The position numbers and the translations under genes were made by a program. The notes beneath the pieces are model-generated. The model was not told the DNA's origin. It was given only the letters and a program-made list of their open reading frames with translations, and did not search any database. DNA of 59,663 nt, filler included, from Dimargaris cristalligena (taxonomy: Eukaryota): assembly GCA_003614675.1 (NCBI GenBank). It is 2 parts of 2 records of this genome, joined end to end, with 100 filler letters (N's around TTAATTAATTAA, not from the genome) between each part and the next. Parts side by side here need not be neighbours in the genome. Positions count along the whole stretch, not along the records: positions 1 to 29,800 come from ML002472.1; 1 more part is not named here. One strand, written 5' to 3'. Shown one piece after another: positions 1 to 59,663 of this stretch. Within the stretch, counting starts at the first letter, position 1; each line of letters starts with the position of its first letter.

Positions 1-1476
1 ACTCTTCGCCACTCTCACCCGCCTAATATCACTTCCGCGGTAGCATGGGTCGGTGTTTCATACAACGGGGATGGAAAATATATAGTCCCAGCCATGGGTG
101 AGCAGCGGGGGACAAAGGTGTGTGTGTGAACCTGAGAAAATAAATGAGGATATACCAAGCCAAATAGATAAGGAATGGCGTAGATAGGTAGGCCGGTAGG
201 TGGTATTTTTCTCGCAAGTGTCAGAGTGGCCGGCTCGTCTAATTATTCCGGACCCTGCCGAGCACATGCCTCCAGCTCCATTAGGCCTAATCGAGATGGA
301 ACAGGTGATGCTCGATCTTTTTCAATATCGAACAATCAATTGCAGAGGTCACCTGCGCAAATTGATTAATGAGGGGAAGGTATATGGATATGGATGGCAA
401 TCGGCCCCTCCAATTCCCCCATCCCCCTTAAAACTACGTCTGGCCACAATTTGTAATTACTCTAGAGTCGGCTGGCCTTTTTTCCACATTGTGCTGGGCG
501 TGATCAGGCCTCAAATAGACCACGGAGCACGGCATCGCCCTGACACAGGAGGAGTACCAAATTAAGGCGTCCACAATGGGCCCGTTCGGACCACTCTACA
601 TGGTAGTTTATCCCATGCAGCACCACAATACCACCGGTGAATCAATTTCCCGGTGGACAGTAAGAAGAAAAGTTGAGACTTTACCAGCACGCAACTGTTT
701 AGAGAGGATAGCAACTTTCACACTCCCCCTACCAAAGCAAGGGGGGAGGAGATAATAAACAATACCCACATCACTGGTTGATTCCATGGGCTGTGTGAGC
801 CGCCCCTCCAGTAGAGAAGAGTAATATTATACTACCCATCACCCTTTTATTAATCACGCTTTGCCACCATAGTCACACGGGCTTACGCCTTCTCCAGGCC
901 CCACGATTTGTCAGTCAATCAACCAATTATCCCCAAATAAGTCCATGGTAGGTTGGTCGTGATACGCTCAAGACCCGGCAAGCTGTTCTTTACGCACTCC
1001 TTTTTCTATCCGGCGAAGGGGGAATAAGTCTCTCTAAATCGCTCCCCAGTCGATGGCCGAAAAGATAATGCAGTGCATGGAATAGCCATTAAATGCGGAC
1101 TATAATGTTTGCTGCCAACAATGGTCCGGCAAATTGTAAAAAGGGTACCTCTGTATAACCTATATGGCAAATTCCTGGGTCCATCTTTAACCCCATACCC
1201 CCAGATATAAATACACTGACTAACCCACGTTACCCGGCCTCCGCTTGACTCGTATTAAACCTGCGTTAGTTGTATTTCTCAGATATTGGCCCATCATTCA
1301 CTTTTAACCCGTTAGTTCCCAATACCATTATAATATCTACCGATTATTTAAACATTGAATACTCCTCCATATCTGCTAGATAGTACCGCCTTCTTCACAT
1401 TTTTTTTTAAAAAATAATATTATTATTTAGCAAGCCCCTCGCAATTTATTTACCAGACACCGTGCTCGTTGGCACT

Positions 1477-3660
1477 ATGCAGGCTGCTCGTCGAGTTCTA
1501 TTACCCACCGCCCGGGTGACGACCACCATCCACCGTTCCGTGATCGCACCGGTCTCTACTTCTTACACACCTTATCTATCCTTCGTCCGTTCCTCTGGCC
1601 TGACCAGTGTGCGACTATTCTCTGTCGGTCCCTCATTCTTAGCTCAAGCGACCCAAGCTGCTGCAGTGGCCACCCCAACCGAAATACCATCTACTTCCGC
1701 ATCCACCCAGTCCCAGACCCCTGTCGATATGATTCACCGCTCTCCTCACCCTCCCGTTGACATTCCGCTCGTTAGTATACCGGCGTTTCTCAACCACCAC
1801 CTGGACAACTCGCCCTATTGGAGTGATCCCCAACGCCCCGTCTATATTGATGGCACATCCGGCGAGGTACTCACTATCACTGAATTTCGGGCGGGTATTC
1901 GGGCAATTTCCGCCGGATGGCGGTCCCGCGCTGGGCTTCAAAAGGGCGATGTAGTCGCCGTGGTAGCCCCTAATGATGTAGGTGCACTCTCCACATAGTA
2001 CATTCTGGAATAATTGGCATGGTTTACCGATAGTAGCACCCCAAATTACTCCAATACACGATGAATACGAGGAATACCGCAATTAAAAAGCTTAAACTCG
2101 GATGATTAATTTATTTTACTATTACTCTTCTTATTATTATTGGCCACCTGCTGGAATCGCCCATACTTCCCACACTTTGACTAATTTCTCCCACCAAATT
2201 AGATTTACTACTCCACCGCCATTTTTAGCGTTCTCTCCGCCGGAGGCACTATTTCGCCAATCAACCCCGCCTACACCGTGAACGAAATGGTGTATCAGTT
2301 AACTGATTCGGGGGCAAAATATATTGTGGTGGACACTACCCTGGTGGACCATATCCGCCGGGCGGCCACCGAAGTCGGCATCCCCACTGACCGTATTTAC
2401 ACCTTGCAAAAGACCGACGACTCCGCCAGCCTCCATTCGCTTCGCATCAACCCGACTCACCCCTCACTAGCTCACCACCATGCGGGGGAGGAACTCCTGA
2501 CGCCCACTGAACTCCACCACCAACCGGCCTACCTGTGCTACTCATCCGGCACCACTGGGCGTTCCAAAGGGGTCGTCACGTCGCACCAGAACATTGTGGC
2601 TAACTTAATCCAAGTCGACACCCACCAGCGGCAGGAACAACAGAGTCACGCGGGCCAAGTCCTAGCGGGAGTCCTACCTTTTTACCACATTTACGGACTC
2701 AACATGCTCATCCATCTCACGTTGGTGCAGGGCAGCACGGTAGTGGTCACCCGCAAATTCGACCTCCAAACCTTCCTGGCCGGTATCCAAAAATACCGCA
2801 TCAATTTCGCCTACTTGGTACCCCCCATCGTGCTGCAACTGGTGAAACACCCTTCCGTAGCTTCGTACGATCTCTCGTCGCTCCGCGGTATCGCGTCGGG
2901 CGCGGCCCCCCTCTCGGTATCATTGGCCCGCGACATCATCGCCCAATACGGTTTAGATGTCACCCAAGCATTCGGTATGACCGAATCCTCACCAATTTTG
3001 TTTCTGTCCCGCCATGCCAACCGTAATTTAGACGCCATTGGGGTACCCATCCCTTCCGTCGAGGCCAAAATCATCGACCCCGTTGACGGTCAGCTTCTGG
3101 GACCCCATCAGCATGGGGAAATCTGCGTACGGGGACCTAACATCATGCGCGGGTACTGGAACAACCCCGCCGCGACGGCGGCTACCATTGATGCGGAGGG
3201 ATTTTTGCGGACGGGCGACGTGGGTTACGTGAACGAATCCGGGGAATTCTTTATTTCGGATCGGTTGAAGGAACTCATCAAATATAAGGGGTTCCAGGTG
3301 GCTCCGGCGGAATTGGAGGCCGTAGTTATTCAGCATCCCCGCGTAACGGACGTTGTCGTGATTGGAGTGTACCAGCCCGAACAGGCCACTGAAGTGCCGC
3401 GGGCGTACGTGGTGATTAAACCGTCCACATCAACATCGGATTCGGAATTGATCGAAAGTGATAAAGTTGCTCTGGCCCAAGATATCATGGGATTCGTTAG
3501 TGGACAAGTAGCACCCCATAAGAAACTTCGCGGCGGCGTGTTCTTTGTTGAGGAAGTGCCCAAATCATCGTCCGGCAAGATTTTACGGCAAGCCCTTCGC
3601 AAACAGCTTCAGAAACAATTGGCGGAAGAAGCCAAGGGTCTGATTAGCCCTAAGCTATAG
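1477..3660 (+). CDS. 4-coumarate-CoA ligase-like / luciferase-like AMP-dependent acyl-CoA synthetase; exons 1477-1977 and 2203-3660 (~652 aa)
   Basis: AMP-binding motif YSSGTTGRSKGV, plus LPFYHIYG, QAFGMTE, RTGDVG, DRLKELIKYKGFQVAPAELE and PKSSSGKILR. A GTAGGT...CTAAT...TAG intron (1978-2202) joins APND|IYYSTA in frame. C-terminus is -PKL. Confidence 0.93.
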
Positions 3661-5677
3661 CGATTCGCCATGGTTCAAGAATTTATTGGCCACCCCCTTT
3701 GGCACCCACGCTCTATCCTGCATCTTGCTCAGTAAAGTATTATGTACAGGTTATTATTTATTCACATCTCACGAATACGCTCTATATATTATAGCTGTAA
3801 TTAACCCATGGATCTAGACTAGTCGAATTTCACAATTAGTAGTATATTTGTTTACGCATCAACTTTATTTTATTTTATTGACATTGACATTCACACGGAC
3901 TTACAATAAACATTTTTTTTCCTCTAGTACACATACATATAAAGGATCGTCTTAGGAGATAGATTCATACCCAGGTACACTGTATTCAATGCCACCAGGT
4001 CTTAGCAAGAATGCAGTGGACTATGCTAATGGCTGGGGGATCTAAGTATGTTCATTAATATCAGTTGATAGCTAATATCCCTCCCCCCACATCTACCCGT
4101 TTCAAAAAATATACTTGGCGCCGTATCGTCGTGGTGTAAACACCAGTAGTACCAAAAATGACAAAGTTATACATCCCTGAGTAAGGCCCCTGAACCTACG
4201 CCGGAAAGGACGATTAGGCTATAGAGCCTCTGTCAAAAAGCAGTGGATCAGTAGGCGGTAAAAGGGGCTTGGGGCACAATAGAAGAAGGCCAGGTACTAA
4301 TGCCCATCATCCCCTGAACCCGCAGCACTTAATGGCCTTTGCCTGAATATCCTGATACCAAAATATTGTCGCTGAACTGGATTAACAATCAACGAGTGAG
4401 AGCAAGAGAGAGGTAGGTTGGGACTGATTAGGTTCTCTATAGCCAACTAAAAGTGCCTTGTTGCCCCTTACCTTAGCTAAGGCCCAGCCAACACGACTAG
4501 CGGTGGTCATAATTACGAACATAATATAATACTACAGGTCCTTGTGGTTGCCCAAGGCCATAATGGGGCGAAAGGGTCCGCCCCTCGAGTGACTTGAACT
4601 CGGAATAGTAAATAAGAAAACGGCGGTGAATGGCTGTTGCCTACTGTATTTGCCCTAGCAACCCAATCACACTTACACGCGCTCCCTCCCTCCCTCCCTT
4701 GCTGTTTACAAACCCCTAGGATAATTCAGGGCAAGTAGGTATTTGAATTTCGGAATTCGCTACAGTGAATAACAAATATCCTGAATTTCACTGAACGAAT
4801 CATCACTGACTGATTCGCTGGTATTATTTATCTTGAGAGCGACTACGAGCGCGCGCATACCTGGCACTACACTGAACCCTTGTTTGTATCCTTTTATTTT
4901 ATCTTCTGCTTTTTAAAGATGGTATAGTATCGCCTGCCCATTTAACCAGTCTCTCTGTATATCGGGGGGAGTGTCCCTGACCAGAACTGTAACCAGGGTT
5001 AAAGTCGTTAGTCAGTCTGGATAAGTAGTGTTTCTGGTCTAACTTGTCTATATAGCCCGAATTAGGTCAAAAAGGGGGCTAGGGTGCTTCAGTACTACAG
5101 TGCATCAGTGAGAGTAACCCTCGAACAACACAGCCGACGACTAAACTTGGGAATGACATTATACGAGATCAGCGACTGAACTGAACTGATACATTCCGCC
5201 AAGTCCGGAATGTGGTTGGGGACTGGCTTTAAGTTGGATAGGAAGCGAACAGACCACTAAATGTATAAGGTGCTTGCCCACTCACTTCCAATTCCCCCAA
5301 GATTATACTATGTACCATATAGCGATATTGAGGCTATTCAACTATTGCCTCATATAGCCAGTCATCCAGGTATAAATGGGTCGTAACATCCCTCCTCATT
5401 GAACAAGCATCTCAATTCGATTTCACCTCATTCAAGGGCTTGAAAACATTTTAGGAATCTCGTTCTTTTAGATCCTCCCCGTTGCTTCAATATAGGGACA
5501 ACCTCCACCCATTGTTCTCTAGTACTACTACTGCTCTCTTTTATGTTCATGAATCCTTGATTTTCACGATTATTCAGTTCCTATTAATAATCTACACTAA
5601 TAGTCCCTGGGCTTATCTATAGTCATATTTTAAGGATCCCTTACCGTCGCTCTAGTCCGTCACTTTTTATTTTCACC

Positions 5678-8110
5678 ATGCGTTTCTCTCTTACTATCTC
5701 GTCACTCCTCGTGATCGCCCTTGCCGCGGCTGGTTCCGCCCAGGGCCACGAAAATAACAACAACAATCGCGAACTGTATTCCATGGCCAAGAAAGCGCCC
5801 GGTTCCGAATTCGTCAAAGTAGTGGATAAGAGTGGTATGATCGGTATTGCCTTGGTTTGGGATTTCCGTAAGGTCCAGAAAGTTCTGCAAATGCCCCATC
5901 CCCCCCAGGGCCCTCCTCACCACACGCCTAACAAGACCCTGCGCTATGGCCGCCCTAACAATAATAATAATGCGCAATCTTTGGCCGCCGAAGCGGAGGA
6001 TGCCCAAGAAGGCCCCCAACAACAACAGCAGCACCTGCTGTTCCGTCGGCAGTACCAAAGTAGCAGTGCTCCTTACCAAGGACGCCCCAAGACCCGCCAG
6101 CACTACCGTCAGCCCAGTTACGCCAGCGCAGGTGGCCGGGTTAAGGTTAGTGGAGATCCCGGTTATTCCAAGTCCTACAAGCCCAAAACCCGCCACTATA
6201 ATGACCCTCCCGCTACCAACGGCCCCGTACACCACAGTCCCGTGAAATACGGCTCCGGCCCCTCCAAGTACCCTAATTACAACCGTCACTTAAAGGACTA
6301 CATGACCAACGGGCCCAATGACCCTTACCGTGAAAGCAGTGGTCCCAGTTACCGTCCGTCCATGACCTTTAACCCCCCCTACGGCAAGCACATTGCCCAC
6401 GGTTTGGTGGATAAGATGCCCCTAATGGAAAAGGAATCCGTTCACGACTGGCCCATGGCTCCCGGATACGGCTCCAACGACTGGTCCGGGAACGGGGACG
6501 GAGCGTACGGTGAGGAAGAACCCTGTGATCCTTTGGCGCCGGGTTATAACGGTGGCGGAAGAGGGCCCGGAGTCAATGGCGGTTACGGTGACCGCCCATA
6601 CCGGGGACCCCGCAAGTCGTGGGTTGGTAAACATAAGAATCACGGCACGACGCTGCTAGATACCCCAGGTGAAAATCCCGAGCAGCCCATGACGAACGCC
6701 GAGAATCCCGCTGATATGCCCGGGGCCGAGACCGATGACTCCGAATCTCCCAATTTCGGGGCCGAGAACCCCAGTGATGCCCCCGAGGCTGAGGCTGATG
6801 CCGATGCTGATGACTCAGAATCCCCTAATCTCGGAGCCACCGAGCCGGCTGACGAATCACCTGAGGTGGACGACTCTGAATCGCCTAATTTCGGGGCCGA
6901 GAACCCCAGTGATGCCCCCGAGGCCGAAGCTGAGGCCGATAACGATGACTCCGAATCCCCTAATTTCGGAGCATCGGAACCCAACGATAATGATGATGCT
7001 GCTGCTGGTGGTCCCGAGGCGGATGACTCGGACTCCGCCTCCACTCCTAACTTTGTGGCCGAGAACCCGGCCGACAATCCCGAAGCTGAGGCCGAAGCCG
7101 TCCCCGAAACTGATGCTGACGCTAATGACTCCGACTCGCCTACCCTCGGGGACGCGGAGCCTGCTGAAAACCCCAGCGAGCCTATGGATAATGCCAATGG
7201 AGATGAAGATATGGGTGAACCCGAACTGGCCGGCATGGAAAACCCCGCCGACCAACTCCCGGTTGATGTTGAGGATGCCAATGATAATGGTAATGACAAT
7301 GGCGATGCCCAGCCCGAGTTCCCCGCCGTCGAAGACGCCAGTGCCAATGACGGTAGCAACGACCAGGATGACCAGTCCGATGTTCCCGCCCTGAACACCG
7401 ATGCAGGAAGCGACGACAACAACAACGATGAGAATGGCCAAGACCAAGACCAAACTTCTAGTCCCTCTCTTCTCGATGTCCCCGAAATGCTGAACCCCGA
7501 GGCCCCAGTCGATCCCCAGGAAGAGCCCGCCGCCCCCGTCGACTCTGCTCCCCTGCCCGAGGCTCCCGTGGCGGAACCCAATTGGACTCCTTCTTCCACG
7601 ACCCCCATGCAATCCTACTCGAATAACAAGAAACCCAGTTCCACCTATTTTGTGCCCAACCACACTCCTACCTCTTGGCCCGTTCTAGTGAATTCGAATC
7701 CCAGTGCGGATATGGCCAGCCCCGTCGTCCCCGACAACGGTAACGCAAACACTTCCCCCACAGGCCCCAACTCCGGCAATGACTGGTCTAATACCCCCAA
7801 TACCGATACCGATGCCGGCAACGTCTGGGCCGATGATGTGATGAGTCCTTCTGCTAAAGATAACAACGGTGCCTCGCCCAACCTGCCCAAGGGCATCCGG
7901 CCACCTCGCAGTGTCATCAACACTATTGGTAACAATAAGAAGAAGCCCCACTACACCCCTCTGAACACCAATGAGCCCTGTGATGACGACAAGAAGCTCG
8001 GCTCTCCCTACAATGGCAACGGTAACCGTCAGGCCCGCCGCCCTTACTCGCCCTACAAGGGCTACGAACCCCGTAATGCCGGTGGCTACAGTGGTAGCAG
8101 CGGCTATTAA
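5678..8110 (+). CDS. Secreted low-complexity protein with acidic D/E-N-P repeats (810 aa), function unknown
   Basis: Intronless ORF in good start context (TTCACCATG). Hydrophobic signal peptide MRFSLTISSLLVIALAAAGSAQG. TATAAA at ~5371, C-ending codon bias, AT-rich 3' flank. Confidence 0.85.
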   Translation: MRFSLTISSLLVIALAAAGSAQGHENNNNNRELYSMAKKAPGSEFVKVVDKSGMIGIALVWDFRKVQKVLQMPHPPQGPPHHTPNKTLRYGRPNNNNNAQSLAAEAEDAQEGPQQQQQHLLFRRQYQSSSAPYQGRPKTRQHYRQPSYASAGGRVKVSGDPGYSKSYKPKTRHYNDPPATNGPVHHSPVKYGSGPSKYPNYNRHLKDYMTNGPNDPYRESSGPSYRPSMTFNPPYGKHIAHGLVDKMPLMEKESVHDWPMAPGYGSNDWSGNGDGAYGEEEPCDPLAPGYNGGGRGPGVNGGYGDRPYRGPRKSWVGKHKNHGTTLLDTPGENPEQPMTNAENPADMPGAETDDSESPNFGAENPSDAPEAEADADADDSESPNLGATEPADESPEVDDSESPNFGAENPSDAPEAEAEADNDDSESPNFGASEPNDNDDAAAGGPEADDSDSASTPNFVAENPADNPEAEAEAVPETDADANDSDSPTLGDAEPAENPSEPMDNANGDEDMGEPELAGMENPADQLPVDVEDANDNGNDNGDAQPEFPAVEDASANDGSNDQDDQSDVPALNTDAGSDDNNNDENGQDQDQTSSPSLLDVPEMLNPEAPVDPQEEPAAPVDSAPLPEAPVAEPNWTPSSTTPMQSYSNNKKPSSTYFVPNHTPTSWPVLVNSNPSADMASPVVPDNGNANTSPTGPNSGNDWSNTPNTDTDAGNVWADDVMSPSAKDNNGASPNLPKGIRPPRSVINTIGNNKKKPHYTPLNTNEPCDDDKKLGSPYNGNGNRQARRPYSPYKGYEPRNAGGYSGSSGY
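6735..7170 (+). repeat. Intragenic imperfect repeats encoding DDSESPN(F/L)GA(E/T/S)(N/E)P
   Basis: About 6 copies visible in the translation; DDSESPNFGAENPSDAPEAEA occurs twice, near-identical at DNA level (~6735 and ~6870). Confidence 0.9.
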
Positions 8111-9435
8111 GTCGTAACAGGGTTAATTTTATTTACATTTTTACATTTCTTATTAGTGTGTCTTTTCTTTTTCATTATGGTTACTAATTGTACCATGCAC
8201 ATTCTTTATTTCTGACTTGATTTCAGTATTTAGTATTAAGCTAACAGCTGTGCTGAGGGTTTCATTACGTAATGGCTTCTGGTGGTATTTTTTTAAATCG
8301 ATTTAATTTCCTCGTCACACCGAGTTGCATTGCCATTTATAAATATTCCCAAATAAATTATGTGCTATAAACTTAATATTGCCGAAACAGTATATTAGGA
8401 GCCAACCGATATCAGTAACAGCTGCCACTTGTAAGTATTACACTATCAGGTCTACAATAGCTGGTCCAATTTTTTCAAATACCATGGTGCGCTTTGTATA
8501 CGATTATTATATTAATTTAAAATACTTTAGGACGATCTGATGTTGCATATTTGCATCGTAATATTTATAATAATTGAACATTTATTTGGTTATCACACTA
8601 AGCCAGCACACGTAAATATAACAAAAATGAGTTATACCGCATGTAGATTTGACAGGAAACTCTCAAGAACACCAACTTCACCTATACTATTGAAGTCGAG
8701 ATCCTCGATAATACAATTGGGTCTGTATTCGTAATCCCCCCCTGTCCACTTTTTCGGGGTTATAGTTAATCGGTATATTATGGTGTTCTTAGTACGGTGT
8801 GAGTAGGCTAGGATTTGAGAGTAAATGTGAGGGAGCTCCATGGCGGTTTCGTTGGAATAGTAGATCTGAAGTTCTACCATGGCGTCAATAGTTGTTATTT
8901 GGCCAAACGAGGCTCCTTTACGGTGGGTGACCCTTGCCACTCCAACAATTACTCGTTGAACTTAATCGGCTTTAGGATGAGTGTATCAGTGAAAGCTTTG
9001 CGATAAACAATGGGTCGATGAAACAGTTTTATTACCATTTACTTTGATAGTCAGCTCACGAACATACTGTATAGCATAATAGTGTTGGAGAGATTTCTGG
9101 TTGCCATGTATGGATGGCAAAAAAACAATAAAGTAGATAAAAAAACAAGCGGATATAAATGGACAATTGGATAGTGGGGTAAGGGAGAGAGGGAAATAGG
9201 GAAATAGGGAAATAGGGGAGGGAAGGGGTGGAGGAAGGAGGGTAATCGTACCAAAAGACACCAAGGTGGAAAAAGACAATGAATTCGTGGAAACCTATCA
9301 TATATCTTTTATCTTTTTACACGTGGTACCGATCTAATCCGATGCCCGAGAAGGAGCGGGAGGATATCGAGCATTGGAGGGAGGATGGTCGAACTGATTA
9401 TGCCGGATCAAGCCAAGATGGGGGAAGATGAGTAT

Positions 9436-11549
9436 TTAGGCAGTGGTGGGTTCGGCGGCCTTGTCCTGCTTACGCAGTTCTTCCAAATCCTTAGCGGTCT
9501 TCGCTTCGAGGTCACGGATATCTTGAATGGACAGACCGTACCACTGGTCGGTCCAGCAGAAAAGTTGGCGATGGAATGAAATAAACAGGTTGTGGACGGC
9601 CTTGTGGATAAAGCTCTCGACAATACCCTGCAGACCGAACCAGACGAATTCGGCGGTCACCAGCTTGTAGCAGGTCATGGTGGGTTCGCAGGTCTTCATC
9701 CAGTCACCCTTGAGGGGGCCACGGCCGGTCTTCTCGGAGTGGTACTTGGTCGGGTCCTCTTCGGCAATGTACTTGTCGGGCTTGTCGTTGGCCAAGTCGA
9801 TCCGCACCACCTGGCGCTTCTTGATCACATTGGCGGGGGCACTGAGGGCGTTCTCGAGCTCACCGCGGTCATTACCAACGTGCATAGTTTCGTAGACAAT
9901 CTTGAATTTGTCACCCATGAAGGGGCTCTAGATAAATAAAGTGTTAACATGGGAGGTGTATAAACGGGGAGCGGGTTAACGATCTGATGCCATGGCGAAA
10001 TAGGCTGGGCGAGAGGAGCACAAGGTAATACCACCAGAAGCTGCAGAGCAGGGAAGGGGGGATCAGCAAGATAATAAGGGGGGCCATATCGGCACATGTA
10101 TATGAAATGTGATACTTACAGTCAGAACTGCGAGAGAGGGAGAATAAATGAGAGACGGGTGCGATGGCAGTGGTAAAATCAAGCATGATCCATGGGACAA
10201 TGGCAGTAATGTAGGCCGAGCAGGAATAGGAGGTGTTGGGCATGGGGGGAGAAGAGGCCAAGAGTAGAGTGCGTGCAGATACACGGCATCAAATTAGTTA
10301 CCTTACGGGGTAAATTGCATTGTATTATTTCGGATAATAGTGGTGGGGAAGGAGGCGGGGGAATGTCCCGCGTGAAATGATTTTCATCCCCCGCTCCCTC
10401 TCCTGGTAATGTTCTATATATTTTAGTGATGGGATGGTTCAGGAATTAACATGAAATGGAACGTACCAGTCTTGCAGTGAGGGTAGCCGTTCCAGGCTTC
10501 CTCGTACAGAAGCAGGGCGCTGGCGGGGGCCAGTTTGCTGATAAACGAGGGGAGACGGCTATGGATTTGGATATGGATCCGCAGGCATTATGGACAATAG
10601 CGTAGGAGATAGGAAGTGGATTTTACATGGGGAGCAGACAGTCAGTAAAGGGGCCGAGAACGAGGGGTATCGTAGGGGGGTGGTGGACGGAGAGATGTAG
10701 TAAGGAGGCTCTTTAGGGGCAATGAAGGGCCAACCTAAGCAACTTTTTAGGTTTCCAGGAGGGAGGGGGGAGGCTAAAGGCGCGGCCATTCTCGCCTGTT
10801 CAATTTGCGGGCCCGCTATTACCGAAGCTAAGTGGCGGGGGCGTATGTTTCGCTCACTCTCCTAACCCAACCGAACCCCCAACTTATCACCATATGCACA
10901 TCAAACATGACTGTTAAGTCCGTATAGTCCAAGGTGGTACAAGCCGAAGGAAGCCCTTCTAGCGACGAGGGTGGGGAAGAGTAGAAATGGGGAGGAATGG
11001 CCGAGTGTGAAGAAGAGGCACCACCATGGGCGAATACATGGATCGCCCGAGGGTATATTCGTTTAAGGTAAGCAAATACCCCGCTGCTGCCCTCATCGCC
11101 ACATCCCCAAGAGGTACCCCACACGCCCCCGCCAGCTGCCTGGAATTGGCCTATCCTCCCAACCCGTGGGATTGCCCGGTGGGAAGCGGCGATGATGAAG
11201 TCCGCTGGCATTTGCGGACCCAGCTCCGCGCTAGTTGGATGCAAGCATATATATATGCGCGGTCAATGTGCCCTTCATCCCAACCCGGTGTGCCATGGCC
11301 TCGAGGGTAAACAAACCTGGGTTAATACAAAAAAAGGAGGAGGAGTACTTACGAAGCAAGATGATAGACCTTGTAGGTATACTGGCCTTTGCCCATTTCG
11401 TTGTCGTAGGGCTCGTTCTTCTGAACCTCGACACCTTCACCGCCACCGGTCTCGTTCTTGGAGGCCTGGGCGACAGCATAGAGCTGGGCAACCTGGTACT
11501 CCTCAACAGTGCAGTTGTTAACGATGCGGTATTCCTTGATGACCACCAT
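9436..11549 (-). CDS. Phosphatidylinositol transfer protein (START-like PITP, class I signature); exons 11549-11353, 10558-10467, 10127-10120, 9927-9436 (~262 aa)
   Basis: Motifs [62 protein letters not shown] and [15 protein letters not shown]. All three GT-AG introns are phase-consistent. Confidence 0.95.
10120..10127 (-). other. 8-nt micro-exon (TTCTGACT) of the PITP gene
   Basis: Flanked by a pyrimidine tract+CAG and GTAAGT. Needed to restore the frame, giving CKT-VLT-SPFM. Confidence 0.88.
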
Positions 11550-14500
11550 GTTAGGGTATGGAAAAGAGAGTGGGGAAGAGAAAAAGGGTATGAATGGAAA
11601 AGGGGTGAACGAAGGAGAGAAAAAGAGAGAGAGGTCGACAGACTAGACTATGAAGTACAGGGGGAAGGAGAACAGTGCAGTATATGTGTGGAACGCGAGT
11701 ATATATATATAAATATATATAGATTGGGGGACTTGAAAACTATACAGCAGAGAGAGACCCACAGATTGATGGAATAGTATAAGTAGAAGAACAAAGAAAG
11801 GAGTCCAACGAAGGGCAGCGACCGACGAATAAAATATACACAGGATACCGACGAGAATAGATGCTATGGAAACTAACTATACACCACTTCTACGAAGGGT
11901 AGCGGGTCTTTATAGGTGCGGTATTGTGTACGCCTATCGGAGAATCCTATCAACTTCCTTCCTCCACCCAGCTTGGGGCCTGTGGTATCATTATGGCCCG
12001 GGGCCTGGTCGATGGGGTGTGGTGTGGCCCCAACCTTGGTCCGCGATTCTGCAGACCTTCCGTTCCTTCTCTTTATTCGCCCGCATAGAAGAAAGATGTC
12101 TCTTCTTCTAGCCAAGGTCGCCGGTAGTTACTCTCCGTTCCCCTTTCCGCTCTATAGGTATTGGGGACTTCAGCAGATCGACATTGGGCAGCTGGTATAG
12201 GACTAAACATGGGCTCATAGAGCACAAAACAGCCCATTCCGATGTTTGGGAACCAAAAGTTCAACTCCAGGGGACATGGTTGCTATACTCCGCCCCAACC
12301 AAATCACCTATACGACAGTTATCGCTTTATACGGTTCGCAGGCCGCCAGGATGCCAATTGCTCGAGCCCCAGTACCCACCCACACACCCGTCCCGACCTA
12401 TTTAGGGGAAAATAGGGTCGTTTGGGGGCCACAAGTCAACACTGAGTCCATTAAAAATGAACTTAAATAACGTTGCCGATGGATCTCCCCCTGTGGAACG
12501 ATGACCGGGGCCTGGACCACCTCCCCCCCTTTCCGGTTCGAGCATTCCCCGGGCCTCTGGTTTTCTTACCCCAATCGCTCGCAAGAAATTTAGATTCGAT
12601 TCATTCACCCCCCCCCCTACAATCTACAGGACCACCCCCACCGAGTCCTCGGTATCCACCGCCTGATGAGCTATGGTTTAAGGGTCTTCCGCTTCCTTAC
12701 CCTTTCCCGTATGCCCCTCCAACGGTTCAAATAATAAAAGGTGAGTATCAAAGTGGGTGAATGGGTCACTTTAGGTGTACCCTTGACTGCCGCCCTGTCC
12801 CTTTGCCCATCGGTATCCCCTCACCCTTAGGAGGGAGTACCACACCTTGACCTCGTTTACCAACTATTCCACCCAACTTATACTTTAAAGTAGACCATTA
12901 TCATCTCCTCTCCTAAACAGTTCCAGACCAACTGTCGCGAAACGAGTGAATAGGTGAGTGTGGGAAGGAAACAATGACGGGTAGGCCTGGTGATCACCAC
13001 ACCCTCCCCATTCATCGGTGGAGAGTACCTTAACATTGATTGGGAATACCACCCTTAATTAGGCCTAGAAAAACGATGGACTTGCCTTTTTGCCTTGCCC
13101 TGTCTGCCTTCCCCAACCGCATCGGATTCCGCAACCCTCTTCTGTCCCATCCAACGACCACCACCATCAGCAGCAGGCCATGCAAGATACGAGGAGGAGG
13201 AGGAAGGGAGGGGGGCTGATAGATAACTTATATTGTGTCTCAGTCGCCACGCAGCCCGCCTATTCTCGCATCTTATGCAGGGTGGTGACTGGGTTTTAGA
13301 CTAATTGGCCCTCTATCTAACTCCTCTAACCCCTCAACCTCCCATATCCTTCAGCCTCGTCCATTCCAAACTAACCTAGGCTAGTCCAAGACCCAACACC
13401 CTTAGTAACACCACCAGGCAGGCGTCTCCCACGCTCAACAATACAAAAGCAACCCACTGAGTTCCTTGAAACAGGCCTCCATCGGCAAGTGACATCCTAT
13501 ATTTACCATATGAAATAACAAGCCCGACACTAATGGCCAAAACATGAGAATTAGTTTCAATGAATTGGCCGAATTACCTTATTCGATTCCCGGATTAGGA
13601 AGACTTTGGCCATTTCGTTCAGCTAACTTCCTAGGCTGATGTTCAATTTACCATGGAATCTACTACTACCCGCGACATGTCTATTACATTATATTCCCAC
13701 TCCCATTCTGCCCGCCCCAACCCAATCGGCCATGTATACCTGAAAGTGGCCAGTATCCCAAACGCCTAGCAGACTACCTATAGTCTGCCCTTCTATTCCC
13801 TCTAACTAGGAAACTCCCACTGCCCTAGACGCTGACATTTTCGCATAATGCCCAGGCTAACAGTACTACTAACAATGGGGTCGCCTTAACAAGGTCCTTG
13901 GGACCTTATCCATAGTTTATTCCTGCACGTTAAAAATAGACAACAGCCTCTCCTCCGGAATAATGCAACGTGACACTGCCATTCGTTTCACTGGTGCGTG
14001 CATCCCTATTACTTTATTCGTAACCCGTACCCCTCGGTCTGTTTAACGCAGGGCGTGGGTGGCAACATACACTTTTATTTTTGCTTGGCAAGGACCGTGG
14101 CTGATTGTTCCTGTATTCAAATCATACTTTGTGTATTTTTCGCATGCCGATCTGGTTGAATCGGTGAAACACCCAATTGTCTATATTCGGAGTATGTCAA
14201 TGGACGGTAGCACGGAAAATTAATCAAGAATATGGGCGGAAGGCCACCAAGCCCAAGATTTGATTTGTGCCAAAGTGAATTTTATTTAGAGGTAACCAAA
14301 AAACGACACCCGTTTTAACGTCGATAATGATAGTAATTTATGGACTAATGAAGCTGGGGCATTGGAGCAGTCTGTTGGGCCATCATCCTCCCGAAACCAT
14401 CGGCCCTGTGCCCTGGTTGGTGTACCTTGATTAAGGTGGTATGTACGTGGCAGCAAGGGATTGCCACCACATAAATTACTTCCAGTCCTCGACTACACTC

Positions 14501-14607
14501 ACTCACCCGACTACGACACCAGCGCCATTGAGGGCTATTGTCGTTGTATATATTCGATGGTATAATAGAGATGGGGGAGATGAACAAGGTTGGTTGTATG
14601 AGTCGTG

Positions 14608-16794
14608 CTACTCACTACGTTCGCCTGTCTGACCCCGATCCCGGTCCCGGCGCCATGCCTCGATACGTTTCTGCAAATCCAAGTCCGGCCGAATGTCCGA
14701 CCAAGACATAGGTATGCCTGTGAATGGATCTCGAGCTCGGGTGGTAGAATTAAAATAGCGCTGGAGTATATATAATACACACGGAATACAAAGTTACACA
14801 TCAAATACAGGCATAGTAGGCGGCAGTCCAATGACGAGAGTGGTGACACGTGGCGAGTTAAGGAATAACCATCTGCCCATGGAAGGGGGGGGGTGTATGT
14901 AAGGTGGCCAACCCGCATAGTATTTAACGAATTCGGTGTGGACAGTGATCGAACGATATTGGGGAGTAAGTAAGTACATGGAGTACAAACATAAAAAACA
15001 TCTCCTCTAAGAAACACGGGTAGAGAGTATAGCAGAGAGGATATTAGTAGAGTAATCACACATGTTGCCCGATGGTAACCGCTGGGGATTCTTCACCACT
15101 TCGTAGGTGAGGGCATCCAGAAAATCGGCAGGGACCACTTCCTCGACGGGGTTTGCGGTGCGCTCGTTAATTAGATGGTGTGGAGTCGGGCTATCATGGT
15201 GAGAATTGCAAATTGGCTCAGTTGGACTAGACGAAGGGGACTGAGATTCGCCTGACTTTACATATTCCTCCCCCGCACCGGTTGGGCTACTATTGGCGGT
15301 GGTGGTCATCGGTTGGTCTATTAAGCCCCACACTTGAAGTGATTGAAGAGCCACCAACGAAGGGCCGTGAACACTAGTAATGTAAAGGTCTAATCGGGCT
15401 ATCCGGTTTAGGTTCCGAGGCTCGCGTTGAAAATGGTACCATTGGATTTGGTCACCACGCTATTTCACCGTAGAGATTGGCGAAGAGTAGTGTAATTGAA
15501 TAAAAAAAACACAATGTGCGATAAAATGGGAGAGAGGTATCATAATAAAATAGGGCAAAGCTGTCGTTGTAGTTTACCGCCATTGTTAAAGAACCCAAAC
15601 CAGCTATTCTATCGAACTAGATCGGTACGTATATTATAGAATAGCTTACTGGATAGATTTCCGCTATTTGCTGACGGACATCGAAATCGGGAATAGGTTT
15701 CGAGCTACAAAGGCCTAGAATCTAGTTCAATGAATAGTTATTTTCAAACCTATCTCTATTTATATTAACCCATCGACGGCAGTAGTGAAGATTAGGGGTG
15801 GGTACGCAAGGAGCCACTAGGAAAATCAAAAATTAGACATGACTTACCCTTTGTTTATTAGTATTCGTAGGTGCCGGGACGTTGAAGGTGCCTAGGCTCA
15901 TGGGTACAGGCGGCCGAGGCTGATGGAGGGGACCAAGCGACTGAGATCCAAATTTGGTGGCATAAGGGTGGTGGTGATGACGATGCTGATGGTGGCGGTG
16001 ATGACGTTCATTATAGTGACGGTTTGGACCCGAGCTGGATGGGGCAGGTCGTGGCGCATATGTAAATTCAACTCTGACAGATCGAACACAATAATGCCCC
16101 ACCTGAGGCTGGAGACTTACCCCCCATAGATAAATGGGTGCTCTATAGTGGTTTTTATCGATAAGTTTAGTATTATAGGGTATAACGTCCGCCAAGCACA
16201 CGGAGTTGGTTAGGTTGATTGAAGAGTATGGTGAGTGTCTTTGGCTAGGCGATATGTAATTCAGCAGCAAACCGATTTTATAAACGAAATCACCGATGGG
16301 TGGTCAGACGATGTTATAATAGCAAACCTGTCTAATAGCCCACTTAACCCTCGCTTATAAATTCCTACCTAAATTCTAGACTGATTTTTACAGGCGGCTT
16401 AACAAAACTTTCGGCCATAAAACTGACGGGCTTTGACATTACATCTATAGTATCTAATAGCGCAGCACAAGTGAACAGGAGTGGGATTGGGAAGGGGGTG
16501 GGGATATAGAACTAATACAATGCTATAAGTGACTGTCCTATTTATATCTAACAATACTATGATTTGGAACTCCGGGCCGACCCGACAGGAAGGGGTGGGT
16601 ATAAGAGGCAATTGCGGGATGCCTATATAGATAGATAGATAGATATTCTTACTAGAATAGCCCAATGGGTCGCTATGGTTTGAATTAGGGACGGGTGAGA
16701 GAAGGTTCTCCACTTCATGGCCGTCCCGAGTGGGGGTGGGCTCACACGAAATGGCTTGGAGGTAATTCGGTTGGACGAGGTTAACGACATGCAT
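14608..16794 (-). CDS. UBOX5/RNF37-like U-box E3 ligase; exons 16794-16653, 16444-16369, 16142-15848, 15721-15650, 15459-15045, 14765-14608 (~385 aa); 3' end somewhat uncertain
   Basis: N-terminal DGHEVENLLS, FMAESFVKPPV and LQSLQVWG resemble the UBOX5 N-terminus. U-box reads PADFLDALTYEVVKNPQRLPSG..CDYST|IQRYF..RDPFTGIP..RPDLDLQKRIEAW. All exon phases are consistent. Confidence 0.8.
14766..15044 (-). other. U12-type (minor spliceosome) AT-AC intron, 279 nt
   Basis: 5' site ATATCCTCT at 15044; TTCCTTAAC at 14865-14857; 3' TATAC ending at 14766. Splicing joins A|TC to give DYSTIQRYF, matching U-box spacing. Confidence 0.8.
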
Positions 16795-19425
16795 GGCAGG
16801 AGCGGGCCCAGAAACGGAGAGATAGATAAGAGAGAGGTACGTATATATACAATCGGAGGAAGATGTGCTTCTATTGGCCTTTCCCTACAAAGTAAAGACA
16901 ACTAGTAAGTAACAGCATCCGAGTCGGCCATTCAAAAGGGCTGGTCGGGGGGATTCCCAATGAGCGGGTTTGGGTATGTGGTGGTGGTGGAGGAGGGTGA
17001 GAGAATGTAGTCGCCAGTAAGGCTGGGTGGGAGCGGGCCCATGGCCCATTGGTCCCCTCCATTTCTCCCTCTTGAGTACCCAACCAGTTTTGAAAGACGC
17101 TCCGGGAGCCCTCAGCGACACCGTTGCCCTGGAAGAACACAATACGACAGCTTACAGGTTGTGCGTTTCTTTCGTTATATATTAAGGCGGTACGCACAGG
17201 TGGAGTCCACCCAAATGCGCTTTATATTAATTAAATGGGTGCGGCGTCCTTTTTCACCATGTGGGGACCTCTCCCTAAACCTCTCACCCATACTGGCGTA
17301 TAATTCAAAAGAAACAGAAATATATATATTCACTGGCATGGACACGCATGGCACTCTGTTAATAAAAGAATACGTGCGACTGACACTACACTGACTAGGG
17401 AGAGAGAGAGAGGTTCAGCCAAAGGAAAACAGGGTGTGGGAAGGCGAGGAGAAATTAGGGAGCAAGAGTGGACCGCTCTGCTAAATTTAGATTTCTTCAT
17501 TTAAGTTCAGCGGGCTCCATTCCCTCGCTCTACACTGCTCCTCTTCGGCTCCCTGCTGCCCGTCCGGTGAATCGGCCACCCTCCGATCTAGAAGAACTCT
17601 CCGCCACTATACTTACTTGCACCGGTCCCGCCTGCCTCCCCCATACGACCTGGCCTAGTATAGCTCGTTCATACCCGAGGCGCGAGGGCTGTTTTCTTCT
17701 TCCTCTTCTTCTTCTTATTATTCTTCAGTGGAGCTCTCTCAGTCACACCGCTCCCATGCCATCAACACAGGTGATGCGACGGAAGACTCCCGCCATCTGT
17801 GCCAGCTGCCGCCGACACCTGCACCCGACCCATCGACGAGAGCACTCCTCCATACATTTTCTTACCCCTGTCTTGAATTTTTCCGACAGTCCGAATGACG
17901 ATTGGCATTGACAAGCTGCACTCACCTAACCGGGCCAGCACTATGACCTCCCCTCCTTCTCTCTTTCTCTCACATGTACATTTCTCCTTGGATCCTCCTC
18001 CCACCCCTTGGCCAATTATAGACAGTGGTGGCGGTAGTGAAATATATAACACGAGTGTAGACGAGAGAGGATAAGTAAGACCAGCGATGCACACCCCTTC
18101 CTATTATGCATACCGCCCGCCATCTCCTTCCAGGCAACCAAACCAGTATGGGGCGAGTTAAGAGTTAGGGTTAGTAGAAGGGTGTTGTCTGTCCGCTCAT
18201 CGGGAGCCAACTTCCGGGACCCAATGCCCCGAGTCCTGGGTTTTGGTGCGGCGGATAAAATAGATTAATCACTGTAGTAAAGATCCCGGTGGTTTGGGAG
18301 GTTAAAAGCAGCAGCGGCCCCAATGAAAGAAGGGTGGAAGAGAGCGAACAAGACGAAATGGGGTGAGAAGGAACAAGCTGATCCCGCTCGGCTAATCGGG
18401 AAGTATTTGACTTGCTCTTTAGAGGCAGGGAAATGAGAAAGGAGATGCACCTTAATGCAATTAGCCAAGAAGAGCGCATCCTTTCCGTATTCTCTCTCCT
18501 TTCGGCTCCCCCTATATCTCCCATACATGTTCGGATGCTTTTCATTCTCAGCTCCAGCTTCATATTCAGCTTCATTTTCATACTGAAACACTCGACCGTT
18601 TTAACAACGACCACCAGGCCGAATGTGGCATGTACACCGACAGGGAGATAGACCACCCCCCGCGCTCATTCACCCCCCTCCCCATTTGGTGCTTCTATAC
18701 ACTACGGGTATCGGCCAGCCGGACGGGCTCGTTGCCCCTCTTCAGTCACGACTTCTCCTGCAGCGACATCCCCATTTAAGTGACATTGCCAGGTTGAAGA
18801 GGAGGAGAGGGGGTCATCAGACGTAGAAGTATTTAAAAAGGCCAGGTGGCCTCGCAGCGCTGGAGCTGCAGTGTCCTTGATCCTGCTGTAACAAGTCGCC
18901 GCTTTGATTCGCCCGGTCCAACCCTCGTCGCCATCCCCTCCCCTCTCACTTTCTACTTCCAGATATATCCCTTCCTTATGAGCACCCTTGGTATTACTAG
19001 CAGCTAGAATACCCAACTATACATTTCTACAGCCTATATTTATTACTATTGCCTTTTTTTCTATAACGTTCAGTACCACTCACCTGCCATTGTTTGAAGA
19101 TCTATTTTTTGCTTTTAATGTTCAATACCCGTAATTTGAGCCAAATCTGATACACTCCCGCGCTGTCCCCCGTTTATTTAATCCTCCCCTGCGTGAGCCC
19201 TTCTCATCAAATTTCCCTTCTCCTTCCCTTTTATTTCCACACAACTCCGTTGGATTTCGGTCGTATCTTGGGTTGTGATTTCCTTCTCTCTCGCTCTCTC
19301 GTTTTCCTCTCCCTTTCCTTATATCACGCTGGACCTGCAATTATAAGCCGCGGTTCTTAAAATTTTTCTACCCCTCGCTCTCCGCCTTACTTCCTCTCAC
19401 CGCTGTTCGAAGAAGATTGTCCACC

Positions 19426-21463
19426 ATGTTCCGCCGTAAAGCCACCGCCGCTACCCTCACCCAACTCGTGGGCCTCCCTCTGCGCCGCCTCGACGGAGTA
19501 TCGGCCGACGCCACTCCGGAAACCACCACTATCCAAAGCCAGTCGCTCTGGGCGTCGCGCCCCGTGCTCGTGTTCGTCGTTCGCCGTCCGGGCTGTCTGC
19601 TCTGCCGCGAAGAGGCCCACACCTTAGCTGCCCAGCGGGCCACCATCGAGACCGAACTCGGTGTCACCATGGTGGCGGTGGTGCACGAAGAGCTAGGGGC
19701 CCTGGAATTCCAGGAGCAGTTCTGGCGCGGTCCGTTGTATCTGGATTCGGAAAAGGGCTTCTTCAAGGCCATCGGTGGGGGCAAACTGAAGTGGTCGTCC
19801 GCGTGGACCATGCTGCTGCCCAGTGTCTTCAAAAACGGGCGGCGGGCGACTAAGGCCGGGGTCAAGGGTAACTTCAAGGGCCAGGGCCGGTAAGTCAAAC
19901 AGAGAGGGTGGTTTTCCCCATCCCTTTCTCCCTCACTCATTCTTTACATTTCCGTCATGTATTTAGCCACACTGCTTTCGGTAATGAGGGAGGTTCGTCA
20001 ATTGGACGCCAAGGGCTGCTGAATGGAGGAGCATACCGGTGTCTCTTCTACCAGGGGGATCCATCAATGTGAATTGCGGAGAGGTGATATTTGGTGGTGG
20101 TGGTGTGTGGGTATGTGAGACAGCGTGGATATAAGATGGTCTTGTTGATTTGCCGAGAAATGGGGCGAGAGAATACCTCCAGCCTTGGCGTGGATATTTT
20201 TTCGCCCCCTCTGTTTCTCTTATCTTCGGCAGTGTATTGAACGGCGGGGGCCGCTGGGGTTGTGTTCTATACCCACAGTTGAATTAGAGCCGGTTTGGAA
20301 GGTGGTGAAGATCCCTCTCCCGCGCCCCCCAGTATATAGAACAGCTCGTGAAGATCCCTCTTTACATTCATTTCTAATATACCTTGTCAAATTCCCGCCT
20401 ACCACTTCTTCAGCTTTCCTCAAGCATTAGAGTAGGGTAGAGGAAGAGGGTGGGGACTAGACAGTGGTGTAATAGGACGGATGGTGTAGGGGATTGGTTG
20501 GTTCAATTTCGGGCATTCTTCAGCTGCCTGTTGAATTAACCAATCCCTGACTGCACCGTGTCGTCATGGCGCTATACGCAGTGAGGGATAGTCAATAATG
20601 GTTCTCGGCGGCTGCTTGAAACAAGCGACATGGCTTCTTAGTCGAATTTCTGTATTATTTGAAGCAGCACACACATCCCGCGGAGGGCTATTCCTCCTGA
20701 CTCACCCACCACTCCTCACTTACCAGCTGTGTGGCCTGCTCTTATTATCGCTGATCTACTCCAAACGTGGGAGAGTCAGCGGAGGTATACAGCGCCATTA
20801 TCCGATCCTTGACAATCCAGGTGACGTACAAAAAAACCACAGTCAATTTACGACACATACGCGCCCTCATTCACCATTCTTTGGCCACTAACAATTCTCA
20901 AGCGCTACTCTGTTCATATCAATTCCCTCACCGATGATACCTCACCGCCCTCTCAATATACAAATAGCATCATGGGTGGCTTGTACATTGTCAAGCCGGA
21001 AGATCGAGGCATCGCCTTCGAGTACAAGGAAAAGGTCTTTGGTGACCACGCCCCCATTGATCAGGTCCTGGCCGTCTGTCGAGAAATTTCTAACGGTAGT
21101 GGAATTAATGGTGACAGCAACGACCATCCCGCTGACGGAGCCGAGGCCTTCCATTCGGATGAGCCAGCGGCTCCCACGGCTGCCCCGACTGAAGCTCCGA
21201 TCGGTCTGCCCGCCATCGCTCCCATCTCCTCCGAGGAAACCTCAGTGACTCCGCTTGCCAAGGAGGAGGGTTCAGCCGACGCGCCCGTCTCGGATAACAC
21301 TCCCGCCCCGAAACCCCAACCCGAATCGGCGTCGACTGCCCAACAGCTTCCGCCTACCGCTACTACTGAACCCATCACTCTGCCCCCCATGACGACCGGT
21401 GATGAGCCAGCCCGTCTGTCCGTTCCCCCCAAGTCGGCCGTGGCTGAGCCAACCACCGCTTAA
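19426..21463 (+). CDS. Peroxiredoxin-like 2A / AhpC-TSA family protein (Cys homolog of selenoprotein U) with Pro/Thr/Ala-rich tail; exons 19426-19889 and 20968-21463 (~319 aa)
   Basis: VRRPGCLLCREEA CxxC motif, then GPLYLD, GVKGNFKGQGR|IMGGLYIV and EKVFGDHA. GTAAGT...TAG intron of 1078 nt, phase 2. Confidence 0.9.
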
Positions 21464-22734
21464 TTTAGGGTGCGACCAATCGGCCAATTAATCTCCCTTT
21501 CCCCTTTATAACCTTACTTCGCTCTCTCTCTCTTACAGCACCTGGGAATAGTTTATCCCTTAATATTTACGTAGTTCTTCTATTCATTCGTGCCTACGTT
21601 TCTCTATCACCCACCCCTATATCGCACACATACTGGCTTATTTTTGCCCCCCTAATACTATATTATTGGGCATCCTAGTGCTTCAATACTACGAGTACAG
21701 TACACCCTCCTGTGGGAATCAATCTGTCTTTCCACACCCCCTCCTAATGTTCAGGTGAGGCAGATTCCCTCTTTTATTTTTTCGTTTACCTGATATATAC
21801 TTGGTCGGGTCTAATTAATATCACATTTGATCTCTTTTTTTTGTATCTCCTTAATCTCTTCGAGTATGGAAAGAGTTCATTCCTTTATTAGTACTACTGC
21901 CGCATCTATTGTATCAGATTGACATTATCAATCCTGCCATTTTCTCTATGTCTTTTGATCCATTTTTAATTGTGACGAATTGTAATGAACATTTATCTTT
22001 TTCTCCTTGAGATTGAGGTGTCTTTGACGTCTGAAAGTTTTTGTGAAGGAATGATGCGTGCGCCGCCATAGCCGAGGGCGATATTCAATGTTATGGGAGC
22101 TTACTTTCCTCTGGCCAGTTAAACTAACTTTTAGTACACTTTTAATCCGGTCAAATATGGGTTCTGTAGCCATAGTATTTCCACTAAACTGGATAATATA
22201 AGTAGATCCAAAATATAAATGGGGAATGGCCAAAGGGCCAATAGTATATTTGAATACCAGTGTAATACTGGTGTATATGTATCACCCAGATTCGTTTTTA
22301 TATTGGTTCACATCGTCCACTCTCTTAATACATAGGATGGGACAATTCGACCAATCATCATAACCAAAAAATCTCCCAGCGCGTCATATTTTCCCCCTTT
22401 AACTTCTGGCCATTGGGTTAGGGCGATGAAAAGAGCCACACGTTTGAAAGCAATTCACCCTCATGCATTAGTGCGTTTATTTACCATCTACAGATTTCCT
22501 TCCTAACCCTTCCACGCATTGCTTCTCCCATTCTTCTCATTGACTATCAATATTTATTTACTTTTATTATCCCATTCCCCACCTATTCTTCCTGATACGC
22601 CATTGTTGGCCACAGCCCCGGTCCGCTCACCCTTGATCTCTCATTTCAGTCGCAGTCCGCCAATTCCCAATAAATTCTTCCCACAGCCCAAACCTTGTTC
22701 CCCCATTAACCCTATATATATATATATATACTCC

Positions 22735-24066
22735 ATGGAGGACATTGGCCTTTACCTCCAGGATTTCGTATCCTCACTCGACAACCTCCCCTCGGAAATC
22801 CAGCATTACTTCACCGAACTCAAAGCCCACGAACAAGAATTCCAGCAAATCCGCCGCGGCATCCACCAACGCGAAAAGACTTTCCAAACCCATCTACGAA
22901 CGCACGGTTACGCCGCTGACCAAATCCACCCCCAGGAGGCCCAGCTGATCGCCAAAAGCCACCGGGATTTCCAAAAAGCCCAGGATATCGCGGACGAGAA
23001 AACGGCCATTGCGCAGCGGGCGTTGGAATTGGTGCAACGGCACCTGAAACGGTTGGACGGGGATCTGAAGCGCCACGAACAGGAAGAGAAACACCAGCGC
23101 GCGGGTGGAGGAGGAGGATCCATGTCGTCGGCCTTGCATGGTTATGCTAACAGTGGTAGTGGCAGTGGTACCCCCGGGTCGATGGGCTGGGGCGGGAGGC
23201 TGAATAGCAGCACTCTGCATTCGTACGGCGGTGGATCTCAGTCGGCGTTGTACCGGGCGGGAACTGCATTCGATTCTACTTCAGGCGGCGGTGGCGGGGG
23301 CGCACCCGCTACCCCGGCCACTCCACTGGCCTTCGGTACGGCGGCGGGTCGGACCCTGGACGCGTCATATTTGGGCACCCCTACTCCCTTCGCAACTGGT
23401 GGGACGTCGCTCGCAGCCGCTAAATCGGCGGCGGCCGGTACAGCTACTGCGGCATCATTGGCCGCGAATGAATCGTTAGCCACCCCTTCCCGCCAACAGA
23501 AACGTAAACACGGGGCTATAGCTGCGGGGGCAGGAGGTGGAGGAGCTGGGTCCACGGAGACAAGTGTGGATAACACATCTAGTGGCCTTACTTCCGTCGC
23601 TACTCCAACCACCGGTGCGGCTGGTTCAGGTCGAGCATCCACCCCCCAAGCATCCGCTTCCGCCGGGGGTGCCGGTCGGGGCCGTGGAGCGGCCACAAAA
23701 GGTCAGCGCAAACTCAAAGGACGGCAGACTGCCGCACAGGCCCAACTGGACGGACAATCAGCGGGAACCTCGTCATCGACCACGTCCACAGGGGCGACCG
23801 ACGATACGAACGGCGGAGCAGGAGGAGCCGGTGGATCCCACCAGAATATCCACATCATCGAGAACATTGACACTGCGGCCGGAATCGAACCGGACGAACC
23901 CTTGTACTGTATCTGCCAACAGGTATCCTACGGCGATATGGTGGCCTGTGATGGTAAAAACTGCCCCCACGAATGGTTCCATTACGATTGTGTGGGGTTG
24001 ACGGCGCCGCCGAAGGGAGCTTGGTACTGCGCAGATTGTTTAGCAAGTCGGAAAATGGTCAAATAG
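22735..24066 (+). CDS. ING-family (Yng2/Png1-like) chromatin protein, ING N-terminal coiled coil + PHD finger (~443 aa)
   Basis: [18 protein letters not shown]...EKTAIA...RHLKRLD and [43 protein letters not shown]. The ATG at 22735 is the likely start, not the TTG at 22519. Confidence 0.93.
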
Positions 24067-27000
24067 ATGATATATGCCCTCCCCCCTTCACCTCCACATC
24101 CCCCACTCCTCGCCTATTCCTTCTGATATTCCCATCTTTTCGCTTTATAATCCCAAGAAAATGGCATGTACTATTAGTCTCTTGCGATTTCCTATGACCT
24201 GTACAGTTGTGCGCCATCCCACACCTCTAATAATCATTTGCTATTGAACTGGCTTGTGCCCATAGGTGTCATTTACTTTTAGCTGGCATGCTATAATATC
24301 CTTCTCTTCACTCCTTCACCCCCACCTTCTACCTGTATATTTACATTCAGCCATTATTACTTGGCTATTTCCCCTTTTTTTTCTGACGTATCCCATACCA
24401 TTGATATTTCGCTAGTTTACTATGTTTATCCTGGCCAGTCGGTGTGCACATTAAGTACCTCTTTTTACCTGGTTGTTGTCTTAATGCTTACCGTCATTGA
24501 TGCCGGTCCCCATTATTATAAACGCTGGTTTTCAAATATACTATAATGGTTGTACTCTAGTTTGTTCTCCCCCCCAGCTAAGGCAATGTAATGATTAATT
24601 TCGGGTGTTTGAGTTGTAGGAAATCAGTGGCGCGAATTTGGGTGTTGTATTCAGTGGGCACCTACAAAATAATAGCGGCTCTACTGTTATTGGTTTCATT
24701 TATGAAACTGGCGGATAGAGGTGGATCGTTTATAGATATCTCAATGAACTCGCATTTATCCAATCTGCCCCCCCTCGACCTTTCATTTCGGCCATGCTCT
24801 GTCATTGTAGTATTCTTTTTCCGTTTAAACCGGGTTGCTATGAACCAAGGTACGCCTGTCAGATACATGAAACAACACAGTATCCTGTTCTCCTATCCAA
24901 TCCAATATACTCGTTGTTCCCTCACCCTCCTCCTAACCCTCTCCTAATATACGTTGTCGGGACATAGCAAAGGTTCACCTGGCCGATTTTGGACGATTAC
25001 TCGGCAATCTTAGCTCTAATCCCCCTTCGGAAATCGTGACCCATACACACCAGGAGAGTGAATATCCCTCTACTTTAGATCAACCCATCTTTGGGCATCA
25101 TTTTTCAATCTATATGACTATAGATTTTGTGGCTGGCCTGCACACTACTACATTGAACACAGTGGGGGATATATAAAATGATTAACCCCATCTCTCTTTT
25201 CTCCGCTTCACACTACCATTCTATCCAATACCAATTAATGCCGGAGAAGGGAAATGAGAAACTGATTTTGGTGGTTGATCAATCCCATTTTCTGCCTATA
25301 ACGGTACTTTTCACACAGGCACTTGGCTATCTTGCTATCTCTTCTTGTCAACGCGTATTTGTCTAGAAAATTGAGACAAACCCATGTAAATCACCACGCC
25401 TGTTCGTTGAACTTTTTCTCTTAATCCTTCCCTCATGGGGGGCCCATAGTAGCCATGGTAGTCGTTTCTTGGTAACGTCCGAATATTGAGTGTTGGATTG
25501 TCACCAACTGCACACTCCCCCCTGGGGTGGCGCTAGAAAAATTAGTGACCCGGGTCACTGTTAAAGGGATCATTAGTTTAAGTAATGTTATATTCAGATG
25601 TCATTTCCCTTTTTATGAACCACTAGAGTGACTCAGCTTCGTTATCATTCAACGTCCAATGATGAGTACGAGTGTTATTGTTCAATAGCGTGGTGCACCA
25701 GCTGGAGAGGCTCCGGGGGAGTCGGGAACGTGGTTGCCATTTCCTCTTCCCTCCCCACATCCATCTCCATCACTCCGATAGACCTTGTCAGGTCCTAATT
25801 CTACGCATCTATATGGTGGGAAAGGTCTAATCTCCTTGGCGCATTCGACTATTCACCAAAGGTTGCTCTTATGGTAAATATTCCCCCGAGCCGCCCTCCG
25901 ATGGCATTAAAACCTTTCCACCCCAAACACAGGTTTCCCCTTAGTTTTCTCCGTAGAACTTGGTAGGTGCCCATGTCGCTATAAACTACATTTCGGACAA
26001 CCCCCAAGCTCATCCAAATCCATGTTTTTTTTTGTATTACTTTTCTAATTCGGTTGGAGATTGGGGATACCAGGGTCGTATCATTTCTAAAGGGCATGAT
26101 ACCCCAGCTGGGGCTCTCTATGTTCCTTTTCTTTGGTCTTTGCATCACCTGTCACTTTCTATGGACTTCCCCTCAATTTCTTCACGATATGTATACCATG
26201 CTTCATTATTCGTCAAATACCACCCCGGCTATTTCCACACCGAATATTGGCTAATCCCCACTAAGATTGACTCACTCCATTACTGAAAATAGTAATGAAT
26301 ACCCCATTTCACTGGTTATCCTTGCTAAGTATGAAGGAGACTGAGGCGGAGAGACCCTGTAGTCAAGGATTGTGCACTTCTAACCCCGAGATCTTAAGGC
26401 TCCGTATTCTAATTTTATATACAGGTACAGTTGATCGCCGCGGCTCAATGCTATGTATTAGGATCGTGCCGTCAATCTCATCACCCTGGTTTGTGCTTAT
26501 CCTTTTTACACACCGCCAATATCCAAGTTGGGATATACCATAAGATCCGCATGCTCAATCTTCCCGTTTCAAACTGAATAGTGATCGTGGCCACCGCGGC
26601 CAGTAAGGTGGAGATTGGATACGGATGCTTTAAAAAAACGGAGCCTAGTTAACAATGACCACATGAATAGAGCCATCATAACTATAGTAGAATGGCAGAT
26701 GAGGGTGCGCGTCTCTTTCCGGTTTGGATGGTCGTGTGGGGGGCCATCTTGGATCGACCAGGGGGAGTAGCGGTAGCTCCTTATTAGTCTTTAGGTGGAC
26801 TACTCAAGTCAACGAGTAAGGGACGTTATGGGGAAGGAGAGGGGGGAGCAGAACCTCGTTGGTACCTGCAAGGCACCCTCCAGAAATGAATTTAAATAAG
26901 GCACCCCACCCTCCATTACTTCTGAATGATTGCCTACCCGATTCCTTATCCAATATTCCCGACCCCCTTCTTTCCTTGTTAACCCCATAGTAGCCCACTA

Positions 27001-27126
27001 AAATTTACTTCATTACAAAACCTGTCCTTTCTCTCTCCACTACCAGCACACAACCCTCTCCCCTTAAGATATTTCAATAGACATATATATATATCAATCA
27101 TCGGACCATATTCACGCCTATTCATC

Positions 27127-27363
27127 ATGGTCTCGTTTTCCATTCTATCAACCGTTACTCTGTTGGTCATGGTCGTCTCCAGCATAGTAGTCCACAGTCA
27201 ACCCATCCCTCAGGACCAATACAATCCATTAGAAAACAGCACCCTTACAACTCTCGCCGACGGTAGCCTCGTTAATAACGAGCCAATAACCAATACCATA
27301 GCCAATGCTGGTGGGCTCCTTGGGCCAGGTGATGTGTATCTCCTTCTATCCTTTAAGATGTAA
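27127..27363 (+). CDS. Putative small secreted protein (78 aa)
   Basis: Signal peptide MVSFSILSTVTLLVMVVSSIVVHS|QPIP, ATCATGG start context, upstream TA tract, AT-rich 3' flank. No family recognised. Confidence 0.55.
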   Translation: MVSFSILSTVTLLVMVVSSIVVHSQPIPQDQYNPLENSTLTTLADGSLVNNEPITNTIANAGGLLGPGDVYLLLSFKM

Positions 27364-28932
27364 AGGCCCTGGCTCCTATTCCGTAAATTCGTACACTATT
27401 ATGTTCTCTCCTTAATTTGGGATGTAATATCACTCGCCCTCGTCACTTTCACTTTTCGTTTCCGTTACCCCATCCATGCACATACCATATTGTAATGTCC
27501 ATTCCAATTCCAGTTTCACCGCCCTTCACGACTTATTTAACGACGAATGTTACCATATCCTCCTCTCCGCCAAATCTACTCATGTATAATAAATGTTCTA
27601 CTGTCATGTGTTTAATAAATAATAAATCCATTTCTCTACATTATTATGGAAGGGTCGGATATTTGTTTATTCCCCTTCACCAAACCCGTAGTTATTTTTA
27701 AAGCGGTGTGCGTATAAACCCAATTGCTGACAAACATGACTAAATATACCTATCTATCTAAAAAGAGTAGCGCCGAACTCATAACACATTGGAATTTCCC
27801 CGGGAAATTGGGTAATATATCTATAGGAATAGGCGGAAAACGGAAACTGTCTTCTTAGCCATCGATAGTTTAGGTTAATGGGCTCAGCGTCGTCAGTGGT
27901 CTCGAGTACATTTTTGGCCAAGCAGGTGACTAGGATATTCCCTGTATCAGGTCGATTGGAAGAGTAGAGAGGCCCTGTGGACAGTCTAACAGTATAATGT
28001 TGGTGGCTAGTAGATCTATATTAAACGCGGCAATCTTAAGATGGTTGATGTACATTGGCCCAATGTGCACTACTCCCCCATTATACTATTCATTAGAGCG
28101 AGGGTCGCTTTGAACCAGCCCCATTGGTATAGATAAGCCATCTATCCCTCATCGGGTTGGTTGGTCAAGGATCCGATGCATTACATTTGGCCCATCACAA
28201 CACCAGTGCCAAGCAGTCCTAAAGATGAGGTTGTCCACAACGGTTGGCTAACAGCAAATCAACTAAAAGTGGCATTGGTTCTTCTATTCAATGATAAACC
28301 CCGTTAGTTGGAATAAACTGTAGAAACTCTATATGAGGTGTCGTAAAGCAGTTGTTAATCGAGCTCTTGCATTTGACTATCAGCCAAGTGGGTAGGCAGA
28401 ACGATATCATCTATACTTGCTGATATTTCAAATAAGATCAGTCTGCTAATACAGTGCTAAGACAGAAATACCCTAAACCCTCAGAAGATATCCCCCAACT
28501 AGTGGACCAACGGCTTATCAATTGAGTCATGTGGTATGTTGTCTGTATATTATTAGAGTTATGAAGGGATAGTGTGATATGTGATCAATGGCTTCACACC
28601 CCCCTTTTTTCCAGGTGAACCCTTATCCAACCAGTTATTTGTGTCCTGTTCATGACCATACTCAAATTCTTTCACAGGCTTAAAGTCCCTTCAAAAGATC
28701 TTTCTATTAATATAAATTATTTCCATTAAATGTAATATAATATCTCTCCATCAATTGGTAATTTTGGACTATTCAAATTCTATCATGTCTATCACTCTAG
28801 ACTTATATCTTATAGCCCAGCAGATGGTGCTACCTCAGCCAGCTGGGAACTGAGCACACTAATGTCATGACACTCCAAATAAATATGTCCCACAGGCCCT
28901 AGTCAAGTTATTGAAACTAGCAATAACATATA

Positions 28933-29225
28933 GGTGCTATATAAATAGCCTATGGGGCTGTGGGGGTACAGGCTTTTTGTGGGGAGCTCAGGAGGGACAA
29001 GGGTATGGAGGGTGGAAGGGTATTCTGCCACCAATAACACTGGAGGTATAGAATATGGGATAATAGACATACCCAAGAAGATATTAAGACACTGATAATA
29101 CTCTGGATAACTCTGGATAACTCTGCTAAACTCTGAAAATATTCAGGAATGACCCTGAAAATGCTCACATAAAATGGTCTGGTTTACTCTTAGATCATAA
29201 ATGCTAGCACTATTTATACAGCACC
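28933..29225. mobile_element. Putative MITE-like relic with 16-bp terminal inverted repeats
   Basis: GGTGCTATATAAATAG (28933-28948) vs reverse complement of 29210-29225 (GGTGCTGTATAAATAG), 15/16 match. Internal ACTCTGGATA tandem units at 29100-29135. No clear TSD. Confidence 0.5.
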
Positions 29226-29719
29226 AATGGGCACAAGCCAAATAGGGAATTATAGCAATTTAGCAATAGAGACCACCAATTCAGATATGGTGGGTTCAAT
29301 GGTGAATTACCACAGTGCTAGTTATCATTAAATGGGCAGAACCATTGGGGTTCTGATGTCAATTTTGAAGGTGAATAAACAGGAATGACCCAGTATAGAC
29401 TGGGCTGTGCCTATGTTTAATCTGGTTGGAAATGCATGTTACAGACAACAGTAACTTCCAAGACAAAAATGAGAAGTGAAAAGGGTAAATACATTTCAAT
29501 AGGTGTTATAAAATCAAGGTTGGATTGGGTCACCTGGTGAGATTAGGTTTCTATTTAGGCAGGTTACAGCATGTCTATATTGGTACACAATCTGTAATTG
29601 TCAAACACCCTGCCATTTGTAATTAGATCTATTAAATATTTTTACTAATGTTGCCACTTTATTCCACTCCACCTCAGCTAAAGAGACTCAGGGTTATCTC
29701 TGGCTACTATTATACCCAT

Positions 29720-29955
29720 TGTAAAGAACTGAAATTAAATCCTTGAAAACTGAACTTTATTTGAAAAGATAGATGATAAGAAGGGAAAGGTGATGATAGA
29801 NNNNNNNNNNNNNNNNNNNNNNNNNNNNNNNNNNNNNNNNNNNNTTAATTAATTAANNNNNNNNNNNNNNNNNNNNNNNNNNNNNNNNNNNNNNNNNNNN
29901 ATCTATCTTTTCAAATAAAGTTCAGTTTTCAAGGATTTGAGTTCAGTTCTTTACA
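29720..29955. mobile_element. Two inverted copies of a TGT...ACA-terminated repeat end (LTR- or TIR-like) flanking the assembly gap
   Basis: 29720-29774 is the reverse complement of 29901-29955 at 53/55 positions. The right copy contains AATAAA and ends ...TTTACA. Flanks differ (CCCAT / GAGGA), so no TSD. Confidence 0.65.
29801..29900. other. Assembly gap / artificial contig linker (N44-TTAATTAATTAA-N44)
   Basis: Symmetric N runs around a palindrome with stops in all six frames, total exactly 100 bp. Confidence 0.97.
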
Positions 29956-31153
29956 GAGGATATTACTATAATTAAGGTATAGATAAGTGGGCTAATCAGA
30001 TGGCTATAGGTATCCGGAAGACTCTGAAGGTAACTAGAAGAGTCTTTAAATCAGTACTTAAGTGATTAGTAAGAAGAGGTGGAGTCTGGAAGGGGAAGGG
30101 TTATATAATATAGGATGATCCCATAGTACCAGGGGTAACTATGAGAAGGTTAATATAGTACTATAAGGCTAAATATGGTCAGATACTAAGCCAGCTGGAT
30201 TAAGGTGGATTAAATGGTCTAATAATATATAGTTTTAACTATAAATAAAATACAATATATTTGTATTAGTTATTACTATATTATAATTCATCTGCCAGTA
30301 GCCAGCCTTATAATCAGAAGCAGCCTCCTGGCCCCAATCCCCCATTGAACAGTCACTAAGTATGAACTCCCATTTAAGAAATGGTTCTCCTTAGCCCAAT
30401 AGGGTTTTTTGGAACCCTCCTGGACCTACAACTCTGGGAGCTACACTAGCACTTGAGTCACTGTAGCTTCTTATTTAGTGCTTTGGTTATTTGTTAACTA
30501 GCCTCTTTGTCTATCGAGTTGACGTCAGTAGAGTTTCCCAGGGTGACACCAGCCGAATAAAACCAAACCATAAAGTGAAAAATCAACTTGGGAAGTGGAG
30601 CGCTGCTGGTTGAGCAGATTACACCCAGCCAACTATCCTATATATATATATGGCTTCACAATTATCTACAGTTGGGGCGAGCTTTCCTCGGCAATTCATC
30701 GAAGCAGGCGTAGCAAGACCACCAAAATCAACGGGTACTGGGTCTCCGCACTCCCACTCTTCGTTTGTCCCCACAACTCTAGACATAGGGCCTACTGGCT
30801 TATTCTTGAACATCCACCTCGACACTTCCAAACACTCGACTCGTTTTGCAGATGGCGTAAACGCGCGGTAGATTAAAAATATTATTAACTCTGTGCAATG
30901 GTGAAACCCAATATAAATGTTTTTGTAGGGACCAATAAGGACTTCGTAGGATGGACTCCGGGGGAATCATATCACAAGTTGAAAGTAAGAAAATTAAAGC
31001 AGAGTGGGGAGCGAAGCCCGGAAGAAGCGTGGGTGAGAGAAAAAGAAACCATTACTACATTATCACTATTGATGTGGGCGCAGAGTTATACTAACCGAGT
31101 AATAATTTTTTAAGAGGAAAAAAAGAAAACTCACTAATAATCGGCACACTTCC

Positions 31154-33577
31154 TTAATCCACCTTGTTGAGGTTATCCGCGGGCTTAGGGACCACCACCG
31201 TAGGCTTGGCCAGCATATTGGTACCTTTACTCAGCCATGGCGAGTCGGCGGCCGCCTTAATCTCGGTGGGGTCCATGGGGGGAACCTTGCAGTCGAAGTC
31301 CCAAGACTTGAACCAGCGGGCAGCCTCGCACTTGGGCCGGGTCCACACGGTACCGTAGGCCAGGGGACTGAAGATGTGGAAGTAGCGGAGGGCCAGCAAC
31401 GCCACCACCCCGAAAACCAAGTAGCGGGTGCGTTTCTGGACTCGGGCGGTCACTGTGTCCAGGCTGTAGACCAACACCAGGAGGGCCATGTAAAGGGCCG
31501 GCAGGTAATGGTGCAGGAACAGTTGCCGCTGCATGATGAAGAAGGGCATGTAGTGGAAGAACCAGGCAGTGAAGGCAAAGCCGGTCGTGTAGGTGAACTG
31601 GCTCCGGAGCGAGCCCCATTTGGTGGAGGTGACGCCCCGCAGATCGGTGAAATGCAGCACCACTTGGGCGACAGCATAGGCCACGACAGCGATGGAACTG
31701 ACCCACCAAACGAAGGGATTGCCGAAGAGGTAGATTTGGCGGTTGTCGGCGCTCCAGAAGGAGATACCGCGGCGCAGGATAGGCCACGACTCGGGACGGG
31801 AGTCAAAGGGATGGGTGCTGGTTAGTCCGTTGTTAACGTTGAACATGACCCGGGTGCTTTCAATCACCTTGGACAACAGACCGGGGGGGCTGTAGCGCAC
31901 CTTGACGGCATCGGCGGGCATGTCGGGGTGACGGTTGGTAACAATACGCCAGGTACTCTTGGGTTTCTTGGCCTCCTTCATACAAATGACCTCAGTCTGG
32001 TTGAATCCCCACGAGGGCAGTTTCTTCTCGTTCGAAAAGAGGGCACAGCCCAGTTGGGTGTGAATGAGGCGGAACTTGGTCTGGATAGCCATGAGACGGT
32101 CCTTGGTGGTCGAGTCGGAGTTGGTGGAATCCAGGATTTCCACTCGCCATTCGTCGTTGGCGTCACCGGCGAAGCCCTTCCAGCCGTATCCGCTCACTTC
32201 ATTTTCATAGTCGGCCTTGGAGATGGGACCCCGCACGTCGTGACTGTGCAGGCGGCGGTCGGTACTAATGTGAACCAGACGCACCACATCCCCGTTTTTC
32301 ACCCGCTCCAGGTCGTGTTTGGTGTCGTTATGCTCCAGCTCGGTCAGGGTGCGGCTCTTGGTAAGACGGAAGACGTTATTCTCGTCACGGTGGGGGTAGA
32401 GGGTGATTTGCTGCTGCTTGCTGCCGTCGGGGTAACTGTGGGCGTGGGAGTGGAGGTAGCCCTTATTAGAGGCCTCGTGGCGGATGGTGACCTCGGAACC
32501 GTAGTAGATATCGCGGAAGGTCTCGCCCTTGAATCCGCCCCGCAGGGTAGACTGGAACTCGGGACTCATGAAACCGGCACCGTCGCCGTGGCGGCTCAGC
32601 ACCATAAAGTGGATTTGGAAAATCAGGACATAGACCACCAGGGGTAGCATGATCAGGCACAGAGCCCGTCCAGCGAGCTGGGCCCCGATTTCGCGGGGAG
32701 TGATGTTGATATTGGCCACCAGATCCCACAGTTGCTTAATGGTGGCTACGCCGATGGCGGCCACCAGGAACAGACCCACGTATTTGCAGCTCACGGTCAA
32801 ACCCATGCTAATACCGGTCAGGGCCAACCAGGTCCACCACCAGGGGGTGAAGGGGCGTTTCAAGTACCGACAGAAATTGGTCCACATGAGAATGGTCAGG
32901 GTGGTGAAGAAGATCAGCGGGGAGTCGAGCAGGATCAAGCGGGACTGTGTGATCAGGGCGTTTTCGAAGGTCAGGAGGGTGGCACCCAGCACCGCGGCGG
33001 CAGTGGAGTGGCCACTCTGTTTAATGGTCAGGTAGCAGATGGGGATAGTTAGCAAACCGAGGAAGGCGGGCATCAAGCGCATTCCATAGTAGGGCACCTG
33101 GGCGACCAGATAGTCCAGGCCGATTTCTTTGAAGTCGAAGCGACCGTCGTAACCAACGAGTTTGCCCATACCGGCGAACATCATTTTGGCCAGCGGGGGA
33201 TGAACGTCGAAGAAGTACGTGCCGTTGATATACTTGCCGGCGAACTTGCCGAAATGGACCTCGTCGAACACCACCTTATGGGGGTTGGACAAGTTCCAGA
33301 GGCGGAAATAGGCGGCCACCAGAGTCAGCAGGCCGATAATAAGGAGCTGGGTCTGGCTGAACTGGCCGAGAAAGCGGTGGCCCCCTTTGGCGTGGGTCCC
33401 GCGGCCACCACCGGAGGCGGCCGAACCGAGGGAACCGGAAGGACCGCGGCCCTTGCCCTTGCGAACATCGAGTTCGGGGCTGATTATGGGCTGGTTCTCG
33501 TCGTCCTCGGAGTCGGGGCCGAATATAGAGAGAGAGGGCTGCTTCCGCTGACGGATATTGTCAGAGAGGGCGGCCAT
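31154..33577 (-). CDS. PMT1: Dolichyl-phosphate-mannose-protein O-mannosyltransferase, PMT1 subfamily-like (807 aa)
   Basis: VVFDEVHFG, FFDVHPPLAKM, QSRLILLD, MIR-domain LHSH motifs, GSKQQQITLYPH, SRPESWP and RQLFLHHYLPALY; multiple TM segments. Subfamily assignment is from motif recall. Confidence 0.92.
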   Translation of the reverse strand: MAALSDNIRQRKQPSLSIFGPDSEDDENQPIISPELDVRKGKGRGPSGSLGSAASGGGRGTHAKGGHRFLGQFSQTQLLIIGLLTLVAAYFRLWNLSNPHKVVFDEVHFGKFAGKYINGTYFFDVHPPLAKMMFAGMGKLVGYDGRFDFKEIGLDYLVAQVPYYGMRLMPAFLGLLTIPICYLTIKQSGHSTAAAVLGATLLTFENALITQSRLILLDSPLIFFTTLTILMWTNFCRYLKRPFTPWWWTWLALTGISMGLTVSCKYVGLFLVAAIGVATIKQLWDLVANINITPREIGAQLAGRALCLIMLPLVVYVLIFQIHFMVLSRHGDGAGFMSPEFQSTLRGGFKGETFRDIYYGSEVTIRHEASNKGYLHSHAHSYPDGSKQQQITLYPHRDENNVFRLTKSRTLTELEHNDTKHDLERVKNGDVVRLVHISTDRRLHSHDVRGPISKADYENEVSGYGWKGFAGDANDEWRVEILDSTNSDSTTKDRLMAIQTKFRLIHTQLGCALFSNEKKLPSWGFNQTEVICMKEAKKPKSTWRIVTNRHPDMPADAVKVRYSPPGLLSKVIESTRVMFNVNNGLTSTHPFDSRPESWPILRRGISFWSADNRQIYLFGNPFVWWVSSIAVVAYAVAQVVLHFTDLRGVTSTKWGSLRSQFTYTTGFAFTAWFFHYMPFFIMQRQLFLHHYLPALYMALLVLVYSLDTVTARVQKRTRYLVFGVVALLALRYFHIFSPLAYGTVWTRPKCEAARWFKSWDFDCKVPPMDPTEIKAAADSPWLSKGTNMLAKPTVVVPKPADNLNKVD

Positions 33578-34508
33578 GGCGAAGGAGGTATATGCGTGTG
33601 CGTGGGAGGGGGGATACGGTTAAAAGTAGGGGGTCATGAGAGGCCGGCCCGTCGGGGAGTGAATCTCAGAGGTAGATGAGAAAAGCAGGGGATAGAAGAT
33701 ATATATTAGGGTTACACTGGGGTTATAGTCGGGTTCCGGACGGGCAGAGATAACGAAAAGACGAGCAGAGCACAGCCCAAGAGCCAGGGGAAGTGCAGAA
33801 GGCTGGCCAGATGAGAAAGAATGGACAACGAAAAGGAAATGAGAAAGGCAAAGAGCAAGAAGGCAACGAAGAAGAAACCCACTGAGAAGGGGCGGGGTTA
33901 AGAACAATAGCAGACTGGAGAAACGCATACAGAGACTGGTCGATCGTCCATGCAGTGGGAAAATTAAGCCTCCCCATCCATCTATACATAGGCTGGGGTG
34001 CTGATCTAATAATGTCTTGGTTAAGTTCCAGGCGGATCCGTTCTGCCCCACCCCTGGCTGGCCCTAGACGCTGCAGCATCCGCCGGGGCGTCGGAATGCC
34101 TGCCACAACACCTTCTCCCGTTGGCCCATTGGCTACACCTTCGTGCGTTGGCCCTGCGAGTCCGCTAAACTCCGATTCAGGGGCTCGTTCAGACTAATTG
34201 CTCGCTCGATTTTTAGCCACAATCAGCTCTATAATTCACCTTGATTTGCCACTGTGAAACATTGAATCAAACTAGATCAATCCTGACCAGATATTCCCCC
34301 CTCTCAATTACCCTGTGATATGTGCACGGGGACTGGTGACAGCCAAATAATGCCACCAGATCACTATCAGATACTCGCACACCACCTTATCAAAAGCCCT
34401 GTGAATTAAATTCGGTATATATTAATTAATATATATATATATAAATAGCAATCTATCTAAAGAAATATCTAACTAGCTTCAATCGGTCTAGGCATATCCA
34501 CCTCTCAC

Positions 34509-36255
34509 CTACGCCTTATCCGGGAATGAAACTTCAATCACCGCGAACTTGCCATTGACCATCCATTTAGGGTCTCGTTTATCCAGCTCCTCGCCCTGGC
34601 CGGGCTGTAATCCCACCATGAGGTCGCACTTGGACGTGCGTAAACTCACCACCGGCAACTGGGTTCCCACCTGGGCCAGGGGTCCCAAAGCAGTCGAAAA
34701 CGGGGTGGTCAAATCCCACTCGCAGTCGTACAGCAATTTACGGTAATTAAGATCCCCTTTAAAAATGACCGCGGCGGAATTTTGTTGGAGGTCGGCGAAA
34801 AGTGCGGCCGAGGAGGTCGTGTGGGATGATGCGCCAGGTCCGCTATTAGCCGCCGATCCGGCGGTATTAACTGGTACCGGTGCCGTTCCACGCGGCAGAT
34901 GCCAGAATGCGTAAGGGGAGGTCCAAAACGCATCGGCGCGCAGTTCCCAGCGGCCCAACATGAGGTGATCCTGCCACTGGTCGCCCAGGGTTTCGAGGCC
35001 GCCTAAATGCTCCGAGTTGGTCAGATGGGTGGCGTGCTGAAAGCGGTCCCGACAGGTTTGCACCAGCCAGTGGAAGTCGGGGATGGTGGTATCTGACACG
35101 AACCACGGAATGGCCTTGCAGTGGAACACGACTTTGCTACAGTAACCCGTGGCGACCAGCCAATGGGCGAACACCAAATCCACGAAGGACTCGAAACCCG
35201 AGTTATCCAGCACGATATCGATCCGGACGCCCGACCAGGTCCGCACTTGCGCCCACCAGGCCTCCAGGTGGTTCACCACAATGAAGCTCGAACGGTCCTG
35301 GGCGTGTCCACCTTCGCCGCCCTGGAGACTGTGCACGTCGGCCAGGTCCAGGTTAACCAGTAGGGACAGATCGGTTTTATTGCCCCACAGTGACGCCTGG
35401 GCCAGTTCCATAAAAGCCGTGTGCCGGCTGGTTTCGTCCAGCTGCATCGTGGCTTCTTGGCAGAGGGCTAGGGTTCGGTCGGCTAGAGCGGCCACCGCCC
35501 GGTCTGACGCGTGAAACGTGTCCTTTTTTTGTTCGGCAAAGTAGTCGAAATCGCGCCAGTGCGTAGTGAGAGAAAAGCACTGATAGATTCGACGGTACAT
35601 GTAGCATTCGCTAAACAGCCAAGTGGCCGAGAACCAGGTCTTCTGGGGAAAGTAGGTCTCCATGATGGAATTCCATACAAGATGATCGCCCATGTTGTCC
35701 TGCAACAGTGGCCTAAGGACCCAAATTCGTAGAAATAATGGAGTATTATGTGTGTATATATATATATAAATATATATAATCGGTTTAATACAGAGGGCTA
35801 TTGGTATGCCATAAATCTTGATAGTCTCGATTCAGCACTGTGACAGCAAAGTCACTGTGGCAGCTACGACCACTTCCGTTTTTTAATCGAACAATATATA
35901 CTATATTACGAACAGCATAGAAACCGTAGTCTAACCATCAAAATAGTGCTGGTGCTCTATCGTCTACCCAGCCTACTAAGCTAGTGGGAGATACTTACGT
36001 GAGTGGCTTGTCAGTCTGCATTTCGTAACGCAATTTGCCTAGGGCCTCGATGATCCCCTTCGCCTCCCTGATAGTATCCGCATGGGCAACGTCGTTGGGC
36101 AAAACGGAGTAGGTCCGGTAGACATGGTCGACTACCCGGGTAATTATGACCGGCAGCCGATCCTTAATGGTGAAATAGGCGAAGGTGCCCTTCTTGGTGC
36201 CGATAAGGGCCGGACGGGGCGGGCAGCTGGGTGTCACCTCGGTAGCGGTTGCCAT
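34509..36255 (-). CDS. ARMT1/DUF89 damage-control metal-dependent phosphatase; exons 36255-35999 and 35712-34509 (~486 aa)
   Basis: FAYFTIKDRLPVI, WLFSECYMYRR, LWGNKTDLS, DIVLDNSGFE, PWFVSD, FKGDLNYRKL and LRTSKCD motifs; phase-2 GT-AG intron. Confidence 0.93.
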
Positions 36256-36862
36256 GGCGAAATTACAAGAAGGTTATATGTATATATAAGATGGGTGAAG
36301 GAAATATAGGCGAGGGAGCAATCAACAAGGGGGTGATTGGCCAGAGAACGGTGTACTTACTTGTATTTGGGTGACTGGGGGATCAAGGTGGGAGTTACCT
36401 TGGGAAAATGGAAAACCAACCCGTGGGACTTCCCTCCAACTCATTCCCCCTGCGCTTCTAGCCCTATGGGGCCCTCCTCAGCCTTGGCTTTACGTGAACC
36501 AATTATGGATATCCACCCTATTAGTCCCTAATTGGTTTAGAAGAAACTAGGAACGGCTGAGATGGAAGGATCATAAACCTTTTGGACTGCCCTAAACCCA
36601 AGTAAAACTAAAGGGGATGTTGTCACTACATCACCCCTGTTCCCCTGTATCCTTCATAGTCAAGTAATATGAAAAGTATGAATTACATCATGATTTCAGC
36701 TGCTTTATTATGGTAAACGAGAAGAGTCTGGGTTTTCAATAGAGAAGGCAGTAAGATCGGTATATATCCCCCCAATAGGCCCTAACTTCCTCGCCTGACT
36801 AGTCTTCAATGGACATGAGCAGCAATAATAAAGGGTTATGGACCCGAAAAGGAGCCGTGTAC

Positions 36863-39265
36863 TCACGAGCACCCAAGGTGGTAAGGCACAGTACTAAGGC
36901 CTTCTGGCCCCGTTAGCCGAAGAATAGGGGGATACAGAAACATATCCTCCTCGTTCATCCGTAGGATACACTGGCAGCCATGACAGGGTTCGACAAACAG
37001 ACCCAGGTAGGCAGGTAACCAACCCATAAACTCCGCTAGGGCGTCTCCGTGGCCAACCACGGCTAAGGTGCTAAAATGTACCATAAAGAGTCGGCTGAGT
37101 CGTTTGAAAACGGCGTATTCGGAAGTAAAACTTGGTGTAATCTATCCAAAAAAAAAACGAAAGAAACAATAATACAAGATAAGATAAGATAAATGGTTGG
37201 GTACGTTAGTATACAAATCGGTTGGCAGGTTTGGGCGACTGTGAAGGTAGTGGCTACCTTCGATAAATTCATGGCAGCTATTCAGACAACCTCCAAACAG
37301 TGGGTTAGGTATAGGTTATCATCGGCTACGGGCATCTTCGCGCGGTACTTACCAGCTCCGACGATCCCAGGACGTGGATGTCTTGTAGGCGAAACGGGAG
37401 ACCCGCTTTATCCTCGGGGGCCAAGGAATACGTGACCAATATATGCACGTGAAATACCTGGCCAACCTCGATTTTGAATTCGAGTTGCTGGAAGAATTCG
37501 GTCAGCGGAGTGGCCGTTAAAGTAACGCCGGCAGGTAACCGCTGGCGCTGGTTCTCCAGCCACTTTCCTAGCTGGGCGGTGACCAATTGACTATATCAAG
37601 GATGGAAAAAACAATACCGAATAATACATATATATATACAGATCAATACAAGGGAATTCGAACCCTAAGTATATCAGACCTCCGGCCTCACTAAAAAAAA
37701 AACTCCAGTTGCGTCGTGCTATAAAGTATTCGCCCGGCTGCCGACTTAATCATGCATCACAGAAGGTATTTTCGTCTATAAGAACTTACATGGTATCAGC
37801 TGGACTAGCCAACACCGGAAACGGCGGAGGCTGTTGAAGATTTGCCAATAGAGCAGGCGCGGCACTGGGTTTAGACACAGGAGGGCCATCGTAGACAGAT
37901 GAAATACCATGTTAGTGGATAGGGGGATATGGGGCAGTTTGGAATGGGCGGTGCTTATCGCTCGGATAATTCCGCATCGACTGTAGTAGCCCGTCAGTAG
38001 GAAGGGTGGATACGTATGTGCTTATAGGTCTGATTTCTCCAAGGAGAGCATAGAATCAGTCAATCTAGATAGCGGAGGAAACATATAACAATAGCTTACA
38101 AGGTAATTTCGCCTTTTGGTTTCTCAACAGATGGCACTTGGTCTTTAGAACCAGCCCTGTAGGGCCCCGAATCCCCGATAAATAATACAACCAACGAATA
38201 TAGTAGAAACAGAGTTCATAATTTATATAATTCGAGATGGGCAATACAGTAGGTCTCTCAATGTAGATGCCTGGGCCTGACCCCATTGGGTGGTGGCTAA
38301 GTAATAATTTAAAATTTTATAACTATAACAGTTCACTTACCCGGTCGATTTTGGCGATAAAACAGCGACTAACGGACCATTGGGTAAATCTGGTCGATTT
38401 TTTAACAAATCAATGTATTAATGCCCAAAAAAATAGTACCTGATCATAAGTATTTGGATCGATTGGGTGTAAAAACCACCTGCCTACGACACCATTGCGT
38501 GCGACTGAGTTCTCCATTACCAAGATAAGAACAGCTAGGCTAGAGATGTACCTTTAAATTGCTGACACGCGATAGTGTAGTTATCTAGTTCGGTAAATGC
38601 GGATTTAACATGTTCTCCCATCGACTCGATACCTGGCAATGTATATTTCCGTAATGAAAATGAGTCACCCGATATAAATATAGAGCAATTATGGAATAGG
38701 CGTTAGTTTTTCATGATCGAATATCAATACAGCGTTAACACAGATTACGTGAAATAACAGGAATATATATCTTTACGTGTATAATAAAGAATTTGGAGCT
38801 TAATAGTAGTCTATGGTGGGTGGTTATAAATTCCCTATAACAATGGACAAACATACCTTGGGTTCGGAGTGCCGGGGCCTTTTTGTAAACGTCCTTCACG
38901 GCTGCCTGGGTCCGGATAAGCTAATCATTGGGAAAGAGAAGAGGTGGGGAGGGAGTGCAGGTAACGGTACAGGTAGGTGAAAATAAGGCCATACAAGTAA
39001 ATGGAAAGCAGCTCCCTATCTAACTAATGGTCTTTTTTTTTTAGCTACGCGGTGGGAGGAGGAGGAGGAGGAGGAAGAGTATAATTAAACGAAATGGGAG
39101 AGCGAGGGGGAGTTGGAGTTTGGGTTTGAGTCTGCGCATGCGCATGCTTACCAGTTTCATGAGATGGTCAATGGCCTCGCATTCCATTTCCGGTGGTATA
39201 ACCTTTCCCGGCAAGCCGCCAGTATTGGTGGCCGTGGCAGGGGGTGCTGGTGGACCAGATGCCAT
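36863..39265 (-). CDS. MED27: Mediator subunit 27-like; exons 39265-39152, 38920-38857, 38389-38341, 37864-37790, 37590-37353, 37141-36863 (~272 aa)
   Basis: C-terminal SEYAVFKRL...FMGWLPAYLGLFVEPCHGC...YPPILR...YHLGC matches the Med27 Zn-binding tail. Five GT-AG introns are phase-consistent; the N-terminal exons are less certain. Confidence 0.78.
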
Positions 39266-40609
39266 GTTAGACTCAGACCAATGAAAAAGGAAAGCGCGTG
39301 GAATCGGGGGGAAAGGCAACAATGAACGAACGAACGAATAAATGAGTGGCTAAATGTGGAAGGAATGAGGGCGACTTTAGTAGAAACTATGAGTTACAAA
39401 GATGGGTCTGGGATTTATAATAACGCAAATGGAAATGGAAAGGGTAATAAAAGGCAATGTACCAGTTCAAAAGCCCAAAAATCGGCTTTGTAGTTAGTGC
39501 ACCGTAAACAGCTTAGCTCGACAAATTGTGGGGTATATTATTAAAAACTGAAAACAGCTCCACCCATGAAAAGTTAGAATCATTCAGAGCGTAACTCCTT
39601 ATTAATTAAAATCCTTGTAAAACTGATCAAATATGCCAAAAAGTCGCATTTTCAATCTTCCATATTACATTAAAAGCCCACCCACCCTTCACAACCATCA
39701 CTAATAAACTGGTGTAATTACAATCACAATTGCAAACAATATGCTATCTAACAACTTGCATACCAGGAACTCTGGATATAAATACTATTACTATGATTAA
39801 TTTATCGGAAAGACATTCATGAAGGTACAATACTAAAAATGGGGGAGACATATAAAACTAATAGGTGCGTGGCAAGGTAAAGAAACAGAGGGGATTGGGG
39901 AGCGAAAGAGGTAGGGAATATAAATAAAGTATTACTGACATTAGTAGTAGTAAAAAAATAAAAGGGGAGGGTAAAGACATTATAGGTGGGGGTGAAATAA
40001 AGGGGAGGGGGGGGGCAATGGACAGGCGTGATAAACATACAAAATTGCATGAAATCGTCAAAGGAAATTGAAAAGAATTAATGCGAGATAAAACCAACCA
40101 GAGAAAAATACGAAACGAATTAATGCCGCAAAGGGGGGGAAATAAGTAATAGTATAAAGTTATGAAATAATACTAAAGTCAACTTTTTCTTTCTTTAAAA
40201 AAAAATAGATGACCGAACAAATCCAAGGGTGCGACCGACTCTAAGACAGTGTGATAACTTAAAAAGGAGAAGAGAGGGGGAGGGGGTGGTGTGATATGCA
40301 AAAGACAGGGGAGATGAACATGTCGATACACATGGTTTTAGAGAATAAAATGAGCAATACACACGCATAATCTGCCAATAGGAGGGGCATTACTATCCGA
40401 CTAGATAGAGGCCTACATGATGTGGATAATGGAATAACCGTGCCACTAGTGCTATAAATAAACGAATCGAATTGTAAAAGAGATACAGTGGTGGCGAGGA
40501 GGGATGATTACGGGGGAGATGAATGGACATATCAAAAGACCGAGGCAAGTCAAGGGAAGGGAAGGGAAGGTCCCATTAGCACGTAAAGAGAGTATATCCA
40601 ATTACGAGA

Positions 40610-43600
40610 CTAAATGTACCGCCAAGCTTCACTACTCTCCGGTGGTTGCTCGGACACGTAGCTGGCCGGGAACACTCCTTGCAGTACCGCCTGGCCTTCA
40701 CCTCGATCAATCAGGCCCATCCACCAAATATCGTCACTGTTGTCAATCACAAAGATGCGCTCGCCCGCCCGGAATTCCAGCTCACCGTGTTCACGGGCGT
40801 TGAAGGGGAACTTGGCGTAGTACACGGGGTGATCTTTGAGGGAATCGCGGATCGTGGACGACCGCTCGGGGGCGGCGTTCACCAATTTGGACGTTTCCGC
40901 CGAGTCGCGGGCCGCTTTGCGGGAGTTTTCGGTGTGGTCGGGCACCATGGGGGCACCGGCAAGCTGACCCTCCTTCCCGCCGGGGCTGCTGCCATCACCA
41001 CCCTTTCCAGCAGGTCCCCATCCGTTCTGGTTGTAAATATCGTCAACCTGTCGAATATGGGCCCCAACCTGGTTTTGCGAAGAGTGGCCGAATGTAGCGC
41101 CCAGACCAGGCACGGGATTACCGTCAATTATGCCGGGCGACATTAGAATCTGCTGGTCCAGAGGTAGCGTGGGCGAGTCCAATTGGTACGAGTTACCCTT
41201 AAGCCTGCCATTGTCAGCAGTCATACTATTGGCATCCGACTCCAGTGACAACATGGTAGTGTAGTCTCCGCCCGTATTACCTGGCTTACTTGGTGAGTTG
41301 CTCAGACCCGCCATTGCAGCTGCGGCGGCGGCCGCCGCCCCCGTACCGTCGTGGGATATAGGACTGGGCGAGCGGCCATACAGATTATCATTAAGACTAG
41401 TCATCTCGATGTGGCCACGTCCCTGGTTGAACAATTCACCATCATCGAAATTAGATAGATGGTGGGGGGAAGGAGGTGACTCGACCATATGGTTGGGGTG
41501 GTTCCTAATCGGCAGAGGGGCGAGGCCAATTTGTGCTCCGGGCGCAGATGTCGAGGGGCCAGTTGCGTTCTGGTAGTTGTGCTGATCAACCATGTCATTG
41601 ATTTCATCGACATCGAATCCGTTCAACACCGATCCAATGGACAAGGGCCGCTTATCAACACTCTTGCCGCTCATTTTACCCAGGGCGCCTGCAGTGGCAG
41701 CACCAGCTGCAATACCCTCACCTCGCGAAATCTGCAAGTCTTCCATATCGGTCATGTTCGGGTCACTACTGTAGTAATGGTGGTAGGGAGATGTAGACAG
41801 CCGGTTGTTATTGCTGTTCAACGTGGCAGCAGTGGACTTAGGAGGTTGGTTAGCTTCGGCACTGGGCTGGAACGGCTGGTTCATAAACACAGCTCCGGCA
41901 TCATTGTCATTTAGACCACGCACTCCGAGTCCAGCGACGGCCCCGGCAGCTAAAGTCGGGTCAGCCATAGACGGGTCATTCGTATTCCATGGCTCGAACT
42001 TCGCTGCTTGGTTATTGAAGTCAAAGTCGGTGCCGGAATCACCCTGGGCAGGGACCGAAGCAGAGGCAGCCGTGGCTGAGATGACGGCCGCTGTACGCCG
42101 CTTGTTGCGCCAGTAAATGTAGGCCAGGCCGACGAGCACAATCAGGAACACGAGAGCCAAGGAAATAGCAATGGAGATGATGATCACCAAGGCGGTCGAT
42201 AGATAGTGGCGACTCTGAACAATGTTGTCCGGCAAGGGGTAGAATACACTACCAACCGACCCAGTCGTACCGTCTTCATTGATGGCCCGCAATAGAGGGA
42301 ACCACGATTTGTCATTAATATTGTACAAAGCGGTGCTCACTTGACCGAATTGAGACCAGGACAGCACACCCGATACCATTAAGCCGTATTGTATGGCTGT
42401 CTCGGTATCATCAGTGGCCCGGCGAGCCTTACTAGGGACGGGGACCTGGTCCCGCTTCTGCAAACCAGCACTACTGGGGGAGGGAGACGGGGACTGCGTG
42501 GATGAGGTAGCCGTTGAGCTAATACTGGTGGTGGTGGCTTTGGACGCTTTGGCGGGATCCGTTACATTAAGAGGCACCAGGGAAATATCCTGGATCAGAC
42601 TGCCCTGCAGGTCGATGGCCGTAGTTAGCGGGGCAAAACTGGACCCATTCCAGTACCACAGGTAGGACTGAGTGGAATCGCCCACGGTACCTGATAAGTA
42701 AAATTGAAGCGACGAAACCATATTTTGGGCCGTCGAACTACCAGTATCGGCCCCCGTGTTCTTGGTATCGCTGCTCTTACTGCTGCTGCTACTAGACGAG
42801 GAGCTTAAATCAGTGGCGGACTTACCATTATCGATAACCGCAATAGAGAGGATGGGGCCCGGAAGAGTACTGGTGGAAGGGAAAGCAATCCACGTACCGA
42901 ATTCAGTGCCGTAGAGAGCCAGGCTGTGGGCCTGTTGACCAATGGTGAAGTTGCCTCCGGCCATGATCCACTTCTGGCCACCAACCACCGAGAGTGAGGT
43001 GACGACACCAGGAAGCCCAGTGCCCAGATTCTGCCATTGATTGGCCTGGTAGTTGAATAGGCAAACACTATCGCACTGGAGAGAACCGGCCCGGGAAAAG
43101 CGGCCACCCACGACTACGGTTTGGGTGTTGGGGAGGGAAACGATCTGCTTAACGAACACGGAACTATTGGTTTGCAGGACATTATTGAGGTAGTCATTGG
43201 TCAGAAGGCCGGACCCACCATCGCTTTGCCCACTGAGGTGCGAAATAGACAGCACGTATTCCTCCGTCTGGAAATTCCACACGGTAAACCCGTTGAAGCC
43301 CTGGTTATCGCCCTCGAGGGGGATACCGCCGATAAAGAGTTTCGAATCCGCCAGGGCCAGGGAGTGAATCTCACCATTGATACCTTGGCCAAGCGGGGAG
43401 AGGGAATCGGAGCTGACGAGGGCAATATTCCGAATATCATCGGTGGGCCCACGGAATCGGCCGGCAATGACCAATTCGGGGGCCTGACCATCTTCGTTGG
43501 ATGATGGAGAGAAGTAGATGCCCGTATGAACCGCAGCACCATTGTGGGAGAAGGATGAAACGGTACCACCAGTAGTATCACTGGACAGGAGGGAATCGCT

Positions 43601-46048
43601 GATAACCGGGCTCAGGTCGTAAGTACCGGACATGCCGATAATGCCGGGCACGCGGGATGAAGCGGCGGCGGTGAAAGGCCCCGCAAAGATGAGTGGGGTG
43701 GCACTATTGTTAGACTGGCTCAATTGGCTCAGCTCACTGTCGGTGAAGACTTGCTGGCCGTTCATGGACTGGATACCGCCGTTAAGGAAGGGGGTACCGG
43801 TCCAGGACTGATCTTTAATGTCCCAGGCAGCGAGTCCGCGGACTTTAAGGTCGGTTTGGGTGTGGTTGCCATCTTTGTAGGCGGTCGTAAATGCACCCCC
43901 AAGATATACGATGGGGGCCTGGTTGTGATAGGCCAAAGTTACATACTCTACGGCCCCGTTGAGACCACCACCAACGGCTGAGAACTTGTTATCGCGGAGG
44001 GACATAACGGCAATCCTATTGAGCTTGTTGTCGGTGGACTGTGAGTGGGTACCAGTGAATCGACCACCAATATAAACATCGTTAGATCCGACGAGGACCA
44101 TTTGGGTGACCTCGTCGTTGAGACCGGCACCGCCGGGGGACACCAACTTGCCATTTTCGTGCTTGACCAGGTTGAAAGCCCCTGACGTCTTATCGGCGAA
44201 ATAACCTCCGATGAGCAGATTGTTGTCATCGTAAGGTAGTAGGGAGCGCACTACGGCTCCTTCGCTTAGAGGGGTCTGGAGTGAATCGTAGGCTAAGGAT
44301 TCCCACTGGAGGGTTTCGTAAGTGTTGCCTTGAGGGGTAAGGGAAATGATACCACCCAGGTCTTCCATGGACGGCACTTTAGTAATTATCAGGGCCGAAA
44401 CAACCAGATTGACCGACGAGGTGCCTGATTGGAAGACGGGCTTACTGGAGAGGGTGAGTTTAACGGTGGGCATAAAGGTGTCGTTCCGGGCGGCTACAAA
44501 GCCCGTGTAGAAAAGGACGTCAGTGTCGGTAAGCGAGTCTTGGCCGATGGTCGACTTATCCGACTGGCCGGGGTACAAGGCCATGGACAGATCTACGGAT
44601 GTGCGAGTAGCGCAGTCGTTATTGTACTGGCAACCAGGGATCCGGAGCGAGACTTTATAGTAGCCGGACTCGGTAACGTCGGGGCTGTACTCAACGGTGT
44701 TGGTGGTAGTGTCCAACTTAGCGGTGCTAATTGCGGCCTGCAGATAAGTGTGCTGAGTGAGGGGAACCGTGACCTGAGTCCAACCCCCGGTGAGGTGGGT
44801 GGTCGAGTCGTAGTTAACGCTGTTACAGGCATTGTTGACCCGGTCGATGGGGGAGGCCGTGATATCCCGTTGATAGATTTCGACGGCCTGGAGACCAGCC
44901 CCCTGACCGTACCAGGCCTCGATGTTAATGCGTACACCCGTGGTGTTCACGTCGTCATCTACGACAAACTCTTGCCAGTTGGATGAATCGAGGGCCAGCG
45001 GGCAGGATTCGGTACACTTGATGCGTTTGTTAGTGTTAGGGTCGATGTAAGAGAGGGCAATGGCAACATACTGGGGGGCCGACTCCAAACGGAAAGTTTG
45101 GGTGCCCCGACCGTTCCAGTTGGTGTTCTTAATACGGAGCAAGGCCGGTCGGATGGACCGAGTAAAGTCGACCCGCCAAAAGCCAGGCATGAGATCCCGC
45201 AGAAGCCATGGATTCCGAGCCCGGTTCGCATTAACGGTACAAATGGCATTTAAGGGGCTGGAGTAGTTGGCCGAGGAATTATCGTTACCACTGGTAACGG
45301 TCGCCGCACCGAGGTTGACGGGCTGGGACCCCAGTGGAAGGGATGATTCATCGTCAGCGGTCTGGGTGAAGTTACCACCAAAGTAGATGGTTTTTCCGCT
45401 GGGCGAGGCAGCAATGGTGTTCACATAACCATCCAGGCCCTTGAATGGAGCCGGGAGCCAGGTTCCACTACCCCATATTATAGAGTTAGGGCCGAATCCC
45501 CGGGTGGGCGGTGAGTTGGTATCGGTGCTTTTGCGCAGAGGCCCTGTGAAAAAACCGCCTACGTAAACCAGCTCACGGGCGTTGTCGCAGTAGAGACTCA
45601 GGACTGAGCCGTCAAGGCCTCGGCCGAGAGCAACGGCCTGCTTCCGAGTAAGATCGTAGGCGATGATGCTCTGGCTCGCCACACCGGCGAAGGTGGTAAA
45701 ATTACCCCCAATGAAAACCAATGACTGCTTGGCATTATGAATTTGGCAGGTGGCCATTATTTGGTCGCCTTTGGACGCGGAACCGAGAATATCGAGACTG
45801 GTTCCATTGACGAAAATGGCGGATGACGCCTGGCTACTCAGTAGGGGTTGGTTAGTGGTGCTCGAAACACTGGATAGCCGGGATATGCCGCTGAATTGGC
45901 CGGTAATGGCCAGTTGACCTGTTGCTGAAGTATCAATGGGGGGAATAGCTGAGGCGGAGGTGTCGTTCCCAGCGGCCACGGTATAAAAGGCGGGGTGGCT
46001 AGCGGCCAACAGCGCGGCCGCCGTTAGCCTTAGGATAAAGTGTATCAT
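40610..46048 (-). CDS. RAX2: Rax2-like cell-polarity type I membrane protein with C-terminal SH3 domain (1812 aa)
   Basis: Signal peptide; repeated beta-propeller-like units (YVGGFF, YFGGNF, YIGGRF); PGCQYNNDCATRT; AGSLQCDSVC; TM LVIIISIAISLALVFLIVLVGLAYIYW; SH3 YAKFPFNAREHGELEF..WW..GVFPASYV. Confidence 0.88.
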   Translation of the reverse strand: MIHFILRLTAAALLAASHPAFYTVAAGNDTSASAIPPIDTSATGQLAITGQFSGISRLSSVSSTTNQPLLSSQASSAIFVNGTSLDILGSASKGDQIMATCQIHNAKQSLVFIGGNFTTFAGVASQSIIAYDLTRKQAVALGRGLDGSVLSLYCDNARELVYVGGFFTGPLRKSTDTNSPPTRGFGPNSIIWGSGTWLPAPFKGLDGYVNTIAASPSGKTIYFGGNFTQTADDESSLPLGSQPVNLGAATVTSGNDNSSANYSSPLNAICTVNANRARNPWLLRDLMPGFWRVDFTRSIRPALLRIKNTNWNGRGTQTFRLESAPQYVAIALSYIDPNTNKRIKCTESCPLALDSSNWQEFVVDDDVNTTGVRINIEAWYGQGAGLQAVEIYQRDITASPIDRVNNACNSVNYDSTTHLTGGWTQVTVPLTQHTYLQAAISTAKLDTTTNTVEYSPDVTESGYYKVSLRIPGCQYNNDCATRTSVDLSMALYPGQSDKSTIGQDSLTDTDVLFYTGFVAARNDTFMPTVKLTLSSKPVFQSGTSSVNLVVSALIITKVPSMEDLGGIISLTPQGNTYETLQWESLAYDSLQTPLSEGAVVRSLLPYDDNNLLIGGYFADKTSGAFNLVKHENGKLVSPGGAGLNDEVTQMVLVGSNDVYIGGRFTGTHSQSTDNKLNRIAVMSLRDNKFSAVGGGLNGAVEYVTLAYHNQAPIVYLGGAFTTAYKDGNHTQTDLKVRGLAAWDIKDQSWTGTPFLNGGIQSMNGQQVFTDSELSQLSQSNNSATPLIFAGPFTAAASSRVPGIIGMSGTYDLSPVISDSLLSSDTTGGTVSSFSHNGAAVHTGIYFSPSSNEDGQAPELVIAGRFRGPTDDIRNIALVSSDSLSPLGQGINGEIHSLALADSKLFIGGIPLEGDNQGFNGFTVWNFQTEEYVLSISHLSGQSDGGSGLLTNDYLNNVLQTNSSVFVKQIVSLPNTQTVVVGGRFSRAGSLQCDSVCLFNYQANQWQNLGTGLPGVVTSLSVVGGQKWIMAGGNFTIGQQAHSLALYGTEFGTWIAFPSTSTLPGPILSIAVIDNGKSATDLSSSSSSSSSKSSDTKNTGADTGSSTAQNMVSSLQFYLSGTVGDSTQSYLWYWNGSSFAPLTTAIDLQGSLIQDISLVPLNVTDPAKASKATTTSISSTATSSTQSPSPSPSSAGLQKRDQVPVPSKARRATDDTETAIQYGLMVSGVLSWSQFGQVSTALYNINDKSWFPLLRAINEDGTTGSVGSVFYPLPDNIVQSRHYLSTALVIIISIAISLALVFLIVLVGLAYIYWRNKRRTAAVISATAASASVPAQGDSGTDFDFNNQAAKFEPWNTNDPSMADPTLAAGAVAGLGVRGLNDNDAGAVFMNQPFQPSAEANQPPKSTAATLNSNNNRLSTSPYHHYYSSDPNMTDMEDLQISRGEGIAAGAATAGALGKMSGKSVDKRPLSIGSVLNGFDVDEINDMVDQHNYQNATGPSTSAPGAQIGLAPLPIRNHPNHMVESPPSPHHLSNFDDGELFNQGRGHIEMTSLNDNLYGRSPSPISHDGTGAAAAAAAAMAGLSNSPSKPGNTGGDYTTMLSLESDANSMTADNGRLKGNSYQLDSPTLPLDQQILMSPGIIDGNPVPGLGATFGHSSQNQVGAHIRQVDDIYNQNGWGPAGKGGDGSSPGGKEGQLAGAPMVPDHTENSRKAARDSAETSKLVNAAPERSSTIRDSLKDHPVYYAKFPFNAREHGELEFRAGERIFVIDNSDDIWWMGLIDRGEGQAVLQGVFPASYVSEQPPESSEAWRYI

Positions 46049-46385
46049 AAAGAGGTTAAATTATATGGAAATGTTAAAGAGAGGGCCGTCTACAAACAGG
46101 CCCTGGGAGAAGAAGTACGCCACGGGGTATGTAGAATAAGAGTAGACGCCACTTTTGGGGGGATACGGCGGGGTGACAAGAGTAGCCGATGGGGAGAGAG
46201 AGAGAGAGAAAGAAAGAGAGATCTAATTCAGGAACTAAGAATGAAGAGTTGGAATACAAAGTCACGGGGTAGACAAAATAAGAGGGGGTACGGATGTGGG
46301 TAGAATAGAGGAGTAAACGGACGACCAGCGTTACTCGTATCGACGTTCAAAGGGGGGGGAAAGACGTAGATAGCTAGGGGTGAAA

Positions 46386-46389
<4 letters not shown>

Positions 46390-46419
<30 letters not shown>
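46390..46419. repeat. (AG)n microsatellite
   Basis: About 15 uninterrupted AG units upstream of RAX2. Confidence 0.95.
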
Positions 46420-46422
<3 letters not shown>

Positions 46423-46913
46423 TCTAGAGTGGCAAGTACCACCACCACCACCACCAGCGAAGATGAAGAGAGTCAAAGACAGCGACCCAAACGCGAGTGT
46501 AGAGAGTGGGTGGGTGGAACGGAGGGAGGGAGGGTGAAGGGCCGCTGTTATTCGGGATAGGAGCACGAGTGGCTAGGACAGGTCGGGGGACAAATTACCG
46601 AAGGTGGACTCTCAGTCTAGGGCCAATAAACGACGAGCCAAGCACGAGCGGGGCTTGAATACAGTGGAGGAGGGGGAGCTTATCGGCACTCCACTTCCAC
46701 GGGTTTGGGTCGACTAAAGCAGTACAATACACACACGTACGGAACGAACCGGACTAGTGGCTGGTAAAGTGAGTAACTGAGCAGTGGTCAAGAGATTTAA
46801 AGAGAGAGAAAGAGATATATAAGAAGTTGAAAAGGGACTTTGTGAAATAAAAGTAACAGAAGAGAGAATGGGAAGTTCCCAGGGCACACCAACTCAGGCC
46901 TGGGACAACAGAG

Positions 46914-46979
46914 CGTATATGCACTTGTTTGACGAAGTGGACAGCTGAACGTATATGCACTTGCTTGACGAAGTGGGCA
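46914..46979. repeat. 36-bp-period tandem duplication, each unit with a CACTT-N8-AAGTG stem-loop
   Basis: CGTATATGCACTTGTTTGACGAAGTGGACA followed by CGTATATGCACTTGCTTGACGAAGTGGGCA. Confidence 0.9.
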
Positions 46980-49900
46980 CCACAGTGAGGGCGTGGAAGC
47001 AGGGACTATCTGGAGGACACGAAGCTAGTAGGGAAGGAATCAACAGCGAAGAGACACAAGAACGTGGGTTTTTAAAGGCAAAGCAACTATGCATACGGAG
47101 TAGGAAGGAGATTATTAAGTGAAGAGGAAGGAATGGCAGTAGCGCCCGAACGAAAGAGCGAGAGAGAAAGCGAAAGAGAAAGAGAGTTGTTGGGGAGCTA
47201 TTGGAAGGAGCAAAGGGCCAAACATAGCAAGAGATGGCGGCGCTGGGTCTTTTTTAAAAGAAACCAAAGCAAGGCTGTGAAAGTATATGCTCAGCTCAAC
47301 TCAGGTACAAAAACCGGTCGAGGTACGAGAACTACTGCACAACGTTGGACACTCCCGTGTTGTGGTGGTTCTCCGCGCCAGCCCGCAATTGGCTGGGGAC
47401 CCACCCTCATTCCGACTTTTGGGGTCCTGGCATTGGGGATAATTCATCCACCCTATTATTTTCCTACCCCACCCCCTCCATCCTTCTACAGTCCCTCACT
47501 TGCCCTGTACAAGTCACCATGATAGCATCGCAGATATCTACCCTATTCCACACAGGGGGGCTGTTCTCTCTGGATGTCTATCTTTTGCCCTTCCCCCACT
47601 CGAACTGCAAGCCATGTGCACCGTCAGCCCGCACAACCATCGCTTCCTCTTGGCAAAAGAGAACCCCCCTCCTATTCGGTCCTCGCAACGCTACGCTTGG
47701 TTTTAAATCACGTATTAAAAAGGGAAGGTAAATGGGTTCTTTCGATATCGCTATTCGTTGGCAATCCCGAATTGCCGGCCGACTTGGCCATTCGTCCATA
47801 AAATCCCAACTACACGGGCCGCCAAGTCGTGCCCCGCTCCACCGCGGGTCCCCTGTTCCTTCCTTCCTAGCCATCATTGTTGGCAAGTAGTGAAGGGAGG
47901 CCCGCCCAGAATTGGGCAAAAGAGGGAGGGGGGTTGGATGGATCCCGCCTCTTCTCACCTCTCCTCTTTGCCACCCCTCCCCCCTACTTCCACTCCCCCT
48001 TAGTGTACCGTTATTATGCGCCATCTTTGGGACGCGTTCAACGCACAAACGGTGCCTTTATATTATCCAAGTCGAGGATACCAGAATATGGTCCAGCCAC
48101 ACACCCCCAGGGAGTAGCTAACTGATCGGACAAAAGCCAATACCGTGATTGCCACAAAGGAACCCTTCGTCAATCTCATTAATGCACACCACCCATGATG
48201 GTACGCTACACCCCCAAAATTGGCTTTTTATTTTGAAGGGTGAACATCGTCGAAAAAGGGCGGTTTGACACACCTCCATTATCTTGAATTTTGGAAGTGC
48301 TCCCCACATCGCCTCCAAACCACAATGAACCTATTGGTTAATGGCCATGGATTTGGTAAATAATCTCCGGATGTAGCAGCAGCCGATGATTAGTACTCTA
48401 AAAAGCGCTATAGTTAGGCCTTAGCTGTGGATACGTGTTGGTTATTAAAATAGGCTGGGTCAAGACGGGAGGGATATAGAGATATAGAGATACAGAGAGA
48501 GAGGCGGGGTTCCGAGATTTCGACCACCCGAGTTCTGTTTACCGCTTTTAGTAGGCCGTTGGGAATTCTCAATTGGCATCGTTCGGCCTATGAATGGACA
48601 GGTAAGTATTGGAATACTCCTCCCTACCCCTCCCTTTTCCTCGCTCCGTCCCTCCAACTATGCTATTTACCCCGACCGCCACTATTCCTTCAATTTTGCT
48701 CTGACTATCCATTCTCACTTGGGGACAGAGGCCCATCATTTATGGCTTGACAACTCGCGTAATTCCTCCGGCCAAATTTATTATTAGATCAAGCCCATCC
48801 TTTTTTGTTATCATCATCGTCACCCTTTTAACTCCCTAAATTCGAATCTCATTATTGTGGTGTATTTTTATTCGCCCCCCCCCTGTAGTCACTCACTGGA
48901 TCGGCAGCAGCGAGCGCCCGTGGAATACCACCTAGGTACTGGTTACTTGCGCATCTACCATCCCCTGCAGTGGGGCAATCTACTTTGATGATTTATTTAG
49001 TTTTTTGTTGGTGGTGGTGGTGGGGGAGCAATGCGGTCAGGCGGGTAAACTCTTCGAGCTATTTTAAGCAGCGAACGTCAGTAGGGGATCTGTCCGAAAT
49101 CTTGGCGGTCCACTCCGCTACACTACCGCGGACTTTAGCAATGAGATGTATGAACAGAGGGAGACGAAGGGGGGGGGGGTGAGCGCTGATTGAGCAAAAA
49201 ACAATAAATATCACCCAAGCGATAACTTAGCTACATCTCTGTTGTCCTCCTCACATAGTGCCCGACTGGATTCCATCCGACATCTCCAGGCCTAGTTGAA
49301 TTAATTGAGCGGCACCACATTGAAGGTGCATTTCAGTATCGAGACCCGTTGTGCTGGAAACCCAACCGCCGCATTGATATTGCCTATTGGTAGTGTGGAA
49401 ACCAACATTTATATATATATATATAGAGAGAGAGAGAGGGAGAGAGCACCGATTGAGCTGAGCCCAATGAAGGCTGCCAGTATACCGTGGGTCGATTAGC
49501 CTAATGGACCAGCGCGGCCTTAGATGCACCTTGGTCATCAGCCCCGGCTCATTCCACTCAACGGTATACGTTTACCATAACGGGAAATGGGGAGTGTTGC
49601 CAATCAACCCCCCTTTTTCGTCATACCACCAAATACCCATCCAGTAACCCTAAACCGCGCACGGGCATGATTGGCTGAGTAGGGAGAAGGGCACATCTAC
49701 CATCCATCATTCAATGGATGGGGAGAGGGATTGCCGCTCGACCCGTCAGTCTATATGTTCTTCACCCTCATTTTGGCGCCATGGTGCTAGTCCGCTTTCT
49801 GCTAATTCGAATTCTCTATCATCATGAGAGTGAAGGCTCTATATTGGTGTGTGTGGGCTGTGGATCGCCCTCTGGGGATCATCCCGTAGGTCTCTCTCAC

Positions 49901-50565
49901 TCTTGACGCCGTCTTCCCATTCGGCCGCTTCCCGAATAATTATCGACCTGATCCGCCCTTGGCTTTTTACTTACGGCCCTGTTTGTTGGGCTAACCCTAG
50001 CCCGGCCCACATGGCTCTACTACCGAATATCCGTCGTGTAATGTGATCTAATGGGCCTATAATTCACCCGTACATGCCGGGCCCATGGTGGAGTGATTCT
50101 GTAGATATATATTTCGAGCGGTTATCCAATTGTCCCAGGGGTTCACTATGGATCAATATCATCATCAATCGGAATACCCAGGTCATTTTGGGTTTCTAAT
50201 AGATTATTACCATTCAATTACATTCACCTATTCTCCACCATTGTTTTTATGGTTCGGTTGGGCTCTAATCATGCTACCATTAATTGCTGACTATCCCCCC
50301 CCCCCTGGCTGTGTAACCTAGTTCAGTTAGGGCGCTTTCTTATCGTCATGGGGGTCGCAGCGGTCACTCAAATGTTATTGTTATTATTTCCGGCTGGGTT
50401 ATTCCACTTACCGTAATTTTCACTAGCCACCCTCCCCATTCCACTACCCAGTGCCATCCAGACCATTAAACAGTAAGGTCTTCCTCTCCTTCCGCAAGGG
50501 CTGTTTATCTCAGGGGCTTAGCAAGTGTAGCGTTTCCCAAACGCGCTGGGAACCGAAGGGGCAGG

Positions 50566-50612
50566 GGTAGGGATAGGGATAGGGATAGGGATAGTAATAG
50601 TGATAGTGATAA
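50566..50612. repeat. (GGGATA)n hexamer microsatellite, decaying at its right end
   Basis: GGGTA GGGATA x4 then GTAATA GTGATA GTGATA. Confidence 0.85.
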
Positions 50613-51579
50613 TAAAAACATAATGGCACCAATCGTCAGCACCATGGAGGCAGAGTTGGGACTATATAGAATATGTTGAGTTTGGGCCATTGTGATTTCA
50701 AGCATCGAATGGTATCTGAGTAGCTGATTCAAACCACCGCCGGGGCCACTTAGTGGATCTTCGAAAACTACATCTTGGAAAAACCAAAGCCCCGGCGCTT
50801 GGTTGTCAGGTGTTAATATCTTATCCGGCTCTGGGCCTTGGTATTAAATCATCTCCCTTTCAACTAGGCGTGTCATAGTCATCGAATTATTACCACGTTT
50901 ATTCCTACGGAAGTTATTCACGCCAGCTGCACACTCATCTGAATTAAATACCAGTAGTAAAGTCAGCGTGATGCTCGTCTTCAACCTATCCCTCGCTAAT
51001 TATCTGTAGTGAAAATCATTTATTCATGCCTTTATCGGTATCGTGCTAATACCTACATCAACAGCTGCTGATGGCCAATGCGTATTATTTCGTACAATAG
51101 TATGCGCCACTATAGGAAACGTAGTATAAAATAGGAATAATTACATCAAATCCATTATTCGCATATTTGTGACTGGAATATCGCCCTTATTTCACCAGTT
51201 ATTCAATAGCCACTATGTGTAAACAAAGCCAAGCGAAATGTATGAGAGGTCATTGTATTTGTGTGTGTGTCCGTGTCTGTGTCTAAGCATAACCAAAATA
51301 TTTCATTTGTTTACACTCTAGGCTAACTCTACTTTACCAGAGGAATCAAGTTAGCATTCCCCCCATTCGGCATATTGTTGAGTCCATTCAGCACCCCATT
51401 GCCTTGAGTCCAGAGACTTGCCTACCAGACACCTTTTTTCTTTTTGCATTCCTATAGATTCCCTTCACTAGCCTCGATTGGCCGCCCCCTCCGAACGTTG
51501 GCCTCAATATAAACAAGTAGTTACTCCCCAACCCCGAGCCCCCTTTTTTTTGACGTCGCTCCCGGGCCTCCCTCCCTCC

Positions 51580-54543
51580 ATGGATGCGTTTGAGCTGGAA
51601 GACCCAAGCGATTGGCCCCTCGAAGAACTGCGCCACCTCGATGCGCACCTCCGCTGCGGCATCTGTAAAGAATTTTTTACGGCTGCGGTATCCGTCACCC
51701 CATGCCAGCACCGCTTCTGTTCGCTTTGCGTACGCCGCGCCCTGTCGGCCGCGGCCCAGGGTCCCGCAGACACCAAAGTGACCTGTCCGTCGTGTCGCGC
51801 CCCTATTGACACTACTCATATCCAAGCCGACCCGCTGTTAAACGATATCGTGGACGCTTTTCGGAAAGGCCGGCGGCAGTTGCTAATGATTGTCCAACGG
51901 GGGTTGCGGATAGAGGCCGATTCGGTGCCGAATCATAATACTAAAGGCCCGGTGATTGGCGACAAAAAGTTAACATCCACGGCCAAGTCCGTGCGCCCGA
52001 TTCGGCCTGCGAAGAATGGCACCAAAGTCGATTCGGTCCGGCAACCACCCCCAACACCCCAGAAGCTCGCGGACCCACCTCCCGGGACTACTACTACTAC
52101 TGCCACCGACCACTCGGCTGGCAGTCCTAACATCGGCTCCCGGTCTCCGAATCGATCCCAACAAAGTGGTCGGCCTACTCGCCGATTGGTCAGAAAGGCC
52201 CGGGGCATAATATCCGATACTGGGAGTGACAATGATTTTATAGCCTGCCCTTCACCAGCTGCGGGCCGGGTCCATGGGAACATCCCGAAATCGGCCCTGG
52301 ACCCAAACTCGGGCCCCATACCGCCAGAGGCACCTGGCGTCGATGAGCCCCTATCCCCTATATCCGCCATATCCACCCCCTTACGAACAGCACTGGCCCG
52401 ACCATTACCACAGTCGCTCGTTGGCCTCGATACGGGGACCCACTTGGCCAGCCCCACTATTGATATTAGTGCTGATGATGATGATGATGATGATGATGAT
52501 AGTGTACCGTCTGACCCCAACTTGGATTTGGTCGAATGTCCCAGCTGTCAGAGTTTCATCGCCAGTGGCCGAATCAATAGCCACCTTGACCGGTGTTTAA
52601 GAGGCTTGTCGGATCCCATTCCATTAGCCGCTGCCGCCCCAAACGTTGGTCGGAAGGGTGCTTTGTGTCATATATCTAAACTTCTCAACGGCAAGGGGAA
52701 GGTGTCCTCTTCGGCGATAACATCAATAGCAGCGACAACCATAACAGCCCACACTAGCGGGTCCGGATCTGTATCGGGACTTATAGGCTCTAATCTAACG
52801 ATTTCCACCCTTGGCCCAGGCGTCAATGGCAGCAAATACGGCAAACCGAGCAAACTAGTATACTCCATCATGACCGACAAACAACTTCGCAAAGTCCTGA
52901 AAGACCTCAGTATCCCCAGCCACGGTGATAAACTAGCCCTTCAACGCCGTCATACGGAGTATCTAAATATGTACCTAGCTAATGAAGACGCCTCCCACCC
53001 CAAACCAATCCACCGCATCGTCCAAGAGTTGGCGACCTGGGAGAAGGTCCAGGCCACCGGACCGGCCCTACTTCCACCTCTTCCTCCTCCTACCTTAAAT
53101 ACCGCCGGGTCGGGCCCCCGGTCTGCGACCGAACCCCTGGGACCTTCCACTGATCCGTCTATTCCGTTGGACCACAACCAGGCCGAACGATTCCGGCTTA
53201 TGACCGAGAAACTCAAGGCGCAGCGCGATCAGGCCCGGGCGGCGCGTAAAGAAGTAGTTCAAGCCAGGGCTCCACCGTCGCTATCACTCTCACTAGCACC
53301 ATCTCCATCTCCTTCTCCATCTCCAGCCCTAGTCCCAGTCCCAGTCCCAGCTCCTACCCCAATTCCATCGCCTTGGCTATCTCGGTCCCCTACCCAGCCC
53401 ATGCCCAACCACCCCAGCACCAAACCCGAAGTCACCGCCTCAGCGGCCAAACATAACCATCTACCTCTACCGCCTCAGATATCACTACTACCTTTATCTA
53501 CACTGCCCCCTCCCCTCCCACCACCACCACCACCGCCGTTATCCGGGCCACCAGGTCTACCTAATACAGCGAATCCCCACTATTTCGATCAGCTTCTGGA
53601 CTGCCCCGACGAAGAAGAGGCCAGTATACTGGACTACATGTCCCAACTCTCCGGCCAATGGAACACCGACCTGGAAGATGTAAACCATCCGCTACCCTCC
53701 GGACCGACGGAGACCCTACTGTCGGACCCGTTCGTCAATACGCTCATTCGGCTCGCCCATTTTGACACTGACACTGACACTGACACTGACACCGACAGCG
53801 ACTTCGGCCCCAAAGGCGAAGGTGGAGGCACTGAGGTTTTTATAGACGACAAGCAAGGCGGGCCTGCGGCGGGTATTCCCCAAGTTCCTAATTCTACGGC
53901 GGAAATTAAGCAGGGATCGGCGGATAAGGTATCGCGGGACAATACTAGTCCGGAATCGGTGGGCGATTTAGTGGACGCATTGTATTTATCCAGCCCGTCT
54001 AGTCTAGCCCATCCGTCCCCTACAGCGGCCAAGATACCACCACATATACCCTGGGGTGAAATACAAACCCCACAAGCCCTACCGACCCGCCGCGGAACTC
54101 CATTCGTTAACAAACCGACGACTTTCCCTTCCTCCTCCTCCTCCTCGGGGCGATCCATACCACCACCGGCCCATGTCAAACGTATTACTCCTACCCCTAC
54201 TCCCACGTCCACCCCGTCCCTCCGTCCCCGCTTGGCCAAAACTGCCAAACGGTATGATATTGTCCCTCGGTCCACGAATACCCCCGTTACTGTCCCCACC
54301 CGGTCCGGTTCGTCGAGTTCGGCTAGCTCAACTGACTTAGGCCCCCATCCGGGTTCAGTCACTCCGATACCACCATGTGGCCCCCCTGTCCACAAGTCTC
54401 CTTCCACAGGTATAATCACTTCTCCGGTGGTTAGCAGTCCCACCCGAAGAACCACCCCTTCCACCAGGCCTGGTCGTTCTCGAAGGGATATGGCTGTATC
54501 TGAAGTGCCATTACGACGTTCCAAACGCCTACGATCCAGTTGA
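51580..54543 (+). CDS. RAD18: Rad18 E3 ubiquitin ligase (RING, UBZ4, SAP) with long Pro/Ser/Thr-rich C-terminus (~987 aa)
   Basis: EDPSDW..LDAHLRCGICKEFF..PCQHRFCSLCVRR..CPSCR RING; CPSC..INSHLDRCL UBZ; VYSIMTDKQLRKVLKDLSIPSHGDK..RRH SAP. The ATG at 51580 is the likely start. Confidence 0.92.
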   Translation: MDAFELEDPSDWPLEELRHLDAHLRCGICKEFFTAAVSVTPCQHRFCSLCVRRALSAAAQGPADTKVTCPSCRAPIDTTHIQADPLLNDIVDAFRKGRRQLLMIVQRGLRIEADSVPNHNTKGPVIGDKKLTSTAKSVRPIRPAKNGTKVDSVRQPPPTPQKLADPPPGTTTTTATDHSAGSPNIGSRSPNRSQQSGRPTRRLVRKARGIISDTGSDNDFIACPSPAAGRVHGNIPKSALDPNSGPIPPEAPGVDEPLSPISAISTPLRTALARPLPQSLVGLDTGTHLASPTIDISADDDDDDDDDSVPSDPNLDLVECPSCQSFIASGRINSHLDRCLRGLSDPIPLAAAAPNVGRKGALCHISKLLNGKGKVSSSAITSIAATTITAHTSGSGSVSGLIGSNLTISTLGPGVNGSKYGKPSKLVYSIMTDKQLRKVLKDLSIPSHGDKLALQRRHTEYLNMYLANEDASHPKPIHRIVQELATWEKVQATGPALLPPLPPPTLNTAGSGPRSATEPLGPSTDPSIPLDHNQAERFRLMTEKLKAQRDQARAARKEVVQARAPPSLSLSLAPSPSPSPSPALVPVPVPAPTPIPSPWLSRSPTQPMPNHPSTKPEVTASAAKHNHLPLPPQISLLPLSTLPPPLPPPPPPPLSGPPGLPNTANPHYFDQLLDCPDEEEASILDYMSQLSGQWNTDLEDVNHPLPSGPTETLLSDPFVNTLIRLAHFDTDTDTDTDTDSDFGPKGEGGGTEVFIDDKQGGPAAGIPQVPNSTAEIKQGSADKVSRDNTSPESVGDLVDALYLSSPSSLAHPSPTAAKIPPHIPWGEIQTPQALPTRRGTPFVNKPTTFPSSSSSSGRSIPPPAHVKRITPTPTPTSTPSLRPRLAKTAKRYDIVPRSTNTPVTVPTRSGSSSSASSTDLGPHPGSVTPIPPCGPPVHKSPSTGIITSPVVSSPTRRTTPSTRPGRSRRDMAVSEVPLRRSKRLRSS

Positions 54544-55652
54544 TGGTCAGTGGATTCCGGCAAGTCAAGTCATTTAACCGCTTTGCCTAACAGTACCGTT
54601 TAAGTCATCCGCATTGCATCAAACACATTTATATTTTACCAAAGTGTCATTTTATTTACATATTATTTATTATATATATATATATGTGTGTGTGTGGAGG
54701 AGAAGATGGACTGTATGTGTGTATATACGTTGCTCACGGGGATGTTACAATGATATACCCGTTTCAATAGTATCGTTTGGTGCTCTATTTATTTATATAA
54801 TTTGCCAAGTCCAACAGCGCGGCCGGTCCCTTGTCCTATTACAGCAATTGTACGTTCGAATAATGGGGACGGCTGATTTAAATGTCTCACACTCACTTGA
54901 ATGGCCTTCTGTCACCCCCATTTTACAATAAACATGCCTATAGGATAGCTCCAATATTAAATATATAAATATGTAAATATATTTCAAACATACGTTAGAG
55001 GCACAACTAAAGAAAAACATAAAGAAGCCATGGTGGCGCTTGGAACATTCACATTGAGTCTTAAAGCCAATGTCACCATCAAGTATAGAGGACTCGATAG
55101 TTGCAAAGAAAAGCAACTATGTTAGTAAATCACATGGGATTCCGATAATTAGGACATGGGGATAGTAGGTACTAACGACCGCACAAGGGCGTGCTTGGGG
55201 TGGAAACAGAAAATTAATTATTGGTAAAACGCGGAGTATTGGATTGAGGAATAAGGGTAGGGGGCGGTGAATGGTGGGGTAAAGTGAGAGAGGGTCGACA
55301 TTGGTGCAACATGAACCCATGGTTTTCCTCGAGACCAATGTGTTCATACTCATCAATCAACACGGAAATAGAATAATTATGGGTATAGTATAAAAATGAT
55401 GGGGTTAAAGGGCATAATGGGGAAGAGGGTATGGGTGAGATAGTGGGGGAGATATAAATCATAAGAAGTCAAAGAAATTAAAGAAAAAGATCCGCGAACA
55501 TGCTTGAGCGCTTATGAGTGTCGTTATATCGTGATAAGAGCTATTGCGCCAATACGAAGTTGGTAATGATAAAATAAAAATAAAAGTAGCGAATATACGA
55601 AAGTAATGCCAAGAACACAGTGACTATTTGATAGCAGTTAGTCCGGGACACA

Positions 55653-57317
55653 TTAGATATTAGCCACCTGGGCGACTTGCTGGAAAAAGCGGGCCTTATC
55701 AGCTGAACTGTCGGCGTAGAAGAAAAAGGGACCCTGGGCCTGGAAGTCCAAGAAGAAACTATTGGGGATTAGTACATCGGCTTCGGCGTCGCGGGGTACA
55801 TCAACCAGTTCTCGGAGCTCCAAAGCATCGGTGGGCGAGAAGGAGGTCTCGCTGGTGTAGAGGTACAGTGTGGCACCCCGGATCACGAACCAACGGCGCT
55901 TCCAGTAGCAGGATCGCCCTCCCTGAACGGCGATAAAGCCACAATGGTCATTCTGGGGACCGCGGTGGTCATTATCAATACGTTCTTTAAGGGTAAGGCG
56001 CTTGGCCAGCTCCTCCTGCAGGAACTTGTCGCTAATGCTGGCCTGGAGTTCTTCTTTGGGTACATTCTGCTGGCCAAAGTAGTTGCGGTTATTATTGGCC
56101 GGGAGGTGGGATGTGCCAGGACGAGGCGAGTTGTTGGCGGAAGGAGCCAACGAACCTGATCCATTAGCCATTCGGGTCTCACTCGGGATCGGTTCGAGAG
56201 GGGATTCCTGGACGGCCAGGCCTTGTGGTTTACGGGACTCGGCCTCGGTCGATGCTGAAGGTAGAGTGGCCACGGGGGAGTCCAAGAGAGGCGAGCCCAG
56301 CATCCCAGAGTCTAGGCGTCCAGCTTGATACTGGGGGAGCAGAGGCGCATGAGTTGCCACGGCCGGCTGTCCGGATGGGGAGTCGCGGGAGAGCGGTGGT
56401 GAGGCCGAGCTGTGATTAGGGGTAACCGCTGGAGTAGGCAGGGTGTCTTCGATCATGGCATCGCCTTCATCGTGGATTTCATCGAGGTTACTGCTCTTGA
56501 TCTTGGAGCGGAGGTTGGTTTCGGACAATTCGGAGGTTTTGCCGATAATGAGTTGCATATCGTGGTCTTTAAGGACATTAGCTACGGTACGACCATGCAC
56601 CAGGCCTCGTGCGCGGCGTACACCACCAGCCTGTTCGCTGATGTGCTGGATTAGAATACAAACTCGTTCAAATCGGACTAGACCGAACAAGACTTCGTTT
56701 TTAATTTGCGTGGCGAATTCGGAAACACCCCCGGTTCCTTTTCCGTATAGTGAAATTACATCGCGGGTGTCATTGTATCCCAAGAGCATCCTAGACGTGG
56801 GGCACCACCATGTGATTACAATGAGAGTGTATAATTTAGTATTTGGGATTACACTAGTGAGACATTTAACTAATCAGGCTAGGAAGAGGGCCGATCGATA
56901 TAAAACCAGCCGGTTACAGCTGCTCAATAGGTAACGAACCGACATCCAAAACCGGTTAGTACAATTGATCTAAAATGACCCGCTTTCAATGACGCCTTTG
57001 TTTACAGGAAGGCCAGGCGCAGGGCCGGCCCGTCAGCGAGGGGGATGTTGGACCATGTCAGGGGGTCGCCCCTTCACAATATTGAGGAACTGCTGTATAG
57101 TGGTGCGAAACTTGGTTTTAAGCAGGAGCGAGCACTTCGGGAAACCCATATGCCAGGATAAGGCAGAATACCAAGGGCAGTACTAGGCCTGGTGTCAATA
57201 AGTACCCCCAGCGTTAGAGTGGGGAGGGGGGTTGCCAGCCACTTACCAATTAATAGAGCCTTGGAGAAACTCTTTATAGGCCTGAGAGATATTGGGGTCG
57301 GATAAATCGCACGACAT
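55653..57317 (-). CDS. ADF-H (drebrin/coactosin-like) + C-terminal PH domain protein; exons 57317-57247 and 56790-55653 (~402 aa)
   Basis: MSCDLSDPNISQAYKE..INW|MLLGY..GKGTGGVSEF..LFG..GVRRAR is ADF-H-like; GFIAVQ..WKRRWFVIRGATLYLY..PNSF..FFYADS is a PH domain. Phase-2 GTAAGT...TAG intron. Confidence 0.83.
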
Positions 57318-57836
57318 GTTGGAGGAGACTGCAGTGGACGAGCGGAGACTAGCCTATTGAAGAGCCACAAAATAAGGTCAGCTAAATTAAGAAAATCACG
57401 GGTTAAAAGAGATGAGAGAGGGAAAAGGGCTAGATGAGCGGGCTGCGTTGGCGAGCCAAGGGTGAGTGCAGGGAGTGGGGGAGGGAGGGGAGTGTGGTAA
57501 GGAAGTGTGTATCGATATTTAGTCGAAGAGAGAGAGAGGAACACAGCCAGAAACAAAAGTGACGTGAATAGTATATATTCAGGCACTGGCAGGTTAGGGG
57601 GGAATATGAAGTCGGAGCAGCGGGGGGAGAAAAGGGAGACGAATAAGTAGCCTTGACAGGCAAAAAAAGTTGAGGATAATTAGAAGCTTGGTAACTAGCT
57701 CGTTGGAAGACCAAGGAGGGAAAGAAGCGAGTCTGCAATTCCCCGAGTAGACACATGCACAGCCAAGGAATATGGGGCGAGATGAAAGCCCGGGTGGTTC
57801 AGGTTTTCTGCCTAAATAGGGTGGGAGCAGCAGAGC

Positions 57837-57838
<2 letters not shown>

Positions 57839-57868
<30 letters not shown>
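57839..57868. repeat. (AG)n microsatellite
   Basis: About 15 uninterrupted AG units. Confidence 0.95.
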
Positions 57869-57871
<3 letters not shown>

Positions 57872-59026
57872 GACCGGCGGGGTATAGAGAGGAGCAGAGA
57901 ATATGTCACTCTAGTGGGGCAGTAGCAGCTGGAGTCACACACACAGCCAACCGGTTGGTTATTCCTGCACATTCAGAGTGCCCGGGACTTGGCTACTACT
58001 CCCCCCATCTCCCTCGGACTAGAAGGCAAGTTAAGCTTACCTAAGGGGAGCCGTTAAATAGAAGGCCAAATAGAAAAGTTACGGGCGTGCGTAAGGGGGG
58101 GGGGGGTGCGTTGGGTTTGGGGGCGGGCAAAGGAATCAGCAGTAGTGGCAAAATAACAAATGCGATGGGTAATAGATCAGCTCAGCCAGACCACCAGGGT
58201 AAACAAGTCGATAATACTAACAGATGAGTCAAGGGAAGAAAGGAGGGAAAGGCAAGGGTTTGTTAATCTCCGGGCAGCTGTTTGTGGCAACCTTCTAACC
58301 CCAGGCGGCGCCCTTCATTTTCTTATTACTAAATAGCATATATCTCCCGCCTACGGGAGAAGTCTCTCTTTGGTAGGCGAATGAATGCGCATACACTCAA
58401 GTCGCCACCATTGGCACAGCCAGAAGCAACACCCAGCAACAATCTACGCACCCTATGAAGCCACCATGGCGCATATATCCCCCTCTCGTCCTCCTCTTCC
58501 TTCTTTTCCTGATACATTCTCCGGTTTGATCATCCACGTGCTTTTCCTTTTCTTGACTCTGGCTCTGGCTCACTCATTAATATACACTGGCATTAATTGG
58601 CCTCTAATTCCTCTCTGCCAGGACGGCTGGGCCGTTGTGTGTGTGTGTGTGTTGGTCCGGGGACAATGGAACTCATACACTACTTCTATGATCCCCGTTG
58701 CACGAATTACTCGGTCGGACTCCCCAGCTCCATAAGGGTCCTGGCCCCTGTTCCCAAACTAGCTCATACGTTACGTTGGCGGGGTGTATAAAGCACAGTG
58801 ACGGGCACTCAATTAGATGGGAGGACTGGTAATCGAAGACCAATGACCCCAGCAGCTCTATTAATCTTCATTCCAGTTGGCCTACCGATAGCGAGGGATT
58901 GGAATTGACCTTTAAATCCATGTACGGTTTCCTCCAATCAAAGGGGGTGCATGCCATCCAGTCACAAGGGATTATACCAATTGACTTTATTAATTGGTAG
59001 ATTAATCAACCGTATCTCTCGTCTAA

Positions 59027-59609
59027 TCATCCGGACTCTCGTGGCTTCCGTATTTTGGCCAAGAAGAACCCTGATGTTCTAGTTTCTACCGGATTAAACC
59101 GTAGGGCCAGTTGAAGGCGTGAGTCTTTGCTAAAGTTGGGCGATGCCTCGGGGGGAATAATACCCCACCCGTGTTTTATCGGCTCCAGGGTCGCGGTGGG
59201 ATACTGGGTCATGAACCATTCCAACACACCTTCATTCTGTGCGAAGGTCAGGCTACATGTGCTATAGACGACCAGCCCCCCGGGCTTGGTCATCCGCCAG
59301 CCGTTAACCAGAAGGCGTTGCTATGCATGCATACATGTATATATATATATATTATATGATTGATTTGGAATGGTTATAGGGTGCATTGTTCCATACCAGA
59401 GGTTGGGCGTATATAAAAAAGGATCCTGGAATAAGGGGTGGGTAAAGATGCCCCCATGTCCAGCAATGGGTGGGACTAAGCCGTGCATGGTTCCGCACCC
59501 GTTCTCGGGGACACGGTGAAAGAGGACTTACCTGAAGGTCAACAATTGAGGTGATCCGCTCAGCGTTGAGGAACTGGGCTTCGAACTTATCCCACCCCCA
59601 AGTGTCGTA
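59027..59609 (-). CDS. 3' part of a NOL1/NOP2/Sun (RsmB) family RNA m5C methyltransferase; exons 59609-59532 and 59320-59027; gene starts beyond the window
   Basis: LQ|QRLL..G..KPGGLVVYSTCSL...QNE (catalytic motif VI) and TSGFFLAKIRK; phase-0 GT-AG intron. Confidence 0.9.
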
Positions 59610-59663
59610 CTACAAGAGATTGTTCGGCAGTCAAAATCAAAAGAAGTGTATATGGGTTACTGT

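What the first reader, a model, noticed from the sequence alone, without database searches (positions are those of the whole stretch)
14766..15044. AT-AC minor-spliceosome (U12-type) intron splitting a fungal U-box domain
Seen: the U-box ORF stops after DYST, and the missing half (RYF..DPFTG..LQKRIEAW) lies ~280 nt downstream. No good GT-AG pair joins them, but ATATCCTCT...TTCCTTAAC...TATAC does, giving DYST-I-Q-RYF with normal U-box spacing. Known: RTATCCT 5' sites, TTCCTTAAC branch sequences and AT-AC termini define U12 introns; the minor spliceosome is absent from Dikarya but kept in some early-diverging fungi. Inference: this genome has a working U11/U12/U4atac/U6atac system, and GT-AG-only predictors would truncate this E3 ligase.
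Basis: partly seen in the sequence, partly recalled or inferred. Interest (0 to 1): 0.85.

Follow-up and report, generated by a model that had tools for sequence, protein, structure and literature searches.

The report
AT-AC intron splitting fungal U-box gene
A rare AT-AC intron of the minor-spliceosome type interrupts the U-box of a UBOX5-like ubiquitin ligase gene in the early-diverging fungus Dimargaris cristalligena; this explains a wrong deposited gene model, but the intron's branch signal sits unusually far from its 3' end and no RNA data could be checked.

Summary
The window is Dimargaris cristalligena (Kickxellomycota). On the minus strand, a six-exon, 385-aa gene (16794-14608) encodes a DUF5918 + U-box protein that aligns end to end with "RING finger protein 37" of D. 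verticillata. Its last intron (15044-14766, 279 nt, phase 1) starts ATATCCTCT and ends TATAC. The junction ACTA|TCCAG gives ST-IQ-RYF. All 11 homologs examined have exactly two residues at that point (VQ in the nearest), and no AG-ending intron can keep them. The gene's four other introns are all GTARGN...TAG, so the rival donors (GTTTCT, GTGATT) do not fit. The deposited model deletes the U-box core.

The perfect TTCCTTAAC lies 92 nt from the 3' AC, with six nearer ACs in between. The published optimum is 11-13 nt, and classifiers look no further than about 45 nt. The canonical zone holds only a chance-level match, and no hairpin bridges the gap. No genome was held and no RNA run was listed, so neither minor snRNAs nor the spliced junction could be checked. 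The intron position is absent in all nine relatives that have DNA.

Best reading: a lineage-specific U12-type AT-AC intron with an atypical distal branch box (confidence about 0.7).

The parts
16653..16794 (-). Exon 1 (ATG at 16794-16792), start of the DUF5918-like N-terminal region
   Evidence: tblastn of P0006 residues 5-40. Weak DUF5918 hit, E 0.0034, below cut-off. Coordinates; model is open and aligns to P0006.
16445..16652 (-). Intron 1, U2-type, GTAAGA...TATAG, 208 nt
16369..16444 (-). Exon 2 (...FMAESFVKPPVKISLEF-)
   Evidence: tblastn of P0006 44-65 and P0007 1-19
16143..16368 (-). Intron 2, U2-type, GTAGGA...TATAG, 226 nt
15848..16142 (-). Exon 3, with a His-rich low-complexity insert relative to D. 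verticillata
   Evidence: tblastn of P0006 61-139; alignment
15722..15847 (-). Intron 3, U2-type, GTAAGT...AACTAG, 126 nt
15650..15721 (-). Exon 4 (ILGLCSSKPIPDF...)
   Evidence: Alignment to P0006 'YGLCCRSVI...'
15460..15649 (-). Intron 4, U2-type, GTAAGC...AAATAG, 190 nt; contains TTCTTTAAC (8/9) 126 nt from its 3' end
15045..15459 (-). Exon 5: linker plus first half of the U-box, ending ...LPSGNMCDYST and the first base (A) of a split codon
   Evidence: tblastn of P0006 up to T282 = ACT 15048-15046. Pfam U-box profile 1-29. Ufd2/E4B U-box alignments.
14766..15044 (-). Intron 5: AT-AC intron, 279 nt, phase 1, in-frame TAG at 15009-15007
   Evidence: Junction fixed by homology; sequence
15036..15044 (-). 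5' splice site ATATCCTCT (8 of 9 to the U12-type consensus RTATCCTTT)
   Evidence: consensus from passages of PMC2846911
14857..14865 (-). Perfect U12-type branch box TTCCTTAAC; second A at 14858 is 92 nt from the last intron base
14766..14767 (-). 3' terminal AC (TATAC|TC). Six other ACs lie between the box and this one, ending at 14850, 14843, 14840, 14826, 14816 and 14793.
14608..14765 (-). Exon 6: TC of the split codon (I), CAG (Q), then RYFNSTTRARDPFTG...IEAW..., second half of the U-box; stop TAG at 14610-14608
   Evidence: tblastn of P0006 from Q284 = CAG 14763-14761. Pfam U-box profile 38-71. E4A/E4B alignments.

Best explanation
Window 15044-14766 (minus strand) is a spliceosomal intron of the AT-AC, U12-type class. 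It lies in the last coding junction of the Dimargaris cristalligena ortholog of UBOX5/RNF37 (DUF5918 + U-box). Removing it joins ...TCT ACT A to TC CAG CGC..., creating an ATC (Ile) codon and giving ...CDYST-IQ-RYF..., an intact Ufd2-like U-box.

Inferred mechanism. U11 and U6atac recognise ATATCCTC at the 5' end. U12 pairs with a branch sequence, for which the only U12-like candidate is the perfect TTCCTTAAC at 14865-14857. The second step then uses the AC at 14767-14766.

Shown here: the gene structure, the position and termini of the junction, the U12-type 5' motif, the misfit to the gene's own U2-type signals, and the 92-nt spacing.

Inferred only: that the junction is used in RNA, that the minor spliceosome does it, which adenosine branches, and that this genome encodes the minor snRNAs. 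Because the spacing breaks the canonical rule, I file it as working like a U12-type intron and not as a fully qualified member. The intron seems specific to this lineage.
For: 1. Organism and gene. Exon sequence is 100% identical to H4R33_002137 of D. cristalligena. A word-free HMMER search with exon 6 found 5 proteins at E<=1e-3. Two are orthologs: P0006 (RING finger protein 37, D. verticillata) and P0007 (Coemansia asiatica). Both are DUF5918 + U-box.

2. Junction. tblastn puts P0006 T282 on ACT 15048-15046 and Q284 on CAG 14763-14761, leaving V283 for the split codon A|TC. MAFFT leaves exactly two columns between ...DYST and RYF.... All 11 of 11 homologs (P0006, P0007, L001-L009) have two residues there.

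3. Model comparison, local BLOSUM62 scores against P0006/P0007:
- AT-AC: 511/271
- GT-AG 15015-14761: 486/250
- deposited model: 404/203
- micro-exon models: 481/248 and 488/258

4. There is no AG between 14872 and 14763, and a TAA at 14796-14794 closes the exon-6 frame. No AG-ending intron can therefore retain the two residues.

5. Of the four registers compatible with homology, only AT...AC is a known terminal pair.

6. The 5' end ATATCCTCT matches /RTATCCTTT at 8 of 9 positions. The chance of this in one of four registers is about 4e-4.

7. The gene's other four introns are GTAAGA, GTAGGA, GTAAGT and GTAAGC, all ending in TAG. ATATCC is therefore not the local U2 pattern with G1 changed to A.

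8. TTCCTTAAC inside the intron has a chance of about 0.009.

9. Phase 1 and a non-G base at -1 fit the published minor-intron biases (passages).

10. Minor introns are documented in Zoopagomycota (Basidiobolus, n=249) and absent from Dikarya (PMC10639083 passages).
Against: 1. The perfect box is 92 nt from the AC. The documented optimum is 11-13 nt (PMC3584512). Classifiers search -40..-5 or up to about 45 nt. Even Physarum's altered motif stays 9-12 nt away.

2. The best match in -40..-5 is 5 of 9, the mode of random windows.

3. Six ACs lie nearer the box, at +8, +15, +18, +32, +42 and +65. The canonically spaced ones give a premature stop or a frameshift (frames read).

4. No hairpin shortens the gap: MFE -11 kcal/mol against -18.6 for shuffles, z +2.87, and all 200 shuffles fold at least as well.

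5. There is no transcript evidence and no test for minor snRNAs or minor-spliceosome proteins in this genome.

6. The intron position is absent in 9 of 9 related DNA loci. The two fungal ortholog proteins are contiguous there, so there is no support from conservation of the intron.

7. The in-frame read-through (NILS...) raises phmmer scores to Ufd2/E4B slightly: 15.2 to 15.6 bits and 13.7 to 14.8 bits.

8. The orthologs are automatic predictions, and the local U2 consensus rests on only four introns.
Confidence: 0.7

Rival explanations
1. It is a U12-type intron by descent, but it is impaired. The minor spliceosome pairs with the perfect box and mostly uses a canonically spaced AC (14843 or 14840, or 14850), giving frameshifted or truncated products. 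Alternatively the intron is simply retained (...DYSTNILSAILSTRVS*). On this reading the productive junction is rare or lost, and the gene is decaying or is held down by unproductive splicing.
For: ACs lie at +8, +15 and +18 from the branch A, and a pattern scan calls that arrangement canonical. There is no U12-like box near the distal AC. U12-type 3' site choice is described as error-prone (PMC3584512 passage). A 91-nt stretch separates the box from the 3' site.
Against: Exon 6 is an intact open frame, 46% identical to P0006 and 56% identical to P0007 over the U-box half, and it keeps DPFTG and LQxRIxxW. All six exons are open and colinear with the ortholog. The 91-nt stretch is not a repeat copy, and there are no terminal repeats or target-site duplication.
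Confidence: 0.12
2. Same AT-AC junction, but removed by the major (U2-dependent) spliceosome, as in the rare U2-type AT-AC introns. TTCCTTAAC (which contains a yUnAy match) would act as a distant U2 branch site.
For: The long branch-to-3' distance and the roughly 110-nt AG-free zone downstream of the box are typical of U2-type introns with distant branch points (chance of such a zone is about 0.02 from intron AG density). The box also fits yUnAy (the motif quoted in a PMC11347168 passage).
Against: The 5' end ATATCC departs from the gene's own U2 donor pattern GTARG at +4 and +5 as well as +1, and matches the U12 consensus instead. That U2-type AT-AC introns keep a U2-like 5' consensus is recalled knowledge (Wu and Krainer 1997), not seen in any call.
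Confidence: 0.07
3. An ordinary GT-AG intron from the weak donor CGT|GTTTCT (15015) to CAG|CGC (14761), using TTCCTTAAC as a U2 branch site and the first AG downstream. The product carries NILSAILSTR in place of IQ (net +8 residues).
For: It is in frame and open. CAG is the first AG after the box. The read-through residues align weakly to the Ufd2 helix.
Against: It scores lower against both orthologs: 486/250 against 511/271. None of 11 homologs has extra residues there. GTTTCT matches none of positions +3 to +5 of the four reference donors. It would also make the ATATCCTC placement and the I-Q match coincidences.
Confidence: 0.04
4. The deposited model is right: donor T|GTGATT (15059) to acceptor cacag|GC (exon from 14717), giving a 130-aa protein (P0003).
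For: It is the annotated product and uses GT-AG.
Against: It deletes the U-box core (CDYST...RARDPFTG) and scores 404/203. Its N-terminus comes from an alternative frame of exon 3 and lacks the DUF5918 region that is conserved in the orthologs.
Confidence: 0.01

Closest known systems
Canonical U12-type AT-AC introns of animals, plants and some early-diverging fungi (Rhizophagus, Basidiobolus, Rhizopus, Phycomyces)
   Same: AT-AC termini; a 5' end ATATCCTCT against /RTATCCTTT; a perfect TTCCTTAAC box inside the intron; phase 1; a single such intron among U2-type neighbours in the gene.
   Different: The box is 92 nt from the 3' site instead of about 10-20 nt (optimum 11-13), with six ACs skipped. 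The position is not shared with any homolog examined. The machinery was not shown for this genome.
Transformed minor introns of Physarum polycephalum (bioRxiv 10.1101/2020.10.12.336362, passages read)
   Same: A U12-type 5' site without a canonical box in the usual place near the 3' end; lineage-specific positions that suggest gain.
   Different: Physarum has a replacement motif (TTTGA) held at 9-12 nt and a co-evolved U12 snRNA. Here no motif is evident near the 3' end, and a perfect canonical box sits far upstream.
Minor-like / hybrid introns (Olthof et al. 2024, PMC11347168, passages read)
   Same: Mixed signals: a strong minor-type 5' site, with 3' features that do not meet the minor-type criteria.
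   Different: Those classes were defined by weak position-weight-matrix scores in animals and plants, mostly with GT-AG ends. This one has AT-AC ends and a perfect but displaced box.
U2-type AT-AC introns (recalled: Wu and Krainer 1997; not seen in any call)
   Same: AT-AC termini; a long distance from branch point to 3' site would be tolerated.
   Different: Their 5' sites follow the U2 consensus apart from +1. Here the 5' site is U12-type and unlike the gene's own U2 donors.
UBOX5 / RNF37 family (DUF5918 + C-terminal U-box); U-box most similar to Ufd2/UBE4A/UBE4B
   Same: End-to-end colinearity with D. verticillata RNF37; U-box halves best matched by E4A/E4B/Ufd2 structures.
   Different: It has His-rich and Ser/Pro-rich inserts. 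The U-box is interrupted by an intron, which none of the 9 related DNA loci has.

Membership tests
U12-type (minor spliceosome) intron, AT-AC subtype | 5' splice site matching /RTATCCTTT | tested here: met
   ATATCCTCT at 15044-15036, 8 of 9 positions. Consensus taken from PMC2846911 passages and the Physarum preprint.
U12-type (minor spliceosome) intron, AT-AC subtype | AT...AC termini at the true exon junction | tested here: met
   The junction is fixed to within one codon by 11 of 11 homologs. Only the AT-AC register has known termini. This is protein-level inference, not RNA.
U12-type (minor spliceosome) intron, AT-AC subtype | Branch sequence TTCCTTRAC / UCCUUAACU present | tested here: met
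   TTCCTTAAC at 14865-14857, 9 of 9.
U12-type (minor spliceosome) intron, AT-AC subtype | Branch sequence close to the 3' site (optimum 11-13 nt; searched within -40..-5 or up to about 45 nt) | tested here: not met
   The distance is 92 nt. The best match in -40..-5 is 5 of 9, the null mode. Criteria. No bridging structure.
U12-type (minor spliceosome) intron, AT-AC subtype | No distinct polypyrimidine tract | tested here: inconclusive
   The last 91 nt are 63% pyrimidine with no obvious tract. There is no species reference set.
U12-type (minor spliceosome) intron, AT-AC subtype | Host genome encodes U11, U12, U4atac and U6atac and minor-specific proteins | not testable with these tools
   No genome is held. 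There are no hits in the window at gathering score or at E<=5. No query sequence for the proteins was available from a tool.
U12-type (minor spliceosome) intron, AT-AC subtype | Excised from RNA at this junction, dependent on the minor spliceosome | not testable with these tools
U2-type GT-AG intron (as in this gene) | Donor GTARGN and acceptor YAG that preserve the homologous protein | tested here: not met
   Reference introns 1-4 are GTAAGA, GTAGGA, GTAAGT and GTAAGC, ending in TAG. Candidate donors GTTTCT and GTGATT do not fit, and no AG lies where the exon must begin.
UBOX5/RNF37 protein family | N-terminal DUF5918 plus C-terminal U-box | tested here: met
   Orthologs P0006 and P0007 hit both domains above the cut-off. 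The window model is colinear with P0006 over residues 2-380. The window's own pieces hit U-box and DUF5918 only below the cut-off, because each piece was scanned separately.

The most novel reading that the evidence does not exclude
The Dimargaris minor spliceosome really does branch at the perfect TTCCTTAAC and then joins to an AC 92 nt downstream, passing six nearer ACs. This lineage would then have relaxed the tight rule on branch-to-3'-site distance that holds in animals, plants and even Physarum. The intron would be a lineage-specific (gained) U12-type intron, because 9 of 9 related DNA loci and both fungal ortholog proteins lack it.
Probability: 0.25. Interest if true: 0.7.

Novelty: new variant of a known kind. 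Interest (0 to 1): 0.5.

Why it matters
1. It corrects a gene. The deposited D. cristalligena model (130 aa) is a chimera lacking the U-box core, while the real product is most likely a 385-aa UBOX5/RNF37-type E3 ligase. Annotation pipelines that allow only GT-AG will repeat this error wherever minor introns survive.

2. It is sequence-level evidence that minor-type splicing signals are maintained in Dimargaritales. I found no paper in the searchable library mentioning U12-type splicing for this lineage. The supplements of the pan-eukaryotic survey, which may list this species, could not be opened.

3. If the junction and the distal box are both used, the intron breaks the best-conserved spatial rule of U12-type 3' site selection. 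It would be a natural substrate for asking how the minor spliceosome measures that distance.

4. Its absence from every homolog examined makes it a candidate for U12-type intron gain, which is thought to be rare.

Tried and rejected
- **Transcript evidence.** The look-up of sequencing runs (kind rna) on 14300-15700: no RNA holder was listed, so read laying could not be used.
- **Whole genome.** None is held, so no search for snRNAs or proteins was possible.
- **Rfam on the window.** No hits at gathering score. At E<=5 there were only two unrelated weak hits.
- **Hairpin bridging box and 3' site.** Rejected: the segment is less structured than all 200 shuffles.
- **Proximal U12-like box.** Rejected: 5 of 9, chance level.
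- **Micro-exon models.** A U12 intron ending at AC 14850, followed by a 41-nt or 14-nt exon and a GT-AG intron to 14761. Both are in frame but insert 14 or 5 residues that no homolog has, and they score lower.
- **Nested intron between box and 3' site.** Impossible for GT-AG, since there is no AG there.
- **Register shifted by one base (AA...TA).** Scores nearly the same (509/269) but has no known termini.
- **Mobile-element insertion.** No repeat copies in the window or loci, no terminal inverted repeats, no target-site duplication.
- **Other U12-like sites in the window:**
  - 26536(-)/26368 has no coding context.
  - 4886(+)/5554 has canonical spacing but lies upstream of a start codon with no coding support. 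Full arrangements in the window number 2, against a simulated mean of 0.47; 24 of 300 simulations reach 2 or more.
- **First ORF-joining heuristic for donor statistics.** Too noisy.
- **Word-based homolog searches.** These returned only the deposited model.
- **Literature.** No paper holds:
  - Dimargaris + minor spliceosome
  - Kickxellomycotina + U12
  - UBOX5 + U12-type
  - UBOX5 + minor intron
  
  Among the 15 top-ranked of 608 papers, none held Dimargaris or Kickxellomycotina.
- **Earlier findings of this scan.** Nothing was found.
Full report
**What is in the sequence.** Read on the minus strand, the open frame encoding ...VPADFLDALTYEVVKNPQRLPSGNMCDYST continues 12 codons (NILSAILSTRVS) to a TAG at 15009-15007. 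From 15044 the sequence is ATATCCTCT. TTCCTTAAC lies at 14865-14857. TATAC ends at 14766 and is followed by TC CAG CGC TAT TTT..., which encodes RYFNSTTRARDPFTG...IEAW. The two pieces each hit Pfam U-box: profile positions 1-29 (E 0.0019) and 38-71 (E 0.0025), each below the curated cut-off alone. Each is best matched among solved structures by the U-boxes of Ufd2, UBE4A and UBE4B. The exceptions are that the frame does not stop right after DYST, and that the distance between TTCCTTAAC and TATAC was not stated.

**Organism and gene.** A word-based search with the exon 5 product found one protein, H4R33_002137 of Dimargaris cristalligena, with a 100% identical segment. D. cristalligena belongs to Kickxellomycota, Dimargaritales. 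A word-free HMMER search with exon 6 gave 5 proteins at E<=1e-3:
- the deposited model;
- a repeat protein, P0004, which I regard as spurious;
- a JGI protein with four tandem U-boxes, P0005;
- two orthologs: P0006 (KAJ1979954.1, "RING finger protein 37", D. verticillata, 330 aa) and P0007 (KAJ2871022.1, Coemansia asiatica, 261 aa).

Both orthologs are DUF5918 + U-box, and the U-box matches the Pfam profile in one uninterrupted stretch.

tblastn of P0006 on the window, plus inspection, gave a six-exon model on the minus strand: 16794-16653, 16444-16369, 16142-15848, 15721-15650, 15459-15045 and 14765-14608. The model is 385 aa, has no internal stop, and aligns over residues 2-380 to P0006 residues 4-326.

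**The junction.**
- P0006 T282 falls on ACT 15048-15046 and Q284 falls on CAG 14763-14761. V283 must therefore come from a codon split by the intron: A|TC = Ile.
- An independent MAFFT alignment of P0006, P0007 and the two window pieces leaves exactly two columns between ...CDYST and RYF... (VQ and VA).
- A metagenome scan with the P0006/P0007 alignment returned 9 related loci. In all 9, tblastn runs uninterrupted through this point with two residues there (LD, LE seven times, WM). That makes 11 of 11 homologs with two residues.
- Spliced models were assembled by coordinates and scored against P0006/P0007:

| Model | Score vs P0006 / P0007 |
|---|---|
| AT-AC | 511 / 271 |
| One-base-shifted AA...TA register | 509 / 269 |
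| GT-AG 15015-14761 | 486 / 250 |
| Micro-exon, 14 nt | 488 / 258 |
| Micro-exon, 41 nt | 481 / 248 |
| Deposited model | 404 / 203 |

- No AG occurs between 14872 and 14763, and the exon-6 frame is closed by a TAA at 14796-14794. No AG-ending intron can keep the two residues.
- Of the four registers that keep T-x-Q, only one has known termini: AT...AC.

**Which spliceosome.** The four other introns of this gene begin GTAAGA, GTAGGA, GTAAGT and GTAAGC, and all end in TAG. Intron 5 begins ATATCCTCT. That is 8 of 9 to the U12-type consensus /RTATCCTTT (passages of PMC2846911). It differs from the local U2 pattern at +1, +4 and +5.

In the window the 8-mer RTATCCTY occurs 12 times on both strands, against 9.7 expected. 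The motif is therefore not enriched overall. The chance of one falling in any of the four homology-allowed registers is about 4e-4. TTCCTTRAY occurs 4 times against 2.4 expected, and the chance of one within a 279-nt intron is about 0.009. Phase 1 and a non-G at -1 agree with the published minor-intron biases. Minor introns are reported in Zoopagomycota (Basidiobolus meristosporus, n=249) and other early-diverging fungi but not in Dikarya (PMC10639083, passages). These points make a U12-type assignment the best reading.

**The anomaly.**
- The second A of TTCCTTAAC (14858) is 92 nt from the last intron base.
- The review literature gives an optimum of 11-13 nt and calls the distance an important recognition factor (PMC3584512).
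- Classifiers look only in -40..-5 (PMC2846911) or -45..-5 (Physarum preprint).
- In Physarum, where the branch motif itself changed, it still sits 9-12 nt from the 3' site.
- In the -40..-5 zone of intron 5 the best match to the box is 5 of 9, the mode of 20,000 random windows.
- Six ACs lie between the box and the homology-supported AC, at +8, +15, +18, +32, +42 and +65. Using +8 leads to a TAA after 18 codons. Using +15 or +18 shifts the frame (read).
- The intervening RNA does not fold to bring the sites together: MFE -11 kcal/mol, shuffles -18.6 +/- 2.7, z +2.87.
- The stretch is not a repeat, and the intron has no terminal repeats or target-site duplication.

One defining feature of the family is thus tested and not met. 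For that reason I describe the intron as working like a U12-type intron and rate it as a variant, not a plain member.

**What could not be tested.** No genome is held for this window, and the window has no minor snRNA gene. No sequencing run could be laid on the locus. I found no paper in the library that mentions Dimargaris or Kickxellomycotina together with U12 or minor splicing, or UBOX5 together with U12-type or minor introns. Supplementary tables of the pan-eukaryotic survey may list this species but were closed.

**Conservation of the intron.** The position is uninterrupted in 9 of 9 related metagenomic DNA loci of unknown taxa. It is also contiguous in the two predicted fungal ortholog proteins, whose DNA I could not see. 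The intron therefore appears lineage-specific. Whether that reflects gain in Dimargaris cristalligena or loss elsewhere cannot be decided here.

**The deposited annotation.** P0003 (130 aa) joins T|GTGATT (15059) to cacag|GC (exon from 14717). This removes CDYST...RARDPFTG. Its N-terminus is taken from another frame of exon 3, and it lacks the DUF5918 region. No other protein in the 5.8-billion-sequence collection carries exon 6, so no correct model of this gene appears to be deposited.

**Verdict.** Most likely (about 0.7) this is a lineage-specific AT-AC, U12-type intron in the D. cristalligena UBOX5/RNF37 ortholog, with an unexplained 92-nt gap between its perfect branch box and its 3' site. 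The rivals are:
- an impaired or mostly unproductive U12-type intron (0.12);
- major-spliceosome AT-AC splicing (0.07);
- the weak GT-AG alternative (0.04);
- the deposited model (0.01).

Noticed in passing
window 14717-16116 (-), deposited protein P0003 (H4R33_002137): The deposited 130-aa model is a chimera. Its N-terminus is an alternative reading frame of exon 3, and its last intron (15059 to 14718) deletes the U-box core. Exons 1, 2 and 4 of the ortholog-supported model are missing.
   Followed up: yes
window 4886-5577 (+): GTATCCTTT (9 of 9 to the U12 5' consensus) at 4886, TCCTTGAT at 5554-5561, and a CAG 17 nt after the branch A. This is a canonically spaced U12-type GT-AG arrangement of 692 nt, ending about 100 nt upstream of the ATG (5679) of a secreted low-complexity protein. 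It could be a 5'-UTR minor intron, but there is no coding or RNA support, and the window-wide count of such arrangements (2) is reached in 24 of 300 simulations.
   Followed up: partly
window 15460-15649 (-), intron 4 of the same gene: This GTAAGC...TAG intron contains TTCTTTAAC (8 of 9 to the U12 box) 126 nt from its 3' end. Probably chance.
   Followed up: no
window 15848-16142 (-), exon 3: A His-rich run (HHRHHQHRHHHH) and other low-complexity inserts are present relative to the D. verticillata ortholog. The Ser/Pro-rich linker in exon 5 is also longer.
   Followed up: no
window 26368-26536 (-): ATATCCCAA with TCCTTGAC 168 nt downstream, in an AT-richer stretch without long ORFs. There is no gene context, so it is treated as chance.
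   Followed up: partly
window 2203-3660 (+), 22507-24066 (+), 31154-33619 (-), 34509-35831 (-), 40610-46060 (-), 51472-54543 (+), 55653-56873 (-): Neighbouring genes by Pfam: AMP-binding enzyme; ING/PHD protein; protein O-mannosyltransferase (PMT/MIR); ARMT1-like phosphatase; Rax2-like protein with C-terminal SH3 (1816-aa open frame); RING + SAP protein; cofilin/PH protein. This is ordinary fungal gene content with long exons.
   Followed up: partly
P0005 (JGI/IMG metagenome protein, 397 aa): A protein made of four tandem U-box repeats, each close to the exon-6 sequence type (…SETCPVTGYPMNDSDLIPDRLLEHKILLWRKNN). This is an unusual multi-U-box architecture.
   Followed up: no

What the first reader, a model, noticed from the sequence alone, without database searches (positions are those of the whole stretch)
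14766..14865. Unusually distant U12 branch point (~90 nt from the 3' splice site)
Seen: the only consensus TTCCTTAAC is ~92 nt upstream of the domain-restoring AC. The ACs at normal distance (14843, 14840) shift the frame, those at 14850 and 14826 run into TAA, and the one at 14793 inserts 9 residues into the U-box. The intervening stretch has no AG. Known: U12 branch points usually lie ~10-20 nt from the 3' site. Inference: a lineage-specific long-range 3'-site selection, looping-out by RNA structure (I see no strong hairpin), or regulated unproductive splicing at proximal ACs.
Basis: partly seen in the sequence, partly recalled or inferred. Interest (0 to 1): 0.75.

Follow-up and report, generated by a model that had tools for sequence, protein, structure and literature searches.

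The report
Minor-type intron with far-off branch site
A rare minor-spliceosome (AT-AC) intron splits the U-box of a ubiquitin-ligase gene in the fungus Dimargaris cristalligena, and its only recognisable branch-site signal lies 92 bases from the splice acceptor that restores the protein, about seven times the usual spacing; no RNA data were available to show how it is spliced.

Summary
On the minus strand, a 279-nt intron (15044-14766) starts with ATATCCTC and ends in AC. It splits the U-box of an RNF37-like gene of Dimargaris cristalligena. The deposited gene model reads through the intron and truncates the domain.

The junction at AC 14767-14766 is well supported:
- It matches the D. verticillata ortholog without a gap.
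- It scores best of 416 donor/acceptor pairs.
- It scores best of 12 products against a family HMM, 87.4 bits against 33-35 for the five ACs nearest the branch site.

The only U12-type branch sequence, TTCCTTAAC (9/9), lies 92 nt upstream. Within 5-45 nt of the acceptor the best match is 6/9, which 62% of random positions reach.

RNA looping-out is rejected. The AG-free zone is real but not special.

There was no RNA run, no whole genome and no orthologous DNA. Branch usage is therefore inferred.

Best reading (about 0.4): branching at the consensus site, with the 3' site chosen far downstream in competition with out-of-frame ACs 15 and 18 nt away. Rivals are a weak proximal branch, an assembly artefact and no productive splicing. 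An earlier scan note reports a similar case in another fungus; it is unchecked.

The parts
15045..15459 (-). Upstream exon. It carries the end of the DUF5918 region and the first half of the U-box, and ends in phase 1 after ...CDYST plus one base (A).
   Evidence: 100% identical to deposited protein P0001 of Dimargaris cristalligena. Pfam U-box profile positions 1-29 match at residues 109-137, 17.1 bits. tblastn of ortholog P0002 residues 157-282 ends at 15046.
15037..15044 (-). U12-type 5' splice site ATATCCTC (7 of 8 to ATATCCTT), intron bases +1 to +8.
   Evidence: It is the only one of 12 strict donor matches in the window with 138 open codons upstream and a branch motif downstream.
14766..15044 (-). 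AT-AC intron of 279 nt, not annotated in the deposited model, which reads through it.
   Evidence: Best of 416 donor/acceptor pairs and best of 12 products against the family HMM.
14857..14865 (-). Consensus U12 branch-point sequence TTCCTTAAC. The candidate branch adenosines are 14859 and 14858.
   Evidence: 9/9 match and the only one in the intron. Chance about 0.8% per intron.
14840..14851 (-). Three proximal ACs, 8, 15 and 18 nt from branch A 14858 (last bases 14850, 14843, 14840). All give products that lack the second half of the U-box.
   Evidence: products; 33.0, 32.7 and 34.7 bits against 87.4 for the distal AC.
14768..14856 (-). Spacer between the branch sequence and the productive acceptor. 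It has no AG, holds six internal ACs, is unstructured and is unique in the window.
14793..14799 (-). GTGTAAC, a candidate weak or U2-like branch site 28 nt from the acceptor (9-mer ATGTGTAAC, 5/9 to the U12 consensus).
14778..14786 (-). TTCCGTGTG, 6/9 to the U12 branch consensus, at the optimal 13-nt spacing but with no adenosine at the branch positions.
   Evidence: 62% of random positions reach 6/9.
14766..14767 (-). Productive 3' splice site AC, in the context TATATAC|TCCAG.
   Evidence: The junction gives a gap-free match to ortholog P0002. The family HMM aligns positions 3-72 to residues 109-178 with no net indel.
14608..14765 (-). Terminal coding exon. It starts with TC, which completes the split Ile codon, then QRYFNS... 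(second half of the U-box), and ends at stop TAG 14610-14608.
   Evidence: Pfam U-box profile positions 38-71, 18.5 bits. tblastn to P0002 E 7.9e-10. The exon adds about 55 bits to the family HMM score (87.4 against 32.4 for read-through).

Best explanation
This is a genuine U12-type (minor-class) AT-AC intron in the RNF37-like U-box gene of Dimargaris cristalligena.

Inferred mechanism:
1. The U11/U12 particle recognises the donor ATATCCTC and the only strong branch sequence, TTCCTTAAC.
2. The lariat forms at A14858 or A14859.
3. The productive mRNA is made by joining exon end 15045 to 14765. The acceptor AC is therefore picked about 92 nt downstream of the branch, at the second catalytic step, rather than being fixed 10-20 nt away at the start of assembly as in animal cells.
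4. The ACs at 15 and 18 nt probably compete and give frameshifted products without a U-box.

Shown here: the intron signals, the exon junction required by the protein, the lack of any better branch signal near the acceptor, and the lack of bridging RNA structure.

Inferred: that the intron is spliced at all, which adenosine branches, and how the distal AC wins.
For: Host and gene:
- The exon is 100% identical to a D. cristalligena protein that UniRef names RING finger protein 37.

Junction:
- Ortholog P0002 of D. verticillata runs ...CDRST-V-QRYF... without a gap across the predicted junction.
- The pair AT15044-AC14766 is the best of 416 donor/acceptor pairs, scoring 201 against 182 for the next.
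- It is the best of 12 products against an HMM built from 153 domain segments found among 149 homologs (P0001 left out). It scores 87.4 bits and is collinear. The next product scores 77.7, and the five ACs nearest the branch site score 32.7-34.7.

Signals:
- The donor matches 7/8 and the branch sequence 9/9.
- The chance of a 9/9 branch motif anywhere in the intron is about 0.8%.
- Near the acceptor the best match is 6/9, which 62% of random positions reach.

Exon 2 is conserved. It adds about 55 bits and gives tblastn E 7.9e-10. It must therefore be translated in this frame.

Literature:
- Branch-U12 pairing predicts the branch actually used in 94% of human minor introns (Olthof 2024, PMC11347168, passage seen).
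- As recalled (Brock et al. 2008, not held), U12 splicing tracks the stability of that pairing.

Lead only: scan note e1-7507557 reports an AT-AC intron with a distant branch signal in another early-diverging fungus.
Against: - The accepted rule is an optimum of 11-13 nt (Turunen 2013, PMC3584512, passage seen).
- As recalled from the abstract of Dietrich et al. 2001 (not held), spacings above 20 nt activate other sites, and the U12 spliceosome appears unable to scan for a distal 3' site.
- Six ACs lie between the branch and the productive acceptor, and two of them sit at ideal spacing. Nothing in the sequence explains why they would be skipped.
- The four U2-type introns of the same gene show no unusual 3' architecture.
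- There is no RNA evidence. It is not shown that this genome has U11, U12, U4atac or U6atac: one search found no genome held, and one search found no Rfam match in the window.
- Only one assembly carries the sequence.
Confidence: 0.4

Rival explanations
1. The productive splice uses a weak, non-consensus branch close to the acceptor. Candidates are an A in GTGTAAC 28 nt upstream, or the TTCCGTGTG / TATTATATA stretch 8-14 nt upstream. The consensus TTCCTTAAC would then serve only the proximal ACs, giving an unproductive or alternative isoform, or would be a decoy or relic.
For: - This keeps the spacing rule.
- TTCCGTGTG sits at exactly 13 nt, and GTGTAAC followed by a T-rich tract looks like a U2-style 3' region.
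- Selection of the U12 3' site is described as error-prone (Turunen 2013).
Against: - The best proximal match is 6/9, no better than 62% of random positions, and that site has no adenosine at the branch position.
- The stability of U12-branch pairing is reported to govern U12 splicing (recalled, Brock 2008, not held).
- A perfect 9-mer present by chance has P about 0.008.
Confidence: 0.22
2. The lineage has changed its U12 branch recognition, as Physarum has. The functional motif near the acceptor is therefore not the canonical one, and the canonical 9-mer at -92 is a coincidence.
For: There is a precedent: Physarum uses TTTGA 9-12 nt from the 3' site, with compensating changes in U12 snRNA (preprint 10.1101/2020.10.12.336362, passages seen).
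Against: - It needs a coincidence of about 0.8%.
- With one intron no lineage motif can be derived.
- The U12 snRNA of this genome could not be examined.
Confidence: 0.06
3. Assembly artefact. Part of the roughly 90-nt spacer is not in the real genome, and the true spacing is normal.
For: - Only one assembly and one contig carry the sequence.
- As recalled, not from a call, this genome came from amplified single or few cells, a method prone to chimeras.
Against: - The spacer is unique in the window, with no duplicated or inverted copy nearby.
- Both flanks are collinear with the gene.
- Assemblers rarely create a clean insertion of novel sequence.
- No reads could be examined.
Confidence: 0.07
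4. The intron is not removed productively. The deposited read-through model is right, the protein ends 16 residues into the intron, and exon 2 is a relic.
For: - The deposited model ends ...STNILSAILSTRVS.
- No RNA evidence for splicing exists here.
Against: - Exon 2 keeps an open frame and adds about 55 bits of family signal.
- It aligns without gaps to the ortholog.
- A half U-box scores only 32.4 bits.
- The same deposited model also skips another conserved segment, so it is not a reliable guide.
Confidence: 0.05
5. An RNA hairpin loops out the spacer and brings the distal AC within normal reach of the branch.
For: There is a precedent in yeast U2-type introns. Only the title of Meyer et al. 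2011 was seen, in a reference list; the content is recalled.
Against: - z +2.19, and 198 of 200 shuffles fold at least as well.
- The effective distance is 28 (local fold) and 65 (whole intron). 81 of 100 and 26 of 30 shuffles are as short or shorter.
Confidence: 0.03

Closest known systems
Canonical U12-type AT-AC introns of animals, plants and early-diverging fungi (for example human NOL1/P120 intron F; Rhizophagus and Basidiobolus minor introns in PMC10639083)
   Same: - AT-AC termini.
- Donor ATATCCTY.
- Perfect TTCCTTAAC branch sequence.
- Sits in a conserved gene.
   Different: - Branch-to-acceptor spacing is 92 nt, against an optimum of 11-13 nt.
- Published scans search only -45..-5 or -40..-5.
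- The ACs at normal spacing are out of frame.
Physarum polycephalum U12-type introns (preprint 10.1101/2020.10.12.336362)
   Same: The 3' signals of minor introns depart from the canonical pattern in one lineage.
   Different: Physarum changed the motif to TTTGA, with a matching change in U12 snRNA, but kept the tight 9-12 nt spacing. Here the motif is canonical and the spacing is what differs.
'Hybrid' / 'minor-like' intron classes of Olthof et al. 2024 (PMC11347168)
   Same: A classifier that looks only near the 3' end would see a minor-type donor without a minor-type branch sequence and would file the intron in such a class.
   Different: Those classes are mostly GT-AG introns open to either spliceosome. 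This one is AT-AC with a full minor donor and a perfect minor branch motif, only misplaced.
Saccharomyces cerevisiae U2-type introns with long branch-to-3' site distances (Meyer et al. 2011; title seen, content recalled)
   Same: Long distance between the branch and the acceptor actually used. The 3' site is chosen at the second step.
   Different: Those are major-spliceosome AG introns that often use hairpins to shorten the path. No such structure exists here.
Scan note e1-7507557: AT-AC intron in Sds3 of Jimgerdemannia flammicorona (AI note, unchecked here)
   Same: A minor-type AT-AC intron of an early-diverging fungus whose only good branch signal is several times too far from the acceptor.
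   Different: Another gene and another phylum.

Membership tests
U12-type (minor-class) AT-AC intron | 5' splice site /RTATCCTT at the exon-intron boundary | tested here: met
   ATATCCTC at 15044-15037, 7 of 8. It lies exactly where the U-box reading frame breaks.
U12-type (minor-class) AT-AC intron | Branch sequence TTCCTTRAY complementary to U12 snRNA | tested here: met
   TTCCTTAAC at 14865-14857, 9/9. Chance about 0.8% per intron.
U12-type (minor-class) AT-AC intron | Branch-to-3' site spacing of roughly 10-20 nt (optimum 11-13) | tested here: not met
   The spacing to the domain-restoring AC is 92 nt. The ACs at 15 and 18 nt exist but are out of frame. The rule comes from PMC3584512.
U12-type (minor-class) AT-AC intron | Terminal dinucleotides AT...AC | tested here: met
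U12-type (minor-class) AT-AC intron | Host genome encodes U11, U12, U4atac and U6atac snRNAs and minor-specific proteins | not testable with these tools
   No whole genome is held. There is no Rfam match in the 59.7-kb window. The species appears only as a tree label in the supplement of PMC10639083.
U12-type (minor-class) AT-AC intron | Actually removed from RNA at these boundaries | not testable with these tools
   No RNA run was listed. The junction rests on protein comparison.
U2-type AT-AC intron | Donor that matches the U2-type consensus apart from the first base (PMC1557818, passage seen) | tested here: not met
   The donor is ATATCCTC. The U2-type donors of the same gene are GTAAGA, GTAGGA, GTAAGT and GTAAGC.
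RNF37/UBOX5-like protein (DUF5918 PF19318 plus U-box PF04564), the host gene | N-terminal DUF5918 region followed by one contiguous U-box | tested here: met
   - DUF5918 pieces match at E 0.0003 and 0.042, both below the Pfam cut-off. The pre-computed Pfam for P0001 lists PF19318.
- Ortholog P0002 passes both families, at 81.7 and 53.8 bits.
- The spliced product scores 87.4 bits and is collinear with the family HMM built here.
- The two Pfam U-box halves taken alone score 17.1 and 18.5 bits, each below the 21.4 cut-off.

The most novel reading that the evidence does not exclude
In Dimargaris, and perhaps more widely in early-diverging fungi, the minor spliceosome commits to an intron from the donor and branch sequence alone. 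It then picks its acceptor at the second step up to about 90 nt away, passing six nearer ACs. The tight branch-to-acceptor spacing taken as a hallmark of U12 splicing would then be an animal and plant feature, not a universal one. Surveys that search only the last 40-45 nt for a branch motif would be missing such introns systematically.
Probability: 0.35. Interest if true: 0.8.

Novelty: new variant of a known kind. Interest (0 to 1): 0.58.

Why it matters
The short, fixed distance between branch site and acceptor is one of the few rules thought to hold for all minor-class introns. It underlies both mechanistic models, in which the 3' site is read early next to the branch, and every computational classifier.

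One of two accepted rules must fail in this fungus for the gene to make its conserved U-box. Either a perfect branch motif is used 92 nt from the only acceptor that restores the domain, which breaks the spacing rule. Or a branch with no recognisable U12 pairing is used, which breaks the pairing rule.

If the spacing rule fails, this gives a natural substrate for asking how the minor spliceosome chooses its 3' site. It would also argue for widening the search windows in surveys of fungi and protists.

There is a practical result as well. The deposited gene model is wrong and truncates the U-box.

Tried and rejected
- RNA evidence: no RNA holder was listed for window 14300-15500. Read laying could therefore not be used.
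- Whole genome: none is held. A genome-wide table of U12 spacings and a search for minor snRNAs were therefore impossible. Rfam at gathering thresholds found nothing in the window.
- Orthologous DNA: two scans of metagenome contigs with ortholog alignments found no relative. 475 and 337 pattern matches were made, and 0 were confirmed.
- Word-based protein searches found only P0001 and P0002. The exhaustive HMMER search gave 543 homologs at E up to 0.001, and the best 150 were used.
- Other U12 introns in the window: of 12 strict donor matches, none but this one has a partner branch motif and an open frame. The second TTCCTTAAC is coding.
- AG-exclusion zone as a sign of a distant branch: rejected as not special.
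- Hairpin or looping-out: rejected.
- Inserted repeat or mobile element as the source of the spacer: no copy elsewhere in the window. The repeat finder was not run because of a strand slip.
- Nested or recursive splicing:
  - The spacer has no AG, so no internal GT-AG intron can exist.
  - A micro-exon model (proximal AC 14850, then GT 14808 to AG 14761) is in frame by my own reading of the sequence. It would add 14 residues where the ortholog has two, so it was dropped.
- Alternative-frame tail after the proximal ACs (101 aa, part of a 185-aa stop-free frame at 14535-15092): no Pfam family above cut-off. I take it as a by-product of the T/C-rich strand.
- Human UBOX5 as a known gene with a minor intron: not found in the 8 held supplement files of PMC6717393. 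One paper holds both 'UBOX5' and 'U12', and it is unrelated.
- 'Dimargaris' plus 'U12': 0 papers.
- Dietrich 2001, Levine and Durbin 2001 and Brock 2008 are not held. What I say of them is recalled.
- The bacterial promoter/terminator scan is irrelevant to a fungal gene.
Full report
WHAT IS THERE

The feature lies on the minus strand. An exon at 15459-15045 is 100% identical to the deposited protein BJ085DRAFT_30280 of Dimargaris cristalligena, which UniRef names RING finger protein 37 (P0001). That fixes the organism, which other notes of this scan had named.

The window is a concatenation of contigs. N runs lie at 29801-29844 and 29857-29900. The first 29,800 bases equal the contig length reported for P0001.

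The exon ends with the first half of a U-box (Pfam profile positions 1-29). It breaks in phase 1 directly before ATATCCTC at 15044. The deposited model reads on into the intron and stops 16 residues later.

The second half of the U-box (profile positions 38-71) is encoded from 14765 on and ends at the TAG at 14610-14608.

IS THE JUNCTION RIGHT?

Four independent comparisons agree.

1. The ortholog of D. verticillata (P0002, 330 aa) carries a complete U-box: Pfam 53.8 bits, one stretch. It runs through the junction without a gap. tblastn places its residues 157-282 on 15534-15046 and its residues from Q284 on 14763 onward (E 7.9e-10). The single residue between them (V283) corresponds to the split codon A|TC.

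2. I scored all 416 pairs of GT/GC/AT donors (15130-14986) and AG/AC acceptors (14900-14736) against the ortholog's C-terminus. AT15044-AC14766 is best at 201. The next pairs score 182. Read-through scores 77.

3. I built a family HMM from 153 U-box segments found among the 149 homologs held, leaving out P0001. Results for the 12 products scored:
   - The junction product scores 87.4 bits, with HMM positions 3-72 aligned to residues 109-178 and no net indel.
   - The five next-best alternatives score 71.3-77.7 bits.
   - The five nearer ACs (14850 to 14816) score 32.7-34.7 bits.
   - Read-through scores 32.4 bits.

4. Neither base at the boundary can slide. The bases on the two sides differ.

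The exon junction 15045|14765 is thus required by the protein. The roughly 55 bits contributed by exon 2 show that this exon is kept by selection.

THE OBSERVATION

The intron is 279 nt long, with AT-AC termini and a 7/8 U12-type donor.

Its only U12-type branch sequence is TTCCTTAAC at 14865-14857. That puts it 92 nt from the acceptor, counted from A14858.

No AG lies between 14873 and 14762.

Branch motif statistics:
- A 9/9 match to TTCCTTRAY occurs in 0.12% of 3210 random 41-position windows. That is about 0.8% for an intron of this length.
- Within 5-45 nt of the acceptor the best match is 6/9: TTCCGTGTG at 13 nt, with no A at the branch positions. 62% of random positions reach 6/9.
- GTGTAAC at 28 nt matches 5/9.

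The second TTCCTTAAC of the window lies inside an 1816-aa ORF and is a coding coincidence. No other strict donor match in the window (12 found, 7.4 expected) has an open frame and a branch motif.

WHAT DOES NOT EXPLAIN IT

RNA structure:
- The stretch folds worse than its shuffles: z +2.19, and 198 of 200 shuffles fold at least as well.
- The structure-corrected branch-to-acceptor distance is 28 in a local fold and 65 in the whole intron. 81 of 100 and 26 of 30 shuffles are as short or shorter.

AG-exclusion zone:
- The zone is real at 110 nt, but P is only about 0.02-0.03.
- A 127-nt AG-free run sits just upstream in the same intron.
- 5.8% of the window lies in AG-free gaps this long.

Nested intron: there is no AG in the spacer, so no internal GT-AG intron is possible.

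Inserted repeat: the spacer has no copy elsewhere in the window.

The four U2-type introns of the same gene were delimited from the deposited model and the ortholog, not from RNA. They have ordinary GTARG donors and ordinary 3' regions. Three of the four end in ATAG, and the productive U12 acceptor ends in ATAC. That is a small-sample resemblance of context which I do not lean on.

WHAT IS KNOWN

- The branch-to-acceptor distance of U12-type introns is described as important and short, with an optimum of 11-13 nt (Turunen et al. 2013, PMC3584512, passage seen).
- Human lariat maps put U12 branches closer to the acceptor than U2 branches (PMC5378181, passage).
- In 94% of human minor introns the branch used is the one predicted from the motif (PMC11347168, passage).
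- Classifiers look for the motif only at -45..-5 (preprint 10.1101/2020.10.12.336362) or at -40..-5 (PMC2846911). An intron like this one would be scored as lacking a minor branch site. It is also absent from the deposited annotation that such surveys use.
- As I recall the abstract of Dietrich et al. 2001 (not held), spacings under 10 or over 20 nt activate other sites in human cells, and the U12 spliceosome seems unable to scan for a distal site.
- As I recall Brock et al. 2008 (not held), U12 splicing tracks the stability of branch-U12 pairing.
- Physarum shows that minor 3' signals can change in a lineage, but it keeps the tight spacing.
- D. cristalligena was included in the survey of PMC10639083. 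I could see it only as a label in a supplementary tree.
- No paper in the library holds both 'Dimargaris' and 'U12'.

HOW IT MOST LIKELY WORKS

If the gene makes its conserved U-box, one of the two rules must fail here. Either the perfect motif is used over 92 nt, or a site with no recognisable U12 pairing is used at normal distance.

I favour the first, at about 0.4, for two reasons:
- A 9/9 motif has only about a 0.8% chance of being there by accident.
- Nothing near the acceptor rises above background.

The inferred sequence of events is as follows. U11/U12 binds the donor and TTCCTTAAC. Branching occurs at A14858 or A14859. The acceptor is selected at the second step far downstream. The ACs at 15 and 18 nt are likely competitors, and their use would give frameshifted tails without a U-box. 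Why the distal AC would win is unexplained.

Rivals, with my confidence in each:
- A weak proximal branch (0.22).
- A lineage-specific motif (0.06).
- An assembly artefact (0.07).
- No productive splicing (0.05).
- Looping-out (0.03).

Scan note e1-7507557 reports a comparable AT-AC intron in Jimgerdemannia. It is a lead that this may be wider in early-diverging fungi, not evidence.

LIMITS

- No RNA run was listed.
- No genome is held.
- No minor snRNA could be sought beyond the window.
- No orthologous DNA was found.
- Supplementary tables of the pan-eukaryotic survey that might list minor-intron counts for this species were not visible as text.

VERDICT

The intron and its junction are well supported, and the deposited gene model is wrong. 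The branch-site anomaly is real in the sequence. Its mechanism is open and needs a simple RNA experiment.

Noticed in passing
window 14608-16794 (-): The deposited model BJ085DRAFT_30280 (P0001) has two faults. It reads through the AT-AC intron. It also skips a segment that aligns to the D. verticillata ortholog (about 16130-15990, ...VSLQPQVGHYCVRSVRVEFTY...) by using an internal GTAAGT as donor. The gene needs re-annotation.
   Followed up: partly
window 14535-15092 (-): A 185-codon stop-free frame runs through the whole intron and across exon 2 in another frame. The ACs at 14843, 14840 and 14816 all splice into it, giving a hydrophobic tail of about 100 aa. No Pfam family scores above cut-off. 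It is probably a by-product of the T/C-rich strand.
   Followed up: partly
window 29801-29900: Two runs of 44 N are separated by 12 bases. The window is a concatenation of contigs, and the first 29,800 bases equal the contig length on record for P0001.
   Followed up: no
window 43781-43789 (-): A second perfect TTCCTTAAC lies inside an uninterrupted 1816-aa ORF (40610-46060). It encodes ...PFLNG... and is a chance coding occurrence, not a branch site.
   Followed up: yes
window 13344-13480 (+): ATATCCTTCA is followed 118 nt later by TTCCTTGAA (8/9 to the branch consensus). Only 18 open codons lie upstream and no gene context was established. It is probably chance.
   Followed up: no
window 15455-16655 (-): The four U2-type introns of the same gene (about 130-230 nt) have donors GTAAGA, GTAGGA, GTAAGT and GTAAGC. 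They end in CTATAG, CTATAG, AACTAG and AAATAG. The AT-AC intron ends in ATATAC, which is a similar A/T context. The sample is too small to call a rule.
   Followed up: partly
window 15930-16010 (-): A histidine-rich run (HHRHHQHRHHHH) sits in the linker of the RNF37-like protein. It is absent from the D. verticillata ortholog at that place.
   Followed up: no
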